A stretch of 63,971 nucleotides of DNA, filler included, from Folioceros fuciformis (Eukaryota): the NCBI GenBank assembly GCA_049999805.1. It is 4 parts of 4 records of this genome, joined end to end, with 100 filler letters (N's around TTAATTAATTAA, not from the genome) between each part and the next. Parts side by side here need not be neighbours in the genome. Positions count along the whole stretch, not along the records: positions 28,648 to 53,564 come from JBNGIO010006285.1; 3 more parts are not named here. One strand, given 5' to 3'. The notes under the pieces are model-generated. The model ran no database searches and was not told the DNA's origin. It was given only the letters and a program-made list of their open reading frames with translations. Shown piece after piece: positions 1 through 63,971 of the stretch. Every line of letters starts with the position of its first letter. Positions within the stretch are counted from its first letter, which is position 1. The translations under genes were made by a program, and so were the position numbers.

Positions 1-1129
1 ATTGTTAGCTGTGCACAATATACTAGGTAAGAGGATCATAGACTTAAAGACCATCAAAGGGTGGTTGATGTGCAATATTCCAATGTGACTCAAGCATTAT
101 AGTAGTAGTAGCAAGGTTCATTGTTAATTGGTCTTTAGTGTGAAGAATGACGACCTCAGGAACAATTTGCTGATTCTTCTCTATGGTGTAGAAGAGGATG
201 AAAGTGCAATGAGCAAGGATTGTGGGGCATTAGATCTAGCAAGAAGCCAAATGCCTTTGACAAGAGACGCCTCCTCCCTTAGGGCTAACCTCATTTTTGT
301 ATCAAATATAAGAATGCTTCGATACACTCTCAAGCGAGAAACCTTCATTAACAACATTGAGAAGTGGAATGAAACACCTTGTACCATGGTATACCTAGCT
401 ACTTGTTCCAAAAGGACATTCTTCCAATATGTTTAGTGGACAAGGTTCTATCTATGCAGTAAACATTTAAACAAGGATATGAATAAGACATCAACATTCA
501 TGGTTAAAATTACAAGTGAAAAGTTAGTAACTTAAAATAAATCAAAAAATAATACTTATATTAGTACACTCAAGTTAATGAACTTGTGGACTTAGTAGAT
601 AATGCTAAAGATATGAAAAATTCAAGCTTTAAGATTATACTTTGAATAATTGACAATAAAAAGGGTGTTGAATCTCTTAATATTTGCAGTGCTGTTAGTA
701 ATGTTAATCAAGTTGATTGACAGTCGGAACTAGTCCTAATGTGCGGCTTTGTACTTTTATAAATTGTTTAATTTATTATTGATTTTTTTATCTTGTTTTT
801 TTAATAAAATATTCGTTTCATAACAGCAAGAGAGAAGGAAGAAAGCAAATTCACCATGGCAGAATGAGAACAGAATCTTGGGCTTTGGTCAGGCCGGGGT
901 TTCAACCGGTTGCCAAGGGTTTGAGTGTTGGAGCTCTGGAAGACAAAGATGAGTCCCATCAAGAATGGACAACCCTGCAGAAGCCTGCTGAGAGACCACA
1001 CGGGCGCAGATGAACTTCATCCTCTTCTTTAGGTGACTAAGTTCACGTCCTCTTGTATAGCTCTATCTGCTGATGCAGTTACGATGGCTTGCCTTAGGTA
1101 TCTTCTATCAAGCCTGCGTCACCCGCTTT

Positions 1130-4100
1130 TCAAACTGGTGTGGACACACTGGCTAGCGACTCCTTTCCAGTGACTCCGAATTGAAGGGCTCCGAAGAATT
1201 CACTGTAATCTCGTTCTGGTGGAGGATTGCTGGGGTCAACTGTGAAAGGTTGGCTAAATGGCACTGTGCTTTTCACCTGCAGCGAAATTGGTGTCAGTAG
1301 GAGAAACGTCATACAATCCACATGGGCAGAGAGCTTTGAAACTCATCACCAGGACCTCAAAAGTCTTGCAGCACGCAGAGGGAGTAGTCAAGGCCGAAAC
1401 ACAGATGTGAGCAACTTCTTCTCTGGAGATCTTTCCCTGAAGGAGGAGGGTGTGGGAGGTGAGAGAACATCAGGACAGTTGCAACCTATTCTGCCAGCCA
1501 TGTACCGTACGTGTAACAAGAAAGTCTGGTGTTCTGCTAGCCACCGTACCGTTATGTTATCTCCCTGTTCAAACAGAAGTTCAGCCCCAGCAGGCTCCTC
1601 AGTCAGAGCACATGGCCTGACTATGGTGTAGGGAATACCACTTTCCCGGATGAGATCCTCGCCCTGCAAGAGACTTTCAGATGTGAAAACGTTTCATGCC
1701 AGGCTTCGTTGACTAATCTTCCGAAATGCACCCACCTTGAGCTTGTAGGTCAATACATATCCCAACTCTTTGTTCATGCGCACAGCCGGCGGTTGCTTGC
1801 TGAGGTCCAGTCCTGGTCTGTCTGGCCTTGTGACACCCGCAGAGCTTACATGCACAAACCTGCAGCGGTATGGGCAGAGTTTAACAGCCCAGCTGTAGAT
1901 GAATGAGTCTCTTTTCTTGTGTCATGTGAGAACCTCACCTGGGAGTGATCGGTTGCTTGAGGTACGACTTTATGCTGGAAAGTGGCAGTTCGAACGGACC
2001 AGGTTGGAAGGTGGGATTCAGCTTGCCATCAAACTCGAACTTGCTGAACATAAGCTGCCAACAGAAAAGGGCAATCAAAGCATTGTGGTACAAGCGTGCA
2101 CAGAGGTGTAACTCGCCGAGTAAGTTGTTGTCCTCACCTGCAAAGAAACAATGGAAGTTTTGTCTAGAGGTGGAGAGTCCTTCACTGTACGCGCACGGAA
2201 GATGGGTACGAACTCCGAGAATGGGAGACGAATCTACCAAGGAGAAAGGAAAAACAACATAAGACTTCAAAACACAGAGCAACCATCCGATTGATCTCAA
2301 GCAAATATGTCATCCAAAGATTTGCATCCCCGAAGACTTTCAGCTTACAGATTGCCACTCTCCATTAACTGTGTCGAAGAATGCCGTATAACCAACTGCG
2401 TCCCATTCTTCAGTGGTCCGGATAATGAGCTTGAAACGAGACCCATTCCCTTTGATTCGCAACTCCAGTCCTTCATATGCAGACAGGTCCTGAGCAGGCA
2501 CGAAGTTCTGCGAAATGCCAGGACCATCACACCATTAAGGAGAAGCACTGGGGAGTGAGGAAACACGGCATTGTTCATACACCAGTTGTCGCTAGACCTT
2601 TGTTCGCACACTTGCAAAACCTCCATTGTTGTCAGTTGACACAAAACCTACATAAAGGCAGTCGCCAGTTTCAGATGTTATTGGCACATCAGTTGAACGC
2701 AGAAATGTATGCGATGTAGATTCCCATGATCTCGTTCCAAGAAGGCTTCACGCTCAAGCATTAGGCTCGAGAAGAGAAACAACCTTTGAACAGACCCACT
2801 GGGCCGCCTGTTTCCCCGTCTCCTTTGCTGATTTGCAGTGAGCTTTGACTAACTCCTCCCATCACAACATCGTCCAAAGATCCCCAAGCCGGCCCGACCG
2901 GGAGTCCATTTCCTGCGAACAGAAGCATCAGCTCCATAGCCTCATATACATATCTATCTGGACTGCAACAACATGGGAGGACAGCTGAATCATATCATAC
3001 CATCGAACGAGAACAGTGTCTTGCCTTCAGCAAATCCCAAATGTTCTTTCACTGCTTCAAGGAGATTTTGCATGCCAAAGTATTCCACAGCCTCCGGGGT
3101 ATCGCCTTTAACCTGTGTCCCTGGTCAGAGACCACAGTTGCGATACCATGAACCAAAGACGCATACAGAAAACATCTGAGCACATACCTCTGGATCGAAG
3201 AATTTGATTCCCTGTCCACAATCATTGTGAAATTCCTCAGATCGCTCATACAGACATCAGCCACCCCAACCATACCATGCAATGCCTTGATAAGGGTACC
3301 TGGTAGTATTTCTGTCTGTCCGCAGTATCACCCTCCTTGGGTCCAACGATTACTGCTGCCGCATTGATCACCCTCTTGACCCCGACAAAATATTCAGGAA
3401 GCAAGGTAGCTTTTTGTGTAATGTCTGCAGCAACCTGAAGAGTGTATTAGAATCATCTACAACTCACAAGCAAGCAAGCTAATGGACACATACACGAGTT
3501 GCGGGCTGCCCGTAAATCACACAATTGAGAAAATGCAGACCACTTACAATGTCCACATCAAGGCCTAACAACGCTTTCGCCTTCTCCATATTCCGGACCT
3601 ACCCAAATCTCCCGTCAGTGGAGAATCCTGAAGAACTGCATCACAATGCATGAGAAATTTTGGCATACCAGAGCCCTCACAGCAACTCCTTTACTTCGCA
3701 GAACCTTCACTACCCTCTTCCCTACTCCTCCAGTAGCACCAGTCACAAGGACCACTTCCTGAGTTTTGCTGGCATCCGATTTCTTGATTGGCTCATCTTT
3801 AGGACCAAAGATTTTCTCCATAGCCGATTGCACCAGCTTGTGGAATCCACACAAAGAGTCTCAGCTCAAATGCCGAGACTTGTATGTACACGAAAACACC
3901 GTCCTGGCTCCACGAACAGATAACTCACCTTTCCTACAGAAGGCGGTTCATTGAAGAAAAACACAGTCTGCACAAATCTACCAAAATCCCAAGGCTGTCG
4001 GCCCCCGTCCGCCCGTACAGGAGAGTAACCCGTGGACAGGGACCTGCCCAAGTGCCTCCTGGAGCCCACAACCTGCACCTGCCTGTCCTTCCTTGCTACA

Positions 4101-4333
4101 TACAGGCCTGAATATTCAGGGAGGGGGCTGAGACAGGGTCTAGTAGAAGACCAGGCCGTAGCACTGGTGGGGAAAGATGCAACCTACATCCGGCATGAAC
4201 CAAAATGGGTCACAATCAGGAACGCTCCTTCTCCTCCCAGGAAGTCTCCTCTCACAGCCAAGAGATGAATTCCCAGAACTGCTTCAGATACCTGTCCGTT
4301 CGGCTGCAGTAGGCAAAGACAGGGGGCCAACAT
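1130..4333 (-). CDS. Multi-exon NAD(P)-binding Rossmann-fold / CIA30-domain protein (UOS1/At4g18810-like, HCF173-related family), probably plastid-targeted
   Basis: Exon peptides PWDFGRFVQTVFFFNEPPS, VLVTGATGGVGKRVV (GxxGxxG), LMFSKFEFDGKLNPTF, GEDLIRESGIPYTIVRPCALTEEP and VKSTVPFSQPFTVDP...GVTGKE; GT-AG introns. The start at 4333 is inferred from a short first exon spliced to the acceptor at ~4184. Confidence 0.85.
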
Positions 4334-5352
4334 GGATGCCGTCGAGCAACGAGTCGTGGTTTGCAACTGCATCGCACCAGCTGATCCGTATAACGGAGTT
4401 TCACACTCAATCCACGAATTTTATCGATTCAGCCACTGGAAATGCTCTGCACCTGGTCCTCTCCGGCAGACTAAGCCCGATTCCCTCTGGACAAATGAAT
4501 CAAATGCTGCATTTCATTCACTCATAGCAAGTGCGAATTGCACGTTCAGGGGAATCCCCCCACTTCAATGCATTCCAAGCAGGGCAACAAAGAGACACAA
4601 CGAAATGTGGGCTACACCACAATCCTCACCTCAATGCGGACGAGCCGATTCCAGTTGTCTTCGATGCATCAAGGAACTTGTGGCACCAACGCATGAGGCT
4701 CTTATCTCATACCCGCTCGTAGCGACACGTGGCGACAAACGATTATGCAGTGTGATACATACTTCCTTTCGCTTTTGTCAAAGCAAGTGTGATAACGAAG
4801 GGCGTACCTGTGAGGCAGTACCAGCTCCCAAATGGAGAAGATGATACCTCTCAGCAGCTATCGCAGCTGCTGGCTATGGGGTTTGTAAAGCAGCGCCTGT
4901 CAAGCAAGCTGATCATGTAAGTTTACTTTCTGGTGTTGTGTGAAAATGGGCTTCATCTTTTCCATTTTGGAGCTGGTAGTGGATTCATTTTCTAGATCTC
5001 CTGCTGCTGCTCGGCTTCTGGAAACTGTCCTACACAAGAAGGATTCTTGAATTGATCAATGCCAAGCATGATTCTTGAATTGAAGAATGTTCCTGAATGT
5101 TCGTACAAGGCAAGATGAAGCTAAGGAGGTTCTCGACAGGGGGTACACATGTTATGATATAATGTGGTCTGTACGGCTGGGACTGGTTTTCTCCAGAAGT
5201 ATATGCCCCCGACTCGTTCCATCTGCTCCAAAATCACGGCACAAGCAACGTGCTGGTCGGGCAAGGAATGCAGTCGGGAGAAGGAATCGGGTGGAATTCC
5301 ACATGAGCTCTGGCTACACCTAGATCCGTTCATCTATTCCATGCCAACACAT

Positions 5353-8300
5353 TTAGCATACTGGCTGATACAGGAGCCTGTGGGCATGTTCCCGGATAGC
5401 AGCCCGGCCGTTCCCATGTTCAGGTGGGTGAAGGAGATGCATGACCCTGGCCATGTGGAAGAAGAGTTTCTTGTAGCTTTGGGGAAGGTGGGGTCTTTGC
5501 AGCAGCGCATAGGAACGTGTCAGTTCCTGCATATTGGTGTCGATGACGGCACGCAGCTGAGCAACCGCCTCCTCTTGAGTCTTCTCCGGATGCGCTGTCA
5601 TGTAGATGACAAGGCTTTGGGCAGGATGGCGGCAGTTGGGTTGAGTTTGGTTGTCGGGCAAGTCCTTGGACAGGAGGCCGATGATGTTCACCCTCTGCAT
5701 TAGTGTCGTGAACTCCTCGTCTTCCATGCTCTCGTCACTTACAGTGTCCCCCGTGAAAAACATGGATGGTAGCATGACACATTCTAGAGCATTTGAGGGC
5801 CCTGCTTTCTCCAGGTATTCCTCCCACTCCGGAATTATGTCTTGTTGTTCCCACTCCAGCTTCACCAGGCATGAGTCGATCCACCGCTTGTACTGGAGAA
5901 GGTAAAATTGCACGCATGCGACGTGTGTTAGCCTAGTTCGAGATGTCAGGTTGCTCGTGAATGTGATACAGGAAACATCGATCCGGGATCAGCTGTGAAG
6001 GAGGGCTCTTGTGACTTACTGTGGCTACGAGGTGCTTGGAGATGTCTCGGCCCTGAGCCACATATGCTTCCGCAGCGATTGCGTTGATGGTGTTGTAGAG
6101 ACTCATGAATGCGGTGGCCTGTCTTTTGTCGTTGCTCTGGATGAGTTCTGGATTCCACCTGCAATCAATCATATACATGTTCCAACGATCAGCCACCACT
6201 GTTCACAGTCAGGTGGCTCTCGACCATTTTGCAACAGCATGAACAGAACCATGTACCTGTCCACAGCAGCTCTGAATTGTCTGAGGTCCTGAATGGACGC
6301 GCCTTCTGCAGCCTGGAAGTAAGTGTGGAGAGCAGCAGTGAGCACTGCGTTCTGAGTCCACACTTTCCGAGCCATGCTGAGCTCAGGCTCGTACATGTTG
6401 GCAGCGGCTGTGGCGAAGCAGTCTTCAATCTCTTGCCTCGAAACAGATAGCTCCCCAAGATTGAGTTCCGTATGCCACCTGGTTTCATGACAAACGTATG
6501 AAGATTTTGAGCTCAGGTTAGGTAAGGCTGCCGTCAGAGAGGTCCAGATTACGGACGGTGGTCACGTTTCGAGAGACAGCAGCAGTTTGCAACAACTTCG
6601 TGGAAATTCTTGGAAACTACCTGACGAGCTCCTCGAGCTCCTCCCGGTGCTGTCGTTGGCACATGTTGTAGTCGGCCATGGCCAGGTCGAGAAATGTTGG
6701 GTTGTGGACGTAAGGCATTCTGATCGTTCAGTGCAAACGGAGGTGAGCATCCAAGAAACACAGCAACAATGTTCTCATGACCAACCATGAGCCATGCTAA
6801 GCTAAGATTCCACGAATGTGGTGAGACAGAGATGTGAGGACCTTGCTCGTCGGAAAGATGGAGAGGTCACTTACTTGTAGAGGGACTTGCCGATCCAGAT
6901 GTCATCACTGCCATAGTGCGCCAGGTACGCCCTGGTCTCAAAACGAGGCAGGCTAGCGTAGAAAGGATACGTCAGAGCGTATTCCACCTCTCCCGGCAGG
7001 TCCTTGGTGATGATCCATTTGTCGGAGATGTCGTTATTGCGCCACTTCTCGTCCAGAAAGCTGCGGGTGAATGTCCGCGCTTTTCCCAACAAGCCTTCTC
7101 CTGGGAAGAGCGTCTGCGACGCTCTGTACAGGTTGAACATGCCTGTCACGGCCTGCCCCGACTGCCCAGCAAAGCAGAAGAACTCGTCGTCCTTGTTGAA
7201 GAGCCGAAACACCTCCGGAGAAACATCGTATCCGTGCAGGCGAAGCAGGCGGAAGCCCATGGCCGTGTCGTCGACGTCGGTGACCACGGCGCCCCGGGCC
7301 CAGGCAACACCCCTCGATTCCCAGTTCTGGTACACGTAGTCGAGGCAGGTTCGGATCTCCATCTGGAAGTGGCGAGCGATGCCCAGACGTTGCAACCGGT
7401 CCACGATCCACATGTGCTCGAACATGTCGACAGGGTAGACGTTGGGCACTGGATGCGTGCACAAGAAGCATGAGCACAAGAGAATCCGAGCTCACTCCGG
7501 ATCCTGAATTCAACCATGACCAGTGCTAGTACTGGTCTTGTGGAGTGTGAACCAATACCTGCATTGTCGAACTGCTCAAGCACAGAGTTGAGGTACTGGA
7601 GGCACTTTTGATCGCCTGTGTGCATCAGAGCACATGCGGTGGATGCTGGGGAGCACAGGAAGGAGCCGTCCTTGGATTGCAGTTTGAGCAAACGTTCCCA
7701 ATCCACCAGGTGGCGGAGGCCCTCCAGCGAGTGCAGCAGAGTGGTGGGATATGTGTGGAGAATTTCCATGGGGATCCTGCAAGCAAGCAAGGAGGGATGG
7801 CATTGCTTTCAAGGTCTGGCTTGGAATCCTCAGGAAGGCTCCGAAACCCAACGTGCAGAGGACGTTCACGGTAGTGATTGACATCACTCACTTGTTGAGC
7901 TTTCGGTCTCTTTCCTCCAGAATTTTGTGGGTGATGGGAGAGTCGTAGGGAAGGTCGAGGCCCAGGTCTCTGGCGTCATCCATCATGGCAGGAAACACAA
8001 TCTCGAATCCGATGGGCATATGAGCCTCTGGCTCGTCGGCAATCCGGTGCAGGTTTTGTGTGATGAAGTCACACCCTGTCCACACACAACCACGGACTGT
8101 CAGATCAGGACGCGCCACATCGGGAGATTCTCCCCGTTCCTGACGAAGCCAGAGAGATGCAGCTCCCACGAGGATGCACGAGGATAGTCAACTTTCTCTT
8201 GCTAAGAGAAGGAGACGAGGCCGCACCTCTCGTCACATTGTCGTTTCCAATGCCCCAAGTTCTGAGGGCCACAACACAGGCCACCGTGTTAACCACCCGG

Positions 8301-9084
8301 TCGTACGCAGAGAAGAGATCGGCCTCGCCCCACGAGCCGTCTGCCAGCTGGTTTTGCATGATCCAGTCCAGCGATCTTGGGAACTGCGGCTGGTCCGACT
8401 TGTCCAAGGCCGGCACCAGTGCCACCCAGGCGGTGTCGTAGGCGCTGATGGAGATCTGCCCATCGCCCATGTTTCTGAACATGTCGCGGACGGTGGCAAT
8501 CCATTCCTCTGGCCTGATTGTCGCCGCCTCCGAGCTGCTGTCCAGGGAAGACGAACCCACAAGGGGTTGCTCTAGCTCACAGCCCACCTTCCAATCCGAC
8601 CACAGCCCTGCAGCTGCTCCCACAATCGCTTCCCACATTCAGCTCCTGCTCTCAATCACTAGCAACGATTCCACTTTACAACAACAGCATGCTTCAAGTG
8701 CTGCGCACAGCTCGCGTCACCTGAAGCATTGGCAGATGCAGCAGCCTCCGCCTTGGGCCGGTTACTCGCAGACCTGTCACCTGCGGACAAGGCATCTCTC
8801 AGTGCGCAAGTTCCCCACATCGCCCAACATATCGACACACACATCTCCAAAGCCGTCCACCCTCAAGCAAGCATTCAGTCAAAGTCCCTGGTCTGATCGC
8901 CCAGACTGACGAGAAACATACCGAGCTCAGCCGCAATGGTAGCTGCCAGGGCGACATCACGAGTGCGCACCCCTCGGACGTGTATTAAGCCGGCCACATT
9001 CTGTTTGTGAATTTTCCGCAAACCAGTGTGGGTGGGCAGCAAAGCTCCTGCGATGCTCCAGGCCTGAGCTTGGGCGGCTGCCAT
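5353..9084 (-). CDS. CPS: Class II diterpene cyclase (ent-copalyl diphosphate synthase-like, TPS-c), multi-exon
   Basis: SAYDTAW, QLADGSWG, LLHSLEG, PNVYPVD and the class II motif DVDDTAMGFRLLRLHGY; the class I DDxxD position reads AALHTYFQ; the N-terminal exon from ATG 9084 resembles a transit peptide. Confidence 0.85.
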
Positions 9085-11633
9085 GGCTCGGAATCGGATA
9101 CCTTGGTGCGGGCTTAAGCTTGCGCTTGCTGGTGAAGACACGCCTTGCAGCACCTTCCTCACAGATGCTTCCAGACGTGCGGCTGGCGATCACAGCACGC
9201 AAGAGCTCCTGCCTGCCCTGCCCTGCCCTTCTCAGTCTCCGAAGAAGCAAAAGCGAATTCTGTTCGAGATCCAGAGGCTCTATGTCCTGCACTGCAACGA
9301 TGAGGCGGCAGGGGGTTCTGAACCGGCGAACTTGTTTGCAGGCGGCAGCCAAAGGAATGTTCATGTGGTGTCGTAGACGTACCCTGGCGGTGGCTCTTAA
9401 AGGCCGTCGGTTGGGCTATCCACGGAAACGACAGACGCGCGCAGTTTCCGCGATCCATGGTGATACATTCTCAGAAGTGTGTGAAGGGGCCCGACTTCTG
9501 TGTTTTTGACTAACCTCGTCCTTGCCGTTCAATGGCCCACGCTGTTTCCTTGCACGGAGCAACAAGCTGACGGTGTAACTGTAAGTGTGTGGATGAACCA
9601 AGAGGAGTTCGTGCTCCACGAACTTACTTCTCACCATCTTGTTTGCAGCATCTCATCTCACCCAAGTCTAATCCGCATTTCTCAGGCTTCCTAACATGTT
9701 CAGCCGTCAATGGTAGTGAGATTCAAAAAAGAGAGAGAAGCAGAGGAAGAGGAATAAAGACGAAGACGAAGACGCAGAGGAGAAAGGATGATGAACAAGG
9801 AGGAAGAAGACCAAGTCTGCAGTGGTCCACTCTAACGTGACCTAACATTGTTCCAGCCGTGAGACCTTAGCAACTGGTACAATGGTTCGCCCCACTTGCA
9901 CTTGGGGGCATCCACTCCGTCCAAGTACATACCCTCATCCGACTACCGATTTACGCGCAAGAAACGGGAACTTTGATGCCTGAGACACCACAAAGCCTGG
10001 TGGGTGTGACAAAAAGGTTGACCCAGGTGCAGCACATGGAACAGTGTGCTAAAGTAGTACCTTGGACTCGTCAAGGTCTTGAGATTTCGTGTCTTTCTCT
10101 ATGCAGATGCATTATTCTGTGCATTTCTTGGACTCATTCGGATTCCCATCTGGCGTCTCGTCCCAATTCTGTGGATGAAATTTCTGACAGCGGGTTCAAT
10201 TTGAACTGATTGCTGATCACGAAACGTGTACTCCATTCTTGGTCTGAAGTGGAGCGGTGACCACCAGTGTGTTATGTTGCTCTGTAGTGGATGAACAAAA
10301 GATCTGCAGAATTCGGTGTGGAACAGGCCTGGGGATGTGGTTCAAACAAAATCTTCACGGGAAGACCAAGGGAAGGAAATTTGAGCTGAGCGGGCCTGGA
10401 GGATTTTCCTTGAACTGGGCAGGGATGGCACAGGGACAAGACGGCCCGTTCGGAGGTGAGGCGCTTCCCAGAACGTCAAATGGAAGAGCATCTCCTCAAG
10501 TTCAGAGAACTGATAAAACTCTCCTACGCTGGATGATAAGAGACCTGACAGGATTCTCGTGCCTTTCACATCCAGTCAGTTGTCTCAATCTACCACGGTT
10601 TCGTCAGGATTGCGGCTTCTTGGGCATGTTCCAAACCCATCACCCATGTTCACGATTGGTTTCGGAGCAGTTCAGGACCCAGGATCGTGACGTTCCCTCC
10701 CCCGCGCTGGAGAAGGGCAAGTGCGAAGTTCCATAGCCGGAGGTCACAAAAATTGTGGTGCCCAAGGCTATACGACATCAGTCATGTGCATGTGAAAGTC
10801 ATGGGGAACTCGAGCCACGGTGCCGAGTTCTGTCCGTTAACCGATCCCAAAGCTTGTAGACCTGACCTGCTCCTTCCCAGCAGCTGCAATCAGGTGGGAC
10901 CTTGACTTCAGCGTACACAGCTGGTCACCAACTACTACCGGCCGGACGTCTCTCCCATGGGAACGATCTACTTCAGCAAACGAACCGTCTTGGCTGCCAG
11001 CCTACGTAAATGAATCTGAAACCCACCAGCCTGACAAAAAGTATTCATGGACGTGACAACATTTGTAGATCAACATGCCAGCCAACCGACTGCCTAAGAG
11101 AAAGCGGCTGCCTATCCCCATCGCATGATCTACCAACCACACAATTCTTTTCAGGAATTCGATAGATAACCAGACAAGTATGAAGAATGTGGGAGGAATT
11201 GCTAAACTCAAAATCACCAGAATATCGAGTCCGGATCAAGAATACTATAAGCTATCATTTATCACAATCCTCATCCATCCTAGTCTAATCAACAGATTCT
11301 GGATTCCCAATACCATGTTCCTCACAAGTAGCACTGGCTCCTCTATCACCATCTCCAATATGTTGAATAACCTTTACACTTATATGACTATTAGTGACAT
11401 CTTGATTGCTATTACTAATTTGAGCATTACGATCATCAAATTGCATTGAAGATGGGTTTTTCAATCTTGAACCTTCTATCAATGAAACGAAAATATACTC
11501 TCGTCCAAAAGATTGTTCATGGGAGGCTAAGAAATCTCCAATGCTACTACCAAACATGGAGTCATATGGGGTCCAATAACCTTCAGGTTGATCACTTGGT
11601 AACTCAATGATTGTATAAGAATTCATGATTATA

Positions 11634-11861
11634 TCACTCTTGTTGGCATGAAACATGCCTAGGACCACAAACCAACCATCTTTCAAGACAAGCTTTATGA
11701 AAAGTATGTTGGCATAGATTGGGTTTCATAATCTCTTCAGCTAACGTCATAGGATCAAGACAGATCACACACGGTGCTTCTTCACCATCTTCATCTTGAA
11801 ACACATATGTTGAGAGACCTAGTGATAGGTCCATGGATTCTTGATCCTTATGACTTGTCAA
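11634..11861 (-). pseudogene. Degenerate RING-H2 zinc-finger gene remnant
   Basis: CVIC-x15-CQHTFHKAC-LERWL is present, the final CxxC pair is incomplete, and the ORF stops early in an AT-rich island; downstream ORFs (11285-11686) are in another frame. Confidence 0.5.
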
Positions 11862-12375
11862 TGAATAGGATTAATTAGAGAACCCAATGTTTAACACATT
11901 TTCATGTTTTTTCCCACTCACTAAGGGCCCTCTTCATCATGTAGAACGTGGAAGGCCCTTCAAAATTAACTAGAATATGTAAGGTCCTTGAAAAATCGAA
12001 TATTTAGGTCATTAATTATTTATAATAAAAAGGCTTCAATTGTATCATAAAGTGAGCACCAGGTCTCTGCGCCCAAGTTGGGATATGGAAGGCTGATATG
12101 CCGAAGTGAAGCAAACGCGAGTCGAGTTCACACCTTCAGGATTTCTCTCTTTCCTTTGGCGGATCTGTTGATCCTGAACAGAAATGCGTTTCAAGGCTCA
12201 AGAACCTGTGCAGTTGGGAGACATTCTGGACCGGGTGAGCTGGGAGGTGGCAGCTCACATCATGATGTGCTAGCTCTCATGGATATGGACATGGGCTGTA
12301 TCAACGGCTCAAGGTGCCCAGGTGGAGCACAGGTTCTCGGTTTCGGGTTCAGGCCTCCATGGGGCTTCTGAGACC

Positions 12376-15300
12376 ATGGGTGCCAGGGGAGTTAGAGGTG
12401 CTCTTCAGGCACACGTATGGCCTCAGTGCGTGTGGCTAAGGCCAGCTTGGGTGGATGCCCAGCTGGGTGCTGTGGATGTGCATTGTGCCCATGTGTGTAT
12501 GTCCAGCAGTTGGAGCTCACAGGATGACCTTAACCATGGCAGGCTTGCAGGTGCAGGATACGGACGTCGTGTTCTGACAGCGGAATGTGTGAGCAACCAC
12601 TGTGAGCAGGGCCAGCTCGGTGAGGCTGTGGAGGGGCTGGGAGTTCTGGTGCAGGCGGGATGTCGTGTTTCCAAGGCTCTGTTTTACTCGGTCCTGAGAA
12701 AATGTGTGGGTGAGAGGGATTTGGTTCTGGGTCGCCGAGTTCATGCTCTCAGCTTGAAGAATGAGTGCGGGTCCGACACGTTCTTGTGCAACCATGTTCT
12801 CCGGATGTATGCGTTTCATGACAGGTTGCAGGAAGCGATGGATGTGTTCACCGTGGTTGCTGAGCCGGATGCCTTTATGTGGTCTTCTATAATTTTGGCA
12901 CATGTGAAGCATGCAGAGTATACGCAGGCAGTTCGGCTGTACGACAAGATGCGCAGGTCAAGCGTGAAGCCGGATGGGCATGTGTTTGTTGCAGCTCTAC
13001 AGGCTTGTGCGAAGTCAGCGGACCTGACGAGTGGGAAACAGGTGCATGCCGATTTGTGGGCTAGTGGGCTTCTGCCTGATGTTTTTGTTTCCCATTCCTT
13101 GGTGGAAATGTATGCAAAGTGTGGCCGCGTGGAAGATGCTCGAAGAGTGTTCGACGGGGTTGCGGTAAAGGATGTGGTGGTATGGAATGCCATGATAGCA
13201 GGGTATGCCCAACGTGGCATGGGTGGCGAGGCCCTTCATCTTTACAGTGATATGCAGGAAGACGGCAATGCTGCACCTACTTCTGGGACGTTCGTGCACC
13301 TTCTGCAGGCATGTGCAAGTGTCGGTTCACCGGGTTTGGAGAAGGGCCAGCAACTCCACGCACAAATTTGTGAGCAGGGGCTCCAGGTGGATGCCGTCTT
13401 GGGTTGTAGCCTGGTAAACATGTATGCAAAGTGTGGCAGCCTGCAGGATGCCCACATTGTGTTTGATAGACTGGTTGAAAAAGATGTGGTGGCGTGGACT
13501 GCTCTCATAGCAGCATATTCTCAGCAGGGATCGGGTGAGGAAGCCCTCCACCTTTACAGTAGTATGCGAGAAGAAGGCATTAGTCCCCCTGATTCCGTGA
13601 CCTTTGTGTGCCTCCTGCAGGCATGTGGAAGTATGGGTCCCGCGGCTTTGAAGAGAGGGAAGCAGCTCCATGCACAGGTGAGAGAAGAAGGACTTGATGC
13701 TCATGTAGGTGTAGCTTGTAGCCTGGTGAACATGTATGCAAAGTGTGGCAGCCTGGAGGATGCCCAGCGCGTGTTTGATGGACTCGTCCACAAGAATGTG
13801 GCTACGTGGACGGCCATGATCTCAGGATATTCCCAGCAGGGCATGGGTCAGGAAGCCCTTCGCCTATACAGTGCCATGAGAGACGAAGGAATTGTGGCAC
13901 CCGATTTTATGACATTTGTGTGTCTCCTACAGGCTTGTGCCAGTGTGGGTGAGCCGGCTTTGGAGCAGGGGAAGCAGCTCCATGTACAAGTTAGAAAACA
14001 AGGACTTGAGGCTGATGTGGTTGTATGCTCTGGCCTGGTAAACATGTACGCAAAGTGTGGCACCTTGCAGGATGCCCAGTCTGTGTTGGATGAACTCTTT
14101 GTCTGCACTGGTATGCAAGAAGGCGGCATCGCTGCACCAATTTCTGTGATGTATGTATGTCTCTTGCAAGCATGTGCAAGTGTAGGCACCCTGGCTTTGG
14201 AGAAAGGGAAGCATCTTCATGCGCAGATCAGAGGGCAAGGACTTGAGGCCGATGGACCCATAGGTTGCAGCCTGGTAAACATGTATGCAAAGTGCGGCAG
14301 CCTGGAGGATGCCGAGAGTGTGTTTGGCACACTTTGCAAAAAGGACGTGACATCGTGGACGTCTCTTATAGCAGGATACTCGCAGCAGGGCATGGGTCAG
14401 GAAGCCCTTCGTCTCTATAGTGCCATGCAACTGGAAGGCATTGTCGCACCTGATGCTGTGACATTTGTGTGCCTCCTGCAGACATGTGCAAGTATAGGTA
14501 GTCTGGCTTTGGGAAAGGGTAAGCAGTTTCATGCACAGATTCGAGAGCGAGGGCTACAAACTCACGTAGTTGTAGCCAACAGCTTGGTGAGCATGTATGT
14601 CAAGTGTGGCAGCCTTGGGGACGCACAGCGCGTGTTTGATCGACTGGGTCAGAAAAATGTGGTCACGTGGACTGCTCTGATTGCTGGATATTCCCAGCAA
14701 GGCATGAGTCAGGAAGCCCTTAACCTTTTCAATGCCATGCGAGAACAAGGACTGACTCCACCAAATTCTGTGACGTACGTGTGCCTCCTGCAGGCATGTG
14801 CAAATGTGGCCGGCCTGCATCCAGGAAGGCAGCTTCATGCAGAGATCGAGGAACGAGGGCTGCAAACCGATTTGACTGTAGGGCACAGCTTGATAAACAT
14901 GTATGCAAAATCCGGGAGCATGATCGAAGCACAGCATGTGTTCGAGGCATTGCCCGAAAGAGGAGTTGTCGCCTGGAACACTCTCATCGCCGGATTCACC
15001 CGAGAAGGAGACAGTGAAGCTGTCTTCGACCTGGTTCACAAAATGAGAGAAGACGGCGTACAGCCAGATGACATCACGGCCCTCAGTGTCCTAACGGTGT
15101 GCAGTCATGTGGGCCTGGTGAGCAAGGGTCGAGAATACTTTGAGGCCATGAGCAGAAACTATGGGATCACTCCAACTGCAGAGCACTACACATGTATGGT
15201 CGACCTCCTCAGCCGCGCGGGCCAGCTTGACGAGGCACTGTCGCTAGCGAGGACAATGCCTGTGCTCCCCAATGCCGCAGTCTGGCACACTCTGTTGGCT

Positions 15301-15594
15301 GCGTGTCAAAAATGGAGGAACGTGGAAGTGGGACGCCGTGCTTTCCAGGAAGCAGTGAAACTAGACGACAAAGATGCTGCAGCATATGTTTTGATGTCAA
15401 ACATCTATGCCAACGCCCAGATGTGCGAGGACGCAGAGGAGATGCAGGAGAGGAGGAAAGGACTGGGTGCGTGGAAGCAGCCAGGCCAGAGCTGGTGGAC
15501 AGACTTGGACGGATCAGTGCACACTTTTGTGGTTGGGGATAGAAAGCATCCTGAGAGTGAAGAGATGTCTACGCAACACTGCAATACCTTGTGA
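12376..15594 (+). CDS. PLS-class pentatricopeptide repeat protein with E1/E2 and a truncated WW-type E+ region (no deaminase core)
   Basis: Single-exon ORF with repeated P-L-S triplets (VVTWTALIAGYSQQG / TFVCLLQACAS / SLVNMYAKCGSL), HYTCMVDLLSRAG and C-terminal KQPGQSWWTD...HTFVVGDRKHPE, then a stop. First in-frame ATG is at 12376. Confidence 0.92.
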   Translation: MGARGVRGALQAHVWPQCVWLRPAWVDAQLGAVDVHCAHVCMSSSWSSQDDLNHGRLAGAGYGRRVLTAECVSNHCEQGQLGEAVEGLGVLVQAGCRVSKALFYSVLRKCVGERDLVLGRRVHALSLKNECGSDTFLCNHVLRMYAFHDRLQEAMDVFTVVAEPDAFMWSSIILAHVKHAEYTQAVRLYDKMRRSSVKPDGHVFVAALQACAKSADLTSGKQVHADLWASGLLPDVFVSHSLVEMYAKCGRVEDARRVFDGVAVKDVVVWNAMIAGYAQRGMGGEALHLYSDMQEDGNAAPTSGTFVHLLQACASVGSPGLEKGQQLHAQICEQGLQVDAVLGCSLVNMYAKCGSLQDAHIVFDRLVEKDVVAWTALIAAYSQQGSGEEALHLYSSMREEGISPPDSVTFVCLLQACGSMGPAALKRGKQLHAQVREEGLDAHVGVACSLVNMYAKCGSLEDAQRVFDGLVHKNVATWTAMISGYSQQGMGQEALRLYSAMRDEGIVAPDFMTFVCLLQACASVGEPALEQGKQLHVQVRKQGLEADVVVCSGLVNMYAKCGTLQDAQSVLDELFVCTGMQEGGIAAPISVMYVCLLQACASVGTLALEKGKHLHAQIRGQGLEADGPIGCSLVNMYAKCGSLEDAESVFGTLCKKDVTSWTSLIAGYSQQGMGQEALRLYSAMQLEGIVAPDAVTFVCLLQTCASIGSLALGKGKQFHAQIRERGLQTHVVVANSLVSMYVKCGSLGDAQRVFDRLGQKNVVTWTALIAGYSQQGMSQEALNLFNAMREQGLTPPNSVTYVCLLQACANVAGLHPGRQLHAEIEERGLQTDLTVGHSLINMYAKSGSMIEAQHVFEALPERGVVAWNTLIAGFTREGDSEAVFDLVHKMREDGVQPDDITALSVLTVCSHVGLVSKGREYFEAMSRNYGITPTAEHYTCMVDLLSRAGQLDEALSLARTMPVLPNAAVWHTLLAACQKWRNVEVGRRAFQEAVKLDDKDAAAYVLMSNIYANAQMCEDAEEMQERRKGLGAWKQPGQSWWTDLDGSVHTFVVGDRKHPESEEMSTQHCNTL

Positions 15595-16454
15595 GTGATT
15601 CCTGTCTTCCGGAGCATCACAAAACGTAACATGACCTACCTACCATGAAACGCTTGTAACACTCTGATGGAGTGGCACTCTGCACAATCTGATGATAGTC
15701 TGCACTGATGGTTTCGCATCCACCATCAGAGAATTCCAATCCATCTAGCATCCATGAGAAGACCAATACACCACACATTCACCATTATGCTGAACATCCG
15801 TCCCTGCAACCTGTCGGAGGACAGCTCCACATTTCGCTTAGGAAACAAAATTTGCTGCCCCCTTCTCCTACTCGAGGAAGCTTCACTTCTCATTGCTATG
15901 AAAATCAAAAATCTATCCAATCAATCAATCTTTGGGTCCCTGAACCCTAAGCCCTAATCATTGCCATTGGTTGTCTTATCAGTCGATCCATAGGATTTTT
16001 GGTCAGATTAACTGTGTCCATTGAGAAAGATTGGCTGTTCACAGTAAGTAGTACAGGTGGAGCACGCAGGAGGTGCAAACAAGAGATGCCAAGATAGCAA
16101 ACACCCATCACTTGCAAAACATTACATCCACAAGTTTCCATTCCCGTACCAAGAATACCAATGTGAAAAATGTTAAGAGCCCTAGCAAGATTCCCACAAG
16201 GCAAATCCATGCATGGCAGGTTCCTCTCTAAAAAGATATCTAGCAAGTATAAAAAAGCCCATCCCTCGTATGGAAACCGCGTGGTTGTACGGAGTTATTG
16301 ATAAGGGCAACTTCTTAATCAGAACAATACCATATAAGTATATGGTTAGGTTAGCTTTCAAATATAGAATTTTGAAATACTACTAAGATTGATTGACAAA
16401 GCTAGACTAAGAGCTTAGGTCTATTTAAGCACTCACGCCTTGTGCTCTAAAGAG

Positions 16455-16637
16455 GCATATGTGCATAGCAGCCCATATTGCTTAACACTCACAAGCTTCA
16501 CCAAAAATAAGCCATCATATGTGCATAGCAGCCCATATTGCTTAACACTCACAAGCTTCACCACAAATAAGCCATCATATGTCCATAGCTGCCCATATTG
16601 CTTAACACTCACAAGCTTCACCACAAATAAGCCATCA
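16455..16637. repeat. Tandem repeat, 60-bp unit x3
   Basis: catatgtgcatagcagcccatattgcttaacactcacaagcttcacca(a/c)aaataagccat repeated three times. Confidence 0.9.
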
Positions 16638-16718
16638 ATTTCAATCCAAAATCTTGCAGCGATGGAAGAAAAGCAAGCACCAAGCCAAAACAAGATGGTG
16701 GGTAATCTTACTCTACGC

Positions 16719-16878
16719 TTTGTGTGGAGTCTAGTAGGGTTTAGGATATAGAGGGGTATAGGGTTTGTGTGGAGTTTACTAGGGTTTAGGATATAGAGGG
16801 GTATAGGGTTTGTGTGGAGTNNNNNNNNNNGTTTACTAGGGTTTAGGATATAGAGGGGTATAGGGTTTGTGTGGAGTC
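16719..16878. repeat. Tandem repeat, ~46-bp unit, spanning a 10-N gap
   Basis: tttgtgtggagt..tagggtttaggatatagaggggtataggg repeated about 3 times; copy number uncertain because of Ns at 16821-16830. Confidence 0.85.
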
Positions 16879-17351
16879 ATGTTCTATATTCTACATGATG
16901 GTTCTTTATTCTTGTATTTGTACATAACTATCTCCTTAATCTTTGCATAGGCAATGAAGGTCAACACTTTGCAAAAGAGCAACATTGCTCCACCCAAACA
17001 TGAGCAAGAGAAGGTTCCAACTTTGCTTGTTCGAAACCCAAATGGTGAGATGGTTGAACACAACAAGGAAGCTGTAATTGCCTTGTTTGATAGAATTGAA
17101 AAGAGTATGGTGAAGAGGGAGAAGATAGCACAAGAGGAACGAAGGAAGAAGATGATGAACGCCAATTGAGAGGAATTCTGGTAACATGGCCTCGGGTTTG
17201 ACATCTTTATCAAACAGTCAAGTGAAAAGATATAACACTTATCTTCATGATCAAAGATAGTGGGTTTTTATCTTTTTTTGGCTTCAATGTCTTTAGCAAA
17301 GCAATTAATTACTTGATAGGTAACAATGGGGGGTTAGTCTAGTTGCTGCCC

Positions 17352-17585
17352 TTTTTAGGGTTGTTCCTTATGTTGTGGGAAGCCCTCTTTAGGGTTGTTC
17401 CTTATGCTGTGGGAGGTCCTTTTTAGGTTGTTCCTTAGGTTGTGGGAAGCCCTCTTTAGGATTGTTCCTTATGTCGTGGGAAGTCCTTTTTAGGGTTGTT
17501 CGTTAGGTTGTGCGAAGCCCTTTTTAGGGTTGTTCCTCATGTCGTGGGAAGTTCCTTTTAGGGTTTTTTTTTATGTAGTGGGAAG
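17352..17585. repeat. Tandem repeat, ~32-bp unit x~7
   Basis: Degenerate copies of tttagggttgttccttatg(t/c)(t/c)gtgggaag(c/t)cc. Confidence 0.85.
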
Positions 17586-18463
17586 ACATCTTGTCTTCAT
17601 ATATATATAAAGTTTTCATAAATATTTAAAATCTTGTAATATTATTATTTTATTAAAAAATATATTTTAAGTATTATGGAGAAGAGATTGATTAATAATG
17701 AGTTTTGAAGTTAGTGCAAACCTAAAGAGGTAGAAAATAATGGGTCTTTTTAACGAGTGAGTGACGGTGGCTGCAGGAAAGGAAGGATGAATTTTTTTAT
17801 ATTGGAATATGTGTATATGTGTATAACGCTTTTTGTCGTGGTATATGTTGTGTAATTTTTGTTCTGCGGTAAGCTGATAGTCAGGTTGCCGAGGAATTGA
17901 TCGACGAGACCGGGAATGTTTAATAAAGTGTGGTGGCAGCGTCCTTCGATCCACGATTGGAAGTATCAGCGTGGAAGAAACGCGTGCGACACGGTGGGAA
18001 GGCTGCCGGATGTCCATGGCTCTGGTATTGAGTCTGGGCCTGCGCTCAAGGGTTTGACAACGCTTCTTGTAGGGTTTGAAGAGCTCGAGGAGGAGCTTCA
18101 ACAAGATCGAAGAGCTCACGGATTGCGTGTCTGGGAGTGATGCTTGGTGATTGTTCTCGTTTGCCCTGGATTGTGGAGACGGGGGATCCAAGGTGCACGA
18201 TGGCTTGAGGTTTGAGCCGTGACGTCGGAGTGATTTGACGCTCTGGTAGTTGCGGATGTCGCGCGAGTCGCCGAGAGTCAGTGTTGGCGGTTTGGGAGGG
18301 AAGAGAGGTGATAGTTCTTAGGGTGGTGTGGTCGAGGTGTTGGTTCCGTTGTTTTGAGTTGGAGGAAGTGCAGGGTTTGTATTGGCCTTGATTTTGGAAA
18401 GATTGCCGCTGTGGCTTCTGGTTTGGTTGCTGGAGAGCGTTGGGAGGTTGAGGGTTAGAAATC

Positions 18464-19420
18464 ATGTCGACGCTAGCGGCAGCCCGTGCGGATAATTTCT
18501 ACTATCCGCCGGAATGGACTCCGGATCAGGGTGGCCTGAACAAGTTTCATGGCCAACATGCGTTGCGGGAGCGAGCCAAGAAGATCGATCAAGGGATTCT
18601 GGTGATCCGGTTCGAGATGCCATTTAACATATGGTGTGGAGGATGCAATGGTATGATAGCCAAGGGTGTGCGCTTCAACGCGGAGAAGAAGCAGGTTGGG
18701 AGCTATTACAGTACCAAGATATGGAGCTTCAAGATGAAGACTGCCTGTTGCAGGCATGAGATCGAGATTCATACCGATCCTAAGAACTGCGAATATGTTA
18801 TTGTTGCCGGGGCTGAGCGGAAGACTGAGGTGTACGACGAGGCCGATGCAGGGACGGTGCTCCTCCCCGGTGAGGAAGATAAAGCCAATTTGGCTGATCC
18901 GTTCTACAGGCTGGAGCACGTGGGAGAGGATGTGGCAAAGGGAAAGCAAGCAGAGCCTCTGCTGATTCGATTGCAACGGTCTGCGGATAACAGGCATGCC
19001 GACTACTACTCCATGAACAAGGCTCTTCGTGCAAAGCTGAGAGATCAGAAGAAGAGGGTTGCTGCGGAGGAAGCAGAGGCAAGGAGGAAAGGTTTGAGCA
19101 TTCGATTGCTTCCCAGCTCAGAGGAAGATGCACAAACAGCTGCAAGGGTGAATTTCGCCCGTAAGTTTGAGTCCAACAGGAAGAACAAGCGGGCAGCCAT
19201 TCTGGCATCGTCTATTTTCTCGGATCCGACTGCTGCTCTAAAGAAACATGCTACTGGGGCGATGGTAGACAGGAAGATGGAGCTGTTTGCAAAGAGGAGG
19301 AGGATAAACCAAACTGGTATTCACGACTCCATAACCGGCAGATTTAAGCCTTCGTCCAAGACTGGTCTGCCCAAAGCTACTATCGTAAAGCAATCTGTGA
19401 CTTTGAGGCCTATTTCATGA
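18464..19420 (+). CDS. CCDC130/YJU2B-like splicing factor (CWC16 family), single exon
   Basis: MSTLAAARADNFYYPPEW, IRFEMPFNIWCGGC...KGVRFNAEKKQVG and IHTDPKNCEY in a 318-aa uninterrupted ORF. Confidence 0.92.
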   Translation: MSTLAAARADNFYYPPEWTPDQGGLNKFHGQHALRERAKKIDQGILVIRFEMPFNIWCGGCNGMIAKGVRFNAEKKQVGSYYSTKIWSFKMKTACCRHEIEIHTDPKNCEYVIVAGAERKTEVYDEADAGTVLLPGEEDKANLADPFYRLEHVGEDVAKGKQAEPLLIRLQRSADNRHADYYSMNKALRAKLRDQKKRVAAEEAEARRKGLSIRLLPSSEEDAQTAARVNFARKFESNRKNKRAAILASSIFSDPTAALKKHATGAMVDRKMELFAKRRRINQTGIHDSITGRFKPSSKTGLPKATIVKQSVTLRPIS

Positions 19421-19730
19421 AGTTGATTATGGTCTGGAGCGAGTGTAGATAAACTCTTTGTACGAAGCCAGGGATACGGAGTTATCCCCAGTAATACATT
19501 GAAATGTAGGTGAACCCTAGGGAAACAGAAACATCAGCAAAAAAATTCAGTATCCCAAATTTTATATTACATCCCACATTCTCGATTTAGGCCACCGCTT
19601 CCTTGTCACTCACATAATCCGCCTCTATCATGGTACCAACTTCAACATCTCCTTTTCCCATAGGAAGACCATGCCGGCATGGCAGGAAGGCAGAGCTGGT
19701 GGACACCCTTGGCCACACTAAGCCGCATAC

Positions 19731-20304
19731 CTACGAGGCAGTGTTGACCCGCTCGCATTCATCGATCCATTCGCTATACCTGAACACAGAAGGAAAACCC
19801 CAGCAGCAGGCCATGAGCCACTCGTCGCCTCAAATTTTGAAAGGAAGCAACCACTCCGCAACCCCACCAATTCTGCAGAGGACACTTACACATCGATAGG
19901 AGCGCTCAAAGCTGCACAACAAGGACGAATTCGAGTCAGCAAACCCTACCACAAATCGTCCACTCGCAAGCTCAGAAACAACACAGCACACACACACAAA
20001 CTACACCTAAATCACGCCAAAGAGGCCATCCCGTACCATCGATGTTGGTGCTGTAGCTCTCCTGACAAATTCGGCAAACCGCCTCTCCGATCTGATTTTT
20101 CCGGTCCCTGCCAAACCGAACCAACGTCAGCACCAATCTCAAACCACCTGGACGGTCCTGGACTCCGTACTCGCAACTCCCCAGCACTCACATCTTGCAC
20201 TCAACACTGCCGTCGTGATTGCAGAAGGGGCACGCAAACACGGTATCCAACTTGTCCATACGCTTCTTGGGAGCAGGCTTGGCAGCGCTCTTCCGCTTCC
20301 CCAT
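19731..20304 (-). CDS. ELF1: Transcription elongation factor 1 homolog (zinc ribbon), 4 exons
   Basis: Spliced peptide [37 protein letters not shown]...[18 protein letters not shown]...ALSAPID...[12 protein letters not shown]. Confidence 0.92.
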
Positions 20305-21944
20305 CCTGCCTGCACCAACTTCTCCTCACACAGCACGGCACCAATTCACGCCGATATCTGCCGCTTGCAACCCTGCTGAACCAACAATCCCGAGCTCCAA
20401 ATCCGGCTTCCTCCGTCCTGCCCAGCCAGGCTTCTCCACGGCACTGCTAAATACTACGCGCAGAGTCCGATTAGGGTTTGAACGGCGTGCCGACTCCTCG
20501 ATTCCGGAAGCGGACTTTATTCAGACTCGACCCCGGAAGATGAACTCTTGAATAAACAGGAATTTCAGCCTTCAGCCCAGGCCGATGAGTGAACTTCTGC
20601 CAGACCTCCCGTTGTGGCGTCCTCGAACTGCATCCTGTGTATATATAGATCCACGCCATGAGAGCCCCATTCCATTTCTCTGTCTTTTAAAGGAAAATAA
20701 ATCATTTTTATTTTCGTTTAACTTTATATCTCAATTTTTAGGGTAGTTTTGTTGCATTTATGGTTGTTTGTTTTACTCATTCTTGAGGTAGATCTTGAGC
20801 CCAGTCTGGTGGCAGTGACCAGACACCCGATGTGGCCTTCCCCTGGCTGGAGAGAGAGAGCCGGGTGCGGTGCATGTCGTCAGCGGCGAGACCGGTAGGC
20901 CAGTGGCAGTGGTCTGCAGCCCACAAGCACCACGTGGCACGAAGCAGGTATAGCCGTTTGTGGCGTAACATGGAAAGCGGCGAAACGTGGGATTCGCCGG
21001 CCCCGCTCTCAGCTGTCGGTCTGTCTGTGCGCCTGTGCGCTTTCTGCTCGGCCGATCTGCCCAATTCGCTGGTGGAGATCGGTACCACCGTGACATGCGA
21101 GCTCCGTGCTGCGGGACTGGTGGAATCGTGGGCGGCTGCCCTGCCAGGACTGGCCTGATCTTGATCTCTTTTCTTAGATCGCGGGAGCAAGTGCAGTCCT
21201 GGGAGATTTCGGTGCCGGGACATTTCTGCACGATTCCGAGGCTCCTGGCTTTCTGTCTGTGCAGCCATCGGTGGCGGTGGTGGTCTTCCAGTTTGGCGAA
21301 TTGGTGGTACCTGGCGACGTAGATGGTGTAGGATCCTGCTTGGAGCGTGAAGATGGACATTTTGTCCTAGGTTTCGGCTCGGTGCGGGATCTGCTATCGT
21401 TCTTGGGGGATGCTCAAGTTTCTTGGAGATCTTGAATCATGGATAGTTCTTGATTTGAGCATTCTGCTGTGAACTCAGTTGGATGGATAAATTTAGCCAC
21501 TGTGCCGGCCTGGATTTTGTGTTCGGGATTTCACAGTAGATATGTGCCAGGCGTTCGAATCCAGTACTGTGGCGACGCAGCTGGATGTTTCGGTGCCTCA
21601 CTGAAGTCTTCAACGGCGATCCTGAGATTTCGGGGGTGCTGGAAAGGAACTTTTCGTCAATGGCTGGTGTGAAGAATGATATTTGCAGAAATGTGTTAAG
21701 GCTGTGGTTGACGACGCACTTTGTGGTCGGGTTTTGAGGGACTGTTTTTATCACGGTATGAAGGCACATTTTCAGACTCTGATTATGTTAGCTTCCTTGA
21801 AAGCTGAATTTCTTGCCGCTACTTTGAGGGGCGCAGAGCTGGTTTTTCGGGGAAGTTCTTCAGGTGTAGGACAGGATGTAACTGGAGGGATACTTCTGAG
21901 TTTTCGAGATCAAAAATTTGACTGGTGTTGGTGTGTGTTTGCAG

Positions 21945-24900
21945 ATGCGTCGTGTAGTCTCATATGGGGGGCCGAGCAGTGTCCCTGCCTCCCAGAGGCT
22001 TAAGCACAGACTGGCAGAGACAGCTGGCATGCGTGTCTTCTCTGACAGGCTTGGACAGGAGCAAGGGTTTCTGGCTCCAGTTGCTGAAGATGAGGAGGAT
22101 GGAAGGGTCTTGCACAGTACCTCCTGGGCCACACGCAACTTCTTTACAACTGCATCTAACCTGAGGAAGTTTGTGAAGGGTTCCATATTTTGGGGGGGTG
22201 GCTCAGCTTTCAGGGAGCCTACTCAGCCTTCGGAGGACAGGACATCTGAAGGCATCCCCTTGCCAGCTGTTGAAACAGATTCTGGCGACTCAGGTGAAAA
22301 AGGGATTGATGTTCGAGCAGAGTCTGAATCTCAGGTAGGGCAGGCGGATGTGAATGAAATCCAGGCCCGGACAGATTCTGTCAGTGTTCATCTGGTGGCT
22401 CCAGTCTCAGAGTTTAGCCACAAGAGGAGTGTGAGTGATCCGTCGACTTTGAGTCTTCTGAGAGTGGTTTCTGTTGTGGAGGATGGTGGTGGACGAAATG
22501 ACTCTGTTGAACTGGAGGGCTTGTCCTTATCACATTCTGCGAATTCTGACAGTGCCCCTGTACCTCTGGTCGTTGAGCTAAACAATTCTCCTCACCTTCT
22601 GCTGGAACACCAAGGAGACCGTAGGATTGCAAACAAAGAGGACGAAGGACAGATTGTGGAAAGACTCTTTTCTTCTCAAGATTTCACGTGTCAAAAAACA
22701 CCAGAACATGATAGTCGAACTGCAGCTGCTTTGAAGATCCAATCTTACTACAGAAGTAGAGCGGCCAGAAAGCGGTACTTTTCTATGCGGAACAGTGCCC
22801 GAAATGTACAGGCAATGTATCGTGGAAGTAAGGCCGCAAGGGAGTATCAAGGTCTCCACAGGGCGATTGTGCGCATTCAGAGAGCGTGGCGAAGACATAT
22901 GCTCCATCAAAAGCAAAAGGAAGCCCTTGCTGCTGAGGCGTCTTCGCTACAATTTGAGTTCTTGCAACACCGATCAGCTTCTCTGATTCAGAGCTGCTGG
23001 AGGGCGTATGTCCATAGATTAGCAGTCCAAAAACATTTGCAGGTGAAACCAGAACGATGCAATTCTGCCGTGGTTATTCAAAGAAAATGGAGGTCCTGGC
23101 AGCAGGCACGGAAAGAGCAGCAAGAGAGGATGGCAAGGGTGCAAGCAGCGGTGATCATCCAAGCATTTGTACGCGGTGCTGCTGTGCGAAGCATGGTATG
23201 CACTTGGAACCATTCAGCTGCTGTCATCCAAAGGAGCTGGCGGGGTCATCACCAAAAATTGATTACTGATGCAACAGTCAAGATACAGGTACTCAGATTG
23301 ACTGCTGTTGTTGTGACATCAACTACATTGTCTGATGTGGCAAGGAGGTGTTGTAATGGTCAAACTGCCAATATCTTAAGCTAATCTACCAAGTTCATAT
23401 GACTGGCTAGGCATAAAACTCTAATGCTCTCAATTGTCCACTGGCAGGCTTGGTGGCGTGGATGCCATGAACGCCATTGTTATCGTCGTGCTTTGAATCA
23501 ATACAAAACGTCTGTGATAAGGCTGCAGTGTATGTGGCGGAGATATGTAGCGAGGCAGATATTGTTGAACTTACAATCTGAAAAGGGTGTGAAAGAAAAG
23601 GCAGCCATTTGTCTCCAGGCACATGTACGTGGTCATTTAGTTCGTCAGTTAGTTCGACGACAACACATTGCTGCATCAACCATTCAGCGTTCTTGGCGTA
23701 GTTATTGGTAAAGCCAGCTCTGTTGTCCTTGGTGGCGTCAGTTCCCTGTTTTGTTTCCGTCTTCATACTTTTGAGGAATCAACTTGAGAGGAGTTTAACA
23801 TCGTTTTGGCTCCATTGCAGGCATGAGAGAAAATGTTTCGCTGCAGTGATGATCCAGCGCTTGTGGCGTGGATTTAGGGATAGGAGTGCTATTTGTCACC
23901 ATCGTGTGCAGACCAAGTTAGCATGGGAGCTGGCAGCCTCAAACTCGTTGCCTGCTGCAGTTGTTTCAGAGCAATTCGGTTTCGAAACAATGCTCAGCAC
24001 TCATGGTAACACATTGGTGGATAGTCCAGACCAGAATACAATGTCTCAAGTGGTTGCACAGGACTCTCGAGGCATACATAGTTTTGATCATGTACTTTCA
24101 GACGTAAGCAGGAAGGACTGTGTCCAGGTGCGAGATGATAGAGGGCAAAAACTTGAACAAATGCATTATTCATCAGGTGCCGTTCTGGAAGGCAGACACG
24201 TTGAAGGTAGTGAACTAGTAGAGGTGACCAGCTTCGGTTTGGCTATCAATTCAAAAGACAAGTGTGCTGATCTAGCCCAAAAGGGGGCCCCTTTTCAAGA
24301 AAGAGTAGAGAGGTCTGGAGATGACCCATCTTCTCCTGCCTTTGTATCCAATCGGACAACAGATATACCATTTCCTGAGATCACGCAGGATGGGCTACCA
24401 GGAGGTGATGTGCTCGCACCTGTTCCTGCTCATGCTGAGTGCAGAGCTGTAGATGTCTCTGAGGATGGCACACCTGGACCTGACGTGATCAGAAGTTCTG
24501 ATGTGTGCGGGCAGCATGAAGACTGGAATGATGTCCAGATAGATACTTTGGACCAGTGTCTCGACACCTGCCTTGCATCCCTCACACCTTTGCAGGCTAC
24601 ATCGAGTCTGGAGCTGGATGAGCAAGTGCTTCACAATTACCCATTAAGAGCAACAGGAAACAAAGAACATGCAATCCTCAGTGAAGACGGGGATCGTGGC
24701 CAAAATGAGATTACTCGCTCAAACTCTGATACTGAGAATTATGTTGCCATCTCGTCTGTTGATGTATCAATGACGTGTGGAGCATCGAGCGACGTTTCTG
24801 GTGCAGGGCTGCCATTAAAGCCTTCTGAACAGGTACATCTGACAGGATTAAAGTGTTGTACTTGTGTTTGCAGCAGTCTTGTTCGACCCTCACCTCTGGT

Positions 24901-25816
24901 CTCATCTGTGGATACTCCAGAAAAGGCAAACGACACTGCGAAAGCAACCTAATGGTATGCATCAGCTAAGCACGCTGCGAAACGAAGAGAGGCTCCAACA
25001 CTTTGCTCAAGTCTTCCTGCTCCAGCGCCATATCTCACACCAGCAACTGCGAGCACAATCAGCGCCGCCATTTCCTCCTCCACATGTAAGGCAGCCTGTT
25101 TCCTTGTAAGGAACATGCCTGTTGCAGTTGACTGTACCTAGTGTGAGTTGCATCCTTTGGTGAATCCTTAAATAATTTTAATCAAGTCGCTCAAGCAGCT
25201 GAAGAGAGAGAAAGCGGCCACAACTTTGTTGCCAGCTTCCAGAGGTGGCAGCAGCTCATTGTCTTGCTTTGCTCAGAGCCCTGTGGCAGGTCTTGGTGGG
25301 AACCCTGGGACTGATACGGGACGGCCGTCAGATTTAATCGGGACTGGAGCAGGCATTGCTCCAGCTTCAACAGTGTCCCCGCATGAGGTGGGAGAACACG
25401 TTACTAGTGCAACCAGTTCTCCCAATCATGAGCAAGTTCTGCCTGTGGCGGGTCATGAAAGCGTTGGGGGCAGAGCAGAAGATGTAGTTGTAGATATGAT
25501 ACAGCTTCTGAAAAAGCTGGATGGAGTATATGGGGCCTCACAGCCCCATGCAGAGTACCTGACCAGCCCGGTTCTCCTGTCAAAAGAGACCGTCGTGTAT
25601 ATTGGTGAGGAAGAAGAAACTAATGAGGCAAGCAGTAAGGGTGCATTAGAAAGGCGACGTGGCTCGTCGTCACTAAGTCAAGTGGTTGGAGCAAAGCGGC
25701 TAGGTATGCCAGACGTCAATGCTATGCTGGTTATTCTGGTGGCCATGGTTGTTTACACTAGAACTATCATCCGTTCCTCCTTCGTCCGCTCCCGACAATC
25801 ACCAAGGAAGCAGTGA
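21945..25816 (+). CDS. Multi-IQ-motif (calmodulin-binding) protein with low-complexity flanks and a C-terminal hydrophobic segment; multi-exon
   Basis: About 12 IQ-like motifs (e.g. IQSYYRS, IQRAWRR, IQAFVRG, LQAHVRG, IQRLWRG) across ORFs 21918-23384, 23424-23711 and 23705-24952, joined by GT-AG introns. The 3' exon structure (24950-25816) is less certain. Confidence 0.7.
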
Positions 25817-27996
25817 CTGCTGTCTAGTCGATTCTGCATAAGGGAAATATCTGGTGTGAAAGTGTTCTTCCCCTTTCAGGCATGTAGGCCTTCTTCAGCA
25901 GACAGAAAACTCCGGCAGTAGCAATGGCAGGATGAGTGTCAAAGTATCCTGCTGGATGGGTTCTTGCGCATGTACATCGAGCCTTCAGCCGCGAAACCAC
26001 CTGGCTGAACGAGATGCGCACTCTCTAGTATGTGGTAAGAACCTAAGCGCGATGCTCGTAAGACTCTGATATCCTGGCAATATGGATGTTTCATGACATT
26101 GTTGTGGCGTGATGTGGCTTCTTACAATTTTGTCAGGTGGGAAGCAACAACGGGTGAAGTTTTTGGTGGACGAGTTGGATCCCAGGCTACTGCTGCATCA
26201 TTCTTACGACGAATTGAGGTCGGGCCAATGGTAAGTAAAAATTTAGAGAACATTCTTGTACATGATTGTACGCAACTTCACTCGTTCCGTGAAGTTGGAA
26301 TAAATGGACATGAAGTAGCTTGTCTCGTGGACTGCTACTCTTTCAGATCTCCATGTCCAATGTTCTTGGTGTCCGATGAAGACAGATGGCATCTACCCAT
26401 CCTTCCCCCAAGGCCAAGCTCATGTAGGAATTTCTACACAGGAGTACCGACAGTAGGATGTTGAAACAGTGGAGCATCTTCCAGTACTGTGATGACATCT
26501 GTTTGACACACATCGCGTGGAGCAGATCGAATGATTTTAAGACAGGCGCACAGTGCAGCTGCTTCGCTTTGAGCTTCCCGATCCATGCTGTTCGAGCTAC
26601 TGGCTGTCCTTGTGTGCAGATTTCGTGAGGGTCAATACCGCTGGCAGATGCGGACGCCAGTACCGTCTTGCCAAGAACAGTTCTTGTACTTTTAGGTGGC
26701 AATCCCGTTTCACATGTGCAGACGGAGACTTGTCCCAGTGGAGAGGTGACGATGATGCCGCCCTTTCAGTGGCTTCCAACAACGAGCTGACCAGCTTTCA
26801 ATTTCTCCACGGTACGGTGCAACCGGAAAACAACTTCAACCTCGATGAACCAGGGAGGGCCTGAAACTTGCCTGATGCCGACCACATCCTTCAATGCAGA
26901 TAACAGCAGACACACAGCAAGAGGCTCCACCAAAGGGCAAAAAAAAATTTCACAGCAAAAACTGAGAGAAAGCACCTATGACGACGACGCCGGCATCACC
27001 GGCCAGGGAGGAGCACGGTACGGGAGAAGCTCGAGGTTACGATCTTATCTGTCTCTCGCACATCTTCAGCACATACAGACGTAAGGTGCAATCGCTGCCT
27101 CTCCCTCTGCCTCAGTCGGTGATTCTTTGTCCGTTTCTGCTCCCTGCCAGCCCTGTGTCTGCCACTGCCACAACACTACTCTCCTCCCTCTAGCCCACTC
27201 TTACCGCTCTCGCTACGCAGACCTAACCTGTCTTAGCTTCAAATCGGCCATGGATTGACGTCGTCCATACCGGCGAAACAAGAGAGACGCAACAGAAACC
27301 AGCGAGACGCAGCACCGCTACCGCAACGAGCGCGACAGACTGTCCAAAGCCTTACGTCTGATGAGGTCAGGGCTGTACTGGAAGCTGGCTGGCCGCGGCT
27401 GTCTGACCAGATCCCGCTTCCATCACGGCACACTGGCATCAGCACAATGGAAAACCTCCTGCGCGCGCCCCTGCCGCGGCGGCAAGTGAGGAAAGCCTGG
27501 CACTGGCCGATGGCTAACCCCCATCCCGGTAACCTCAACCCAGTGAGTGGTTAGGGAAGTAGGTTAGGGCTATTGTTATTGGTTGTGTGTCGGAATCCTC
27601 TGCTGGCAGGTCAAGCACCACACCCCTTTCGGTGGATGGCGCAACCACTGGCCCCTTTCACACTGTTCTTGATTCACGGCATCAGGAAGCGACACAACCC
27701 GCACATGTGCATGTGCACCAAATCAATATCTGTGGCCCGGCCACACTTGTATGAAACCGCAACCGCAACCCACGGCTCGTTACACAAAATTACCCCGACG
27801 TGGGTAGGCCGGTCGAGGTCGAACACTTTCACAACTTTGTTATAAATCTAGTTGTATCCGACAACTTTTATGTATAGAGACTAAAATTGGTCAAGGACAT
27901 GTGATGTACATAGCTTCCAATACATTATATATTCTTTCAAAACTGGGTTACGTAAACTCCACAACTTTGAACATGAGTTAAGCAAGGGGCAAGGGA

Positions 27997-28121
27997 TTTG
28001 GAACCCACAATTCGGAGCGAACAATTCAGAACCCAGAACCCACAATTCGGAACCCAGAACCCACAATTTGGAACCCAGAACCCACAATTCGGAACCCAGA
28101 ACCCACAATTCGGAACCCACA
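27997..28121. repeat. Tandem repeat, 21-bp unit x~5-6
   Basis: gaacccagaacccacaatt(c/t)g repeated. Confidence 0.9.
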
Positions 28122-28547
28122 ATCACTGAATTGAAAGTTAGATACCATATTCATTAGGTCACAAAGAGCTTCTTACCCAACAAATTTTGTCCCTCCTATT
28201 ACAAATATAAAATAAGAAGTACCATAAGTGTTATATTTGCAATTTGCTTTAAACCTAAAGAAAGTTACATGTTAGATTCATGGTTCCTTTAGGTAGATAC
28301 GATTCACTAACATGCTTGACATGATCTTAAGTTGACATCGGGATCTACATCAATTGAATATTCTCAAGTATTTAAGTGTACTTGAGTCTTCATTATTGTA
28401 CTTCTTGATTCCTTTTGGAATAAAATATTTATATATAATCTCTATCAAAGCTCTGTAGGAAAATAATTATTTTTTAAGTTTTTATTTTTTTTATTTTTAC
28501 ATATGATTTAATCCAATTTTACGAAAATATAGTTTCTGTTCATTTTA

Positions 28548-28647
28548 NNNNNNNNNNNNNNNNNNNNNNNNNNNNNNNNNNNNNNNNNNNNTTAATTAAT
28601 TAANNNNNNNNNNNNNNNNNNNNNNNNNNNNNNNNNNNNNNNNNNNN
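28548..28647. other. Assembly gap with TTAATTAATTAA linker
   Basis: 100-nt N run with a central ttaattaattaa; the same structure occurs at 53565-53664 and 59638-59737. Confidence 0.95.
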
Positions 28648-31600
28648 TTTCTGGACAATGCGGGGATCAAGTTGCGGTGGAGGGGGAGGGCAAGGGCTGT
28701 TGGAGGTGAGGAGGGAGTGGGCAGTGCCGAGCAGGCCTTCTTTCCGCATGTGGGTACCCAACAGGAGCAAGAGCAGGAGCAGGAGCCGGAGCCGGAGCCG
28801 GAGCCGGATTCAGCTGCACCTCTAGCCCGTTACCAGAATGGCACGGTCGAGCAACTGGGACTCGTGCAAGGTAAACATGTTGTGGCCAATGGGGCACTTC
28901 AGGCTGCCCCGACCCAGCCAAGGAAGTGGAGATTTGGAGCAGGCATATGGAGAGACATTATGCGGCGGTTGCCCAGCTATGCCAGTGATTTCATTGATGG
29001 CTTCCACCCCAAAGCCGCGGCTTCTGTCTTCTTTCTTTACTTTGCTTGTCTGGCTCCCTGCATTGCCTTCGGCGGGTTTGTACCCCTCTGTAGCCCACTG
29101 CCATTTCGTCCTTCACAATGGGCTAGATTTGAGAGATGGTAGCATCACTAGCAGTAGCAGCAGAGGGACTGTCTCCCTTCGTATGCACCGCATGTAAACC
29201 TTGGCCGCCCTGCAAATATCAGGTTGATTTCTCATGTGACTGGAGGGTCTATCGGAGTCGTGGAGACTCTTGTTGGGACGGCAGGTACCATACCTACTCT
29301 TCTCGTATTCTGCTTTCCCTATTCCTTGTCCAAGAAGACGCCTCATCAAAGTCGGTAACTCACGCTGCAGATGCACGCACTTGCTTGTGTCAGGTTCAGG
29401 TATCCTGTATGCACTCACTGCAGGACAGCCCTTGACCCTTTTGGGTCCCACAGGCTTGATGGTGGTCTTTTCGGGTCTGCTGTACAAGGTGCTGTTCCTT
29501 CGTTTTGCCAAGATGCTGTGCGTGTATGCTTCAACCAGGGCAAGAGGCTGATGCCCACGAATGTGTTCTCATTTGCAGGCTTCGCTTCAAATGGGTCTTC
29601 CCTTTTTGCCCATTTATGGCTGGGTCGGAATATGGTCCTGCCTCTACCTTCTTCTGCTGGCTGCCATCGAAGCGAGTGATTTGGTAAGCTACGTTGAAAG
29701 CCACAACACACTCTCCCAGCATGTTGTTTTCCATCTACTCCTCACCTTCCTGTCAACTGCAGATCCGTCATTTCACTCGTTTCACAGACGAGACTTTTTC
29801 CGCCCTCATCTCCCTTGGCTACATATCCGAGGCTTGGAAGGTTTGTCATCCCTCCCCTTGTGCCTACTTTTACAGTATGATCCGTTTGAGCGTTGAAACC
29901 CCCAGGATATGATGGCTGGTCGCTTCTGGCAGAGTATCTGCAACATGTTTGGACCAGCAAGTCCCTTCCCGACAGAATCAGCCTTCTTGTCATTAGTTTT
30001 GGCTGCTGGCACCTGGAGAATGGCGACTTTTCTTACTCAGGTTAGCACCACTCTTTGCCCACCTGCATGCTTTATAGTTTTGGGCATGATGGGCAAGGAA
30101 GCCAACGTAATTTCTTGTCGTTTGCTTCTTCACCTGAGTGCATATGATGTTGGCAGCTCAGAACCTCTCGGCTCTTGACAAGGCCCTTGAGATACATGCT
30201 TGCTGACTTTGGACCACCGTTGTCGATTCTCACCATGGCGGCTGCTGCTCATATCCTCTTCCCGGCAATCCGTCTACCGGAACTGGCTATTCCAGCACAA
30301 TTCTCAACGACATCTGGGCGGCCATGGCTAGTCCCTCTTTTCTCCATTCCACCATGGGCGATTGTTGGAGCAGCTGTTCCGGCTGCCCTCTTGACTCTTT
30401 TGGTCTTCCTAGATCAGGTTCATAATCCAACTTGCCAGGTTTCTCTGTTGACAACGGTGAAAGGATTACTGAGGTGCTACTGTATGACATATTATCTGAT
30501 GGGGGTGCACCAATTTGCCAGAATATCACCACAAGACTCATAAACAGTCCGGAGAACCACTTGACGAAGGGGGAAGGTTATCACCTAGATTTGGCTGTCC
30601 TTGGATGTAAGTAAGTTGAACGGTTCATGTTCTTCGTTCTGTTGTGCTGTCTTGGATCAAAGCGTGGACCGCTGAAGGTTGGAGTCTCTGTCCTGACTGT
30701 GTTGCGCAGTGCTAATGGGTGCCGGCTCTGTATTCGGGCTGCCTTGGATGTTTGCATCAACTGTCCCATCTCTCAGCCATGTGCGCAGTCTAGCAACTAC
30801 CTCCAACTCAATTCACCTCAGGCAAGACTAGAGCATCCTTTCAATCTTCTCCAAGTCTTTCTGCGCACAGTATCCATGATAACCCTGCTTCTGAACCCTG
30901 CCGAACAGTGGGGACAATGCCGAGTCTCCTGAAGAGGGAACTGTCTGTGTGCAAGAAAATCGCCTCACAGGCATACTTATACATGTAAGGCTGGGCTGCA
31001 TTGGCCACTAGTTGCAGCTTTACTTGCATCCTCCCAAGCTAACATCTTCTCTTCGACTACGCAGGTCTGTGTTGGAGCATCCTTGTTACTGCTATCCCTG
31101 CTCCGGTTGGTGCCAACTCCGGTGAGCCAGACGGACGCTACGCTCGGTATCATTCAACACTGCTGTTAGTTCTTCACCTATCAACAGAAATGACTTGTCT
31201 GGTATGTAGGTCACGGATGGCATATTCCTTTATATGGGCATCACGAGTCTCGCTGGCAACCAGTTCGTAGAGAGGTGAACACGCGAGTTACCAGAGCAGC
31301 AGCCCATGCCTTTCGACCAAAAGTGTGCTTGAGCCGCTCTAATGCGCTGGCCTCTGTGCAGATTGAAGCTTTGGTTCTTCGATCCAGAACTATATCCTCG
31401 GCACGACTTCATCGAATCGGTTCCCAGAAGGACTCTACACTGTTTCACTGCTCTGCAGCTAGCGTGCGTGGCGGCGCTGTGGATTCTGAAGCACAGTCCT
31501 TGGGGTGCGTCTCACACAACATGTTTCACGCTCAATTGTTGTGACATGCTGCTCTGCTTGCTTTCTCATGTATCCACCTGTGTGCAGGCATCACTTTTCC

Positions 31601-31691
31601 CCTTCTCATACTGGCTCTGTTGCCTATTCGCAACTACGTCGCTGGGTCATTCGTGGCACCTCAACATCTTGCTGTCGTGGACGCTCACTGA
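28648..31691 (+). CDS. SLC4/HCO3- cotransporter (anion exchanger/BOR superfamily) membrane protein, multi-exon; 5' end lost in the gap
   Basis: RRLPSYASDFIDG, FLYFACLAPCIAFGG, AGQPLTLLGPTG, FTRFTDETFSALIS, LVFLDQNIT, GYHLDL, QENRLTG, GIFLYMGITSL and C-terminal FPLLILALLPIR...VVDAH*. Confidence 0.88.
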
Positions 31692-32103
31692 TTAATGAAC
31701 TTGTACTTAGTTTCCAGCACAATTTAGATTCACCATGGGCATCTCCATGACAAATAATCTTCAAAGTGATGAACATCTCAGCGAACGGGAAACTAAAAGC
31801 CATGACCTGATGGCTCAGGCTGCTTCAGCAGAGGACAGACGAACAGGGCCCAGGTTGTAGATCTCAGAGAAAGGGAAACGAAAAGGCGCGAGCTGCTGGG
31901 CCGAGTTTCCACCTTCACCCAAGTCCTTCGACAAAAGGCACAACGAGTTAGACGACAGAGCCCTCACCAAAATAAGACGCCTACACCCGTTCCACTACTC
32001 CACTACAGCGTTATGCTGAATGTGAAGTGTACCATTCCAATAATATGCTGAGGACAAAATTACCACGGCCATGAAGCAACGGCCAGTGGGCACCAGGTAG
32101 AGG

Positions 32104-32679
32104 CTAATCCTCGTCCTCGGCCTCGTTATCGGCGATATTGAAGTATCGCAGTTCATACATGTTCCGGTCTTTGTTGGAGGCAATGACTCGCAACCAATCC
32201 CTTACGTTGTGCTTCTTCAAGTACTTCTTCGTCAGGTACTTCAGATACCTGCACACGGCAAACCAGGAGCCCATGAGAACATACAACAACTAGCTAAAAT
32301 TCACAGCCGAACAGCAAAGGAAACCCTGCCCAAAAAAATAGCACAACAGGACATCCAGCAGGAAGCTCAGTCGCAGAGGAGGTGCTACCAAGAACTCTCG
32401 GAATCGCCAACAGCTAAGCATATCAACTGACCTCTTCGAGAACGCAGATTCGGAGGTGACACTAATTTTGTTGTTGTGACGCGCGATCGTGACGATGTCG
32501 CCAAGGACGCCCGCCTTGCCTCCAACCTTGATCCGCTCTTGCAAAAACTTCTCGAAGGACGCGATGTCCATGATCTTGTCCTCCACTGGCTTGCCGCAGT
32601 CAATGGTGAAGGTGGAGGCCCTCTTCTTGCTCTTAGGGCCCTGGGCCTTCTTGGCAGCAGGAGTCGAGGGAGGCGCCAT
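32104..32679 (-). CDS. RPL22: 60S ribosomal protein eL22, 2 exons
   Basis: [32 protein letters not shown]...SKR | [24 protein letters not shown]...YELRYFNI. Confidence 0.96.
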
Positions 32680-32738
32680 AGCTACGCAACGACTGTAAAA
32701 GAACCGTAATGAGCCCTTCGTTTCAACTATCTAAGCGT

Positions 32739-32750
32739 TAGGGTTTAGGG
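32739..32750 (-). promoter_or_regulatory. Telo-box (AAACCCTA) upstream of RPL22
   Basis: tagggtttaggg about 60 bp upstream of the RPL22 ATG; telo-boxes are typical of plant ribosomal protein promoters. Confidence 0.55.
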
Positions 32751-33087
32751 CTACGGGGTTGGGCATATGAGCGCAGCCATACATACTTATCATGTACATA
32801 AAGTACATATTTGTTGCGTTAGAGACCCGCGAACAGTCACAGCCGACGGGGAACGTGCTGGTGGAAAGCGGCTATTGGCAGGTTGAGAGAATGCGTCTCA
32901 GGAAGCGAGACGTGCGGCCGAGGCGACAGCCTACATGGGCTTTCTTTTTGCTGCGCGGGAAAACGAAGACTCTGTGGTGGAAGGCGTAGCAGAAGCATGG
33001 AGTTTCTTTGAATGTTGGCGAAGTCGGAAATGATGTCGTGAAGGAGATTGTGGAGTGCATTGTTTTGCTCCTCCACCTAGAACGAGG

Positions 33088-34452
33088 ATGGTGACGCAGG
33101 CTGGAGAGCCAAGCCAGGAACGGTTGCTAGGTAGCGCTTATTCACAGTACTATTCCAAGTTCCAGGGTATCCACGACCCGGAAGCGCACCTTAGGCTGGA
33201 GGCTTTTGCAGAATTATCCCGGTACAGAGACATGGTTGAAAGAGCTACGAGCAGGCCATTGCAGTCTGGTGCCAGCGTCTCTGGGCCAAGTGAGTTTCAG
33301 AGCTTGGGAAGTAGGAATCTTCGGTATTCGGACTGGTGCAAGCCCGTTGCTGTCAGCAAGTTCCTCCTTCCGTGGGAATCTGTTCAACGTGCTATAAACT
33401 ACCTGCCACCCGCTGACTCCAGGTCTGTCGTTATGACTCTCGGTGACCATGCCAATGACTCTTCTTACATGCAGTTCAAGGAGCGAGAGAAGCAGAGGTT
33501 GGGGATGGTAGATGAGGATGGAACAAACGTGTTGAAGAAGGAGTGTGAGCCGGCAGGAAGAGCACAGCCTATGTGGCAGTCGCTTCTGGCACAGATCAAG
33601 AATCCTCAGAGAGAGGCTGAGGAGAAGCGGTTGGCTTCAGAGATTGAGTATACGCAACGCAAATTTGATGCCCTTCAACTGACAAGGAAAAACAGTCGGG
33701 TTTGGTCGACCGAAGTTAAGCTTGATAAGGCGGTGGAGGGTGCATTTGATGCCCTATCAAGCGAGGCTGAGATGAGGGTGGACTATGCACTGAACTCGTC
33801 TTCTAGACAGACGATATTGGTATTTCATGAGAACTCAAACATAGAGATTACCGGCGCAGTCATACGTTGCCTGTTACCTGGTGCTTGGTTGAATGACGAG
33901 GTGATTAACCTGTACATGGAATTGCTGAAGGAACGGGAGTTGAGGGAACCGAAGAGGTTCCTCGCTTGCCATTTTTTCAACACCTTCTTCTACAACAAAC
34001 TGTTCAAGGATAAGCAACGTTATGACTACAAGGCAGTTCGGAGATGGACTTCTCAAAAGAAAATTGGTTACTTGTTATCGGAGTGTGATAAGATCCTTGT
34101 CCCTGTCCATCAAGACATCCATTGGTGCCTTGCTGTCATCAATGTGAAGGAGAAGATGGTGGAGTACTTCGATTCTCTCAAAGGGGGTGACCCAAATGTA
34201 TTGGAAGTTCTTTCACAGTACTTTGTGGATGAGGTAAAGGACAAGTCTGGTCAACATGTAGATGTGAGTGACTGGAAGTTCTCGTCTCCTCATGACATTC
34301 CTGAGCAGCTGAATGGATGTGACTGCGGCATGTTCATGTTGAAGTACGCAGATTTCCACAGCCGAGGGGCGAGTCTATGCTTCTCGCAGAAGGACATGGA
34401 TTTTTTCCGGAGGAAAACAGCATGGGAGATACTCCAGTTAGCGGCAAACTGA
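33088..34452 (+). CDS. ULP1-family SUMO protease (peptidase C48; ESD4/ELS-like), no introns in the coding region
   Basis: WLNDEVINLY, FFNTFFY, HWCL (catalytic His), YFDS (Asp) and QLNGCDCGMF (Gln/Cys). Confidence 0.92.
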   Translation: MVTQAGEPSQERLLGSAYSQYYSKFQGIHDPEAHLRLEAFAELSRYRDMVERATSRPLQSGASVSGPSEFQSLGSRNLRYSDWCKPVAVSKFLLPWESVQRAINYLPPADSRSVVMTLGDHANDSSYMQFKEREKQRLGMVDEDGTNVLKKECEPAGRAQPMWQSLLAQIKNPQREAEEKRLASEIEYTQRKFDALQLTRKNSRVWSTEVKLDKAVEGAFDALSSEAEMRVDYALNSSSRQTILVFHENSNIEITGAVIRCLLPGAWLNDEVINLYMELLKERELREPKRFLACHFFNTFFYNKLFKDKQRYDYKAVRRWTSQKKIGYLLSECDKILVPVHQDIHWCLAVINVKEKMVEYFDSLKGGDPNVLEVLSQYFVDEVKDKSGQHVDVSDWKFSSPHDIPEQLNGCDCGMFMLKYADFHSRGASLCFSQKDMDFFRRKTAWEILQLAAN

Positions 34453-36007
34453 GTAGCAGATTCGGAGGCATGTATTTTTGAGCTGTTCCGCTATTGAGAA
34501 GTCCGAAACCTAACACAGGGTATCGTCATTCGTGGACTTCTGGGGCCTTGTATGTTTCAGCCAGTTACAGATGGATGCGATGCAAGTCCCACCCGATAAC
34601 CTGATATGGTGTTGAATACTTTTTCTGGCCCTGGAATGTATCCGGGCACTGAATCTGAGTCAAGATCAACAGATATGAGGCTTTAGTACTGTAGACTTGC
34701 ACTTGGAACGTTGCATTCTCGGATGCTCTGTAAGGGAGAGAGACAGCAAGGTGAAGGCAAGACAGTCCATGGTGACTCACCATCGTGTGAAGAATATCTT
34801 TAGTCTTCCCTCGTCCCTTGCCCACAGATGTGATCCTTCCCTGTTTAACATTTCATTGCAAGCTGTGGAGAGTAGAATGCTTTAGGGTAACTAACAGCAG
34901 AAGGCGTGATTGGAGCTACCATACAATGTGAACATACTATGTGGAACATGCCTCAGATATGTCGAATGGGGGTGGTTCGCGACATTACCGATTGATTTGG
35001 ACTGGCAGGATCATGTGTGCCTTTGTTTGTGTACGCGTGAGAGGAGTACTACTGCCAAGGTCCCCGCCCCCCTGCTTATCCCGGGATGTGCCCTGATGTG
35101 TAATACGTAATACAGAAGCTCCTTAGGCCTGTGATCTGGCGATTTTGCTTCTGCCTGATGCGCGCTTACCCGGCGCAGACTTTGAGTTCATCGTCTGTGC
35201 TGTATGAATTTGTGATAAAAGAAACAGTGTCATCTGTGCCCTTTCACTTATGTAGGGCTTCGTGCCTCTGGTCATGCGGATGTTGGACTCCAGCTGCACC
35301 TATCAACCGTGCATGGAATCCATGTAGGGTGAGTGACAGCTTTGTTCCTCATCAGGACAGAGCAGACTGACTGTCCTCGTACGGCCAGGTCCGCACTCAC
35401 TCCTGGTGTCCTAGCCCTCGCCACACTCCAGGGTCTTCTAGTCCAAGCACCTTCTCTTGAAGACTAATCAGGATTTGTTCAGTTTCGAGGCATAGGGCAA
35501 GAGCTGTTAGGAGTGCAGTTGGATTGATGCCATCCAAACAGCAAGGACGCCACTTGGAGAGGAGAGCACAGCTGCCAAGGGCCCTCAGGGACCGAGCCAG
35601 TCCGAGCCCGAGGACTGAGCAGGTGAAAACCAATTTCTTATCACGCCTGTCCCCAGTCTTTAAAGTTTTCGAACCTCATTTTGTTAAGGCCCCTGGTGTG
35701 AACCACATGCAGTATGTAGTTAGTGCTGGTTACATAGTAGGGGGGTTTTTTTATCAATTAAATTACATTTTTATGCATTACTGTTGATAATATGTAAAAT
35801 ATAACATAATAATTTATATCAAATACTACACTGTACTATGAGGGGTGATTTAATAGTGCAATGCAAGATTAAAATACTTTTACTATTTATATTTATTTTC
35901 AACTAATAAATGTATTAAATTTTAACACTTATGAGAATAGGTACTTAAGTGCAACCAAGTACACTTAACCCTAAACCCCCAAGTTAGACTTAGAGTTGCA
36001 CACAAGC

Positions 36008-36215
36008 CCTAGTTTGCTAAATCACTTCTGGTTTCTCAAACTAATTCTATTTTTACTTAATAAAATCCTAGTTTGCTATATCACTTTTAGTTTCTCAAAC
36101 TAATCCTACTTTTACTCAACAAAATCCTAGTTTGCTAAATCAGTTCTAGTTTCTCAAACCAATCCTATTTTCACCTAACAAAACCTTTGTTTCCTAACAA
36201 AGCTCTAGTTTCTTT
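36008..36215. repeat. Tandem repeat, ~59-bp unit x~3.5 in an AT-rich island
   Basis: Copies of cctagtttgctaaatcacttctagtttctcaaactaatcctatttttac...aaaat. Confidence 0.85.
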
Positions 36216-37464
36216 CATAAGTACTTACCCAATAAAATCATCTTTCTTGTTTGGGAAAGTTGGGGTTTTCTTCCAACCAAGGCTAGCACCAAGGATGGCA
36301 ACACACAAGCAATATTTGCTTACATCTACGTTACGTTTCAAAAAATGGAAAGAGAGGACAAAGATGCTAAAGCTACAAAAGATGTTGACTTGTTTGCTTC
36401 AAGAGTAGAAGCTGTCTTACACAAGGGGATACTAGAGATAGCATTTGTGTAGTGACCATTCACAAAACAACTACTTGTGAGTTGAATTTTCCACTTGCAA
36501 AGAGAATGAATCAAGAACATGGAAGTGCCAAGGCAGATGCACTTGAGAAACTTTGTGGTCCTTCGACTAATAGGGTTTAAGACCATTGATAACCTTGTGT
36601 GAAACTATTAGAAAGCACATAACTAACACATGAGTCCCACACACTTACTTCTGATTCTAATTAGTTTTAAGACCATTTATGGCCTCTAATGAAACTGAGT
36701 TAGAAAGCACACAAGATAGCACAACTAGCACATGGGTCATGCACACCTAGTTCAACTCGAAGACATGAGAATTGAAGTCTGCATAAAAGCTTGTAGTGAG
36801 TGAAAAATATGCAATGTCATGACCCATGTCATGTCATGACATGGGTCATGACATTGCTTATTACCACCCATGTTATCAACATGATTTCTTTGGGAATTGA
36901 GTTGTTGGATTGCAATGAAGAAATGTTGAACATCAACAGGAGCTTCAATAAGTAGAAGTAGGCTTGCACCAACTTTTAAACCAAACAAAAAAAGTTTCAA
37001 TCAAAGAGTTAGCTAGGAAGAAATGAGATAGGGGCCCATTAGCACAGCAAGCTAGAAAGTGATTGTTTTGGAATCAACGTTTCCTCTCTCTCTACTATGA
37101 ACTGGAAGTAATTATACAGATTTTACTTATAAATATAAACAAAAGGAAAGAAAAGAAAGCGAGTAGCCTCCACGTGGAGCGACGTGAGGTCAGGGAGCCG
37201 GGGGTCAAAGGACAATCCGTGTCTGCGAGCTCGAATTCCTGCGCCGCCTTCGGGCCAGCAGCGGTCTATGACTCCGGGCGTGACGACACCGGAGTTGCGA
37301 AAAGTGGGCCCGAGGATGAGGCTGTGCGTGTGGTGGGGACCTTCTTAGCGCGTCCCTTGCTTGGACGATCAGGAGGTGGAAGGAATGTAGCACAAGAGCG
37401 GAGCAGCAGCAGTCCTCGACAGGAATTTGATCGCCATGCTGTAGCCCGAATGTGAGAGCAGACG

Positions 37465-39981
37465 ATGCAAGAGCGGCAGAGGCCTCTGGCATTAGGAAAT
37501 CCAGTGTTGCTGGCGCGGAAGTGGATCGTGGCAATTCTTGTTGTTGCTTGCGTCGCATGCTCACCGGCTGCTGGAGATGGCTGGATCATGGCGGACGCGG
37601 TGAACAGGAGCGCAGTGTGCCCGGGGCACTGCTTGACTGTGAACCAGACGGCGGCGGGAAGCGGCGGGAGCTACCGAGGCCAGATCGTGGGATTCGCGCC
37701 TTGCACTGCTGCGTCTGGACCGGGTGCACAGATATGGAGCTACGATCCCGGGAGCAAGACCATCTCCGTCCAACAGCCGCAGCTTGGGATTCCGGCCTGC
37801 CTGGAGGTGCAGTCGAATGTGCCCGGTTTGTTTTTGGGAGTGTGTGCCTCCCCCGCGCCGAGGAGGCAGTTGTGGAGGATTGATGACGGAAATGCGTCCA
37901 TCCTCAGCCTGGCCTTCTTCCCCGAGAAAGCACTTGGGATGAGTGTCAGGGCGGGCGGATTGTCTTGGCGGGATGCTGCTCTGGTAGGAATCGTCGGGGA
38001 CGGGAAGAATTACACCACTGTCATGTCGTTGGTGACTCCTGTGCCTGCGCTGGACGCCGCCAGTGCGCCGTTCCCTGTCCGGGGTAACCTAGTCAGTAAC
38101 GGCGGATTCGAGAGGTGTAGCTATGACGTGTTGGAAGGTCCCACGGCCGTTACGCTGTCCACGGAGGACTTCTTTGGTCCTTGCTTCTGGAGTATCGGAG
38201 ATGGCCGGGTGCAGATCTTCGGGCCTGGGAGGGAGATTGTGGAAGGAAACCTGGCCCTGGCCCTCGGCGGGGATACTCTTACGGGGAGCGTGTCTCAGGC
38301 ACTTCACACGGAGCCGCTTTTGAACTACTTGATGAGCTTCTTGATGTCAGCCAATTCCAGCTGCGGCGATGATGTGAAGAGGATGGAGGTGACGGCGGTG
38401 TCTTCCGGGCTTCGTTTCACCTCGACGCAGTCGTTCAATTCTTCTGGTTTCAGTGACCGTGACATGGGATGGACTCTCAGGCTTCTGCAGTTTACAGCCG
38501 CGGATACAGTTACCAATGTCAGCTTCCGTAGCCTGGAGGGGGATGCCTGCGGGCCATTTATCGATGATGTGAGAGTGCAGCCATTCTTGCTAGGCTTGGC
38601 CCCTCCAGCGCCACCACCTCTGAGTCAGGCGGTTTGCAATTGTGCATTTTGGGGCGGAGGTGAGTTTGATGCAAAGTTTTCTGTGCACAGACTGTAGACT
38701 GCAAAGGGTAGGATTAGCTTTCCTGCTGGCCCTTGTCCTGGATCTCATATCTTCGTGTGCCACAGCGTCAGCCATCATTGCAGCTGCCGTAGCAGCTTTT
38801 TGCGCGGGCATTGCTGTCTTCGCCTTCTGGTACGTTGCTTCCAGAGAACCGAGGAAACATTCTGGAGGGAATAACAGGGCTAATGTTGAAGGAAACAACC
38901 TCTCTGTTAGTACAGCGAATGGGCTCTATCCCAACTCGACACGTCGCACGGTTTTTACTTATGATGAAATCAATCTTGCCACTCGTGGTTTCTCTACTGG
39001 GCTGGGAGTGGGGACCCGTGCAATTGCGTATCTTGCTACATTGGAGCCTGAGCACATTAGAGCTGTCGTGAAGAGAGAGTACAAGACGGGGAGGCTCAGC
39101 GATCACGAGTTCATGGAGGAGGTGGCCATGCTGTTACGAGTGGAACACGGCAGCATCGTCCACTTTTTGGGCTTTTGCAAGGAGCAAGGTAGGTTTCGGA
39201 GTAACCCAATTTCGCAACTATGTTCACTGCTCCCAGCACTGGGTGCACAGTCTCACATACTTGCTCTGCAGGTGAACATATTCTTGTGTACGAGTACATG
39301 GAGGGAGGCAGCTTGCACGACCGTCTGCATTCAGATTCCAATCCTGCCCTCGAATGGACCGACAGAACCAAGATAGCTCTGGATGTCGCTGCAGGGCTGG
39401 AATATCTCCATCACGAGGCTTCTCCAAGCATTCTACATGGCAATCTCAGCTCACGTAATGTGCTTCTCACAGCCCGCCTCCACGCTAAGCTCATGGACTT
39501 CGGGTCATCAAGGTCTGTACAGAGAACCGACCAGCGGACTCCTAACCACAGACTCGCACCTATTGCTGACTACGTGGATCCCGTCGTGTTAAGGAATGAA
39601 GCCACCTACAATAAGAAATCAGATGTATATGGTTTTGGGGTTCTGCTTCTCGAGCTTTTGACAGGGTTGCCAGCAGCCAACGTGGTGCTTGAGGCAAGAG
39701 AACGCCCGCGCTTCAAAGACAAAATGCAGGAGCTTTTGGAGCCCAGGTTGGACGGCCGCAGTTCCCCCCGAGAGGTGGAGATGCTCATCGAAGTGGCGCA
39801 AAAGTGCATGCATCAGACCGAGGAAGACAGGCCATCTATGCAACAAGTGTGCAAGCTGCTGGAGGACTCCGCGGCTGCACCTTCTGGCGAGATCCAACGG
39901 GCACCAACAGACGCCGGGACTGGCGCAATACAGCTTGATTCTCTTTCCTGGAATGCCCTAATGCCGTACCCAACAGGCTAG
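37465..39981 (+). CDS. Receptor-like kinase: signal peptide, ricin-B lectin-like domain, DUF642 domain, TM and atypical kinase domain; 3 exons
   Basis: Hydrophobic N-terminus; CLTV...QIW / CLEV...QLW repeats; NLVSNGGFE...CGPFIDDVRV; TM AIIAAAVAAFCAGIAVFAFWYV; kinase motifs LVYEYM, HGNLSSRN, DFG and SDVYGFGV. Introns ~38660-38766 and ~39188-39271 are phase-compatible. Confidence 0.88.
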
Positions 39982-40414
39982 CTAACCTTCCCCCAACATT
40001 AGGTCGCCTAAGTTATCAACCCTCTTTCCGTTCACCAGGTGACAAAGCGAGTAGCACGTAGCCCATGAGGTAACAGCCCCTCCCCGACATGAGAGCCTGA
40101 AGTCGGGAAAATCCTGCCCAGAAGCGTCCAGACCGCGACCGGAAGGAAGGAAGCAAGCAAGGCAGCGGAAGCACGAGCTGTAGCTATTTTAGGCGAAGCA
40201 GGAAACCGCCATTGGACCATTCATGCCCCGGGTAAAGCTTTGTTACTTTTTGCGTCTTGCCGAGTATTTGGCCATTGCCATTTGTGACTTCCGAGGTTGT
40301 TTCCATTTCTAAGTTTCTCATTTCACACTTAATACCGTATGCAGGTTACATATACATATATATATATGTGCACAGAATGATTCACCCACACCGTTAGGGT
40401 TAGAAGCTGGTAGT

Positions 40415-42130
40415 ATGGAGGTCGTTCGGCGGGTGAGCGAGACGGACGTGGTGGACTGGGTGGCTGCGTCGACACATCCTCAGCTGGCCAAAGACGCTGC
40501 GCAGCACACCTTCTCTTCGATAGTCTCCAGAGTTGCAGCCTCCAAAGTTACAGCCTCTAGAGTTCCATCCTCCGCTGGTTCCCAGTCGTATACCCAGTCC
40601 CAGTTGTATACCCAGGGCTTCGACTTCGAGCAAATTTGGCAGCAGATCGATGTCCAGGAGACGTCCCTGAGGCGGAACTTCAGTCGGTGGCAAAAGCGCC
40701 TGGACTCTGCTAACTCTGATATTATCATCCCCATCCCGGACGCCAATGGCTTCCAGCAGGAGCGGGATCAGCTGGAGGAGACCCCGCTGTCCGAGGTGGA
40801 GCCGCAGCAGCAGTCGAGGAGGAAGGCGAAGCCAAGGAAGCAGCAGGATGGACAGTTGCCTCCCTCACACGATGACGATGGCGATGGCGGGGAGGACGCT
40901 CCGCAGGGCCCTACGAGAGCTATTGAAGACTCGTTTCTCAATTTGAGCGAGATGGAGAAGTTTCTGGACCAGGCAGATATGGAGGATGAAGGCCCGGGCC
41001 GTCTGCCGGATTCCGCTGACGATGCGTTCGATTTTACTGAGGAGTTGGAGTACCTGGATGACGAACAACAGCCGCGGTACGAGGATTTTTTTGGCGGTCG
41101 AAGGGGCTTGTCCAGGAAGAAAGCTGAGGCTGCAAGATCTTCTGAGGGCGTGGAGGATGTTGAGGATGCGGCGGGCGAGACGGATGAAGACGAGGACGAG
41201 GAGGGGTTACAGCACTTGGATGGATCGGAAGATGGGGATGGTGAGTTGGAGGAGGAGGAGGGTGCGCCTGCGAGGAATTCCCTTTCAGCGCATGAGAAGC
41301 GGATGGCAAAGATGCAGGAGCAAATCGAGCAGCTGGAGCAGGCCAACTTGGGGGACAAGCATTGGACTTTGAAAGGGGAGGTAAGCGCCTCCACGAGGCC
41401 TTATCGCAGTTTGGAGATGGACGATGACGGGATTCCACTCGTAGACTTGGATTTTGACCGAAGGGCAAGGCCGCCTCCTGTGGTTACAGAAGAAGGCAAC
41501 AAGTCCATCGAAGACATTATTCGTTCTCGTGTTATCGCTGGCCAGTTTGACGATGTCGAGCGGAAAGCTCCACTGGCACCTGTGGCATCAAAGGTGGTGA
41601 TTGAGCTGGACGAGGAGAAGAGTAAGAAAGGGCTGGGTGACATTTATGAGGCAGAATATGTGCAGAAGACCAAAGGCCTGACTGTGGCTTCCAATTCCAG
41701 TTTGGAGAAGAAAAAAGAGGAGGCTAGGCTCTCTTTCAAGAGGCTGTTTGCCAAGCTGGATGCTTTGTCCCATTTTCATTTTGTTCCGAAGCCTGCTGTA
41801 CCGGACCTGGCCGTTAAGGCTGATGTTCCTGCTCTTGCCATGGAGGAGGTGGCACCAGTAGCTGTAGCAGATGCATCCATGCTGGCACCCGAAGAGATAT
41901 TTGCCGGTAAAGGAGCAGTCAAGGCTGAAGCCGAGTTCACGCATGAGGACCGGCAACGAAGACGGGCTACCAAGAAGCGGCAGCGCAGGTTGGCCAGGAA
42001 GGCAGCTCAGCCCTTAAAGAATCAAACAGCTTCAGCAGGGCCATTGACGAGACCCAAAGCTTCTGCTGCATCTGGCAATTTTGGCAAGTCCTCGAAGGTA
42101 TTTGCTGGCCTTCAGCAAATGAAAGGTTAA
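40415..42130 (+). CDS. MPP10: U3 snoRNP protein MPP10, single exon
   Basis: GFDFEQIWQQI, acidic middle region, WTLKGEV...RP, FDDVERK, KSKKGLGDIYE, KLDALSHFHFVPKP, MEEVAP and LAPEE. Confidence 0.93.
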   Translation: MEVVRRVSETDVVDWVAASTHPQLAKDAAQHTFSSIVSRVAASKVTASRVPSSAGSQSYTQSQLYTQGFDFEQIWQQIDVQETSLRRNFSRWQKRLDSANSDIIIPIPDANGFQQERDQLEETPLSEVEPQQQSRRKAKPRKQQDGQLPPSHDDDGDGGEDAPQGPTRAIEDSFLNLSEMEKFLDQADMEDEGPGRLPDSADDAFDFTEELEYLDDEQQPRYEDFFGGRRGLSRKKAEAARSSEGVEDVEDAAGETDEDEDEEGLQHLDGSEDGDGELEEEEGAPARNSLSAHEKRMAKMQEQIEQLEQANLGDKHWTLKGEVSASTRPYRSLEMDDDGIPLVDLDFDRRARPPPVVTEEGNKSIEDIIRSRVIAGQFDDVERKAPLAPVASKVVIELDEEKSKKGLGDIYEAEYVQKTKGLTVASNSSLEKKKEEARLSFKRLFAKLDALSHFHFVPKPAVPDLAVKADVPALAMEEVAPVAVADASMLAPEEIFAGKGAVKAEAEFTHEDRQRRRATKKRQRRLARKAAQPLKNQTASAGPLTRPKASAASGNFGKSSKVFAGLQQMKG

Positions 42131-43410
42131 GCGAGCATTTGAGATATTCTCTAAAGATTTGGCCAAAATGGAGCAAGCTGCTCGGTGGGTCAATCAAAAA
42201 GGCTTCGGGGTTATTTATGCTCGAATCAGTCCGTGGAGCTCCTCTGCCTCACGGATGGAAAGTAGTTGTGGCGTCTGAGTACTCGCCCACCTGAAAGGGA
42301 GCACTCAGACCATGTGCATGCTCGCCGAAATGGCATGGGCCTAACTCGACCTTGGGCGTTTTTCTTCATGGGCCTAACTCGACCGTGGGCTTTTTTTTTT
42401 TTCCTGGGTCTCTCTTTCAAAATGATCTGTCTCGGTCACAGTGAGGATACACATTGAAACCGGGGCCCAGGTCAGGAAGCTTTTGCTTTGGCTGCGACTA
42501 CACCATAGTGGCCTTTGGATTCTGCCCCAAGCGGGCTACGCTGGCAAAAATGTCTTCCGGCCGAAACACTAGGAGCAGTGTTTGGAGGAGCCATTGTTCG
42601 TGGGTCTGGACCACACTGCTGCAGCTACACACCTCGTACAGTTTTGTGTCTCCTTTATGACCACAGGTACAATTACGGATTCTCTTTTTAACGGGGCTAA
42701 ATCTTGGGCACTAGAGCTTCATCGTAATCCTCGCCTGTTCAACTTGCGGGACATCGAATCTGAGGTACAGATTGCAACATTTATGTTTTGCCGTAATCCT
42801 AAGGAAAGCCCGGACGCACTCCGGAACTGACGGGGACTCTTGGATGTGGGGTCTTGTTTTACACGGAAAAGCAATTTGAACAAAGAGTTTTAAGTGTCCC
42901 TACGTCAATTGAATTAAAGCCACGTATGGTGTCATGTGTCAGTCTTGCTGCTTGCAACGTTCGTCTCTCGAAACGAGAAGAACATCGCAATGCGGAATTG
43001 TCGGTGAGTCCGGACATCTTCTTTTATTTGGTCGATTACTAATAGATTCACTCAAAGGGAAGGAAAAACGTGCCTTATGGCGTCCTCAAGCAGCCTGACC
43101 GCGTAGTCTCCAAAGAGCCAGGAACTGGAATCCCACACAGGAAGGAAGGACGTAAGCCGCCTCGTCGCCTGTCGATAAGGAAGACTTTGTCATGATAAGT
43201 ACTGTATTGGGAAAATTATGTGTTTTTGTCTTATATTTAAGATTCCATTTGTTCTCAGAGCGATACAAATTCTCGTTGGATTCAAATCCTTTGGGTTGGG
43301 TTGAATTGGTTTGGGGCTCATCGGAGCCAGTCCGCATGGGGTGGTGATGCACAGTCCATTGTCGGAATCATCTTCCGCAGCTTCCGACTTCCGAGAGTGG
43401 TCCCTGAACG

Positions 43411-46400
43411 ATGGCCACGGTATGGCAACCGGACCCGTTGTGGACCCAACAAAATGGGGTGTTTATGGGAATGATACGAGGAGCTCCCGCGCAATTCATC
43501 TTCGGGAGTAAATCACTGCCAAACAAAGCCTCCAGCTGCAGCAGTGTAAGGAGCTCAGCACTTCCACTTGCGAGAAATTGTGCGGGTGGAGACGGTTTTC
43601 CCAACGATGACGTTTGCCAGGAGCAGGAGAACTTGTGGCAACAATTCTTTCTCGACCCTACTATGTGGTGGGACAACAGACGAGACAAGAAGAGCTTGAG
43701 GTCGCCTGACTTCCGGCGCAAGCGATCCGGCGAGGTCCTGTGGTTAAACAACATGTTTAAGCCAGCCTGGGTTGATGAGCAGCTCGTTTCCTTGGATATG
43801 CAGATGGGTCGTGCTGCCTCTCCTCCCAACGCGAGCAATTGGGATAATCCTGAATCTGGGAGGCGTGTGGAATCGGAAATGGGCTCCAGCTGCAGGAATG
43901 CAAGGAGCCCAACACTTCCAATTCCGGGGAACTGGGTGAGTGGGGACGGGATTTCCAACGATGGCCGCCGCCAGGAGCAGGGGCTCCTGTTGCAACAATT
44001 TTTTCAGGATTCTAGCATGTTGTTCGACAACAGGCGAGATAAAACGAGATCCCAGTTGCCGGAATTCCGGCGTAAGAGGTCCGGGGAGGTCCTGTGGTTA
44101 AACAGCATGTACAAGCGAACTTGGGTTGATGAGGAGCTCGATTCCTTGGATATGCGGATGGGTCATGGTTCCTCTCCTTCCAAGTCGAGCTCTGTGGATA
44201 AGCCTGAACCGGGAAGTCGTGCAAGATCAGAAATGGGTGTCATAACAGCTGCAACCGTGAGCATGCTATGTGAGCAGGGGAAGCTTTCTGAGGCCGTTGG
44301 AGCCCTGGAGTCTCTGGCGCAGGCAGACTCTGCTATTTCCCAGTCTCTGTTTTACACTGTGCTCAAGCTTTGCACAGCTAAGAAGGATTTGGTTGTGGGG
44401 CGACGAGTTCATGACCTCACTGTCAAAAGTGGGTATGAGTCTAGTGCATACTTGGGAAACCACATCTTGCGCATGTATGCATTTGGAGGTAGGCTGCAGG
44501 AGGCCATGGATGTGTTCACCAGGGTCGGCAAACCAAATATCTTCATGTGGGTTTCCATAATCTCGGCACATGCTAAGCACGGGAAACCTAAGGAGGCCAT
44601 ACAACTCTACCATGAGATGCGCAGGTCTGGAGTGAAGGCGAATGGCCACGTCTTTGTAGCTGCCCTCCAGGCTTGTGCAATTGCTGCTGACTTGGAATCC
44701 GGCAGAAAAGTGCACTGTGATGTGTTGCACAGTGGCACTTCTACTGACTTGTTTGTTGGCAATTCTCTGGTGGACATGTATGCAAAATGTGGTGAACTGA
44801 AAGATGCATTCCAGGTTTTTGAAAGCATGGCCGAAAAGGACGTGGTAACATGGACGGCGCTGATATCTGGGTACGTAAAGTGTGGTGAACTGAAAGATGC
44901 ACGCCAGGTTTTTGACAGTATGAGCACGAAGAATGTAGTGACATGGACTACGCTGATAGGTGGGTATGCCGAGCAAGGGCTCGGACATGAATCGCTTGTC
45001 CTGTATGGACAAATGGAGCAGGAGGGCCTTATTTTGGCGGACTCTGTCACCTTTGCTTGCCTTCTGAAGGCCTGCGCAAGCACTGGTGCCTTACACAAGG
45101 GCAGGCAGCTGCACTCACAGATTGTTGAGCGAGGACTTTTGGATAATGTTCTGTTGGGCAACTGCCTCGTGGACATGTATGCGAAATGTGGAGAACTGGA
45201 AGATGCACGCCAGGTTTTTGATAGTTTAGCAACAAAGGATGTGGTCACATGGAATGCCCTGATAGCTGGGTATGCGCAGCAAGGACTTGGCCAAGAGGCA
45301 CTAGTTGTGTATGGGGAAATGGAGCAGGATGGCCTGATTTTCGCAAACCATGTTACTTTTGCTTGCCTTCTGAAGGCCTGTGCAAGCAGTGGCGCTTTAC
45401 AAAAGGGCAGGCAGCTGCACTTAAAGATAGTTGAAAGAGGACTACTGGATAATGTGTTGGTGGGGACCTGCCTAGTGGACATGTATGCAAAGTGTGGTGA
45501 ACTGAAATGTGCACGCCGGGTTTTTGACAGCATGAACACGAAGAATGTAGTCACATGGAATGCCTTAATATCTGGATATGGTACTTCTGATGATGGTCAG
45601 GGAGCAATAGCTTGTTTTGAGGAGATGTGTGTTGCCGGTATTCAGCCTGATGGTGCTACTTTTACTTGCCTTTTAGTAGCGTGCAGTCATGAGGGACTAG
45701 TCCATGAGGGTCGCAAGTACTTTGATTCCATGGCTGAAAACCATGGCATCAAACCTACTGTCGAGCATTATACCTGCATGATTGATCTTCTTGGGCGTGC
45801 AGGCCATTTGGATGAGGCGGAGAAGATGCTATTGTCATGCAAGGGCCATAGTTATGTTGTGGGATTGACGTCGTTGTTGAATGCCTGTAGAAGTCATGGG
45901 GATATAAAGAGGGCAATGTGGTGTTTCGAAAGCATCGTAAGGCTGGATCCCCGGGAGGCGCCCGCCTATGTGCTCATGGCGAATGCCTACGCTGATGCAG
46001 GTAGGTGGACTGATGTGGACAGGATTGAAGTACAGAGAAGGGTGGCAGGAGCTACCAAAAAACCTGCTGTGGCGAGCATTGAGGTGAACAAGCAGGTGCA
46101 CCGATTTTTGGTGGGAGAAAAGAGAGGGGATATTATGCTCAAGGTGGACAGCACGAATGCCCGCGTGAAGCACGAAGGGGGCCACGTACCTCACACAAAG
46201 TTAGTGTTGAAGCCACTATGTGAGAAGGAGAAGGAGGATGTGCTTTGTGGGCATGCTGAGAAGCTAGCGCTGGCGTTTGGTCTTTTGAACAGTCCCAGTG
46301 GAACACCTCTGGTGGTTACCAAGAATCTACGCATGTGCAGTGACTGCCACAATTCGACGGAGATCATATCAAGGCTTGAACAGAGAGACATTGTTGTAAG

Positions 46401-46461
46401 GGATGGGTACCGTGTCCATCGATTCACAGCTGGTTCTTGCAGTTGTAAGGGTCGACCTTGA
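43411..46461 (+). CDS. PLS-class PPR-DYW:KP ('GRP'-type) putative U-to-C RNA editing factor with two N-terminal OSB-like PDF motifs
   Basis: Single ORF of 1016 aa; N-terminal WQQFFLDPTMWWDNRRDK...PDFRRKRSGEVLWL twice; P/L/S/SS array; KKPAVASIEV, HAEKLA, KNLRMCSDCH and terminal CSCKGRP. Confidence 0.93.
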   Translation: MATVWQPDPLWTQQNGVFMGMIRGAPAQFIFGSKSLPNKASSCSSVRSSALPLARNCAGGDGFPNDDVCQEQENLWQQFFLDPTMWWDNRRDKKSLRSPDFRRKRSGEVLWLNNMFKPAWVDEQLVSLDMQMGRAASPPNASNWDNPESGRRVESEMGSSCRNARSPTLPIPGNWVSGDGISNDGRRQEQGLLLQQFFQDSSMLFDNRRDKTRSQLPEFRRKRSGEVLWLNSMYKRTWVDEELDSLDMRMGHGSSPSKSSSVDKPEPGSRARSEMGVITAATVSMLCEQGKLSEAVGALESLAQADSAISQSLFYTVLKLCTAKKDLVVGRRVHDLTVKSGYESSAYLGNHILRMYAFGGRLQEAMDVFTRVGKPNIFMWVSIISAHAKHGKPKEAIQLYHEMRRSGVKANGHVFVAALQACAIAADLESGRKVHCDVLHSGTSTDLFVGNSLVDMYAKCGELKDAFQVFESMAEKDVVTWTALISGYVKCGELKDARQVFDSMSTKNVVTWTTLIGGYAEQGLGHESLVLYGQMEQEGLILADSVTFACLLKACASTGALHKGRQLHSQIVERGLLDNVLLGNCLVDMYAKCGELEDARQVFDSLATKDVVTWNALIAGYAQQGLGQEALVVYGEMEQDGLIFANHVTFACLLKACASSGALQKGRQLHLKIVERGLLDNVLVGTCLVDMYAKCGELKCARRVFDSMNTKNVVTWNALISGYGTSDDGQGAIACFEEMCVAGIQPDGATFTCLLVACSHEGLVHEGRKYFDSMAENHGIKPTVEHYTCMIDLLGRAGHLDEAEKMLLSCKGHSYVVGLTSLLNACRSHGDIKRAMWCFESIVRLDPREAPAYVLMANAYADAGRWTDVDRIEVQRRVAGATKKPAVASIEVNKQVHRFLVGEKRGDIMLKVDSTNARVKHEGGHVPHTKLVLKPLCEKEKEDVLCGHAEKLALAFGLLNSPSGTPLVVTKNLRMCSDCHNSTEIISRLEQRDIVVRDGYRVHRFTAGSCSCKGRP

Positions 46462-48129
46462 GAGCAATGAAGAACTGGCCAAGCTAGTGAATGCGTCAGT
46501 TATCCTGGGCAGACCTCGTGGCTGTTGTCCCCATGGTGACTAGGCCAGGAGACCTCACATGGTGGGTGTGTGTCTATGCTGTGAAGCTCATGACGACAGG
46601 ATCACCAGCTGGACTGGGATCTGGTGCTCAAGAGGCTGTGCCAGTGACCCAGGATCTTGTGGATTTCAGGACGCAGGTGGCATCTCGACTGACCGTGTGT
46701 GGCTGGCACTGGCAAATTGTGCAGGATCAGACTCAGACTGTTTCTGGTCGCTCCCCTACAGATTCCTTTCAGGAGAGCGAGCTGGAGGGAACCAAATAAA
46801 ACTACGTTCCCTGACCTTGTGACAACTGTGAGGAGATTAAGAGCTTGGGTTCCTCGGGGATGTCCTGCAGGGAGTACTCACGGCTGCCCAAGTGTTATGC
46901 CGGCAGCTCAGACCGTTCTGAACCTTGGTGCCCGGATGCAATTGCAAGGTCCTCAAGCCTGATGAGATTACTCGTGCATTCTTAAACGGTTCAGTAGTAT
47001 AGGGTCGGTGAATATTCGCCACCGAATACACCCAACATATCGTCCAAAGCGGATATGAGCAGAGCATGTCGGTGGGACCTGCCCCTCGTCTTGCGTATGG
47101 CAAGTCTGGCAGCATGGCCTGAACTCAGCTTATCGAGATTTCGATAGGTTGCCCCGGAAAGACTCATATTTGCTTGGACTACATTGATAGATGGTTATGC
47201 ACAATCATCAATATGTGCAACAAGCTTAAGCTTGTAGTAGTTTGAGCAGATGCCACAGGCGGGAGTTAGACGCAACGGAGTGGCTTGTTTGCACTCTTAT
47301 CGGCATGGAGCTACGGAGGCCTGAACTAGAAAGGCTTACAGTATTTGGATGGCATGAGTAGAGACCACGGCATTCATCCTCCTTTACCACCAGCTTGAAG
47401 CGGTAAATGAATTCGTACTAGACGGCTCAGAATTGGAGGAATGGCACGAGCTCCACTGTGTCATAAGCTATTCACTATTCTCTGGCCTGTCAACCATACT
47501 AAACAGTGGGTTTGCGTTGGAGATCGAAAGCCATCTCCAAACTTGGGAGGAGGACGAATTTCTTTTCGAGTTATGTCCAAGCCATCTCCAGGTAACTCAA
47601 AACGCTGAACCAAGGTATCTTAAATGAGTCGTTCCCCAGGGCCTACTGCGTTTGAAGTAACCCTTATTTCTTGGGCAATCTTACTTCCATTTTAAGGTCA
47701 GATCTTGACTTGATATGTACACAAAATGTTGGTATCGCACAGATCCCAGTTCCCGAACTGTTCTAAAGGGAACGACAGGGTGTTCGGTCCAGACATGGGT
47801 ACTTGTGCTGAGCTGTCTGGCGATTGTTCAGGTGCCCTTATTTGTTGGAGTGCTCAATGCAGAATTCCAGCTGTCCTTGTGCACATGAGAGCCAGTATAC
47901 ATCGAGTGACGTTAAAGGCATTAGGTTTCCTCGTCTTTACAGGACAGGACTGGTCGACATGCGAGCCTCGAACGTGTCCTGCTTCCTCTTGCCCTATGTG
48001 AAGGCAAGAACCACCAGAGAACAAATGAACTCCGTCTTTGCTCCAAATATCGTCTTTGCGACTCGTAAAGCTAGGTTCGCAGGCATCAGAGCGTGTTCGG
48101 GCAACAACCTGACGGGAAAAGGTCAAAAA

Positions 48130-48830
48130 TAACAAGCCACCACTGTCTATGGTGCGGTCACGCAGTGTACCTGGGGCGTCCTGCCGTAGTCTGTTTTGAG
48201 ACCCATCTTCGGAGAGCGGTCCCCGAACGATGGCCGGAGTATGACAACCAGACCCCTTGTGGACCCATCAAAGTGGGGGGCGTTCAGGCACTCGCAACCA
48301 GGAGTTCCCCCATACCTCATCGTAGGACGTGAATTCCTGGCAAACAATACCTCCAGGTGCAGCAGTGTAGGGAGCCCAGCACTTCTGCCTCCGACAAAAC
48401 GTGGGGGTGGATACGGATGGGGTTTCCAGCGATGCTCGTCTCCAGGAGCAGGAGAACTTGTGGTAACAATTGTTTCTGGATCCTACCCTCTGGTGGGAAT
48501 AGACGGGATAAGGAGAGCTCCCGTTCGCCTGAATTCCGGTGTAAAGGCACCAGCGAGGTGCTGTGGTTGGACAACAGGTTTAAGCCAGCTTGGGTTGATG
48601 AGGAGTTCGTGTTCATGGATATGCAGATGGCCTGTGGTGCCTCTCCTTCGGGGGCCAGCTCTCGGGATAAGCCCAAACATGGTTGGCGTACTGGATAGGG
48701 AGTGCGAATGGAAATGGTAACGCCTGGAACCGTGAGCATGTCATGTCACCAGGGGAGGCTTTCAGAGGCAATTGGGGCCCTGGAATGCCTGGCGCAATCT
48801 AACTCTGCTGTTTCTCAGTCTGTGTCACCG
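48130..48830 (+). pseudogene. Truncated, frameshifted paralog of the 5' part of the 43411-46461 PPR gene
   Basis: DNA similarity to ~43320-44350 (gtccccgaacgatggcc...ttgtggacccatcaaa; NRRDKESSRSPEFRCKGTSEVLWLDNRFKPAWVDEE); it ends at LECLAQSNSAVSQS, where the PPR array would begin. Confidence 0.8.
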
Positions 48831-48995
48831 ACACATGCGTAAGCATCTAGCGGGTCCAACTTAATCATACTTCAATACACCACATCGCCCTTGCTATGTC
48901 CCCGTGACTTTGGCAGGCATTCAAAACACTCATGTCCCTGTTGGAAAGGGACTACAGTGGCTCTTGTTCTGGGGAACAAGCATGGCATAGGCCAA

Positions 48996-49215
48996 GTGAC
49001 CATTATTTTTGTCCTTGGAGACTGAGAAATGGCAGCGTTCTATTTCTCACTTCTTTTCTCAATTGACCATTTTATTGACCAAAGAGACTGACAAATGGCA
49101 GCGTTTGATGTCTCGCTTGCTTTCTCACGTGACCATTGTACTGTCTTGGGAGACGGAGAAATGGCGGCGTTTTGATTTCTCACTTCCTTTTCTTATGTGA
49201 CTATTTTATTGTCCT
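48996..49215. repeat. Tandem repeat, ~66-bp unit x3
   Basis: Copies of gtgaccatt...gtc(c/t)t(t/g)ggagactgagaaatggcagcgtt...tttctcactt. Confidence 0.8.
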
Positions 49216-49871
49216 AGGAGTTTACCTTGAAGACATAGTTCTTACATCCAACTCCAAGGCCATCTTAAAGGATCCCAAATTAATGCTGGCAAAGAGCTTC
49301 TCCTCGACAATGTGTTGAAAACAGTCGTCTTGTCTAGGCATTCAAACTTTAAGAAATCAGGAAACTATAAGCATTTTCATTCATCAAATCTCCATATATT
49401 CAGGAAGTTCCTTACCAAGTATAATACATTAGAGTCTAAATCTATCTCTACACTTATGGAGGTTAATTAGAAGCTCAATAGTGAGGAAGATATGGAGGTT
49501 AATTAGAAGCTCAACAATGAGAAAGAACCACGACATGGAGTGGCCTCTTCTAACATCAACCCTTACCATATTCCCTTATTGCGCACCTCATGATTTGTAT
49601 TAGACCAGACCTTGCCTTTTCAATGGGAGCCTCATCTTAGTTCTTAGCATCTTTGACTCAAGCATGGGAGCCTTATCTCAGTTCTTAGCATCTTCAACTC
49701 AAGCTCATTGGAAAAGCTAAACGGGTGCTCTTGTGCTTGGAAACAATTTCCAACACGAGACTATAACATAGTAAGGACAACCTCTACAATCTTAAGGTTA
49801 TAATGATAAATTGGGCAAAAAATGATAGCACATTGAAAATACGAGTAGCTACATTTATATGCTTGGTAGAA

Positions 49872-49968
49872 TAGCAGATGGTGGCATGCTAGAGAAGTAG
49901 ATGGTGGCATACTAGAGAAGAAGATGGAGGCATGCTAGAGCAGCAAATGGTGGCATGCTGGAGTAGCA
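49872..49968. repeat. Tandem repeat, ~22-bp unit x4-5
   Basis: Copies of agatggtggcatgctagagaag. Confidence 0.85.
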
Positions 49969-50194
49969 TGTTGGCGCATCGCGCATTAGGGTACCACCGA
50001 CATACACCGCGAACCGATGCACAACGTTTTTAGGGATTCGGTTTACCCTGCTTAAGCACACGTAATAGTAAATAGTAAATATCATAGTTCCGAATAGCGG
50101 TTTATACTTTCCTATATGTGGCCATCAACCATAATGATCGATGCTCTTTTCATGAGAATCGTTCTCTCCATTTCCACAAGATGGTATCAGAGCC
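49969..50194 (+). mobile_element. Candidate 5' LTR (TGT...ACA, ~210 bp) followed by a tRNA-iMet primer-binding site
   Basis: tgttgg (49969)...ttccaca (50178), 3 nt, then TGGTATCAGAGCC (50182-50194), the canonical plant PBS. The LTR start is inferred; no partner LTR was seen. Confidence 0.6.
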
Positions 50195-50673
50195 ATCTTG
50201 CTCCATGCCGGCATGTGCCATCCTCCTCTCCTCACCAGCCCTGCGCCATGACCTTGCAAAATACTCATTGCGTTGAGCTCTAGCAATCTCTCATCCAACA
50301 AGATGCCTAGAAGACATACTTCCTCAATGTACTTACCTGTCAGTAAGGCAACTCAACACCACCAGCAACTCAACACCACCAGCATCTCTGCAACAACTGC
50401 TCAGAGTCCTTGAACAAACCTCCCAAACGTAGACTACCTCCCTTTGAGCACAGACGTAACACTTGCGATCATTATTCTCGCCCAGTAAAAACTTCAAGCT
50501 CACTCAATCGGTCAACCCCTGCACCAACTCAACCTGATGATGCCTCTCATGTGCTCTCTTCTTGTCTTCTTTCCACACACGATTGTCTTAGGATTCAACT
50601 CGCCTGTTTAGAACCTCAATTAGAAGCACTACGCCTGGTAATTCGCAAGTTCTCAACTAACAGGAATATAAGA

Positions 50674-53564
50674 TGCTGAATAGTAGTCAAGACAGCTTGA
50701 CATCTTGTGCGTGTAGCGAGAGATAGATATCAAAAGAATCCAGCATGATAATTAATGAGAGAATAATTAATAATGAAAAGGTAAAGGTATTTATAGCCAA
50801 GCCCTAAACTAATTAGGTCATCTATTCATGCATACTCCTAGGTTACCCATAACAACGGGTTATTTTCAACACTCCCACATAACCTAGGCAGTGTGCATCT
50901 TCCTTTAGATGAGAGTCGATCGCCGCCCTCTCCCGTTATCGCACACGCTCGTTAGCCAGAGCTCGCACTGTTACGCGCTGGGAGCTGAAGCGACGACTGT
51001 GACACCATGTCGCAGCTACTTGCGATTGTGGCCACCATCCTCGCCTCCTTCTGTTTGCTCATACTGTGGCAGCAGCAGAAAATGACTACAAGAAGCGGTG
51101 CGCGCTACAGGCCTGAAAGGTATGGAGAGGGTGCTGTCCCAAGGAAGAAACGTGCGGTGAAGAAACAGGAAGAGGTTGCAGCTGGTGCTAGAAACACAAG
51201 GGCTTTGCAGTGGAGACCTTTAAATCTACAGCACTACATCAGTAGCTGCGGCTGGGAAGTGGAGGTGGCAGCCAGCGTGACTGTGCGCAAGGTGCAGGAA
51301 ACAGGCAGGGCAAATTCAGCTGTGAAGGAAAAAAGAGATAGTGGCTGAACTCCTGGACCCGCCTAACCCAGACCCCCTCAGAGGGATGAAGGTTAGATGG
51401 CGCGAGGCAATCAGGACCCCACTGCCTGCTGATGAAAACGTGAAGGAAGAAACAAAAGTAGAAAGGATTGATGCAGCAGACGGGAGACAGCTCCCACAGA
51501 AGACAACAAACCCCTAAAGTGCCATGATTAGGTAAACACTGTGACGATTCATCCATGGCTGTGATGGTGATAGACAGAAGCAAGTCTGACCAACTAATCT
51601 GTATGTATGTGCTGCAGAACACATGGCAGGACTGATGAGAGGACAGCTTTAGAGCTGGGTCTCACAGCTAAAATTATGATAAACTATAAAACTAGGGGAC
51701 TGAGGTCCCCATCCCCCCAATTCCAAACAGGTCAGACTGTCACCACTGTTTACCTTACTCCTGTTCTTGGTAACAAATAGCTGAAGTCTCGTATACCCAG
51801 GGATTCCATGTGATGCGAATGCTTGAGCTTGGGTAGTGACTTTGTCATGATATCTGCAGTATTCTCCGCTGTTGGTATATATTTTACTTGTATGACTCCT
51901 CGTGCCACTGCATCTCTAACATAATGATGTTTGATCTCAATGTGTTTTGTACGAGCATGAAAACGCGGGTTGGCAACAAGGGCAATCGCAGAGTTGTTAT
52001 CACAATACACAGTAGTAGGACTGGCTTGCTCATGATGAAGATCCTTGAGGTATGATCTTGCCCATTCAGCCTCCTTAGCAGAGTCTGAAAGTGATACATA
52101 TTCTGCTTCGGTTGAAGATAAAGCAATAGCTGATTGCTTCTTGCAGGACCAGGTAACGGCCCCACCAACTAGCAGAAAACAATATGTGGACAAACTCTTA
52201 CGGGAGTCGGGATCAGAAGCCCAATCTGCATCTGTGTAAGCTTCAAGTGTTAGACCAGAAGGAAGACCAGCTTGGTAGAAGATACCGTAATTCATGGTCC
52301 CCTTCAGGTAACGATAGATTCTTTTCACTGCTGCCCAATGAATTCGTCCTGGCTTCTCCAGAAATTGGGATACACAGCTGACTGAGAATGCGATATCAAG
52401 TCTTGTCCAATTTGATATGAAGATGAGGCAACCGACAGCGTGCCTATAGGGAATCTTCTCCATATCAGCAATCTCCTCTGGAGTGGAAGCACATTGATCA
52501 GATGTTAACTTAACACCGACTGAACCAGGGGTGGACACAGGCCTGGCTTCATCAAGCTGAAAACGCTTCAAAATCTCAAATAAGTATTTCTTTTGATGAA
52601 TGACTATGAGGCCTTTTTCTCTGTTCCTTAATACTTGAACACCCAGGCAGAATTTAAGTGCTCCCACATCTTTCATTTCAAATTTATCCCTTAAAAGGTC
52701 TTTAACCTTATTCAAGATATGGGTATCTGTACAGGCAAAGATGCAGTCGTCTACATACACTGCAAGAATGCAAAAGGCCGAGCCGTCGACGAGATAATAT
52801 ACAGATGAGTCTGCTGAACTTTGTGTAAAACCTAGAGCTTTGAGTTCAGCGTCAAGTTTCTCATTCCACAGCATGGCACTTTGCTTAAGCCCATACAGGG
52901 CTTTGAGTAGCCTCAGTACCTTGTTAGGAAAACGTTTATCCACATAACCCTGGGGCTGCTCCATGTAAATTTCCTCCTTAATCTCCCCATGTAGAAAAGC
53001 AATACACACATCCATTTGATGCAATTCCAAGTTCAGTTCCGCAGATATGGCTAACAGCATCCTAATAGATTATGCTCATACGACAGGGGAAAAAGTTTCC
53101 TGGTAATCCAGGCCAGGAACTTGAGAAAATCCACGAGCGCAGAGCCTGGCCTTATAACGGGCAATCTCACCTTCAGCATTAAGTTTGGTCTTGAAGACCC
53201 ATTTACAAGTGACAGCCTTCCTACCAGGTGGCAAGTCTGTAAGTTCCCATGTTTTATTTTTAAGGATAGACTGGTATTCCTCCTCTACTGCAGCTTGCCA
53301 CTTATCAGCATCAGGACCAGCATAGGCTTCATCCATGGAAACAGGATCCAGCAAAATGGGAGTGCTGCCAGGAATGGCAGCATGAGTAGAAGGCCGGAAG
53401 TCATAAGAAGCATAAGGGGGTTCTGACCATTGGGCACGAGGTAGGCGGGCACGAGGAGGATTGCGTCTAGGAACGACAACAGCAGGAAGATCCTCCTCTT
53501 GATCTGGTGTGTCTAGATCAGGGTAGGGTAGATCAGCAGGTTCAGGGAAAGGGTCTGCGACAGG
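50674..53564 (-). mobile_element. Ty1/Copia retrotransposon A (RT-RNase H, 3' region, PPT and 3' LTR); 5' part cut by the gap
   Basis: YKARLCARGFSQ, LHQMDV..AFLHG, LYGLKQS, YVDD, YTDADWA, SSTEAEY and RTKHI; two in-frame stops at ~53070-53078; minus-strand gtgggag followed by a TGTTGA...TCAGCA LTR (50871-50674) containing TATAAATA. Confidence 0.9.
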
Positions 53565-53664
53565 NNNNNNNNNNNNNNNNNNNNNNNNNNNNNNNNNNNN
53601 NNNNNNNNTTAATTAATTAANNNNNNNNNNNNNNNNNNNNNNNNNNNNNNNNNNNNNNNNNNNN

Positions 53665-56600
53665 CGTTTCAGCCGCATTCTCATGAAGCGTGTCAAGGTG
53701 CAGCCCTGCAAAGAGTTTCCAGGGCATATGGTCAGCTTTTACAGTAGGTGTTACGTCCCTCCTTGTGATTCCTTGTGTGTGTTGGCTGCAATTCAGCAGT
53801 CCTATTCATGCCTTGCTCCCACTGCTTCTAAAAACGTTGTTACTGTTGCCATTTGCAGGGTCTGAGATGAGACTTCGTGAGGAAGTACGCCTTGTCTCCC
53901 CTGAGAGGATATCATATGAAGAAAGGAGAAAGCATAACAGCCCACGAACTGACGAGAGCTTCACCAGCAGCAGTGAGCTAGAGAAAGTCTTCAGTGACTC
54001 AGACAGTGATGAATACAACTCGCCAAAGACACCTGATTCACTTCCAGAAGAAAGCAACTATTCCAGCTCTCGTGGCAGCTGGGATTACTAGGCATAGATT
54101 TCTGTTCTTCAGACTTTGTTGGTTTGCAGGAAGTCTTCGGACTTCCCTAAACCAAGACCTTTAAGATGTTTTGTGTGCAAGTCTCTCCCCAGTGCTTTGG
54201 TGAGTATGTCTGCAGGGTTGTCGGCTGTCGGCACATATTCCAACACTATCTTTCCTGCTGATACTTGTTCACGTATAAAATGGTGTTCTACTTCAACGTG
54301 TTTTGTCCTTGAATGAAATACTGGGTTTTTAGCGAGAGCCATTGAGCCCTGATTGTTAGTCCTTACACTTGTGCATGTAGGAAGGTCCAGTCCCATTTCC
54401 TTGAACAACAGCTTAAGCCAAATAACCTCCTTTGCTGCTGCTGTTAGGACTCTATACTCGGCTTCTGTGCTCGAGGTGGCTACTGTGGGTTGCTTCTTGC
54501 TGCTCCAACATATTGGCCCTCCTGCGAAGCTTACTACATAGCCTGACACAGACCTTCTGGTATCAACATCACCAGCATAGTCAGAGTCTGTGAATACTGC
54601 TAGGTCTAGAGCTTCAGGACTGTATTGGTATTTAAGTCCTACATCATAGGTGCCCTTTAAGTATCTAAACACCCTTTTTAAGCACTGCCAATGCTCTTGC
54701 CCTGGGTTCTCGAGATACTGGGACAAGGAGCTCGTGGCAAAAGAGATGTCGGGCCTCGTAGTGTTTGAAGAATAAATTAATTTACCCACTCATTTTCTGT
54801 ACGGAATGTTAGCCATAGCTTCCTTCTCTGGTTGTGTCTCAGGGCACATGTCTCGACTGAGTTTGAGCCCAGTAGGTAGTGGTGTAGAGGCGGGCTTCGC
54901 ATCCTTTAAGCCCATCTGTTCAGCACTGTCAAGTAAGTATCTAGGCTGGGTAAGGGTTATAACCCTCTTGTCCTTGTTCCTTTGAATATGAACACCTAGG
55001 CAGCTCTGCAGAGGACCTAAATTGGTCATCTCAAATTTCTCTGCCAACAACAGATTGAGCTTTGTGATGTATGCTCCATTGTTACAGGCTATAATTAGGT
55101 CATCTACATACACAGCTAGATAACATACTCTATCTCCTTTCCTGTATACGTAGAGGCTCCCATCTGCCTTACACTTGACAAAGCCTAAAGCTAGAAGCTC
55201 CTCATCAAGGGCTTCGTTCCACTTTAGTGCTGACTGTTTGAGGCCATAGAAAGTTTTTATAAGTCGCACGACATGGTCCTCTTTCCCTTTCACTTCATAT
55301 CCAGGCGGCTGCTGCATATAGATCTCGGTGTCAAGCTTTCCATGTAAAAAGGCTGTCTTGACATCGAACATCTGCAGCTCGTAATCCTTGTGTGCTGCAA
55401 TGGCACAGATAGTACAAAAGGTGGCCATTTTTACAACAGGTGCGTATGTTTCAAAGTAGTCAAGTCCTGGTACTTGAGTAAAGCATCGTGCAACAAGTCG
55501 AGCTTTATATCGGTCAAAGGTTCCATCAGCTTTAACCTTGAGCTTGAAAACCCATTTACAAGATACCATCTTTCGGCCTGGAGGTAACTTGGCCAATTCC
55601 CAAGTCCCATTTTTGATGAGTGAGTCGTACTCAGATTGAATTGCCTTTTTTCATTCTGCAGAATCAGGCCTCCTAAGAGCTTCCTCGTATGACTGTGGTT
55701 CTATAGGGTCAAGCATTGTGGAGTGTGCTTCAGCTGCCCTGAAGTCATGGGACTGGTAGTAGTCTGGAGGACGTCGAAACGCTGTGGATAACGGCGTTCA
55801 GGTTGTGTTGCAGGTTTAGGCTGCTCACGCTGGGGTTCAATGTTTGCTGGATAAATAGGTGCAGCATCGTCAGGTTCTGCTGCTCGGTCTTCCTCCTGTG
55901 CTAAAACAGGATCAGGAGGCAAGGGATCATGAGGAGGTGGCTCCTGTATAGGATCAGCAATATTGTCCAAAACTGGTTCAGACTTAGGGTCAGGGGGAAG
56001 TTCAGGTTCAGATTCAGGTTCTGACTCTGACTGATCCTCATTATCCCCACCTGCAGGAGCAACGTTCTCAGGAAGGTCCTCAAAGTAAGAAACGTCAAGT
56101 TCAAGACGTTCCCAACTGTCATCAGCACGAGAAGCATCTAGGGCAGCTCCCACTGGCCAGAAGCACTGTTCGTCAAAGGTAACACTTCGAGAATAGGTGA
56201 CCTGTTTTGTGTTCACATTATATAGCTTATACGCCTTGATGCCCTCTGTGTAGCCTAACATCATCAACTTCTGTGCCTTGTTAAACAGCTTCTTACGCTT
56301 CTCACGAGGAACAAAAGCGTAGGCAACACAGCCAAAAGTCCTAAGATGCTGGATCTTTGGCTTGTGTCCATAAATGGCCTCACAAGGAGTCATCCCGTGA
56401 ACACCATGTGTAGGGAGTCTGTTCCTCAAGTAAACAGCAGTGGTGAGGGCTTCTGCCCAGTAAGAAAAAGGGAGGTGAGCATGATTCAGCAAGGAAGATG
56501 TAATCTCCTGCAGTGTTAGATTCATATGCTCAGCCACCCCGTTCTGTTGGGGTGTGTAAACCACTGTTAGCTGTCTCCCTATGCCTTCATTAGTGCAAAA

Positions 56601-59600
56601 GGCCTGAAACTCATGTGAGGTAAACTCCCCACCATTGTCTGAACGCAATGTTTTAAGCTGCTTCCCTGTCTAGTGTTCTGCAAATTTCAGGTAAGCTTTG
56701 AACTGTTCAAAACATTCACTCTTGGATTTGAGAATATAGGCAGTGACCAAACGTGTCGTGTCATCTGTAAATGTTAGGAAGTATCTTCCACCACCCAACG
56801 AAGGCTTGGACAAGGGGCCACACAGGTCTGTGTGCACCAATTCCAGGACTTCTGAAGCCCTATGTGGAGCCTTATTGCAAAAGGCTGCTTGGTGGCGTTT
56901 GGCAAGAACACAAGGTTCACACAAAGGTAGAGGCACTAACTTGCCTATGGGGCCATCAGCATACAAATCACTAGTAGCTAGTTGCTGTAATTTGCTGCTG
57001 TGTGGGTGACCCAATCTAGCATGCCACAACTTTGATTTTTCTATCTGTTGTGCAGAGGCTAGGGAGTCCTGATGTGTAAGGTGAGACTGCACTGCCCCAC
57101 CCTTGGTGTGCAAGCAAAACAGGTCATGTTCTGAGGACCCGTAGGCTAGGACTCTGCTAGGATTAAAGGCATCTATCACCTTACACTCTGTGTTTGGAAA
57201 CAGAATGTGGCTATTATTGTCTATGTTAAGACGCCTGACAGAGATGAGGTTGCGTGTCATCTCAGGGACATAATACACATCTATGAGTGACAGCATGACT
57301 CCAGATGGCACAGGCAACTCAACAGTCCCTATACTTGGAGAGACAAGTGATCTGTTATCACCTAGGTAGACATACTGGTCCTTGGCTGACCTGTATGTTG
57401 TGAAAGCATTTCTGTTGAAGCACATGTGAGCAGTGGCCCCCGTATCAAGGTACCACTCTGTATACTGTCCGGCTGTTCTTTTGGCTGACAGACATGTGGG
57501 TGAGGAGATAGGGTTGATGTACCCCTCTGTCCCAACCATAAGCGTTGATGGCGATGGTTGCTTCTTGACCACAACGTTGGTCTTAGCACTTGCCTCCTTG
57601 CGAGGTAAGCCTGCTTGCTTTTTCCTGCAGTCCCTCTCCCAGTGACTAGGGATTTTGCACCAGTTGCAAGTCCCTGACCTTTTATTTTTCTTGCCTGCAG
57701 ATTGTGATGAGTGGCCTCCTTGTGAGCTACCACCTCGGGATGAACCAGATCCGCCGCCTCTAGAGGATGGTCTTGCACCACCTCGTCCACGGTTGGATGT
57801 AAACAGCGCGTGCTGCTTGCCAGCACCCCTGCCTGGTCCACCTCTGGTCGATTCCTCTTCCAGGAGTGACCCAACAAGTTCTGCAAACGTTAATTCTGGT
57901 ACTTTGAGACCGGCTGACTTAGCCAGCTTGGCTACCTGTAACTGGGATGCATGGATTGATGTCACAAAGTGTGACCAGGAAGGAGGTAGTGAGAGTAACA
58001 GGTAAAGTGTTAGCATCTCATCCTTGATTGTTTCGCCAGTAGCTTGTTCTAGCTTGGAGACTAAGGTTCTGAAGATCATGACATGCCTTTCAACAGATTC
58101 TCCTTCACGCATCTTACACTGCTGAAGGTTATTGAGGGCTGATAGTTGATTGGCAGAATTCTTCCCTGCATACAACTCTTCCAGGCGATCCCAGATCTCT
58201 GCAGCAGTCTCACAGCCTGATGTTTAATGCATCATGTCGGCTGTGAGTCCACTTCTAATGAGGTACATAGCAGCATCATTCCTTTGCTGACGTGCCTCCT
58301 TTTGCAGGACTGTTTCTCCTTCTTCTGCAGTATCTAACCCTTTTGTTGTCTTCCAGAGTTTTCTGCTGTGGAGTGCGCCTTTCATGCGCATGACCCGAAT
58401 GTCATTTTGGCGGCCGTCGACCCTGTCTTTCTCCTTAAAACTTTCCCCACCTCCAACAACTGATGAAGAGGCTGTATCCCCCATTGTTGGAGGTCTGGAG
58501 GAATGATAAGGCTACTGGCTTGTATACAAAGGCAGCAATCACGCCAAGAGGGCAGCTAGCATGTTGACAGGTCTGATTACCTCATGCAAGCTGGCTGCCT
58601 GTTATGCTTCTTTCTCTGCTATCTGCTGTTTCCTTAACATGAGCCTATTGTATTCATAGGTTGAGCATGAAGGACAAGAATTGGGATCATCAAAGCGTTG
58701 ACTACTGTTAGTACACTTCACAGATCTGACAGCAAATGTGCGGAACTCTAGATTTTTCAAAAGTTCTGGCTTCAAAAAGACATGCAATTTATAGTCCAAA
58801 TGATAGGTCTGCTCTCTCAAATCATGTAAGTCTACACTCACACTAGCCACGCTCTTATTAAGATTTACAAATCGCTTGTCTACAAACAGGGAATGTGACT
58901 CCACTCTGGAAATGATTTGTGTGATTGTGGCTTGTGGTGTAGGCTGTGTTGTGAGGAAACCGTTAGGGTTCCTGTGTACATCTAAAGCAGCCCTGGGGCG
59001 CAAGTTCTGTTGATCAGCACCAAAAATCTGCTCATGAGGACCAACAATTAGGTTTTGGTGATCAGGATAGAGAGTGGAAACCAGCAGATTGTAGGCCTCG
59101 CGTAGACGGGTGCTGTGCGCAGGTCTGTCCTGGTTTCTGGAAATCCACTCTTGTGTATGTTGGTGAAGTCGTTCTGCTATATTCCTGTCATTAAGCTGTC
59201 CTCTGACTGAGCGATTGCGCTGGACCCGCTCAGCAGGCCGTGGCTGCCAGATCTGGCCTTCATTTTGTGCCATTTCTGATGGCTAAAACTCTGATTGTAG
59301 GGATGCGTACAGAATGCATCCTTATTTTCTTTAAATTTGTAATTGCCTCTAAATGCAAACTGCCAGATCTGACAAGTGTCCTAGCGAACCTATTCCAGAA
59401 TTGCTAGAATAGCAATCTGGCATAGATGCGCTAGAATGCTCTCCAGATCTGCAGATGCAATTATAAAACAGGCAAATTAAATTATAAAGAAAGGCAATCA
59501 GAATTTAAGTTCTTGATTATTTTTGGGCTATCTTTTAAAGAACATTTCTAAAAAGATAAGAGCCAAAAACATATGTTTGTGCACATCCAAACATGCACAA

Positions 59601-59637
59601 TTTGATGCGCATTCTCTAGAATGCAATCCACGCTACA
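53665..59637 (-). mobile_element. Ty1/Copia retrotransposon B (gag-PR-INT-RT-RH, 58484-54109, several stops and a frameshift); LTRs not visible (flanked by gaps)
   Basis: CNWCKIPSHWERDC zinc knuckle, WYLDTGATAHM protease, LWHARLGH, VHTDLCGP / RSDNGGE / PQQNGVAE integrase, YVDD RT and SSTEAEY RNase H; stops at ~58224, 56670, 55652 and 54790. Confidence 0.92.
58602..59273 (-). CDS. Extra 223-aa ORF of unknown function upstream of Copia B gag
   Basis: Intact ATG-to-stop ORF on the element's sense strand ending ~120 bp before the gag ATG; heptad-like segment and C-x12-CxxC; no family recognised. Confidence 0.5.
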   Translation of the reverse strand: MAQNEGQIWQPRPAERVQRNRSVRGQLNDRNIAERLHQHTQEWISRNQDRPAHSTRLREAYNLLVSTLYPDHQNLIVGPHEQIFGADQQNLRPRAALDVHRNPNGFLTTQPTPQATITQIISRVESHSLFVDKRFVNLNKSVASVSVDLHDLREQTYHLDYKLHVFLKPELLKNLEFRTFAVRSVKCTNSSQRFDDPNSCPSCSTYEYNRLMLRKQQIAEKEA

Positions 59638-59737
59638 NNNNNNNNNNNNNNNNNNNNNNNNNNNNNNNNNNNNNNNNNNNNTTAATTAATTAANNNNNNN
59701 NNNNNNNNNNNNNNNNNNNNNNNNNNNNNNNNNNNNN

Positions 59738-62700
59738 AGAATAGAGCAGAGGATTTTGTTCTCTGACTCTGATGATGATGAGGCATTTGGCATGATGGCG
59801 GTGCGCAAGAAAAAGAAAAAGGTTGTTGCTAACTTTGGTGAAGGCGTCACTGCGAAGGGAGTGCCGGAACGGGAATCGACCAAGATGCCGGAGAGTTTCC
59901 GGCAGGTCGAGGGAAACTCCACGACACAGAAGGTGTCAAGATCAGGTCGAGACGTTGAGGCGTTGCTGGACAAGGCCATGGAGGCGCCTGCAGTAAGTCT
60001 TGTGGATCTGGGAGTGAAAGGCAACAACTTCAAAAACATCATGCGAGAATGGCTTAGAAAGGAGCTTGAATCCGCAGGATCTCTCCCTAGTATGGCCAGT
60101 TTGTGTGGCGAGCATCTGATGCCAGAGGCGCGAGGTGGAGGAGGTGTTGCCATGATTGATAACACGGGACGGCACGTGACCTTTGATGGCTATGCTCCAG
60201 TAAACGTACTTGTAGACACAGGAGCGGATCCGGTACTGCTGGGAGCACGGGTGCAGGAGGCACTAAAGCTGTACGGACACAAGCTCGTTCCGAGCGACGT
60301 GAACATCACCACCTATGCAGGTACCAAGGAACAGGTACTGGGAATGACGAGGAGGCCCGTGAAGATTGAATTGAAGCCTGGCACGAAGGATGCCAGCATC
60401 GTTGAAGTGAGATGTTTGGTCACCAGTGCGAAGACATATGATGTCTTGCTGGGGTCGGACGGAACTCACCGTCCTGCCATGGGGGTTGATCCCTTGCACG
60501 CTGAAGCTTTCTACAGACCATTCTGGTGGAGAGGAGATTTCACGCATGTTGCACGAATTCCTCTAAGGATGAATAGGAGTGGTGGCAAGAGCAGGACGAG
60601 GATGACAGGCAGCACCATGATTGCCCACAGTGCTCAGAGTGAACATCGACATGAGATGTGGGAGGAAACGTAGGAGTTATCCTCTCTGGAGATGCCAAAG
60701 CCAAGAGAGCAGAAGGGTGTGCTTAAGGTGGTGCGCTCAGAATATTTGGATCAAGCGAGGGTTCGAGAGAACCAGCGAAGGAAGGAGGATCGACCGTGGA
60801 ATCTCACAGACACATGTCCTGAGAGGTCGATCCCAGGTATGGGGCCTGCCAAGTCGGGAGATCGACGCATCGACGATGCTCTAGTACGATGGAAGGTGGG
60901 CGCTCAAGGCATCCATTTGTTGGAGCTCTGCTCAGGAATCAGCAGTGGCCTGGAAGCGGTGTTGCAGTGTGGCGTCAAGATACGGCAATATACCTGCGTG
61001 GAGAAGGATGAGAAGATTCGAGCTGTCGCTAGGGGTCGAATCCTCAGGTTCTGCAAACAGTATCCAACACTACTGAGCGAGGAAGCAGTTCGAGGCTGTC
61101 AGAGCAGGCTGCCCACAGACGTGAACCTGGTTGGGAAGCGGCAGCTACAAGCCTTGTCAAGCCCAGTGGACATGCTGATCGCGGGATGGGAATGCAAGAC
61201 ATTTTCGACAGCAGGCAGAGGCAACAGTGAAGGCGTTTCGTTGGCTGCTGAGCTCGCACGAATCACGCGAGAAGTCCAGATTGCGAATCCACGATGTTGG
61301 TACATTCTGGAGAATGTGTGTGCAGCCATGGACAAACGTCCAGCTGTTAGGGCCCTGTATGAAGATCTTCGGGACCAGTTGGCAGAAAAGCCTATGTTGG
61401 CCAGGCCGAATTTTGATCACCCTTTCACTCTGTACACAGACTGGAGCACTGCGGGGATTGGAGCAGTGTTGTCACAACATGATGCAGATGGTGTTGAGCG
61501 AGTGATAGCTTATGCAAGCCGATCTAACAACTCCGCTGAAGTGAACTACTTCTCATATGAGGGAGAGTGTCTTGCTGCGGTATGGGCAGTTCTGCATTTC
61601 AGGGTCTATCTGTATGGAAGGCGTTTTCAACTGGTCACAGATCACCAGCCACTTCATTGGCTGATGACCAACATGAAGTTAAGTGGTAAGCTAGCCAGAT
61701 GGGCGCTGCTACTATCTGAGTACGATATGGAGATCGTGCACAGGGCAGGCAAGGTACATCACAATGCAGATGGGCTAAGCAGAAATCCGCTGGACAGTGA
61801 CAAGGATGTCACAGGAGCTCGACAGGACGAGGGGCACGTAGATGGTGCACCCAGCAGCTTCATGGCACTCATGGCCAGGACAGGTGAGCATGAAGAAGGA
61901 CATGTGTTGACAGAGTCCGTCAGGGATGTTTGGAGACATCCTCAAGCCCTACAGTTGCTGAAGGAAGGCACAGTGCCTGGAATGACTGAAGCAGGCTTGG
62001 CTAAACTCAGAAGGCGCGTGGCTAGATACTCATGGAAAAATGGTGAGCTGCTACTGTTAGAAGGAGAACTCGTGAGGAAAGTACCAAGTCATGAGGAAAG
62101 AGTGGGCATAGTGACCAAGGTGCACGAAACCCTTGGCCACTTTGGTGTGAAGAGGACACACCACATGCTGAAAAGCACGTATTTCTGGTCAGGGATGTAT
62201 GCAGATGTCGAGAAGGTGGTTGCTAAGTGTGCTGCATGTGATGCAGTCAAAGCCCGATTTAACACCCAGGATGTGGTGTTGCACTCCCTACCAATCAGGG
62301 GGCTATTCTTTAGATGGTCGGTTGACCTTATGCCAGAGCTTCCCCTCACAAAGCAAGGTAACCGACATTGCATGGTCATGATTGAGCATTTCTCTAAGTG
62401 GGTTGAAGTAGCGTTCTTGCCACAGAGAACTTCACACTACACTAGCAGAGCGTTTCTGCAGTGTGTGCTCAGCCGATTTGGGAGCTGCGCGGAAGTGCTC
62501 ACAGACCAGGGTAACGAGTTTCGAGGTGAATTCCAGACCTTGCTCGACAGGAGTCTCATTGATCACAGGAGGACATCGAGGGATCATCCACAGGCCGATG
62601 GCCTGGCAGAAAGGCTAGTGCAGACCTTCAAGGATGCACTAAGGAAATACTGCATTACTGTGGAGCCCAAGTGTTGGGATGAATTGCTCCCTTACATCGT

Positions 62701-63971
62701 GTTTAGGGTACAGGGTCAGTGTGCAGGCAGCTCTTGGAAGTTTCAGTCCATACTTTTTGTTATTCGGACGCAACGCAGTGTTGCCGAATGTGGTGAAGGA
62801 CACCTACTCCATCCCTGTTGACTGGAGCAAAGATGCAAATGTGTGCTTGGCACAGGTTCAAGCCAGAGCAGAAGTATTTCAAAGAATTCTTCCCATGGCT
62901 ATGGATAATTTGGCTGTGGCCCAGCATCGGGACCAGCTGAGGTATGCTTATACGCGGGGGGGCTCGTGGAAGCCCAAAGGCCGCAAGTTTGCATCTGGAG
63001 ATTACGTGTACTTGCAGCGCAGGCCTGCAAGCACGTTAGATGTCAGCACAGGAAGGCTTATCCTGCGAGTTGTCCAGGTTGGTGAGCAAGGTGTGGTTGA
63101 ACTTGAAGGAAGAGATGGCAGAAGGTGCAAGGAACACATGAAGCACTTGGCTCCATGCCATTTGCCTGATCTGGATACACGAACTGTGCCTCAGACCTGG
63201 ACGCCACCAGCAGATTTGCCCTGTGAGGAGTGTGGACACACAACTGACGACGAATTCATGTTGCTATGTGACAGGTGTAACCGTGGTTACCATCTGTTTT
63301 GCCTCAAACCGGCACTGGACAGTGTTCCAGAAGAAGAATGGCTATGTGAGCACTGTAATGTGCTAAGTGTGAACGTGGCTCTTACAGAAGGTGATACTGA
63401 GGTTGTCTTAAATTCACACACGTTGGAAGCTGAAACAGCAGTTGACAGTCTCTCTGGATTCAAGCTGCCCAGTGAGATTACGATTACACAGGAGGCACAA
63501 GAAGACCCATCAGATGATGAGGATCTAGAAGATGACGCCATTCCTCCTCCTCGGTCAGAACCACCGTCAGTGTTGGACAAGCTACGTTCTCGCTGGTGGG
63601 GACGTTGGTAAGTAGTTGTTTGTTTTCCTAGGCCAAGTTGGTCTAAACAATTTTGTGGGAAACCAGGTGGCTAGGCCTCCAAGTTTCCCAGGGGGGCTGT
63701 TGACGGGTCCCGGGTCTGCCTCTCTTAGGCAAACCTAGTCTCTTTTTGTAGCCTTGCTCTTGGCCATAGGCCAAGGACAAATTAAGGCTAGGATTGTTGC
63801 TCCTGGGCCGAAGGCCAAGGAGATCGCAGGCAGGCGGAAGCTTAGTGACCTAGCTTGGTAGACAGGCTAGGTAGGCATGCAGCTATGCGGCTGCTGCGCG
63901 ACAGCTGTCATGCTGTTGCTGTATGGGAAACAGAGCACCTAAGACTCTATGACTGGATACTGACTAGAGCA
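59738..63971 (+). mobile_element. Ty3/Gypsy-type retrotransposon: protease - partial C5 DNA methyltransferase - RNase H - integrase - PHD finger; no RT; PPT and probable start of the 3' LTR
   Basis: VLVDTGA protease; LELCSGISSG / CVEKD / AGWECKTFS / ILENV methyltransferase motifs; LYTDWS..GIGAVL, YEGECLA and TDHQPL RNase H; H-x4-H...CxxC plus SVDL / TDQG / GLAER integrase after RNase H (Gypsy order); C4HC3 PHD. One in-frame stop (60671) and a frameshift (~62700); AGGGGGG then TGTTGA at 63698. Confidence 0.9.

Follow-up and report, generated by a model that had tools for sequence, protein, structure and literature searches.

Tandem PDF motifs precede the PPR tract of a predicted PPR-E-DYW:KP protein in the hornwort Folioceros fuciformis, an architecture shared with other seed-free plants

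A gene of the hornwort Folioceros fuciformis carries two tandem copies of the PDF motif, the ssDNA-binding motif of plant organellar OSB proteins, in frame with a predicted PPR-E-DYW protein of the KP/GRP kind. Judged from the sequences, the combination of one to four PDF motifs with a downstream PPR tract is an old architecture of mosses, lycophytes, ferns and relatives of this hornwort, and the fusion is no artefact and is not confined to this gene. The window analysed is a stretch of 63,971 nucleotides, filler included, made of four parts of assembly GCA_049999805.1; the gene lies in the part taken from JBNGIO010006285.1.

Results

Open reading frame and gene organisation

Positions 43411-46461 on the plus strand form a single uninterrupted, intronless frame of 1016 codons plus stop, the first ATG of which directly follows an in-frame stop (one codon before). 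Around 290 codons upstream of the PPR part are free of stops, for which our own arithmetic gives a chance of ~1e-6 at the local base composition. The earlier note had described PDF motifs fused to the N-terminus of a PPR editing factor of the DYW:KP type, and the one ORF, the Pfam assignments and the residue hallmarks bear this out: the frame runs from a leader through two tandem 118-aa units into a PLS-type PPR array, an E motif and a DYW:KP/GRP domain. Pfam recognizes PPR (7.6e-82), E_motif (1.9e-11) and DYW_deaminase (4.3e-32) within the 1016 residues. As in PLS-class PPR-E-DYW editing factors, the PPR array is followed by E and then by a DYW domain with HxE(x)nCxxC (HAE and CSDCH). A Pfam search of aa 1-296 at E<=1 returned neither PF00436 nor any other family, except for a sub-threshold DUF7905 row. 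The protein P0171 (950 aa) is 53% identical to the 1016-aa protein and colinear with it from the PDF region to the GRP end. By these criteria 43411-46461 is a real nuclear gene for a predicted PLS-class PPR-E-DYW protein of the KP/GRP kind. Its parts, and a related fragment downstream, are as follows.

43411..46461, plus strand: whole ORF with two PDF motifs, PPR, E and DYW:KP (ORF, Pfam, colinear P0171)
43411..43626, plus strand: N-terminal leader, aa 1-72 (residue composition, homologue leaders)
43531..43884, plus strand: tandem unit 1, 118 aa, with linker, PDF motif and S/P-rich linker (Tandem Repeats Finder, translation)
43627..43803, plus strand: PDF motif 1, aa 73-131, full signature (profile 78.8 bits, model pLDDT 86-96)
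43804..43983, plus strand: predicted disordered inter-PDF linker, aa 132-191 (pLDDT <50, flank dN/dS 1.02)
43885..44238, plus strand: tandem unit 2, 118 aa (Tandem Repeats Finder, translation)
43984..44157, plus strand: PDF motif 2, aa 192-249, degenerate yet recognisable (profile 55.2 bits, pLDDT 74-88)
44239..45894, plus strand: PLS-type PPR array, aa 277-828 (Pfam, 11 PPR stretches)
45895..46083, plus strand: E motif, aa 829-891 (Pfam)
46060..46458, plus strand: DYW:KP domain, GRP subgroup, aa 884-1016, 133 aa (residue hallmarks)
48207..48825, plus strand: broken paralogous fragment that comprises the 5′ end, a single PDF unit and ~110 nt from the start of the PPR part (nucleotide identity, profile scan)

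The first 60 residues of the leader comprise one D, no E, five K+R, eight S and seven A, and homologues likewise have 5-130 aa before their first PDF motif; the leader (aa 1-72) is a possible organelle presequence. The PPR array has internal repeats of its own, with periods of 306 and 93 bp (Tandem Repeats Finder, 44784-45580).

The C-terminal domain is, by its residues, a DYW:KP domain of the GRP subgroup. The PG box is replaced by KP (KKPAVASIEV), the active site reads HAE (GHAEK) rather than HSE, CSDCH is present and, counting from the K of KP in this 133-aa domain, Lys88 and Met92 fall within VVTKNLRMCSD. The protein ends in CSCKGRP and its homologues P0109 and P0171 in GGRP. KP, HAE, Lys88, Met92 and the GRP end are reported as the defining features of the KP/GRP kind, consensus designs of which convert U to C (PMC9478123, PMC11845758). 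This activity is reported for the designer proteins KP2, KP3 and KP6 only, natural KP proteins being described as unassayed (PMC11845758), and the efficiency of KP2 and KP3 in E. coli is given as 22-26% (PMC9478123).

The tandem units and their identity as PDF motifs

A tandem duplication of 354 bp, noticed earlier in this region, was recovered by Tandem Repeats Finder at 43530-44237 (period 354, 2.0 copies, 76% matches, no indels, score 842); the coordinates first assigned to it, 43531-44238, delimit this array in register with the codons. Of their 118 amino acids the two units have 68 in common, and of their nucleotides 76.6%. An assembly artefact was rejected, as the units differ at 23% of their bases with no indel and mis-assembly does not give such a pattern. 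All strings quoted in the earlier note are found: copy 1 reads LWQQFFLDPTMWWDNRRDKKSLRSPDFRRKRSGEVLWL...PAWVDEQL, and MLFDNR and PEF occur in copy 2. The note's description of copy 2 as degenerate holds as well, this copy having lost the tryptophans of LW and of the WW pair, the prolines of DP and PxWV, and the aspartate of PDF. Five hallmark residues are lost, with three tryptophans among the losses, and DNR, K, P-E-F, RKRSGEVLWL and WV are retained. In copy 1, all positions with conservation of >=80% are intact apart from an H to R change in PDFkHK. Each PDF core has 10-11 K+R, that of copy 1 also five W and four F.

A profile of 374 PDF instances from 152 proteins gave 78.8 bits for copy 1 (aa 73-131) and 55.2 bits for copy 2 (aa 192-249). 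A six-frame scan of the whole window with this profile returned only the two copies and one broken copy (48333-48695, 42 bits), all remaining rows having E >1. The proposed relationship to the OSB motif was confirmed by phmmer against 1.84 billion proteins, where the units matched a Chenopodium OSB3-like protein (E 5.7e-46) and a Populus OSB1-like protein (E 5.6e-21); there were 560 matches at E<=1e-3, of which 137 reached E<=1e-10, and the named OSB1/OSB3 matches carry an SSB domain. BLASTP against Populus OSB1 gave 41% identity over 85 aa (E 8e-17). In a word-indexed protein search single queries found three matches and one match, respectively, whereas a profile query was productive (583 matches), and among the matches listed dozens are named OSB1, OSB2 or OSB3 and have PF00436. 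The consensus signature is common to PPR-linked (78 instances) and other (512 instances) PDF motifs. In sequence terms, a genuine PDF motif is present in each of the units, and it is a homologue of the motif with which OSB proteins bind ssDNA. A Pfam search with P0010, an OSB-like match that has PDF motifs only, returned no family, and Pfam seems to be without a PDF model.

Exact contigs from Logan run X1, which may be DNA and may stem from the very sample behind the window, include one of 333 nt that spans 43954-44286, that is most of unit 2 and 48 nt past its end; the run is not counted here as support for transcription. In Logan runs X2, X6 and X7, dozens of short contigs align at 90-95% likeness to unit 1 and far fewer to unit 2. 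There are hints that sequence resembling unit 1 may be multi-copy in related organisms.

PDF-PPR proteins of other plants

The guess that such fusions might exist unannotated in seed-free plants proved right, with N-terminal PDF motifs joined to PPR tracts in mosses, lycophytes and ferns. Among the best 150 of the 560 phmmer matches, 13 have this arrangement, including Adiantum, Pteridium, Selaginella, Sphagnum and further records, and in Pteridium transcript ORFs PDF and PPR occur on one transcript. The best 120 of the 583 profile matches contain 27 PPR proteins of Diphasiastrum with two to four N-terminal PDF motifs each. Examples are P0170 and P0178 of Diphasiastrum complanatum, XP_024517303.1 of Selaginella moellendorffii, KAI5076972.1 of Adiantum capillus-veneris and CAM6033764.1 of Sphagnum compactum. 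Every named PDF-PPR match in these two sets (best 150 of 560, best 120 of 583) belongs to a seed-free plant, and the database entries are called hypothetical or PPR-containing, with no PDF in the names returned. In a tree, all 21 PPR-linked PDF instances fall within one set of 29-32 rows (SH-like support 96), where the motifs of 43411-46461 cluster with those of other PDF-PPR proteins.

A special association of the fusion with KP editors, on the other hand, was not borne out: in Sphagnum compactum and Diphasiastrum there are PDF-PPR proteins whose domain of HSE/PG type terminates in RDYW or GDYW, and many PDF-PPR proteins among the matches listed have an E motif only and no DYW. A Coptis chinensis gene model with a kinesin motor also carries a PDF triplet, possibly through an annotation merger.

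Selection, duplication and paralogues

Between the two copies dN/dS is 0.26 for the PDF core, a value resting on small counts (15.5 synonymous and 23.5 non-synonymous differences), compared with 1.02 for the linkers and 0.53 for the whole unit; the differences by codon position are 24/27/32. On this measure, divergence between the copies has been constrained by purifying selection in the PDF core.

The broken fragment at 48207..48825 is 76% identical in nucleotides to 43388-43866 and 71% identical to 43884-44350, and it has stops and a frameshift before it is truncated. A frameshifted leader was considered and rejected; the other-frame resemblance in the downstream fragment is DNA-level similarity to a pseudogene. 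The second PDF copy arose by a tandem duplication of 354 bp specific to this gene, as the broken paralogue nearby and the most similar full-length homologue have one unit each. In the PPR gene at 12376-15594 the PDF motif is reduced to a vestige and in the homologue P0109 it is degenerate, which suggests that the motif is dispensable in some paralogues.

Predicted structure of the PDF unit

AlphaFold2 gave unit 1 a pLDDT of 87.6, and PDF motif 1 was modelled confidently as a compact helix-strand(-strand)-helix. Both units have the same predicted fold, with disordered linkers. A sequence search of the PDB with the PDF unit gave no match at E<=1, Foldseek of the unit-1 model against the PDB gave no row at E<=0.001 (best E 3.5), and in a wide VIA-align comparison none of 48,161 chains reached Z>=5 (best Z 4.0). 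The best ESM Atlas score (0.83, phage gp49 clusters) is below the 0.9 lead level and was treated as noise. The predicted fold appears to be without a solved structural neighbour among the PDB chains compared, so that the unit could not be assigned to any fold, which does not in itself prove a new fold.

Discussion

A putative clamp for single-stranded nucleic acid

We tentatively prefer, with somewhat less than even confidence, an interpretation in which the PDF units of this PDF-bearing PPR-E-DYW:KP protein serve as sequence-independent clamps of single-stranded nucleic acid. The units would be small, independently folded beads, rich in aromatic residues and Lys/Arg, on disordered linkers. 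PPR tracts bind RNA with their N-terminus toward the 5′ side; the PDF units, at the N-terminal end of the tract, would face the 5′ portion of the RNA. In that place they would most likely grip ssRNA immediately upstream of the PPR footprint or prevent it from folding. Such a clamp would raise the affinity and the on-rate of the sequence-specific PPR tract, which in turn would position the DYW:KP domain on the target U. The module could represent a built-in accessory in plants that are without MORF proteins, whose genes are reported to be restricted to seed plants (PMC13386178). The five hallmark residues missing from copy 2 and the apparent dispensability of the motif in some paralogues count against the clamp.

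In OSB proteins, the PDF motif is reported to be responsible for ssDNA binding (PMC6963530, PMC4166229, PMC6451138) and in OSB1 to be sufficient for it (PMC6963530), while OSB1 and OSB2 are reported to prefer ssDNA over dsDNA or RNA (PMC4166229). By homology to the AtOSB1 motif, the PDF units of this gene may bind ssDNA. Together with an OSB signature nearly unchanged in the PPR-linked motif, the preference of OSB1 and OSB2 speaks in favour of a tether rather than a clamp. This main rival, already put forward in the earlier note, supposes that the PDF motif keeps its ssDNA ligand and anchors the protein on organellar ssDNA, for example the non-template strand of the transcription bubble, R-loops, or replication and recombination intermediates, so that the PPR tract would find nascent RNA locally concentrated, with editing taking place during transcription. 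The similarity of the PPR-linked and OSB-linked consensus gives no indication of a change of ligand, and the one to four copies are as in OSBs. However, tight binding to ssDNA might withdraw a scarce RNA factor from its RNA target, the motif is decayed or lost in some paralogues, and its sequence does not discriminate between binding of ssDNA and ssRNA; we consider the tether possible but rather unlikely. A more far-reaching version is a little more doubtful still: PDF-PPR proteins would constitute an ancient unrecognised class of editors in seed-free land plants, anchored on organellar ssDNA, with editing (including U-to-C editing of the KP kind) coupled to transcription in the nucleoid and the module performing in cis part of the work that in seed plants passed to independent accessory proteins. 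That a tethered DYW domain would also act on ssDNA itself has at most a very small chance.

The remaining interpretations dispense with nucleic-acid binding or with the module altogether. A small, predicted-folded and aromatic-rich unit on flexible linkers would also be suited to oligomerisation or to docking onto OSBs, other PDF-bearing proteins or editosome partners, and the Coptis triplet, unless due to an annotation merger, suggests that the motif is portable. It is nevertheless the PDF motif itself to which ssDNA binding has been assigned (PMC6963530), and the basic loop NRRDKK...RRKRSG resembles a nucleic-acid surface, which makes a pure assembly role improbable. We give a similarly small chance to the notion that the motifs, and least of all copy 2, no longer contribute in the hornwort-type lineage, being still translated relics of an ancestral PDF-PPR gene. 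Copy 2 with its five losses, the linker and whole-unit dN/dS values, the spread of differences over codon positions and the vestigial or degenerate motifs of paralogues fit this notion, but the low core dN/dS (notwithstanding the small counts), the full signature of copy 1, a good PDF motif in P0171 at 53% overall identity and an architecture conserved from Sphagnum to ferns do not. It is more improbable still that the PDF region lies outside the protein, either because translation begins further downstream, at Met 275 or Met 285, or because the 5′ portion is carried by another transcript. Several in-frame Met codons do exist downstream and the GRP variant is reported to be under-represented in transcriptomes (PMC9478123), but the long stop-free stretch before the PPR part, the purifying selection on the PDF core and the identical order of parts in dozens of proteins from five named genera, assembled fern transcripts included, all argue against it. 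Because the core and linkers differ in dN/dS (0.26 vs 1.02), P0171 is colinear, fusions occur elsewhere and the motifs group in the tree, the PDF part is probably translated with the PPR protein.

Significance of the N-terminal module

PPR editors are usually pictured with a transit peptide in front of the PPR tract and E/DYW domains behind it, and the region before the PPR tract is normally dismissed as targeting. Here this region contains a conserved and predicted-folded motif, the only known activity of which is ssDNA binding. A literature search on PDF or OSB motifs with PPR editors found no description of the fusion, mention of which in older primary papers or supplements is possible, and a kingdom-wide survey of 2026 (PMC13386178) has no occurrence of OSB, PDF or ssDNA. 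The N-terminal PDF-PPR fusion is therefore apparently undescribed, widespread as it is in mosses, lycophytes and ferns. Its recurrence in dozens of genes with one to four copies offers a testable handle on MORF-less editing in seed-free plants, and also on the coupling of organellar editing to the nucleoid. The PDF motif itself, regarded as an OSB-specific signature, is widened to a portable domain without a solved structure. For engineering, a natural accessory domain would be an obvious addition to the U-to-C designers KP2 and KP3, which were built without PDF motifs.

Comparison with known systems

With OSB1-OSB4 the protein shares a PDF motif of ~50-60 aa, in which Pro, Asp and Phe are conserved, and its signature, LW..FF..P..WWDNR..K....PDFKHK...E.LWL....P.WV, and the OSBs are likewise reported to have one to four tandem PDF copies on flexible linkers, being nuclear-encoded organelle proteins (PMC6963530, PMC4166229, PMC6451138). 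The OSB motifs, however, are C-terminal to an SSB-like OB fold, while here they are N-terminal and followed by PPR-E-DYW; no OB fold was detected in the protein and its leader has only 72 aa. As there is no SSB-like domain before the PDF motifs, the product of 43411-46461 is not an OSB despite the shared motif.

The PLS array, the E motif and the 133-aa DYW:KP domain with KP, HAE, CxxC, Lys88, Met92 and GRP are those of the hornwort PPR-DYW:KP GRP subgroup and of KP2/KP3. The designer proteins differ in that they begin at the PLS array and have no N-terminal PDF (PMC9478123, PMC11845758), and the portions of these two papers available to us make no mention of a PDF motif or an N-terminal nucleic-acid-binding module. 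The PDF-PPR proteins of the databases have a short leader, one to four PDF motifs and a PPR array in the same order; in contrast, they end in an E motif only or in a canonical DYW domain of PG type instead of KP/GRP. Finally, RRM-PPR fusions of the ORRM type and MORF proteins are comparable in that a PPR editor with sequence specificity works together with a less specific module that binds nucleic acid or PPR proteins (PMC13386178). They belong to another fold and family, and MORFs are separate proteins reported from seed plants only (PMC13386178), whereas the PDF motifs are part of the predicted editor itself.

Results

The PDF-PPR gene and its surroundings

The window is eukaryotic nuclear DNA whose other genes include Mpp10, Yju2/Saf4, a Ulp1 protease, DUF642 and a protein kinase, with copia- and gypsy-type retroelements also present. 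The ATG of the PDF-PPR gene stands one codon after an in-frame stop, and the 1016-aa product carries a PPR array (Pfam, E 7.6e-82), with no Pfam family in residues 1-296:

43411-46461 (+), PDF-PPR ORF, single unbroken frame of 1016 codons
aa 829-891, E motif (Pfam)
aa 924-1014, DYW deaminase domain (Pfam)

Within the array, at 44784-45580 (+), Tandem Repeats Finder detects two repeat periods, 306 bp (2.3 copies, 80% matches) and 93 bp; a P-L-S block ending MYAKCGEL[KE]DARQVFDS has recently been duplicated there.

A gypsy-type retroelement occupies 59792-63611 (+), with N runs (59637-59737) immediately upstream; the span of the copia-type element contains further N runs (53564-53664):

51750-58112 (-), copia-type retroelement, several broken ORFs (gag, pre-integrase, RVT_2)
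60692-62821 (+), gypsy pol ORF, RNase H and integrase domains
62679-63611 (+), ORF after gypsy pol, PHD finger (E 2.7e-11)

In the first 233 aa of the pol ORF, the place expected for the reverse transcriptase is occupied by a weak C-5 cytosine DNA methylase match, the only one there (PF00145, E 1.7e-4, 21.6 bits vs a cut-off of 22). Another ORF, at 7146-7769 (-), begins terpene-synthase-like by eye (DGSF..SPASTACAL) before turning into low-complexity sequence; it has no Pfam match at E<=1e-5 and is probably a single exon of a spliced gene.

The C-terminal domain of the PDF-PPR protein measures 133 aa counted from the KP of KKPAVASIEV and has HAE, CSDCH, Lys at position 88, Met at 92 and a GRP end. 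We assign it to the KP/GRP type because these features all match those named in the relevant passages of PMC9478123 and PMC11845758. There, HAE is described as KP-specific and two hornwort KP subgroups, DRH and GRP, are named for their last three residues (PMC9478123), while the domain is given as 132-133 aa long with an essential Lys88 (PMC11845758). The GRP type suggests a hornwort or a near relative of hornworts as the source of the DNA. The designer proteins KP2 and KP3, built from the GRP consensus, carry out U-to-C conversion both in E. coli and in human cells; in these passages the activity is known from designer KP proteins, natural ones being without an assay (PMC9478123, PMC11845758).

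The tandem units carry PDF motifs

Tandem Repeats Finder reports 43530-44237 as an indel-free array of 2.0 copies of period 354 (76% matches). Read in the coding frame, each unit is 118 aa long, and the two are identical at 68/118 residues and 76.6% of bases. A search with the 236-aa double unit (phmmer, 1.84 billion representative proteins) returned 560 matches at E<=1e-3, 137 at E<=1e-10 and 13 at E<=1e-30, of which the best 150 were inspected. They include source-named Chenopodium OSB3, which has an SSB domain (E 5.7e-46), and Populus OSB1 (E 5.6e-21), both of whose PDF motifs align with both units by BLASTP at up to 41% identity over 85 aa. A profile of 14 aligned motifs gave 583 matches; most of the best 120 contain the SSB domain PF00436, and many are named OSB1, OSB2 or OSB3. 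Scored with a local profile of 374 motif instances, copy 1 reaches 78.8 bits and copy 2 reaches 55.2; the profile's only other match across the window is one broken copy. Judged by these alignments, the repeats are true PDF motifs. The earlier note, which had read a tandem 354-bp duplication of OSB-like motifs before the PPR array with a degenerate second copy, thus stands on all these points, and the strings it quoted are all found in the translation.

In OSBs the PDF motif, of ~50 aa, is described as occurring in 1-4 copies C-terminal to an OB-like fold; in OSB1 it suffices for ssDNA binding, and OSB1 and OSB2 prefer ssDNA over dsDNA or RNA (PMC6963530 and PMC4166229, reviews; PMC6451138, a research article; relevant passages). 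Far more copies than the 1-4 of Arabidopsis OSBs, namely 7-11 in tandem, occur in the database proteins P0001 (Kingdonia uniflora, 1160 aa), P0004, P0008, P0014 and P0020.

An AlphaFold2 model of aa 66-140 (50-row alignment; mean pLDDT 87.6, pTM 0.73) places a helix (2-16), two or three short strands and a second helix (55-66) in unit 1. In the model of aa 51-280 both units adopt the same fold (pLDDT 86-96 in unit 1, 74-88 in unit 2) and the linker between them falls below 50, so that the units are predicted to be beads on a string. The PDF model has no solved neighbour in Foldseek (best E 3.5) and none of 48,161 chains at Z>=5 in VIA-align (best Z 4.0), and no PDB chain matches a PDF unit in sequence.

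Divergence and origin of the duplication

Between the copies, dN/dS is 0.26 in the 59-codon core, resting on 15.5 synonymous and 23.5 non-synonymous differences, and 1.02 in the flanks, which argues for continued constraint on the core and drift of the linkers. Of the positions conserved in >=80% of the family, copy 1 has changed a single one, the H of PDFkHK, to R. Losses in copy 2 are the W of LW, the P of DP, both residues of WW, the D of PDF and the P of PxWV.

A truncated pseudogene of the 5′ end lies at 48207-48825 (+); it takes in the leader and one PDF unit and breaks off ~110 nt into the PPR part, at 71-76% nucleotide identity, and is interrupted by in-frame stops and a frameshift. 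This copy shows that a single unit was the ancestral state, and since the 950-aa homologue P0171 also has one unit only, the 354-bp duplication is specific to this gene. A second PPR gene at 12376-15594 (+), a 1072-aa ORF with PPR array and E motif, stops soon after a PG-box-like WKQPGQSWW and has no DYW domain in any frame by tblastn. Its PDF motif has been lost, since just the RPAWVDAQL tail of the unit remains at its N-terminus.

PDF-PPR proteins in other plants

An N-terminal PDF motif followed by PPR repeats occurs in 13 of the best 150 phmmer matches: those named come from Adiantum capillus-veneris (two proteins), Selaginella moellendorffii, Diphasiastrum complanatum, Sphagnum compactum and S. 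jensenii, besides three Pteridium aquilinum ORFs from assembled transcripts, one of which encodes both parts (PDF aa 25-83, PPR aa 138-405). PPR families appear in 27 of the best 120 profile matches, all from Diphasiastrum complanatum, with two (20 proteins), three (6) or four (1) PDF copies at the N-terminus; tandem multiplication is therefore the rule in the proteins listed from this species, as in the window. P0171 is colinear with our protein from its PDF motif to the final GRP (53% identity).

In a FastTree phylogeny of 362 instances, all 21 PPR-linked motifs fall within one set of 29-32 rows (SH-like support 96), the others there being mostly short fragments running into PPR-like sequence; this is compatible with one fusion event, short of proof with 59 columns. 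All species-named PDF-PPR proteins among the matches listed are from seed-free plants, and the earlier note's expectation of unannotated fusions in such plants is realized in Sphagnum, lycophytes and ferns. The fusion is not confined to KP editors: PG-type domains with an RDYW or GDYW terminus are present in the Sphagnum compactum protein and in three from Diphasiastrum, and in many more the E motif is the last part. These comparisons indicate a genuine fusion that is both ancient and widespread. A Coptis chinensis protein (P0051, KAF9616283.1, 1526 aa) has three PDF motifs (aa 191-395) before a kinesin motor domain, either a second kind of PDF fusion or an annotator's merger of two adjacent genes.

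Discussion

What is established for this gene is its architecture, its homology to PDF motifs and the constraint acting on their core. The N-terminus of a PPR tract faces the 5′ end of the RNA it binds, and because of this orientation the PDF units would adjoin the RNA immediately upstream of the PPR footprint. They are rich in Trp/Phe and Lys/Arg and would be small folded modules on flexible linkers, with single-strand binding as their sole reported activity. We tentatively favour, at somewhat below an even chance, a non-specific single-strand clamp that would raise affinity or hold the editing site unfolded.

The main rival, the nucleoid or ssDNA tether of the earlier note, draws on the reported preference of OSBs for ssDNA and on a PDF signature almost unaltered in PPR-linked motifs, and we regard it as rather unlikely; a coupling of editing to ssDNA is conjecture, albeit the exciting part if true. 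That the units serve as a protein-docking module is improbable, and equally so that they are a decaying relic, while an untranslated PDF-bearing leader is very improbable indeed.

The literature searched contains no description of PPR proteins with PDF motifs, an earlier mention being possible in key papers and supplements outside the search; a 2026 kingdom-wide survey of editing-factor domain fusions mentions neither OSB, PDF nor ssDNA. The proteins themselves are already public, labelled hypothetical or PPR-containing. Motif and editor, each known by itself, are here joined in a conserved, undescribed combination, clearly real and testable, which should be a moderate surprise to specialists.

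MORF helper proteins are described in the relevant part of PMC13386178 as confined to seed plants and the named PDF-PPR proteins come from seed-free ones, a complementary distribution that is suggestive.

What the first reader, a model, noticed from the sequence alone, without database searches (positions are those of the whole stretch)
60911..61380. Gypsy retrotransposon carrying its own C5-cytosine DNA methyltransferase domain in a land-plant genome
Seen: between the protease and RNase H, the polyprotein has, in canonical order, motif I (LLELCSGISSG), II (CVEKD), III (PTDVNLV), IV (MLIAGWECKTFSTAG, catalytic Cys kept but with E-C instead of P-C) and VI (YILENV). Established: retrotransposon-borne DNMTs were reported in dinoflagellates and the streptophyte alga Klebsormidium, and are not a standard feature of land-plant Gypsy lineages. 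Inference: this may be an embryophyte member of the streptophyte DNMT-Gypsy lineage that methylates its own cDNA or insertion site, i.e. a self-methylating mobile system.
Basis: partly seen in the sequence, partly recalled or inferred. Interest (0 to 1): 0.88.

Follow-up and report, generated by a model that had tools for sequence, protein, structure and literature searches.

The report
Truncated DNMT3-carrying Gypsy retrotransposon copy
This is a broken copy of a jumping gene whose family carries its own DNA-methylating enzyme, a kind known from green algae; here it sits in what looks like a land-plant assembly, but this copy keeps only the front half of the enzyme and has no reverse transcriptase.

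Summary
The quoted motifs are real. Window 60911-61380 translates without a stop to the stated peptide. It is the N-terminal half (motifs I-VI) of a Dnmt3-type C5 cytosine methyltransferase:
- Pfam PF00145 is only marginal on the fragment, 22.7 bits against a cut-off of 22.
- An exhaustive phmmer search finds 465 relatives, best E 4.5e-25.
- The family profile hits DNMT3A at 2.8e-24.
- The AlphaFold model's best fold matches are DNMT3A/3B.

Glu-Cys in place of Pro-Cys is a family trait, seen as ECQ in 99 of 149 rows.

The copy is defective:
- The domain stops just after motif VI and is fused to the RNase H lead-in.
- Motifs VIII-X and the whole reverse transcriptase are missing.
- It has a stop codon and a frameshift that other copies lack.

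Contigs from public runs show other copies in which the methyltransferase continues past the break.

Relatives carry the domain in gag-PR-DNMT-RT-RH-INT polyproteins. Named ones come from Closterium and chlorophytes.

Land-plant residence is indirect. The element lies on its own small contig, and the host genes lie on other contigs of the window.

Verdict: new member of a known kind, of moderate interest.

The parts
59741..60670 (+). 5'-truncated polyprotein ORF (end of gag region plus aspartyl protease, protease domain about 60176-60460). The contig begins at 59738, just after an N44-TTAATTAATTAA-N44 linker.
   Evidence: ORF. Asp_protease_2 E 9e-7 at aa 146-240. 38% identity over 271 aa to the gag-PR-DNMT protein P0005. 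Linkers.
60671..60673 (+). In-frame stop codon separating the protease ORF from the DNMT ORF. Other copies do not share it.
   Evidence: At 60671 the contigs of all three covering runs (X1, X3, X4) read another letter, which gives a sense codon.
60896..61373 (+). N-terminal half of a Dnmt3-type C5 cytosine methyltransferase domain (motifs I, II, III, IV, VI). Catalytic Cys codon at 61193-61195, ENV at 61310-61318.
   Evidence: (PF00145, 22.7 bits).
61362..61373 (+). Break point: 12 bases shared by the DNMT context and the RT/RNase H context. The DNMT homology ends here and the RT-connection/RNase H homology begins.
   Evidence: tables 7 and 8: one X1 contig fits only from 61362 onward and another only up to 61373. 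Alignment end. tblastn map.
61374..61886 (+). Tail of the RT connection plus the RNase H domain (Pfam match about 61409-61723). No RT polymerase domain precedes it.
   Evidence: RT_RNaseH E 3.4e-36 at aa 246-350. 58% identity to the RNase H of P0093. Lower depth than its neighbours in X1.
61887..62704 (+). Pre-integrase linker, integrase H2C2 zinc finger (about 62090-62254) and integrase core (about 62312-62587).
   Evidence: Integrase_H2C2 E 3.8e-16 and rve E 7.5e-11. tblastn to P0093 residues 1653-2099.
62703..62706 (+). Frameshift inside the integrase C-terminal region. Covering runs show a one-base length difference from the window here.
   Evidence: Frame 1 changes to frame 2 in tblastn. 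table 4: one letter left out at 62704/62705 in X1, X3 and X5.
62706..63611 (+). Integrase C-terminal region with a PHD finger (about 63222-63356) and the ORF stop.
   Evidence: PHD E 2.8e-11 at aa 194-238 of ORF 62643-63611. Relatives have the same INT-PHD layout.
63690..63971 (+). Polypurine-like tract (63690-63696), then the probable start of the 3' LTR at about 63697, running off the window end.
   Evidence: Sequence. X1 depth rises from about 350-620 to 1500-2487 and a loose end sits at 63697. The LTR call is an inference, because no 5' LTR is on the contig.

Best explanation
The segment is the front half (motifs I-VI) of a Dnmt3-type cytosine-5 DNA methyltransferase domain. It is encoded in the polyprotein of a Ty3/Gypsy-type LTR retrotransposon family whose complete members read gag - protease - DNMT - RT - RNase H - integrase; this copy, like other relatives, also carries a PHD finger after the integrase.

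The window copy is a dead, non-autonomous derivative. Everything from just after DNMT motif VI to the end of the RT is missing, about 480-520 residues of a full-length relative. The join lies at a 12-base stretch shared by the two contexts. The copy also carries a stop codon and a frameshift that other copies lack. It can make neither an active methyltransferase nor a reverse transcriptase, so at best it could be moved in trans.

Shown:
- the domain identity;
- the truncation;
- the family architecture in relatives;
- the existence of other copies in the same organism's runs in which the DNMT continues and in which the RNase H is preceded by RT-connection sequence.

Inferred:
- In intact members the DNMT travels with the polyprotein and methylates the new cDNA or insertion de novo, as proposed for the Symbiodinium and Klebsormidium elements.
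- The PHD finger tethers integration to a histone mark, as the chromodomain does in chromoviruses.
- The element resides in a land-plant nuclear genome.
For: Domain identity:
-, as in the observation check.
- 465 phmmer relatives at E<=1e-3, best 4.5e-25 at 42% identity.
- All 30 ESM-Atlas feature hits carry PF00145, score 0.93.
- A profile of 22 family members hits DNMT3A at 2.8e-24, plant DRM at 2.8e-13 and M.HhaI at 2.2e-10.
- The AlphaFold2 model has pLDDT 84.7 and pTM 0.80. Its top Foldseek PDB matches are all DNMT3A/3B, E 9.3e-6, TM 0.58.

Truncation:
- In alignment A1 the window row ends before the relatives' motif VIII block (HRxRxxW), the SYAFR block, ERExAMGY and LGxxMDxN.
- tblastn of the full-length relatives P0093/P0380 maps residues 786-1169 to 60146-61501 and residues 1653-2099 to 61379-62704. 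Nothing maps for the DNMT C-half plus RT in any frame.
- No RVT_1 match at E<=1 in the three ORFs.

Family architecture:
- P0380 reads CCHC 530-547, PR 796-888, DNMT 978-1226, RT 1421-1575, RH 1638-1766, INT 1895-2061.
- Closterium P0156/P0024 read gag-PR-DNMT-RT.
- The window falls in a 58-row clade of 149 rows (support 99) that holds all 7 Closterium rows and 23 of the 26 rows my pattern labels mark as PR-upstream or RT-downstream.

Other copies:
- Depth in X1 is about 133-620 over 60448-63713, against 0-6.5 over 59738-60305.
- One X1 contig follows the window to 61373 and then reads 30 letters that I translated by hand, in frame, as AWFGNELIMD. This matches the relatives' stretch just before motif VIII (compare P0002).
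- Another X1 contig reads, before 61362, letters that I translated by hand as WNQNQELAWQ, a typical RT-connection lead-in to RNase H.
- The stop and the frameshift are not shared by the covering runs.

Host:
- Other contigs of the window carry PLS-class PPR-E and PPR-E-DYW genes (Atlas taxa Streptophyta).
- They also carry an Mpp10 gene. Every named hit among the 120 listed is a land plant; the best named one is Marchantia at 38%.
- Runs labelled with one organism from three studies hold the element.
Against: - The DNMT/RNase H join is not independently verified. None of the 30 contig pieces listed bridges 61373/61374 (128 more pieces were not shown), so it could be an assembly join inside a high-copy repeat.
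- The element's contig (59738 to the window end) carries no host gene, and no other copy or LTR fragment lies elsewhere in the window. An algal contaminant is therefore not excluded, and every named relative is a green alga.
- Pfam support on the fragment alone is marginal, and phmmer against PDB sequences found nothing significant (best E 1.4).
- Within its family the window's domain is odd. It is the only ECK among 149 rows. It has Ser where most relatives have the second motif I Gly. It lacks three residues and the Arg of the GxRSxLF block. The high-depth X1 contig over 60950-61217 shares the ECK reading. The organism's whole family may therefore have a weakened or inactive enzyme.
- CpG observed/expected is 0.56 in the element against 0.59-0.67 in the host contigs, so there is no special deamination footprint.
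Confidence: 0.7

Rival explanations
1. Assembly chimera. The copies in the organism are complete (PR-DNMT-RT-RH-INT), and the window's DNMT(N-half)-RNase H join was made by the assembler while threading a high-copy repeat.
For: - The region is high-copy: depth is in the hundreds in X1.
- Contigs of the runs break exactly at 61362/61373 and at 61887, and none of the 30 listed pieces bridges the join.
- The window is a chain of small contigs with linkers.
- Depth over the RNase H segment (76-317) is lower than over the DNMT (380-595) and the integrase (430-620).
Against: - The shared stretch is only 12 bases, too short for the usual k-mer or overlap joins (my own knowledge of assemblers, not tested).
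- X1 holds 88% of the sampled words of the stretch.
- Deletion derivatives are common in LTR families, and Closterium gene models P0054/P0381 show a similar DNMT(N-half)-RNase H layout with a different break point.
Confidence: 0.3
2. Contaminant. The contig comes from a green alga living on or with the sampled plant, not from the land-plant nuclear genome.
For: - All named relatives are green algae: Closterium, Cymbomonas, Monoraphidium, Chlamydomonas eustigma.
- The contig has no host gene, and the family has no other trace in the other 59.6 kb of the window.
- Organism B's run from the same study holds near-identical pieces at very low depth (2.5-4.7), which could be carry-over.
Against: - Runs labelled with the same organism from three separate studies (2017, 2023, 2025) hold it at 99% identity or more. 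One is a very small data set (5.2 million letters of contigs) in which mostly high-copy sequence would assemble.
- Depth in X1 is in the hundreds.
- GC and CpG content resemble the host contigs.
- I could not lay a host gene for a depth yardstick, because the read laying cap is one call.
Confidence: 0.2
3. The short DNMT(N-half)-RNase H form is itself a conserved, functional layout, for example a SAM- or DNA-binding pseudo-enzyme module, and not an accident.
For: - A comparable layout occurs in two Closterium gene models (P0054, P0381).
- Differences between the window and the run contigs in the DNMT part are mostly synonymous: 2 of the 3 sites shared by several runs.
Against: - The break points differ between the window and Closterium, and the Closterium proteins are gene models that may splice over sequence.
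- A Rossmann-type MTase fold cut after motif VI lacks half of its core (established knowledge of C5-MTase structure).
- Other copies in the same organism continue the domain.
- The copy has a stop and a frameshift.
Confidence: 0.05
4. One-off capture of a fragment of the host's own DNMT3 gene by an ordinary Gypsy element.
For: Bryophytes keep a DNMT3 gene (PMC10952607, passages read), and the domain is Dnmt3-like.
Against: - The closest relatives are all retroelement polyproteins with the same PR-DNMT adjacency.
- The family-specific AGWECQ motif is shared.
- The PR-to-DNMT stretch is collinear with P0005 and P0093.
Confidence: 0.03

Closest known systems
KnitGypsy-Dnmt3 of Klebsormidium nitens (de Mendoza et al. 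2018, PMC5890265; passages read)
   Same: A Dnmt3-type, non-rearranged DNMT domain inside the Pol polyprotein of an intron-less Gypsy-type LTR element of a streptophyte. Multi-copy.
   Different: - The host here looks like a land plant.
- This copy holds only motifs I-VI and no RT.
- Direct kinship is untested, because no K. nitens sequence was reachable and the figure and supplements were not seen.
- The DIRS-like repeat layout reported for the Klebsormidium element cannot be checked, because the 5' end is off the contig.
- The passages I searched do not mention a PHD finger (0 occurrences).
Unnamed Closterium sp. NIES-53/54/65 gene models (e.g. CAI7855100.1, CAI5973665.1, CAI7909129.1)
   Same: Same DNMT clade and the same gag-PR-DNMT-RT order. 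The AGWECQ motif is shared.
   Different: Only 28-34% identity in the DNMT part. They are algal. My literature searches found no description of them as a DNMT-retrotransposon family.
RT-RH-DNMT-INT-PHD polyproteins of chlorophytes and metagenomes (e.g. P0028, P0044, P0070, Monoraphidium P0236)
   Same: Homologous Dnmt3-like domain with the same E/P-C-Q motif. Integrase followed by a PHD finger, as in the window.
   Different: The DNMT sits between RNase H and integrase, not between protease and RT. They form the other major DNMT clade, 91 of 149 rows.
SymbioDIRS-Dnmt3 and SymbioLINE-Dnmt of Symbiodinium (PMC5890265)
   Same: Retrotransposon-borne C5 DNMTs. De novo CG methylation by retrotransposon DNMTs is reported in the abstract.
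   Different: DIRS (tyrosine recombinase) and LINE backbones in dinoflagellates, and an independent acquisition according to the paper.
Cellular DNMT3A/3B and plant DRM/DNMT3
   Same: Best profile and fold matches. Motif order I-X in relatives and an HRxRxxW-type motif VIII.
   Different: Glu instead of Pro before the catalytic Cys. No PWWP/ADD modules. Embedded in a retroelement polyprotein.
Chromoviruses (Gypsy elements with an integrase C-terminal chromodomain; described in the introduction of bioRxiv 10.64898/2026.05.21.726589, read)
   Same: A chromatin-reader-type module at the integrase C-terminus.
   Different: Here the module is a PHD finger. Its target and any role in integration are inferred, not tested.

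Membership tests
C5 cytosine DNA methyltransferase domain (Pfam PF00145) | Score at or above Pfam's gathering cut-off (22 bits) | tested here: inconclusive
   22.7 bits on the 156-aa fragment, but 19.0 bits on the whole 715-aa ORF. Of 25 scanned relatives, 23 match PF00145 at E<=0.01, up to 54 bits.
C5 cytosine DNA methyltransferase domain (Pfam PF00145) | Motif IV catalytic Cys (Pro-Cys) and motif VI Glu-Asn-Val | tested here: met
   Cys (61193-61195) and ENV (61310-61318) are present and align with invariant family columns C108, E151 and N152. Pro is Glu, as in 99 of 149 family rows. The Gln after Cys is Lys only in the window.
C5 cytosine DNA methyltransferase domain (Pfam PF00145) | Motif I SAM-binding glycine loop (FxGxG) | tested here: inconclusive
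   The window reads L-C-S-G-I-S-S-G: the first Gly is kept and the second position is Ser. Relatives P0017/P0155 also vary at these loop positions (LCSGLCAT), while P0012/P0009 (LFSGIGS) keep the second Gly.
C5 cytosine DNA methyltransferase domain (Pfam PF00145) | C-terminal half: motif VIII (RxR), target-recognition region, motifs IX and X | tested here: not met
   Absent from the window copy. The alignment ends before them and no frame of the contig matches them. They are present in relatives and probably in other copies of the same organism (hand translation of one 30-letter loose end).
C5 cytosine DNA methyltransferase domain (Pfam PF00145) | MTase fold | tested here: met
   The model of residues 1-197 has pLDDT 84.7. 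The top 50 listed Foldseek PDB matches are all DNMT3A/3B entries, best E 9.3e-6, TM 0.58 normalised to the query. Only the N-terminal half of the fold is encoded.
Dnmt3 subfamily | Closer to DNMT3 than to other DNMT classes | tested here: met
   The family profile hits DNMT3A/3B/3C at 2.8e-24 to 3.8e-18, DRM at 2.8e-13 to 1e-9, M.HhaI at 2.2e-10 and DNMT2 at 1e-3. No DNMT1 chain appears at E<=1.
Streptophyte Gypsy-Dnmt3 lineage (KnitGypsy-Dnmt3) | DNMT3 domain inside the Pol ORF of a Gypsy-type element | tested here: met
   One frame runs from PR through DNMT, RNase H and integrase, apart from the private stop and the frameshift.
Streptophyte Gypsy-Dnmt3 lineage (KnitGypsy-Dnmt3) | Common descent with the Klebsormidium elements | not testable with these tools
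   No K. nitens sequence appeared among the named hits, and the supplements of PMC5890265 are closed.
Autonomous Ty3/Gypsy LTR retrotransposon | PR-RT-RH-INT polyprotein with an RT polymerase domain | tested here: not met
   No RVT_1 at E<=1 in the three ORFs. The RT residues of P0093/P0380/P0156/P0113 find nothing on the contig.
Autonomous Ty3/Gypsy LTR retrotransposon | Two LTRs, PBS and PPT | tested here: inconclusive
   A PPT-like AGGGGGG at 63690-63696, then a high-depth region from about 63697. The 5' LTR and PBS are off the contig, and no direct repeat pair was found.
Land-plant (embryophyte) genome element | Physical linkage to embryophyte genes | tested here: not met
   The contig 59738-63971 has no host gene, and no copy lies on the gene-bearing contigs. 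Indirect support only: PPR-E-DYW and Mpp10 on other contigs, and runs with the same organism label from three studies.

The most novel reading that the evidence does not exclude
A Dnmt3-carrying Gypsy lineage of the protease-DNMT-RT type, otherwise seen in the alga Closterium and in unnamed environmental sequences, is resident at high copy in an embryophyte genome and was recently active there. It would include members with a full methyltransferase and RT under purifying selection. That would make it the first land-plant retrotransposon family with its own de novo DNA methyltransferase. It could have been inherited from the streptophyte-algal ancestor or acquired horizontally. It uses an unusual Glu-Cys catalytic loop and an integrase-linked PHD finger.
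Probability: 0.4. Interest if true: 0.7.

Novelty: new member of a known kind. Interest (0 to 1): 0.5.

Why it matters
Retrotransposons that carry their own cytosine methyltransferase turn the usual host-silences-transposon picture around. So far they are documented in dinoflagellates and one streptophyte alga (PMC5890265).

If the family seen here really lives in a land plant, the question of what such an enzyme does becomes testable in a lineage with well-studied methylation pathways. The options are self-methylation of new copies, camouflage, or side effects on the host methylome.

The searches made for this finding also show that the Dnmt3-Gypsy family is much wider than the literature I could search suggests:
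- 465 representative clusters;
- two domain orders;
- members in Closterium and in chlorophytes;
- a family-wide Glu-Cys-Gln catalytic loop.

The window's own copy is a dead relic and does nothing of this itself.

Tried and rejected
- Whole-genome search of the window's own assembly: no genome is held. Copy census, full-length copies and flanks could not be obtained.
- phmmer of the fragment against PDB sequences: nothing significant. The best hit was tobacco DRM at E 1.4 over motif I.
- The search for homologous proteins with the 715-aa ORF, residues 40-240, near lengths: none of 1371 candidates scored E<=0.001. The exhaustive search and the alignment query succeeded instead.
- Earlier notes of this scan by place and by sequence: nothing.
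- Expression: no listed holder is on record as RNA. X3 is only guessed to be RNA, so nothing can be said about transcription.
- CpG depletion as a footprint of self-methylation: 0.56 for the element, against 0.59-0.67 for the host contigs and 0.37 for the neighbouring Copia. Uninformative.
- 'DNMT in a Copia element' (Closterium P0048/P0382): rejected. P0382 has Gypsy PR, DNMT, RVT_1 and RH with Copia SH3/RVT_2 in between, which looks like a nested insertion merged by a gene model.
- LTR pair or other long repeats on the contig: none.
- Other copies or solo LTRs elsewhere in the window: none.
- X3 contig of 1669 letters that joins 61373 to 61887 through 681 other letters. I could not read those letters, so I cannot tell whether it is a DNMT-complete, RT/RH-less derivative or a diverged RNase H version.
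- Literature searches for land-plant or Zygnematophyceae DNMT retrotransposons: no such report. These searches cover only the open library, and supplements are closed.
Full report
**What is at the coordinates.** Window 60911-61380 (+) translates to 156 residues without a stop.

The segment is part of a 715-codon open frame, 60674-62821. Pfam finds in that frame:
- RT_RNaseH (aa 246-350, E 3.4e-36);
- Integrase_H2C2 (aa 473-527, E 3.8e-16);
- rve (aa 547-638, E 7.5e-11).

The frame upstream (59741-60670) holds an aspartyl protease (E 9e-7). The frame downstream (62643-63611) holds a PHD finger (E 2.8e-11).

PF00145 itself is marginal. It scores 22.7 bits on the fragment against a cut-off of 22 (E 7.8e-5, profile positions 49-118 of 324), and 19.0 bits on the whole ORF. 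phmmer against PDB sequences gave nothing significant; the best was a tobacco DRM at E 1.4.

**Is it a methyltransferase domain?** Yes, by four further lines of evidence.
- phmmer of window 60800-61390 against 1.84 billion representatives gave 465 proteins at E<=1e-3, 107 at E<=1e-10 and none at E<=1e-30. The best was 4.5e-25 at 42% identity. Of the 25 relatives I scanned with Pfam, 23 match PF00145 at E<=0.01, up to 54 bits.
- All 30 ESM-Atlas feature hits belong to PF00145 clusters, score 0.93.
- A profile of 22 family members (alignment A1) hits DNMT3A at 2.8e-24, DNMT3B/3C at about 1e-22, plant DRM at 2.8e-13, M.HhaI at 2.2e-10 and DNMT2 at 1e-3. No DNMT1 chain appears at E<=1. The family is therefore Dnmt3-type.
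- An AlphaFold2 model of the fragment, built with a 43-row alignment, has pLDDT 84.7 and pTM 0.80. Its best Foldseek matches in the PDB are all DNMT3A/3B methyltransferase domains, E 9.3e-6, TM 0.58.

**The Glu-Cys loop.** Among 149 aligned family rows, motif IV reads ECQ in 99 and PCQ in 41. An earlier census of 157 proteins gave ECQ 63, PCQ 44 and no match 40.

The window is the only ECK. The high-depth X1 contig that covers 60950-61217 shows no difference there, so the Lys seems to be shared by this organism's copies.

Compared with its family the window also has two other oddities. It has Ser at the second glycine of motif I. It has a three-residue gap that removes the Arg of the GxRSxLF block.

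**What is missing.** Full family members continue after motif VI with these blocks:
- LDAAQxGSxAHRxRxxWxN (motif VIII);
- an SYAFR block;
- EPxAxERExAMGY (motif IX);
- RxxLGxxMDxN (motif X).

The window row stops before all of these. After ...ALYEDLR it runs straight into DQLAEKPMLARPNFDHPFTLYTDWS, the usual lead-in to a Gypsy RNase H.

tblastn of the full-length relatives P0093/P0380 against the contig gave two mapped blocks:
- residues 786-1169 map to 60146-61501;
- residues 1653-2099 map to 61379-62704.

P0380 reads CCHC 530-547, PR 796-888, DNMT 978-1226, RT 1421-1575, RH 1638-1766 and INT 1895-2061. The DNMT C-terminal half and the whole RT have no counterpart in any frame, and no RVT_1 match exists at E<=1.

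The frame also has a stop at 60671-60673 and shifts by one base near 62703. The copy can therefore make neither an active methyltransferase nor a reverse transcriptase.

**Other copies in public runs.** Six of the nine listed runs hold the stretch or part of it. Five of these are labelled with one coded organism (A), spread over three studies, and one is labelled organism B. I laid X1, X3, X4 and X5 on 59738-63971.

Depth in X1:

| Region | Depth |
|---|---|
| 59738-60305 | 0-6.5 |
| 60448-63713 | 133-617 |
| 63714-63971 | 1500-2487 |

This fits a high-copy element with an LTR that starts near 63697. There a polypurine-like AGGGGGG (63690-63696) is followed by CTG..., and an X1 contig has a loose end.

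The stop at 60671 is not shared by the three covering runs. All three runs that cover 62704/62705 differ there by one base in length. Both lesions are therefore private to the window copy, or to its assembly.

Of the three differences in the DNMT part that several runs share, two are synonymous.

**The break point.**
- One X1 contig follows the window up to 61373 and then diverges. In frame, its next 30 letters read AWFGNELIMD by my hand translation. This matches the relatives' stretch just before motif VIII (for example ...EWLGEELLLDAAQ in P0002).
- Another X1 contig (742 letters, depth 76) fits only from 61362 onward. The 30 letters before that read WNQNQELAWQ by hand translation, a typical RT-connection sequence.
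- The organism therefore also has copies in which the DNMT continues, and copies in which the RNase H follows RT sequence. The two contexts share the 12 bases 61362-61373.
- This pattern suggests a microhomology-mediated deletion or a template switch.
- None of the 30 contig pieces listed bridges the join (128 more were not shown), so an assembly join is not excluded.
- An X3 contig joins 61373 to 61887 through 681 unread letters. It may be a second kind of derivative.
- Depth over the RNase H segment (76-317) is lower than over the DNMT (380-595) and the integrase (430-620).

**The family.** Pfam scans show two domain orders.
- Order A is gag-PR-DNMT-RT-RH-INT: P0093/P0380, Closterium P0156/P0024, P0017, P0022, P0025, P0211.
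- Order B is RT-RH-DNMT-INT-PHD: P0028, P0031, P0044, P0070.

Trees of the DNMT N-terminal half (149 rows, 165 columns) split into a 58-row and a 91-row set. Support is 99 on the 58-row set in both trees (FastTree local SH-like; IQ-TREE SH-aLRT) and 99 on the 91-row set in the drawn FastTree.

The 58-row set holds the window, all 7 Closterium rows, and 23 of the 26 rows that my crude pattern labels mark as protease-upstream or RT-downstream. The other set holds the order-B rows and Monoraphidium.

Inside its set the window sits on a long branch (0.81-0.89) without a resolved sister.

Named relatives:
- Closterium sp. NIES-53/54/65;
- Cymbomonas tetramitiformis, Monoraphidium neglectum and Chlamydomonas eustigma;
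- one metagenome bin labelled Candidatus Obscuribacterales.

**Is the host a land plant?** The window is a chain of contigs joined by N44-TTAATTAATTAA-N44 linkers.

Other contigs carry:
- a 1017-aa PPR-E-DYW gene and a 1106-aa PPR-E gene. Atlas clusters for the DYW part are Streptophyta in nine of the ten listed rows; one lower-ranked row is labelled Rotifera;
- an Mpp10 gene. Every named hit among the 120 listed is a land plant; the best named ones are Marchantia at 38%, then Sphagnum and Riccia.

PLS-class DYW proteins are a land-plant hallmark by established knowledge.

The element has its own contig without any host gene, and no other copy or LTR piece lies elsewhere in the window. Support for residence comes from two points. 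Runs labelled with the same organism hold it in three studies. It is high-copy, being seen even in a run with only 5.2 million letters of contigs.

I put contamination at about 0.2.

**How it works.** For intact members of the family I infer what de Mendoza et al. proposed. The DNMT is made as part of the polyprotein and methylates the retrotranscribed copy de novo. Their abstract reports de novo CG methylation by retrotransposon DNMTs (PMC5890265).

I also infer that the PHD finger after the integrase tethers integration to a histone state, as the chromodomain does in chromoviruses. That role is described in the introduction of bioRxiv 10.64898/2026.05.21.726589.

None of this was tested here. 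CpG content gives no footprint. For the window copy the answer is simpler: it is an inactive relic.

**Comparison and novelty.** The closest described system is KnitGypsy-Dnmt3 of Klebsormidium, also called the streptophyte 'Gypsy-DNMT3' in the 2026 preprint. Membership in that lineage could not be tested for lack of sequences.

My full-text searches found no report of a DNMT-carrying retrotransposon in a land plant or in Zygnematophyceae (passages read). The supplements of these papers, which may list more hosts, are closed.

I therefore rate this a new member of a known kind. It carries two leads worth following: the possible land-plant host, and the unexpectedly wide, two-architecture Dnmt3-Gypsy family with a Glu-Cys-Gln loop.

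Noticed in passing
window 28548-28647, 53565-53664, 59638-59737 (also N10 at 16821-16830): The window is not one piece of chromosome. It is a chain of contigs joined by N44-TTAATTAATTAA-N44 linkers, so neighbours across a linker are not physically linked.
   Followed up: yes
window 53665-59637, minus strand: A Copia-type element on its own contig: gag/zinc knuckle, protease, integrase and RVT_2-like ORFs at 54790-58223, read from the translations. Its CpG observed/expected is 0.37, the lowest in the window. A further RVT_2 ORF lies at 51750-53069.
   Followed up: partly
window 12274-15594 and 43408-46461 (+): Two long intron-less PLS-class PPR genes, one with E motif and one with E motif plus DYW deaminase. 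Two such genes in 64 kb suggests a genome with a very large RNA-editing-factor family.
   Followed up: partly
window 40313-42130, 18452-19420, 33034-34452 (+): Housekeeping-type genes appear as single long ORFs without introns: Mpp10 (605 aa), Saf4/Yju2 (322 aa) and Ulp1 protease (472 aa). Mpp10 is only about 38-41% identical to the best hits. This is unusual for a land plant and is unexplained.
   Followed up: no
proteins P0028, P0031, P0044, P0070, P0113 and many: A large clade (91 of 149 rows) places the Dnmt3-like domain between RNase H and integrase, with a PHD finger after the integrase. It occurs in chlorophytes and in many metagenome contigs.
   Followed up: partly
proteins P0048 and P0382 (Closterium gene models): These gene models merge a Copia element (SH3_retrovirus, RVT_2) into a DNMT-Gypsy polyprotein. 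This is probably a nested insertion read through by the gene predictor, not a DNMT-bearing Copia.
   Followed up: partly
window 61584-61725 and 62294-62435, run X4 (organism B): A second, differently labelled organism of the same study has high-depth contigs (depth 86-153) that are 90-95% like the RNase H and integrase parts. Over the DNMT part it has only low-depth near-identical pieces. Whether its own family carries a DNMT is open.
   Followed up: no
window 63419-63602: An X3 contig skips 182 bases here, in the region after the PHD finger, so the copies differ by an internal length variant (table 5).
   Followed up: no
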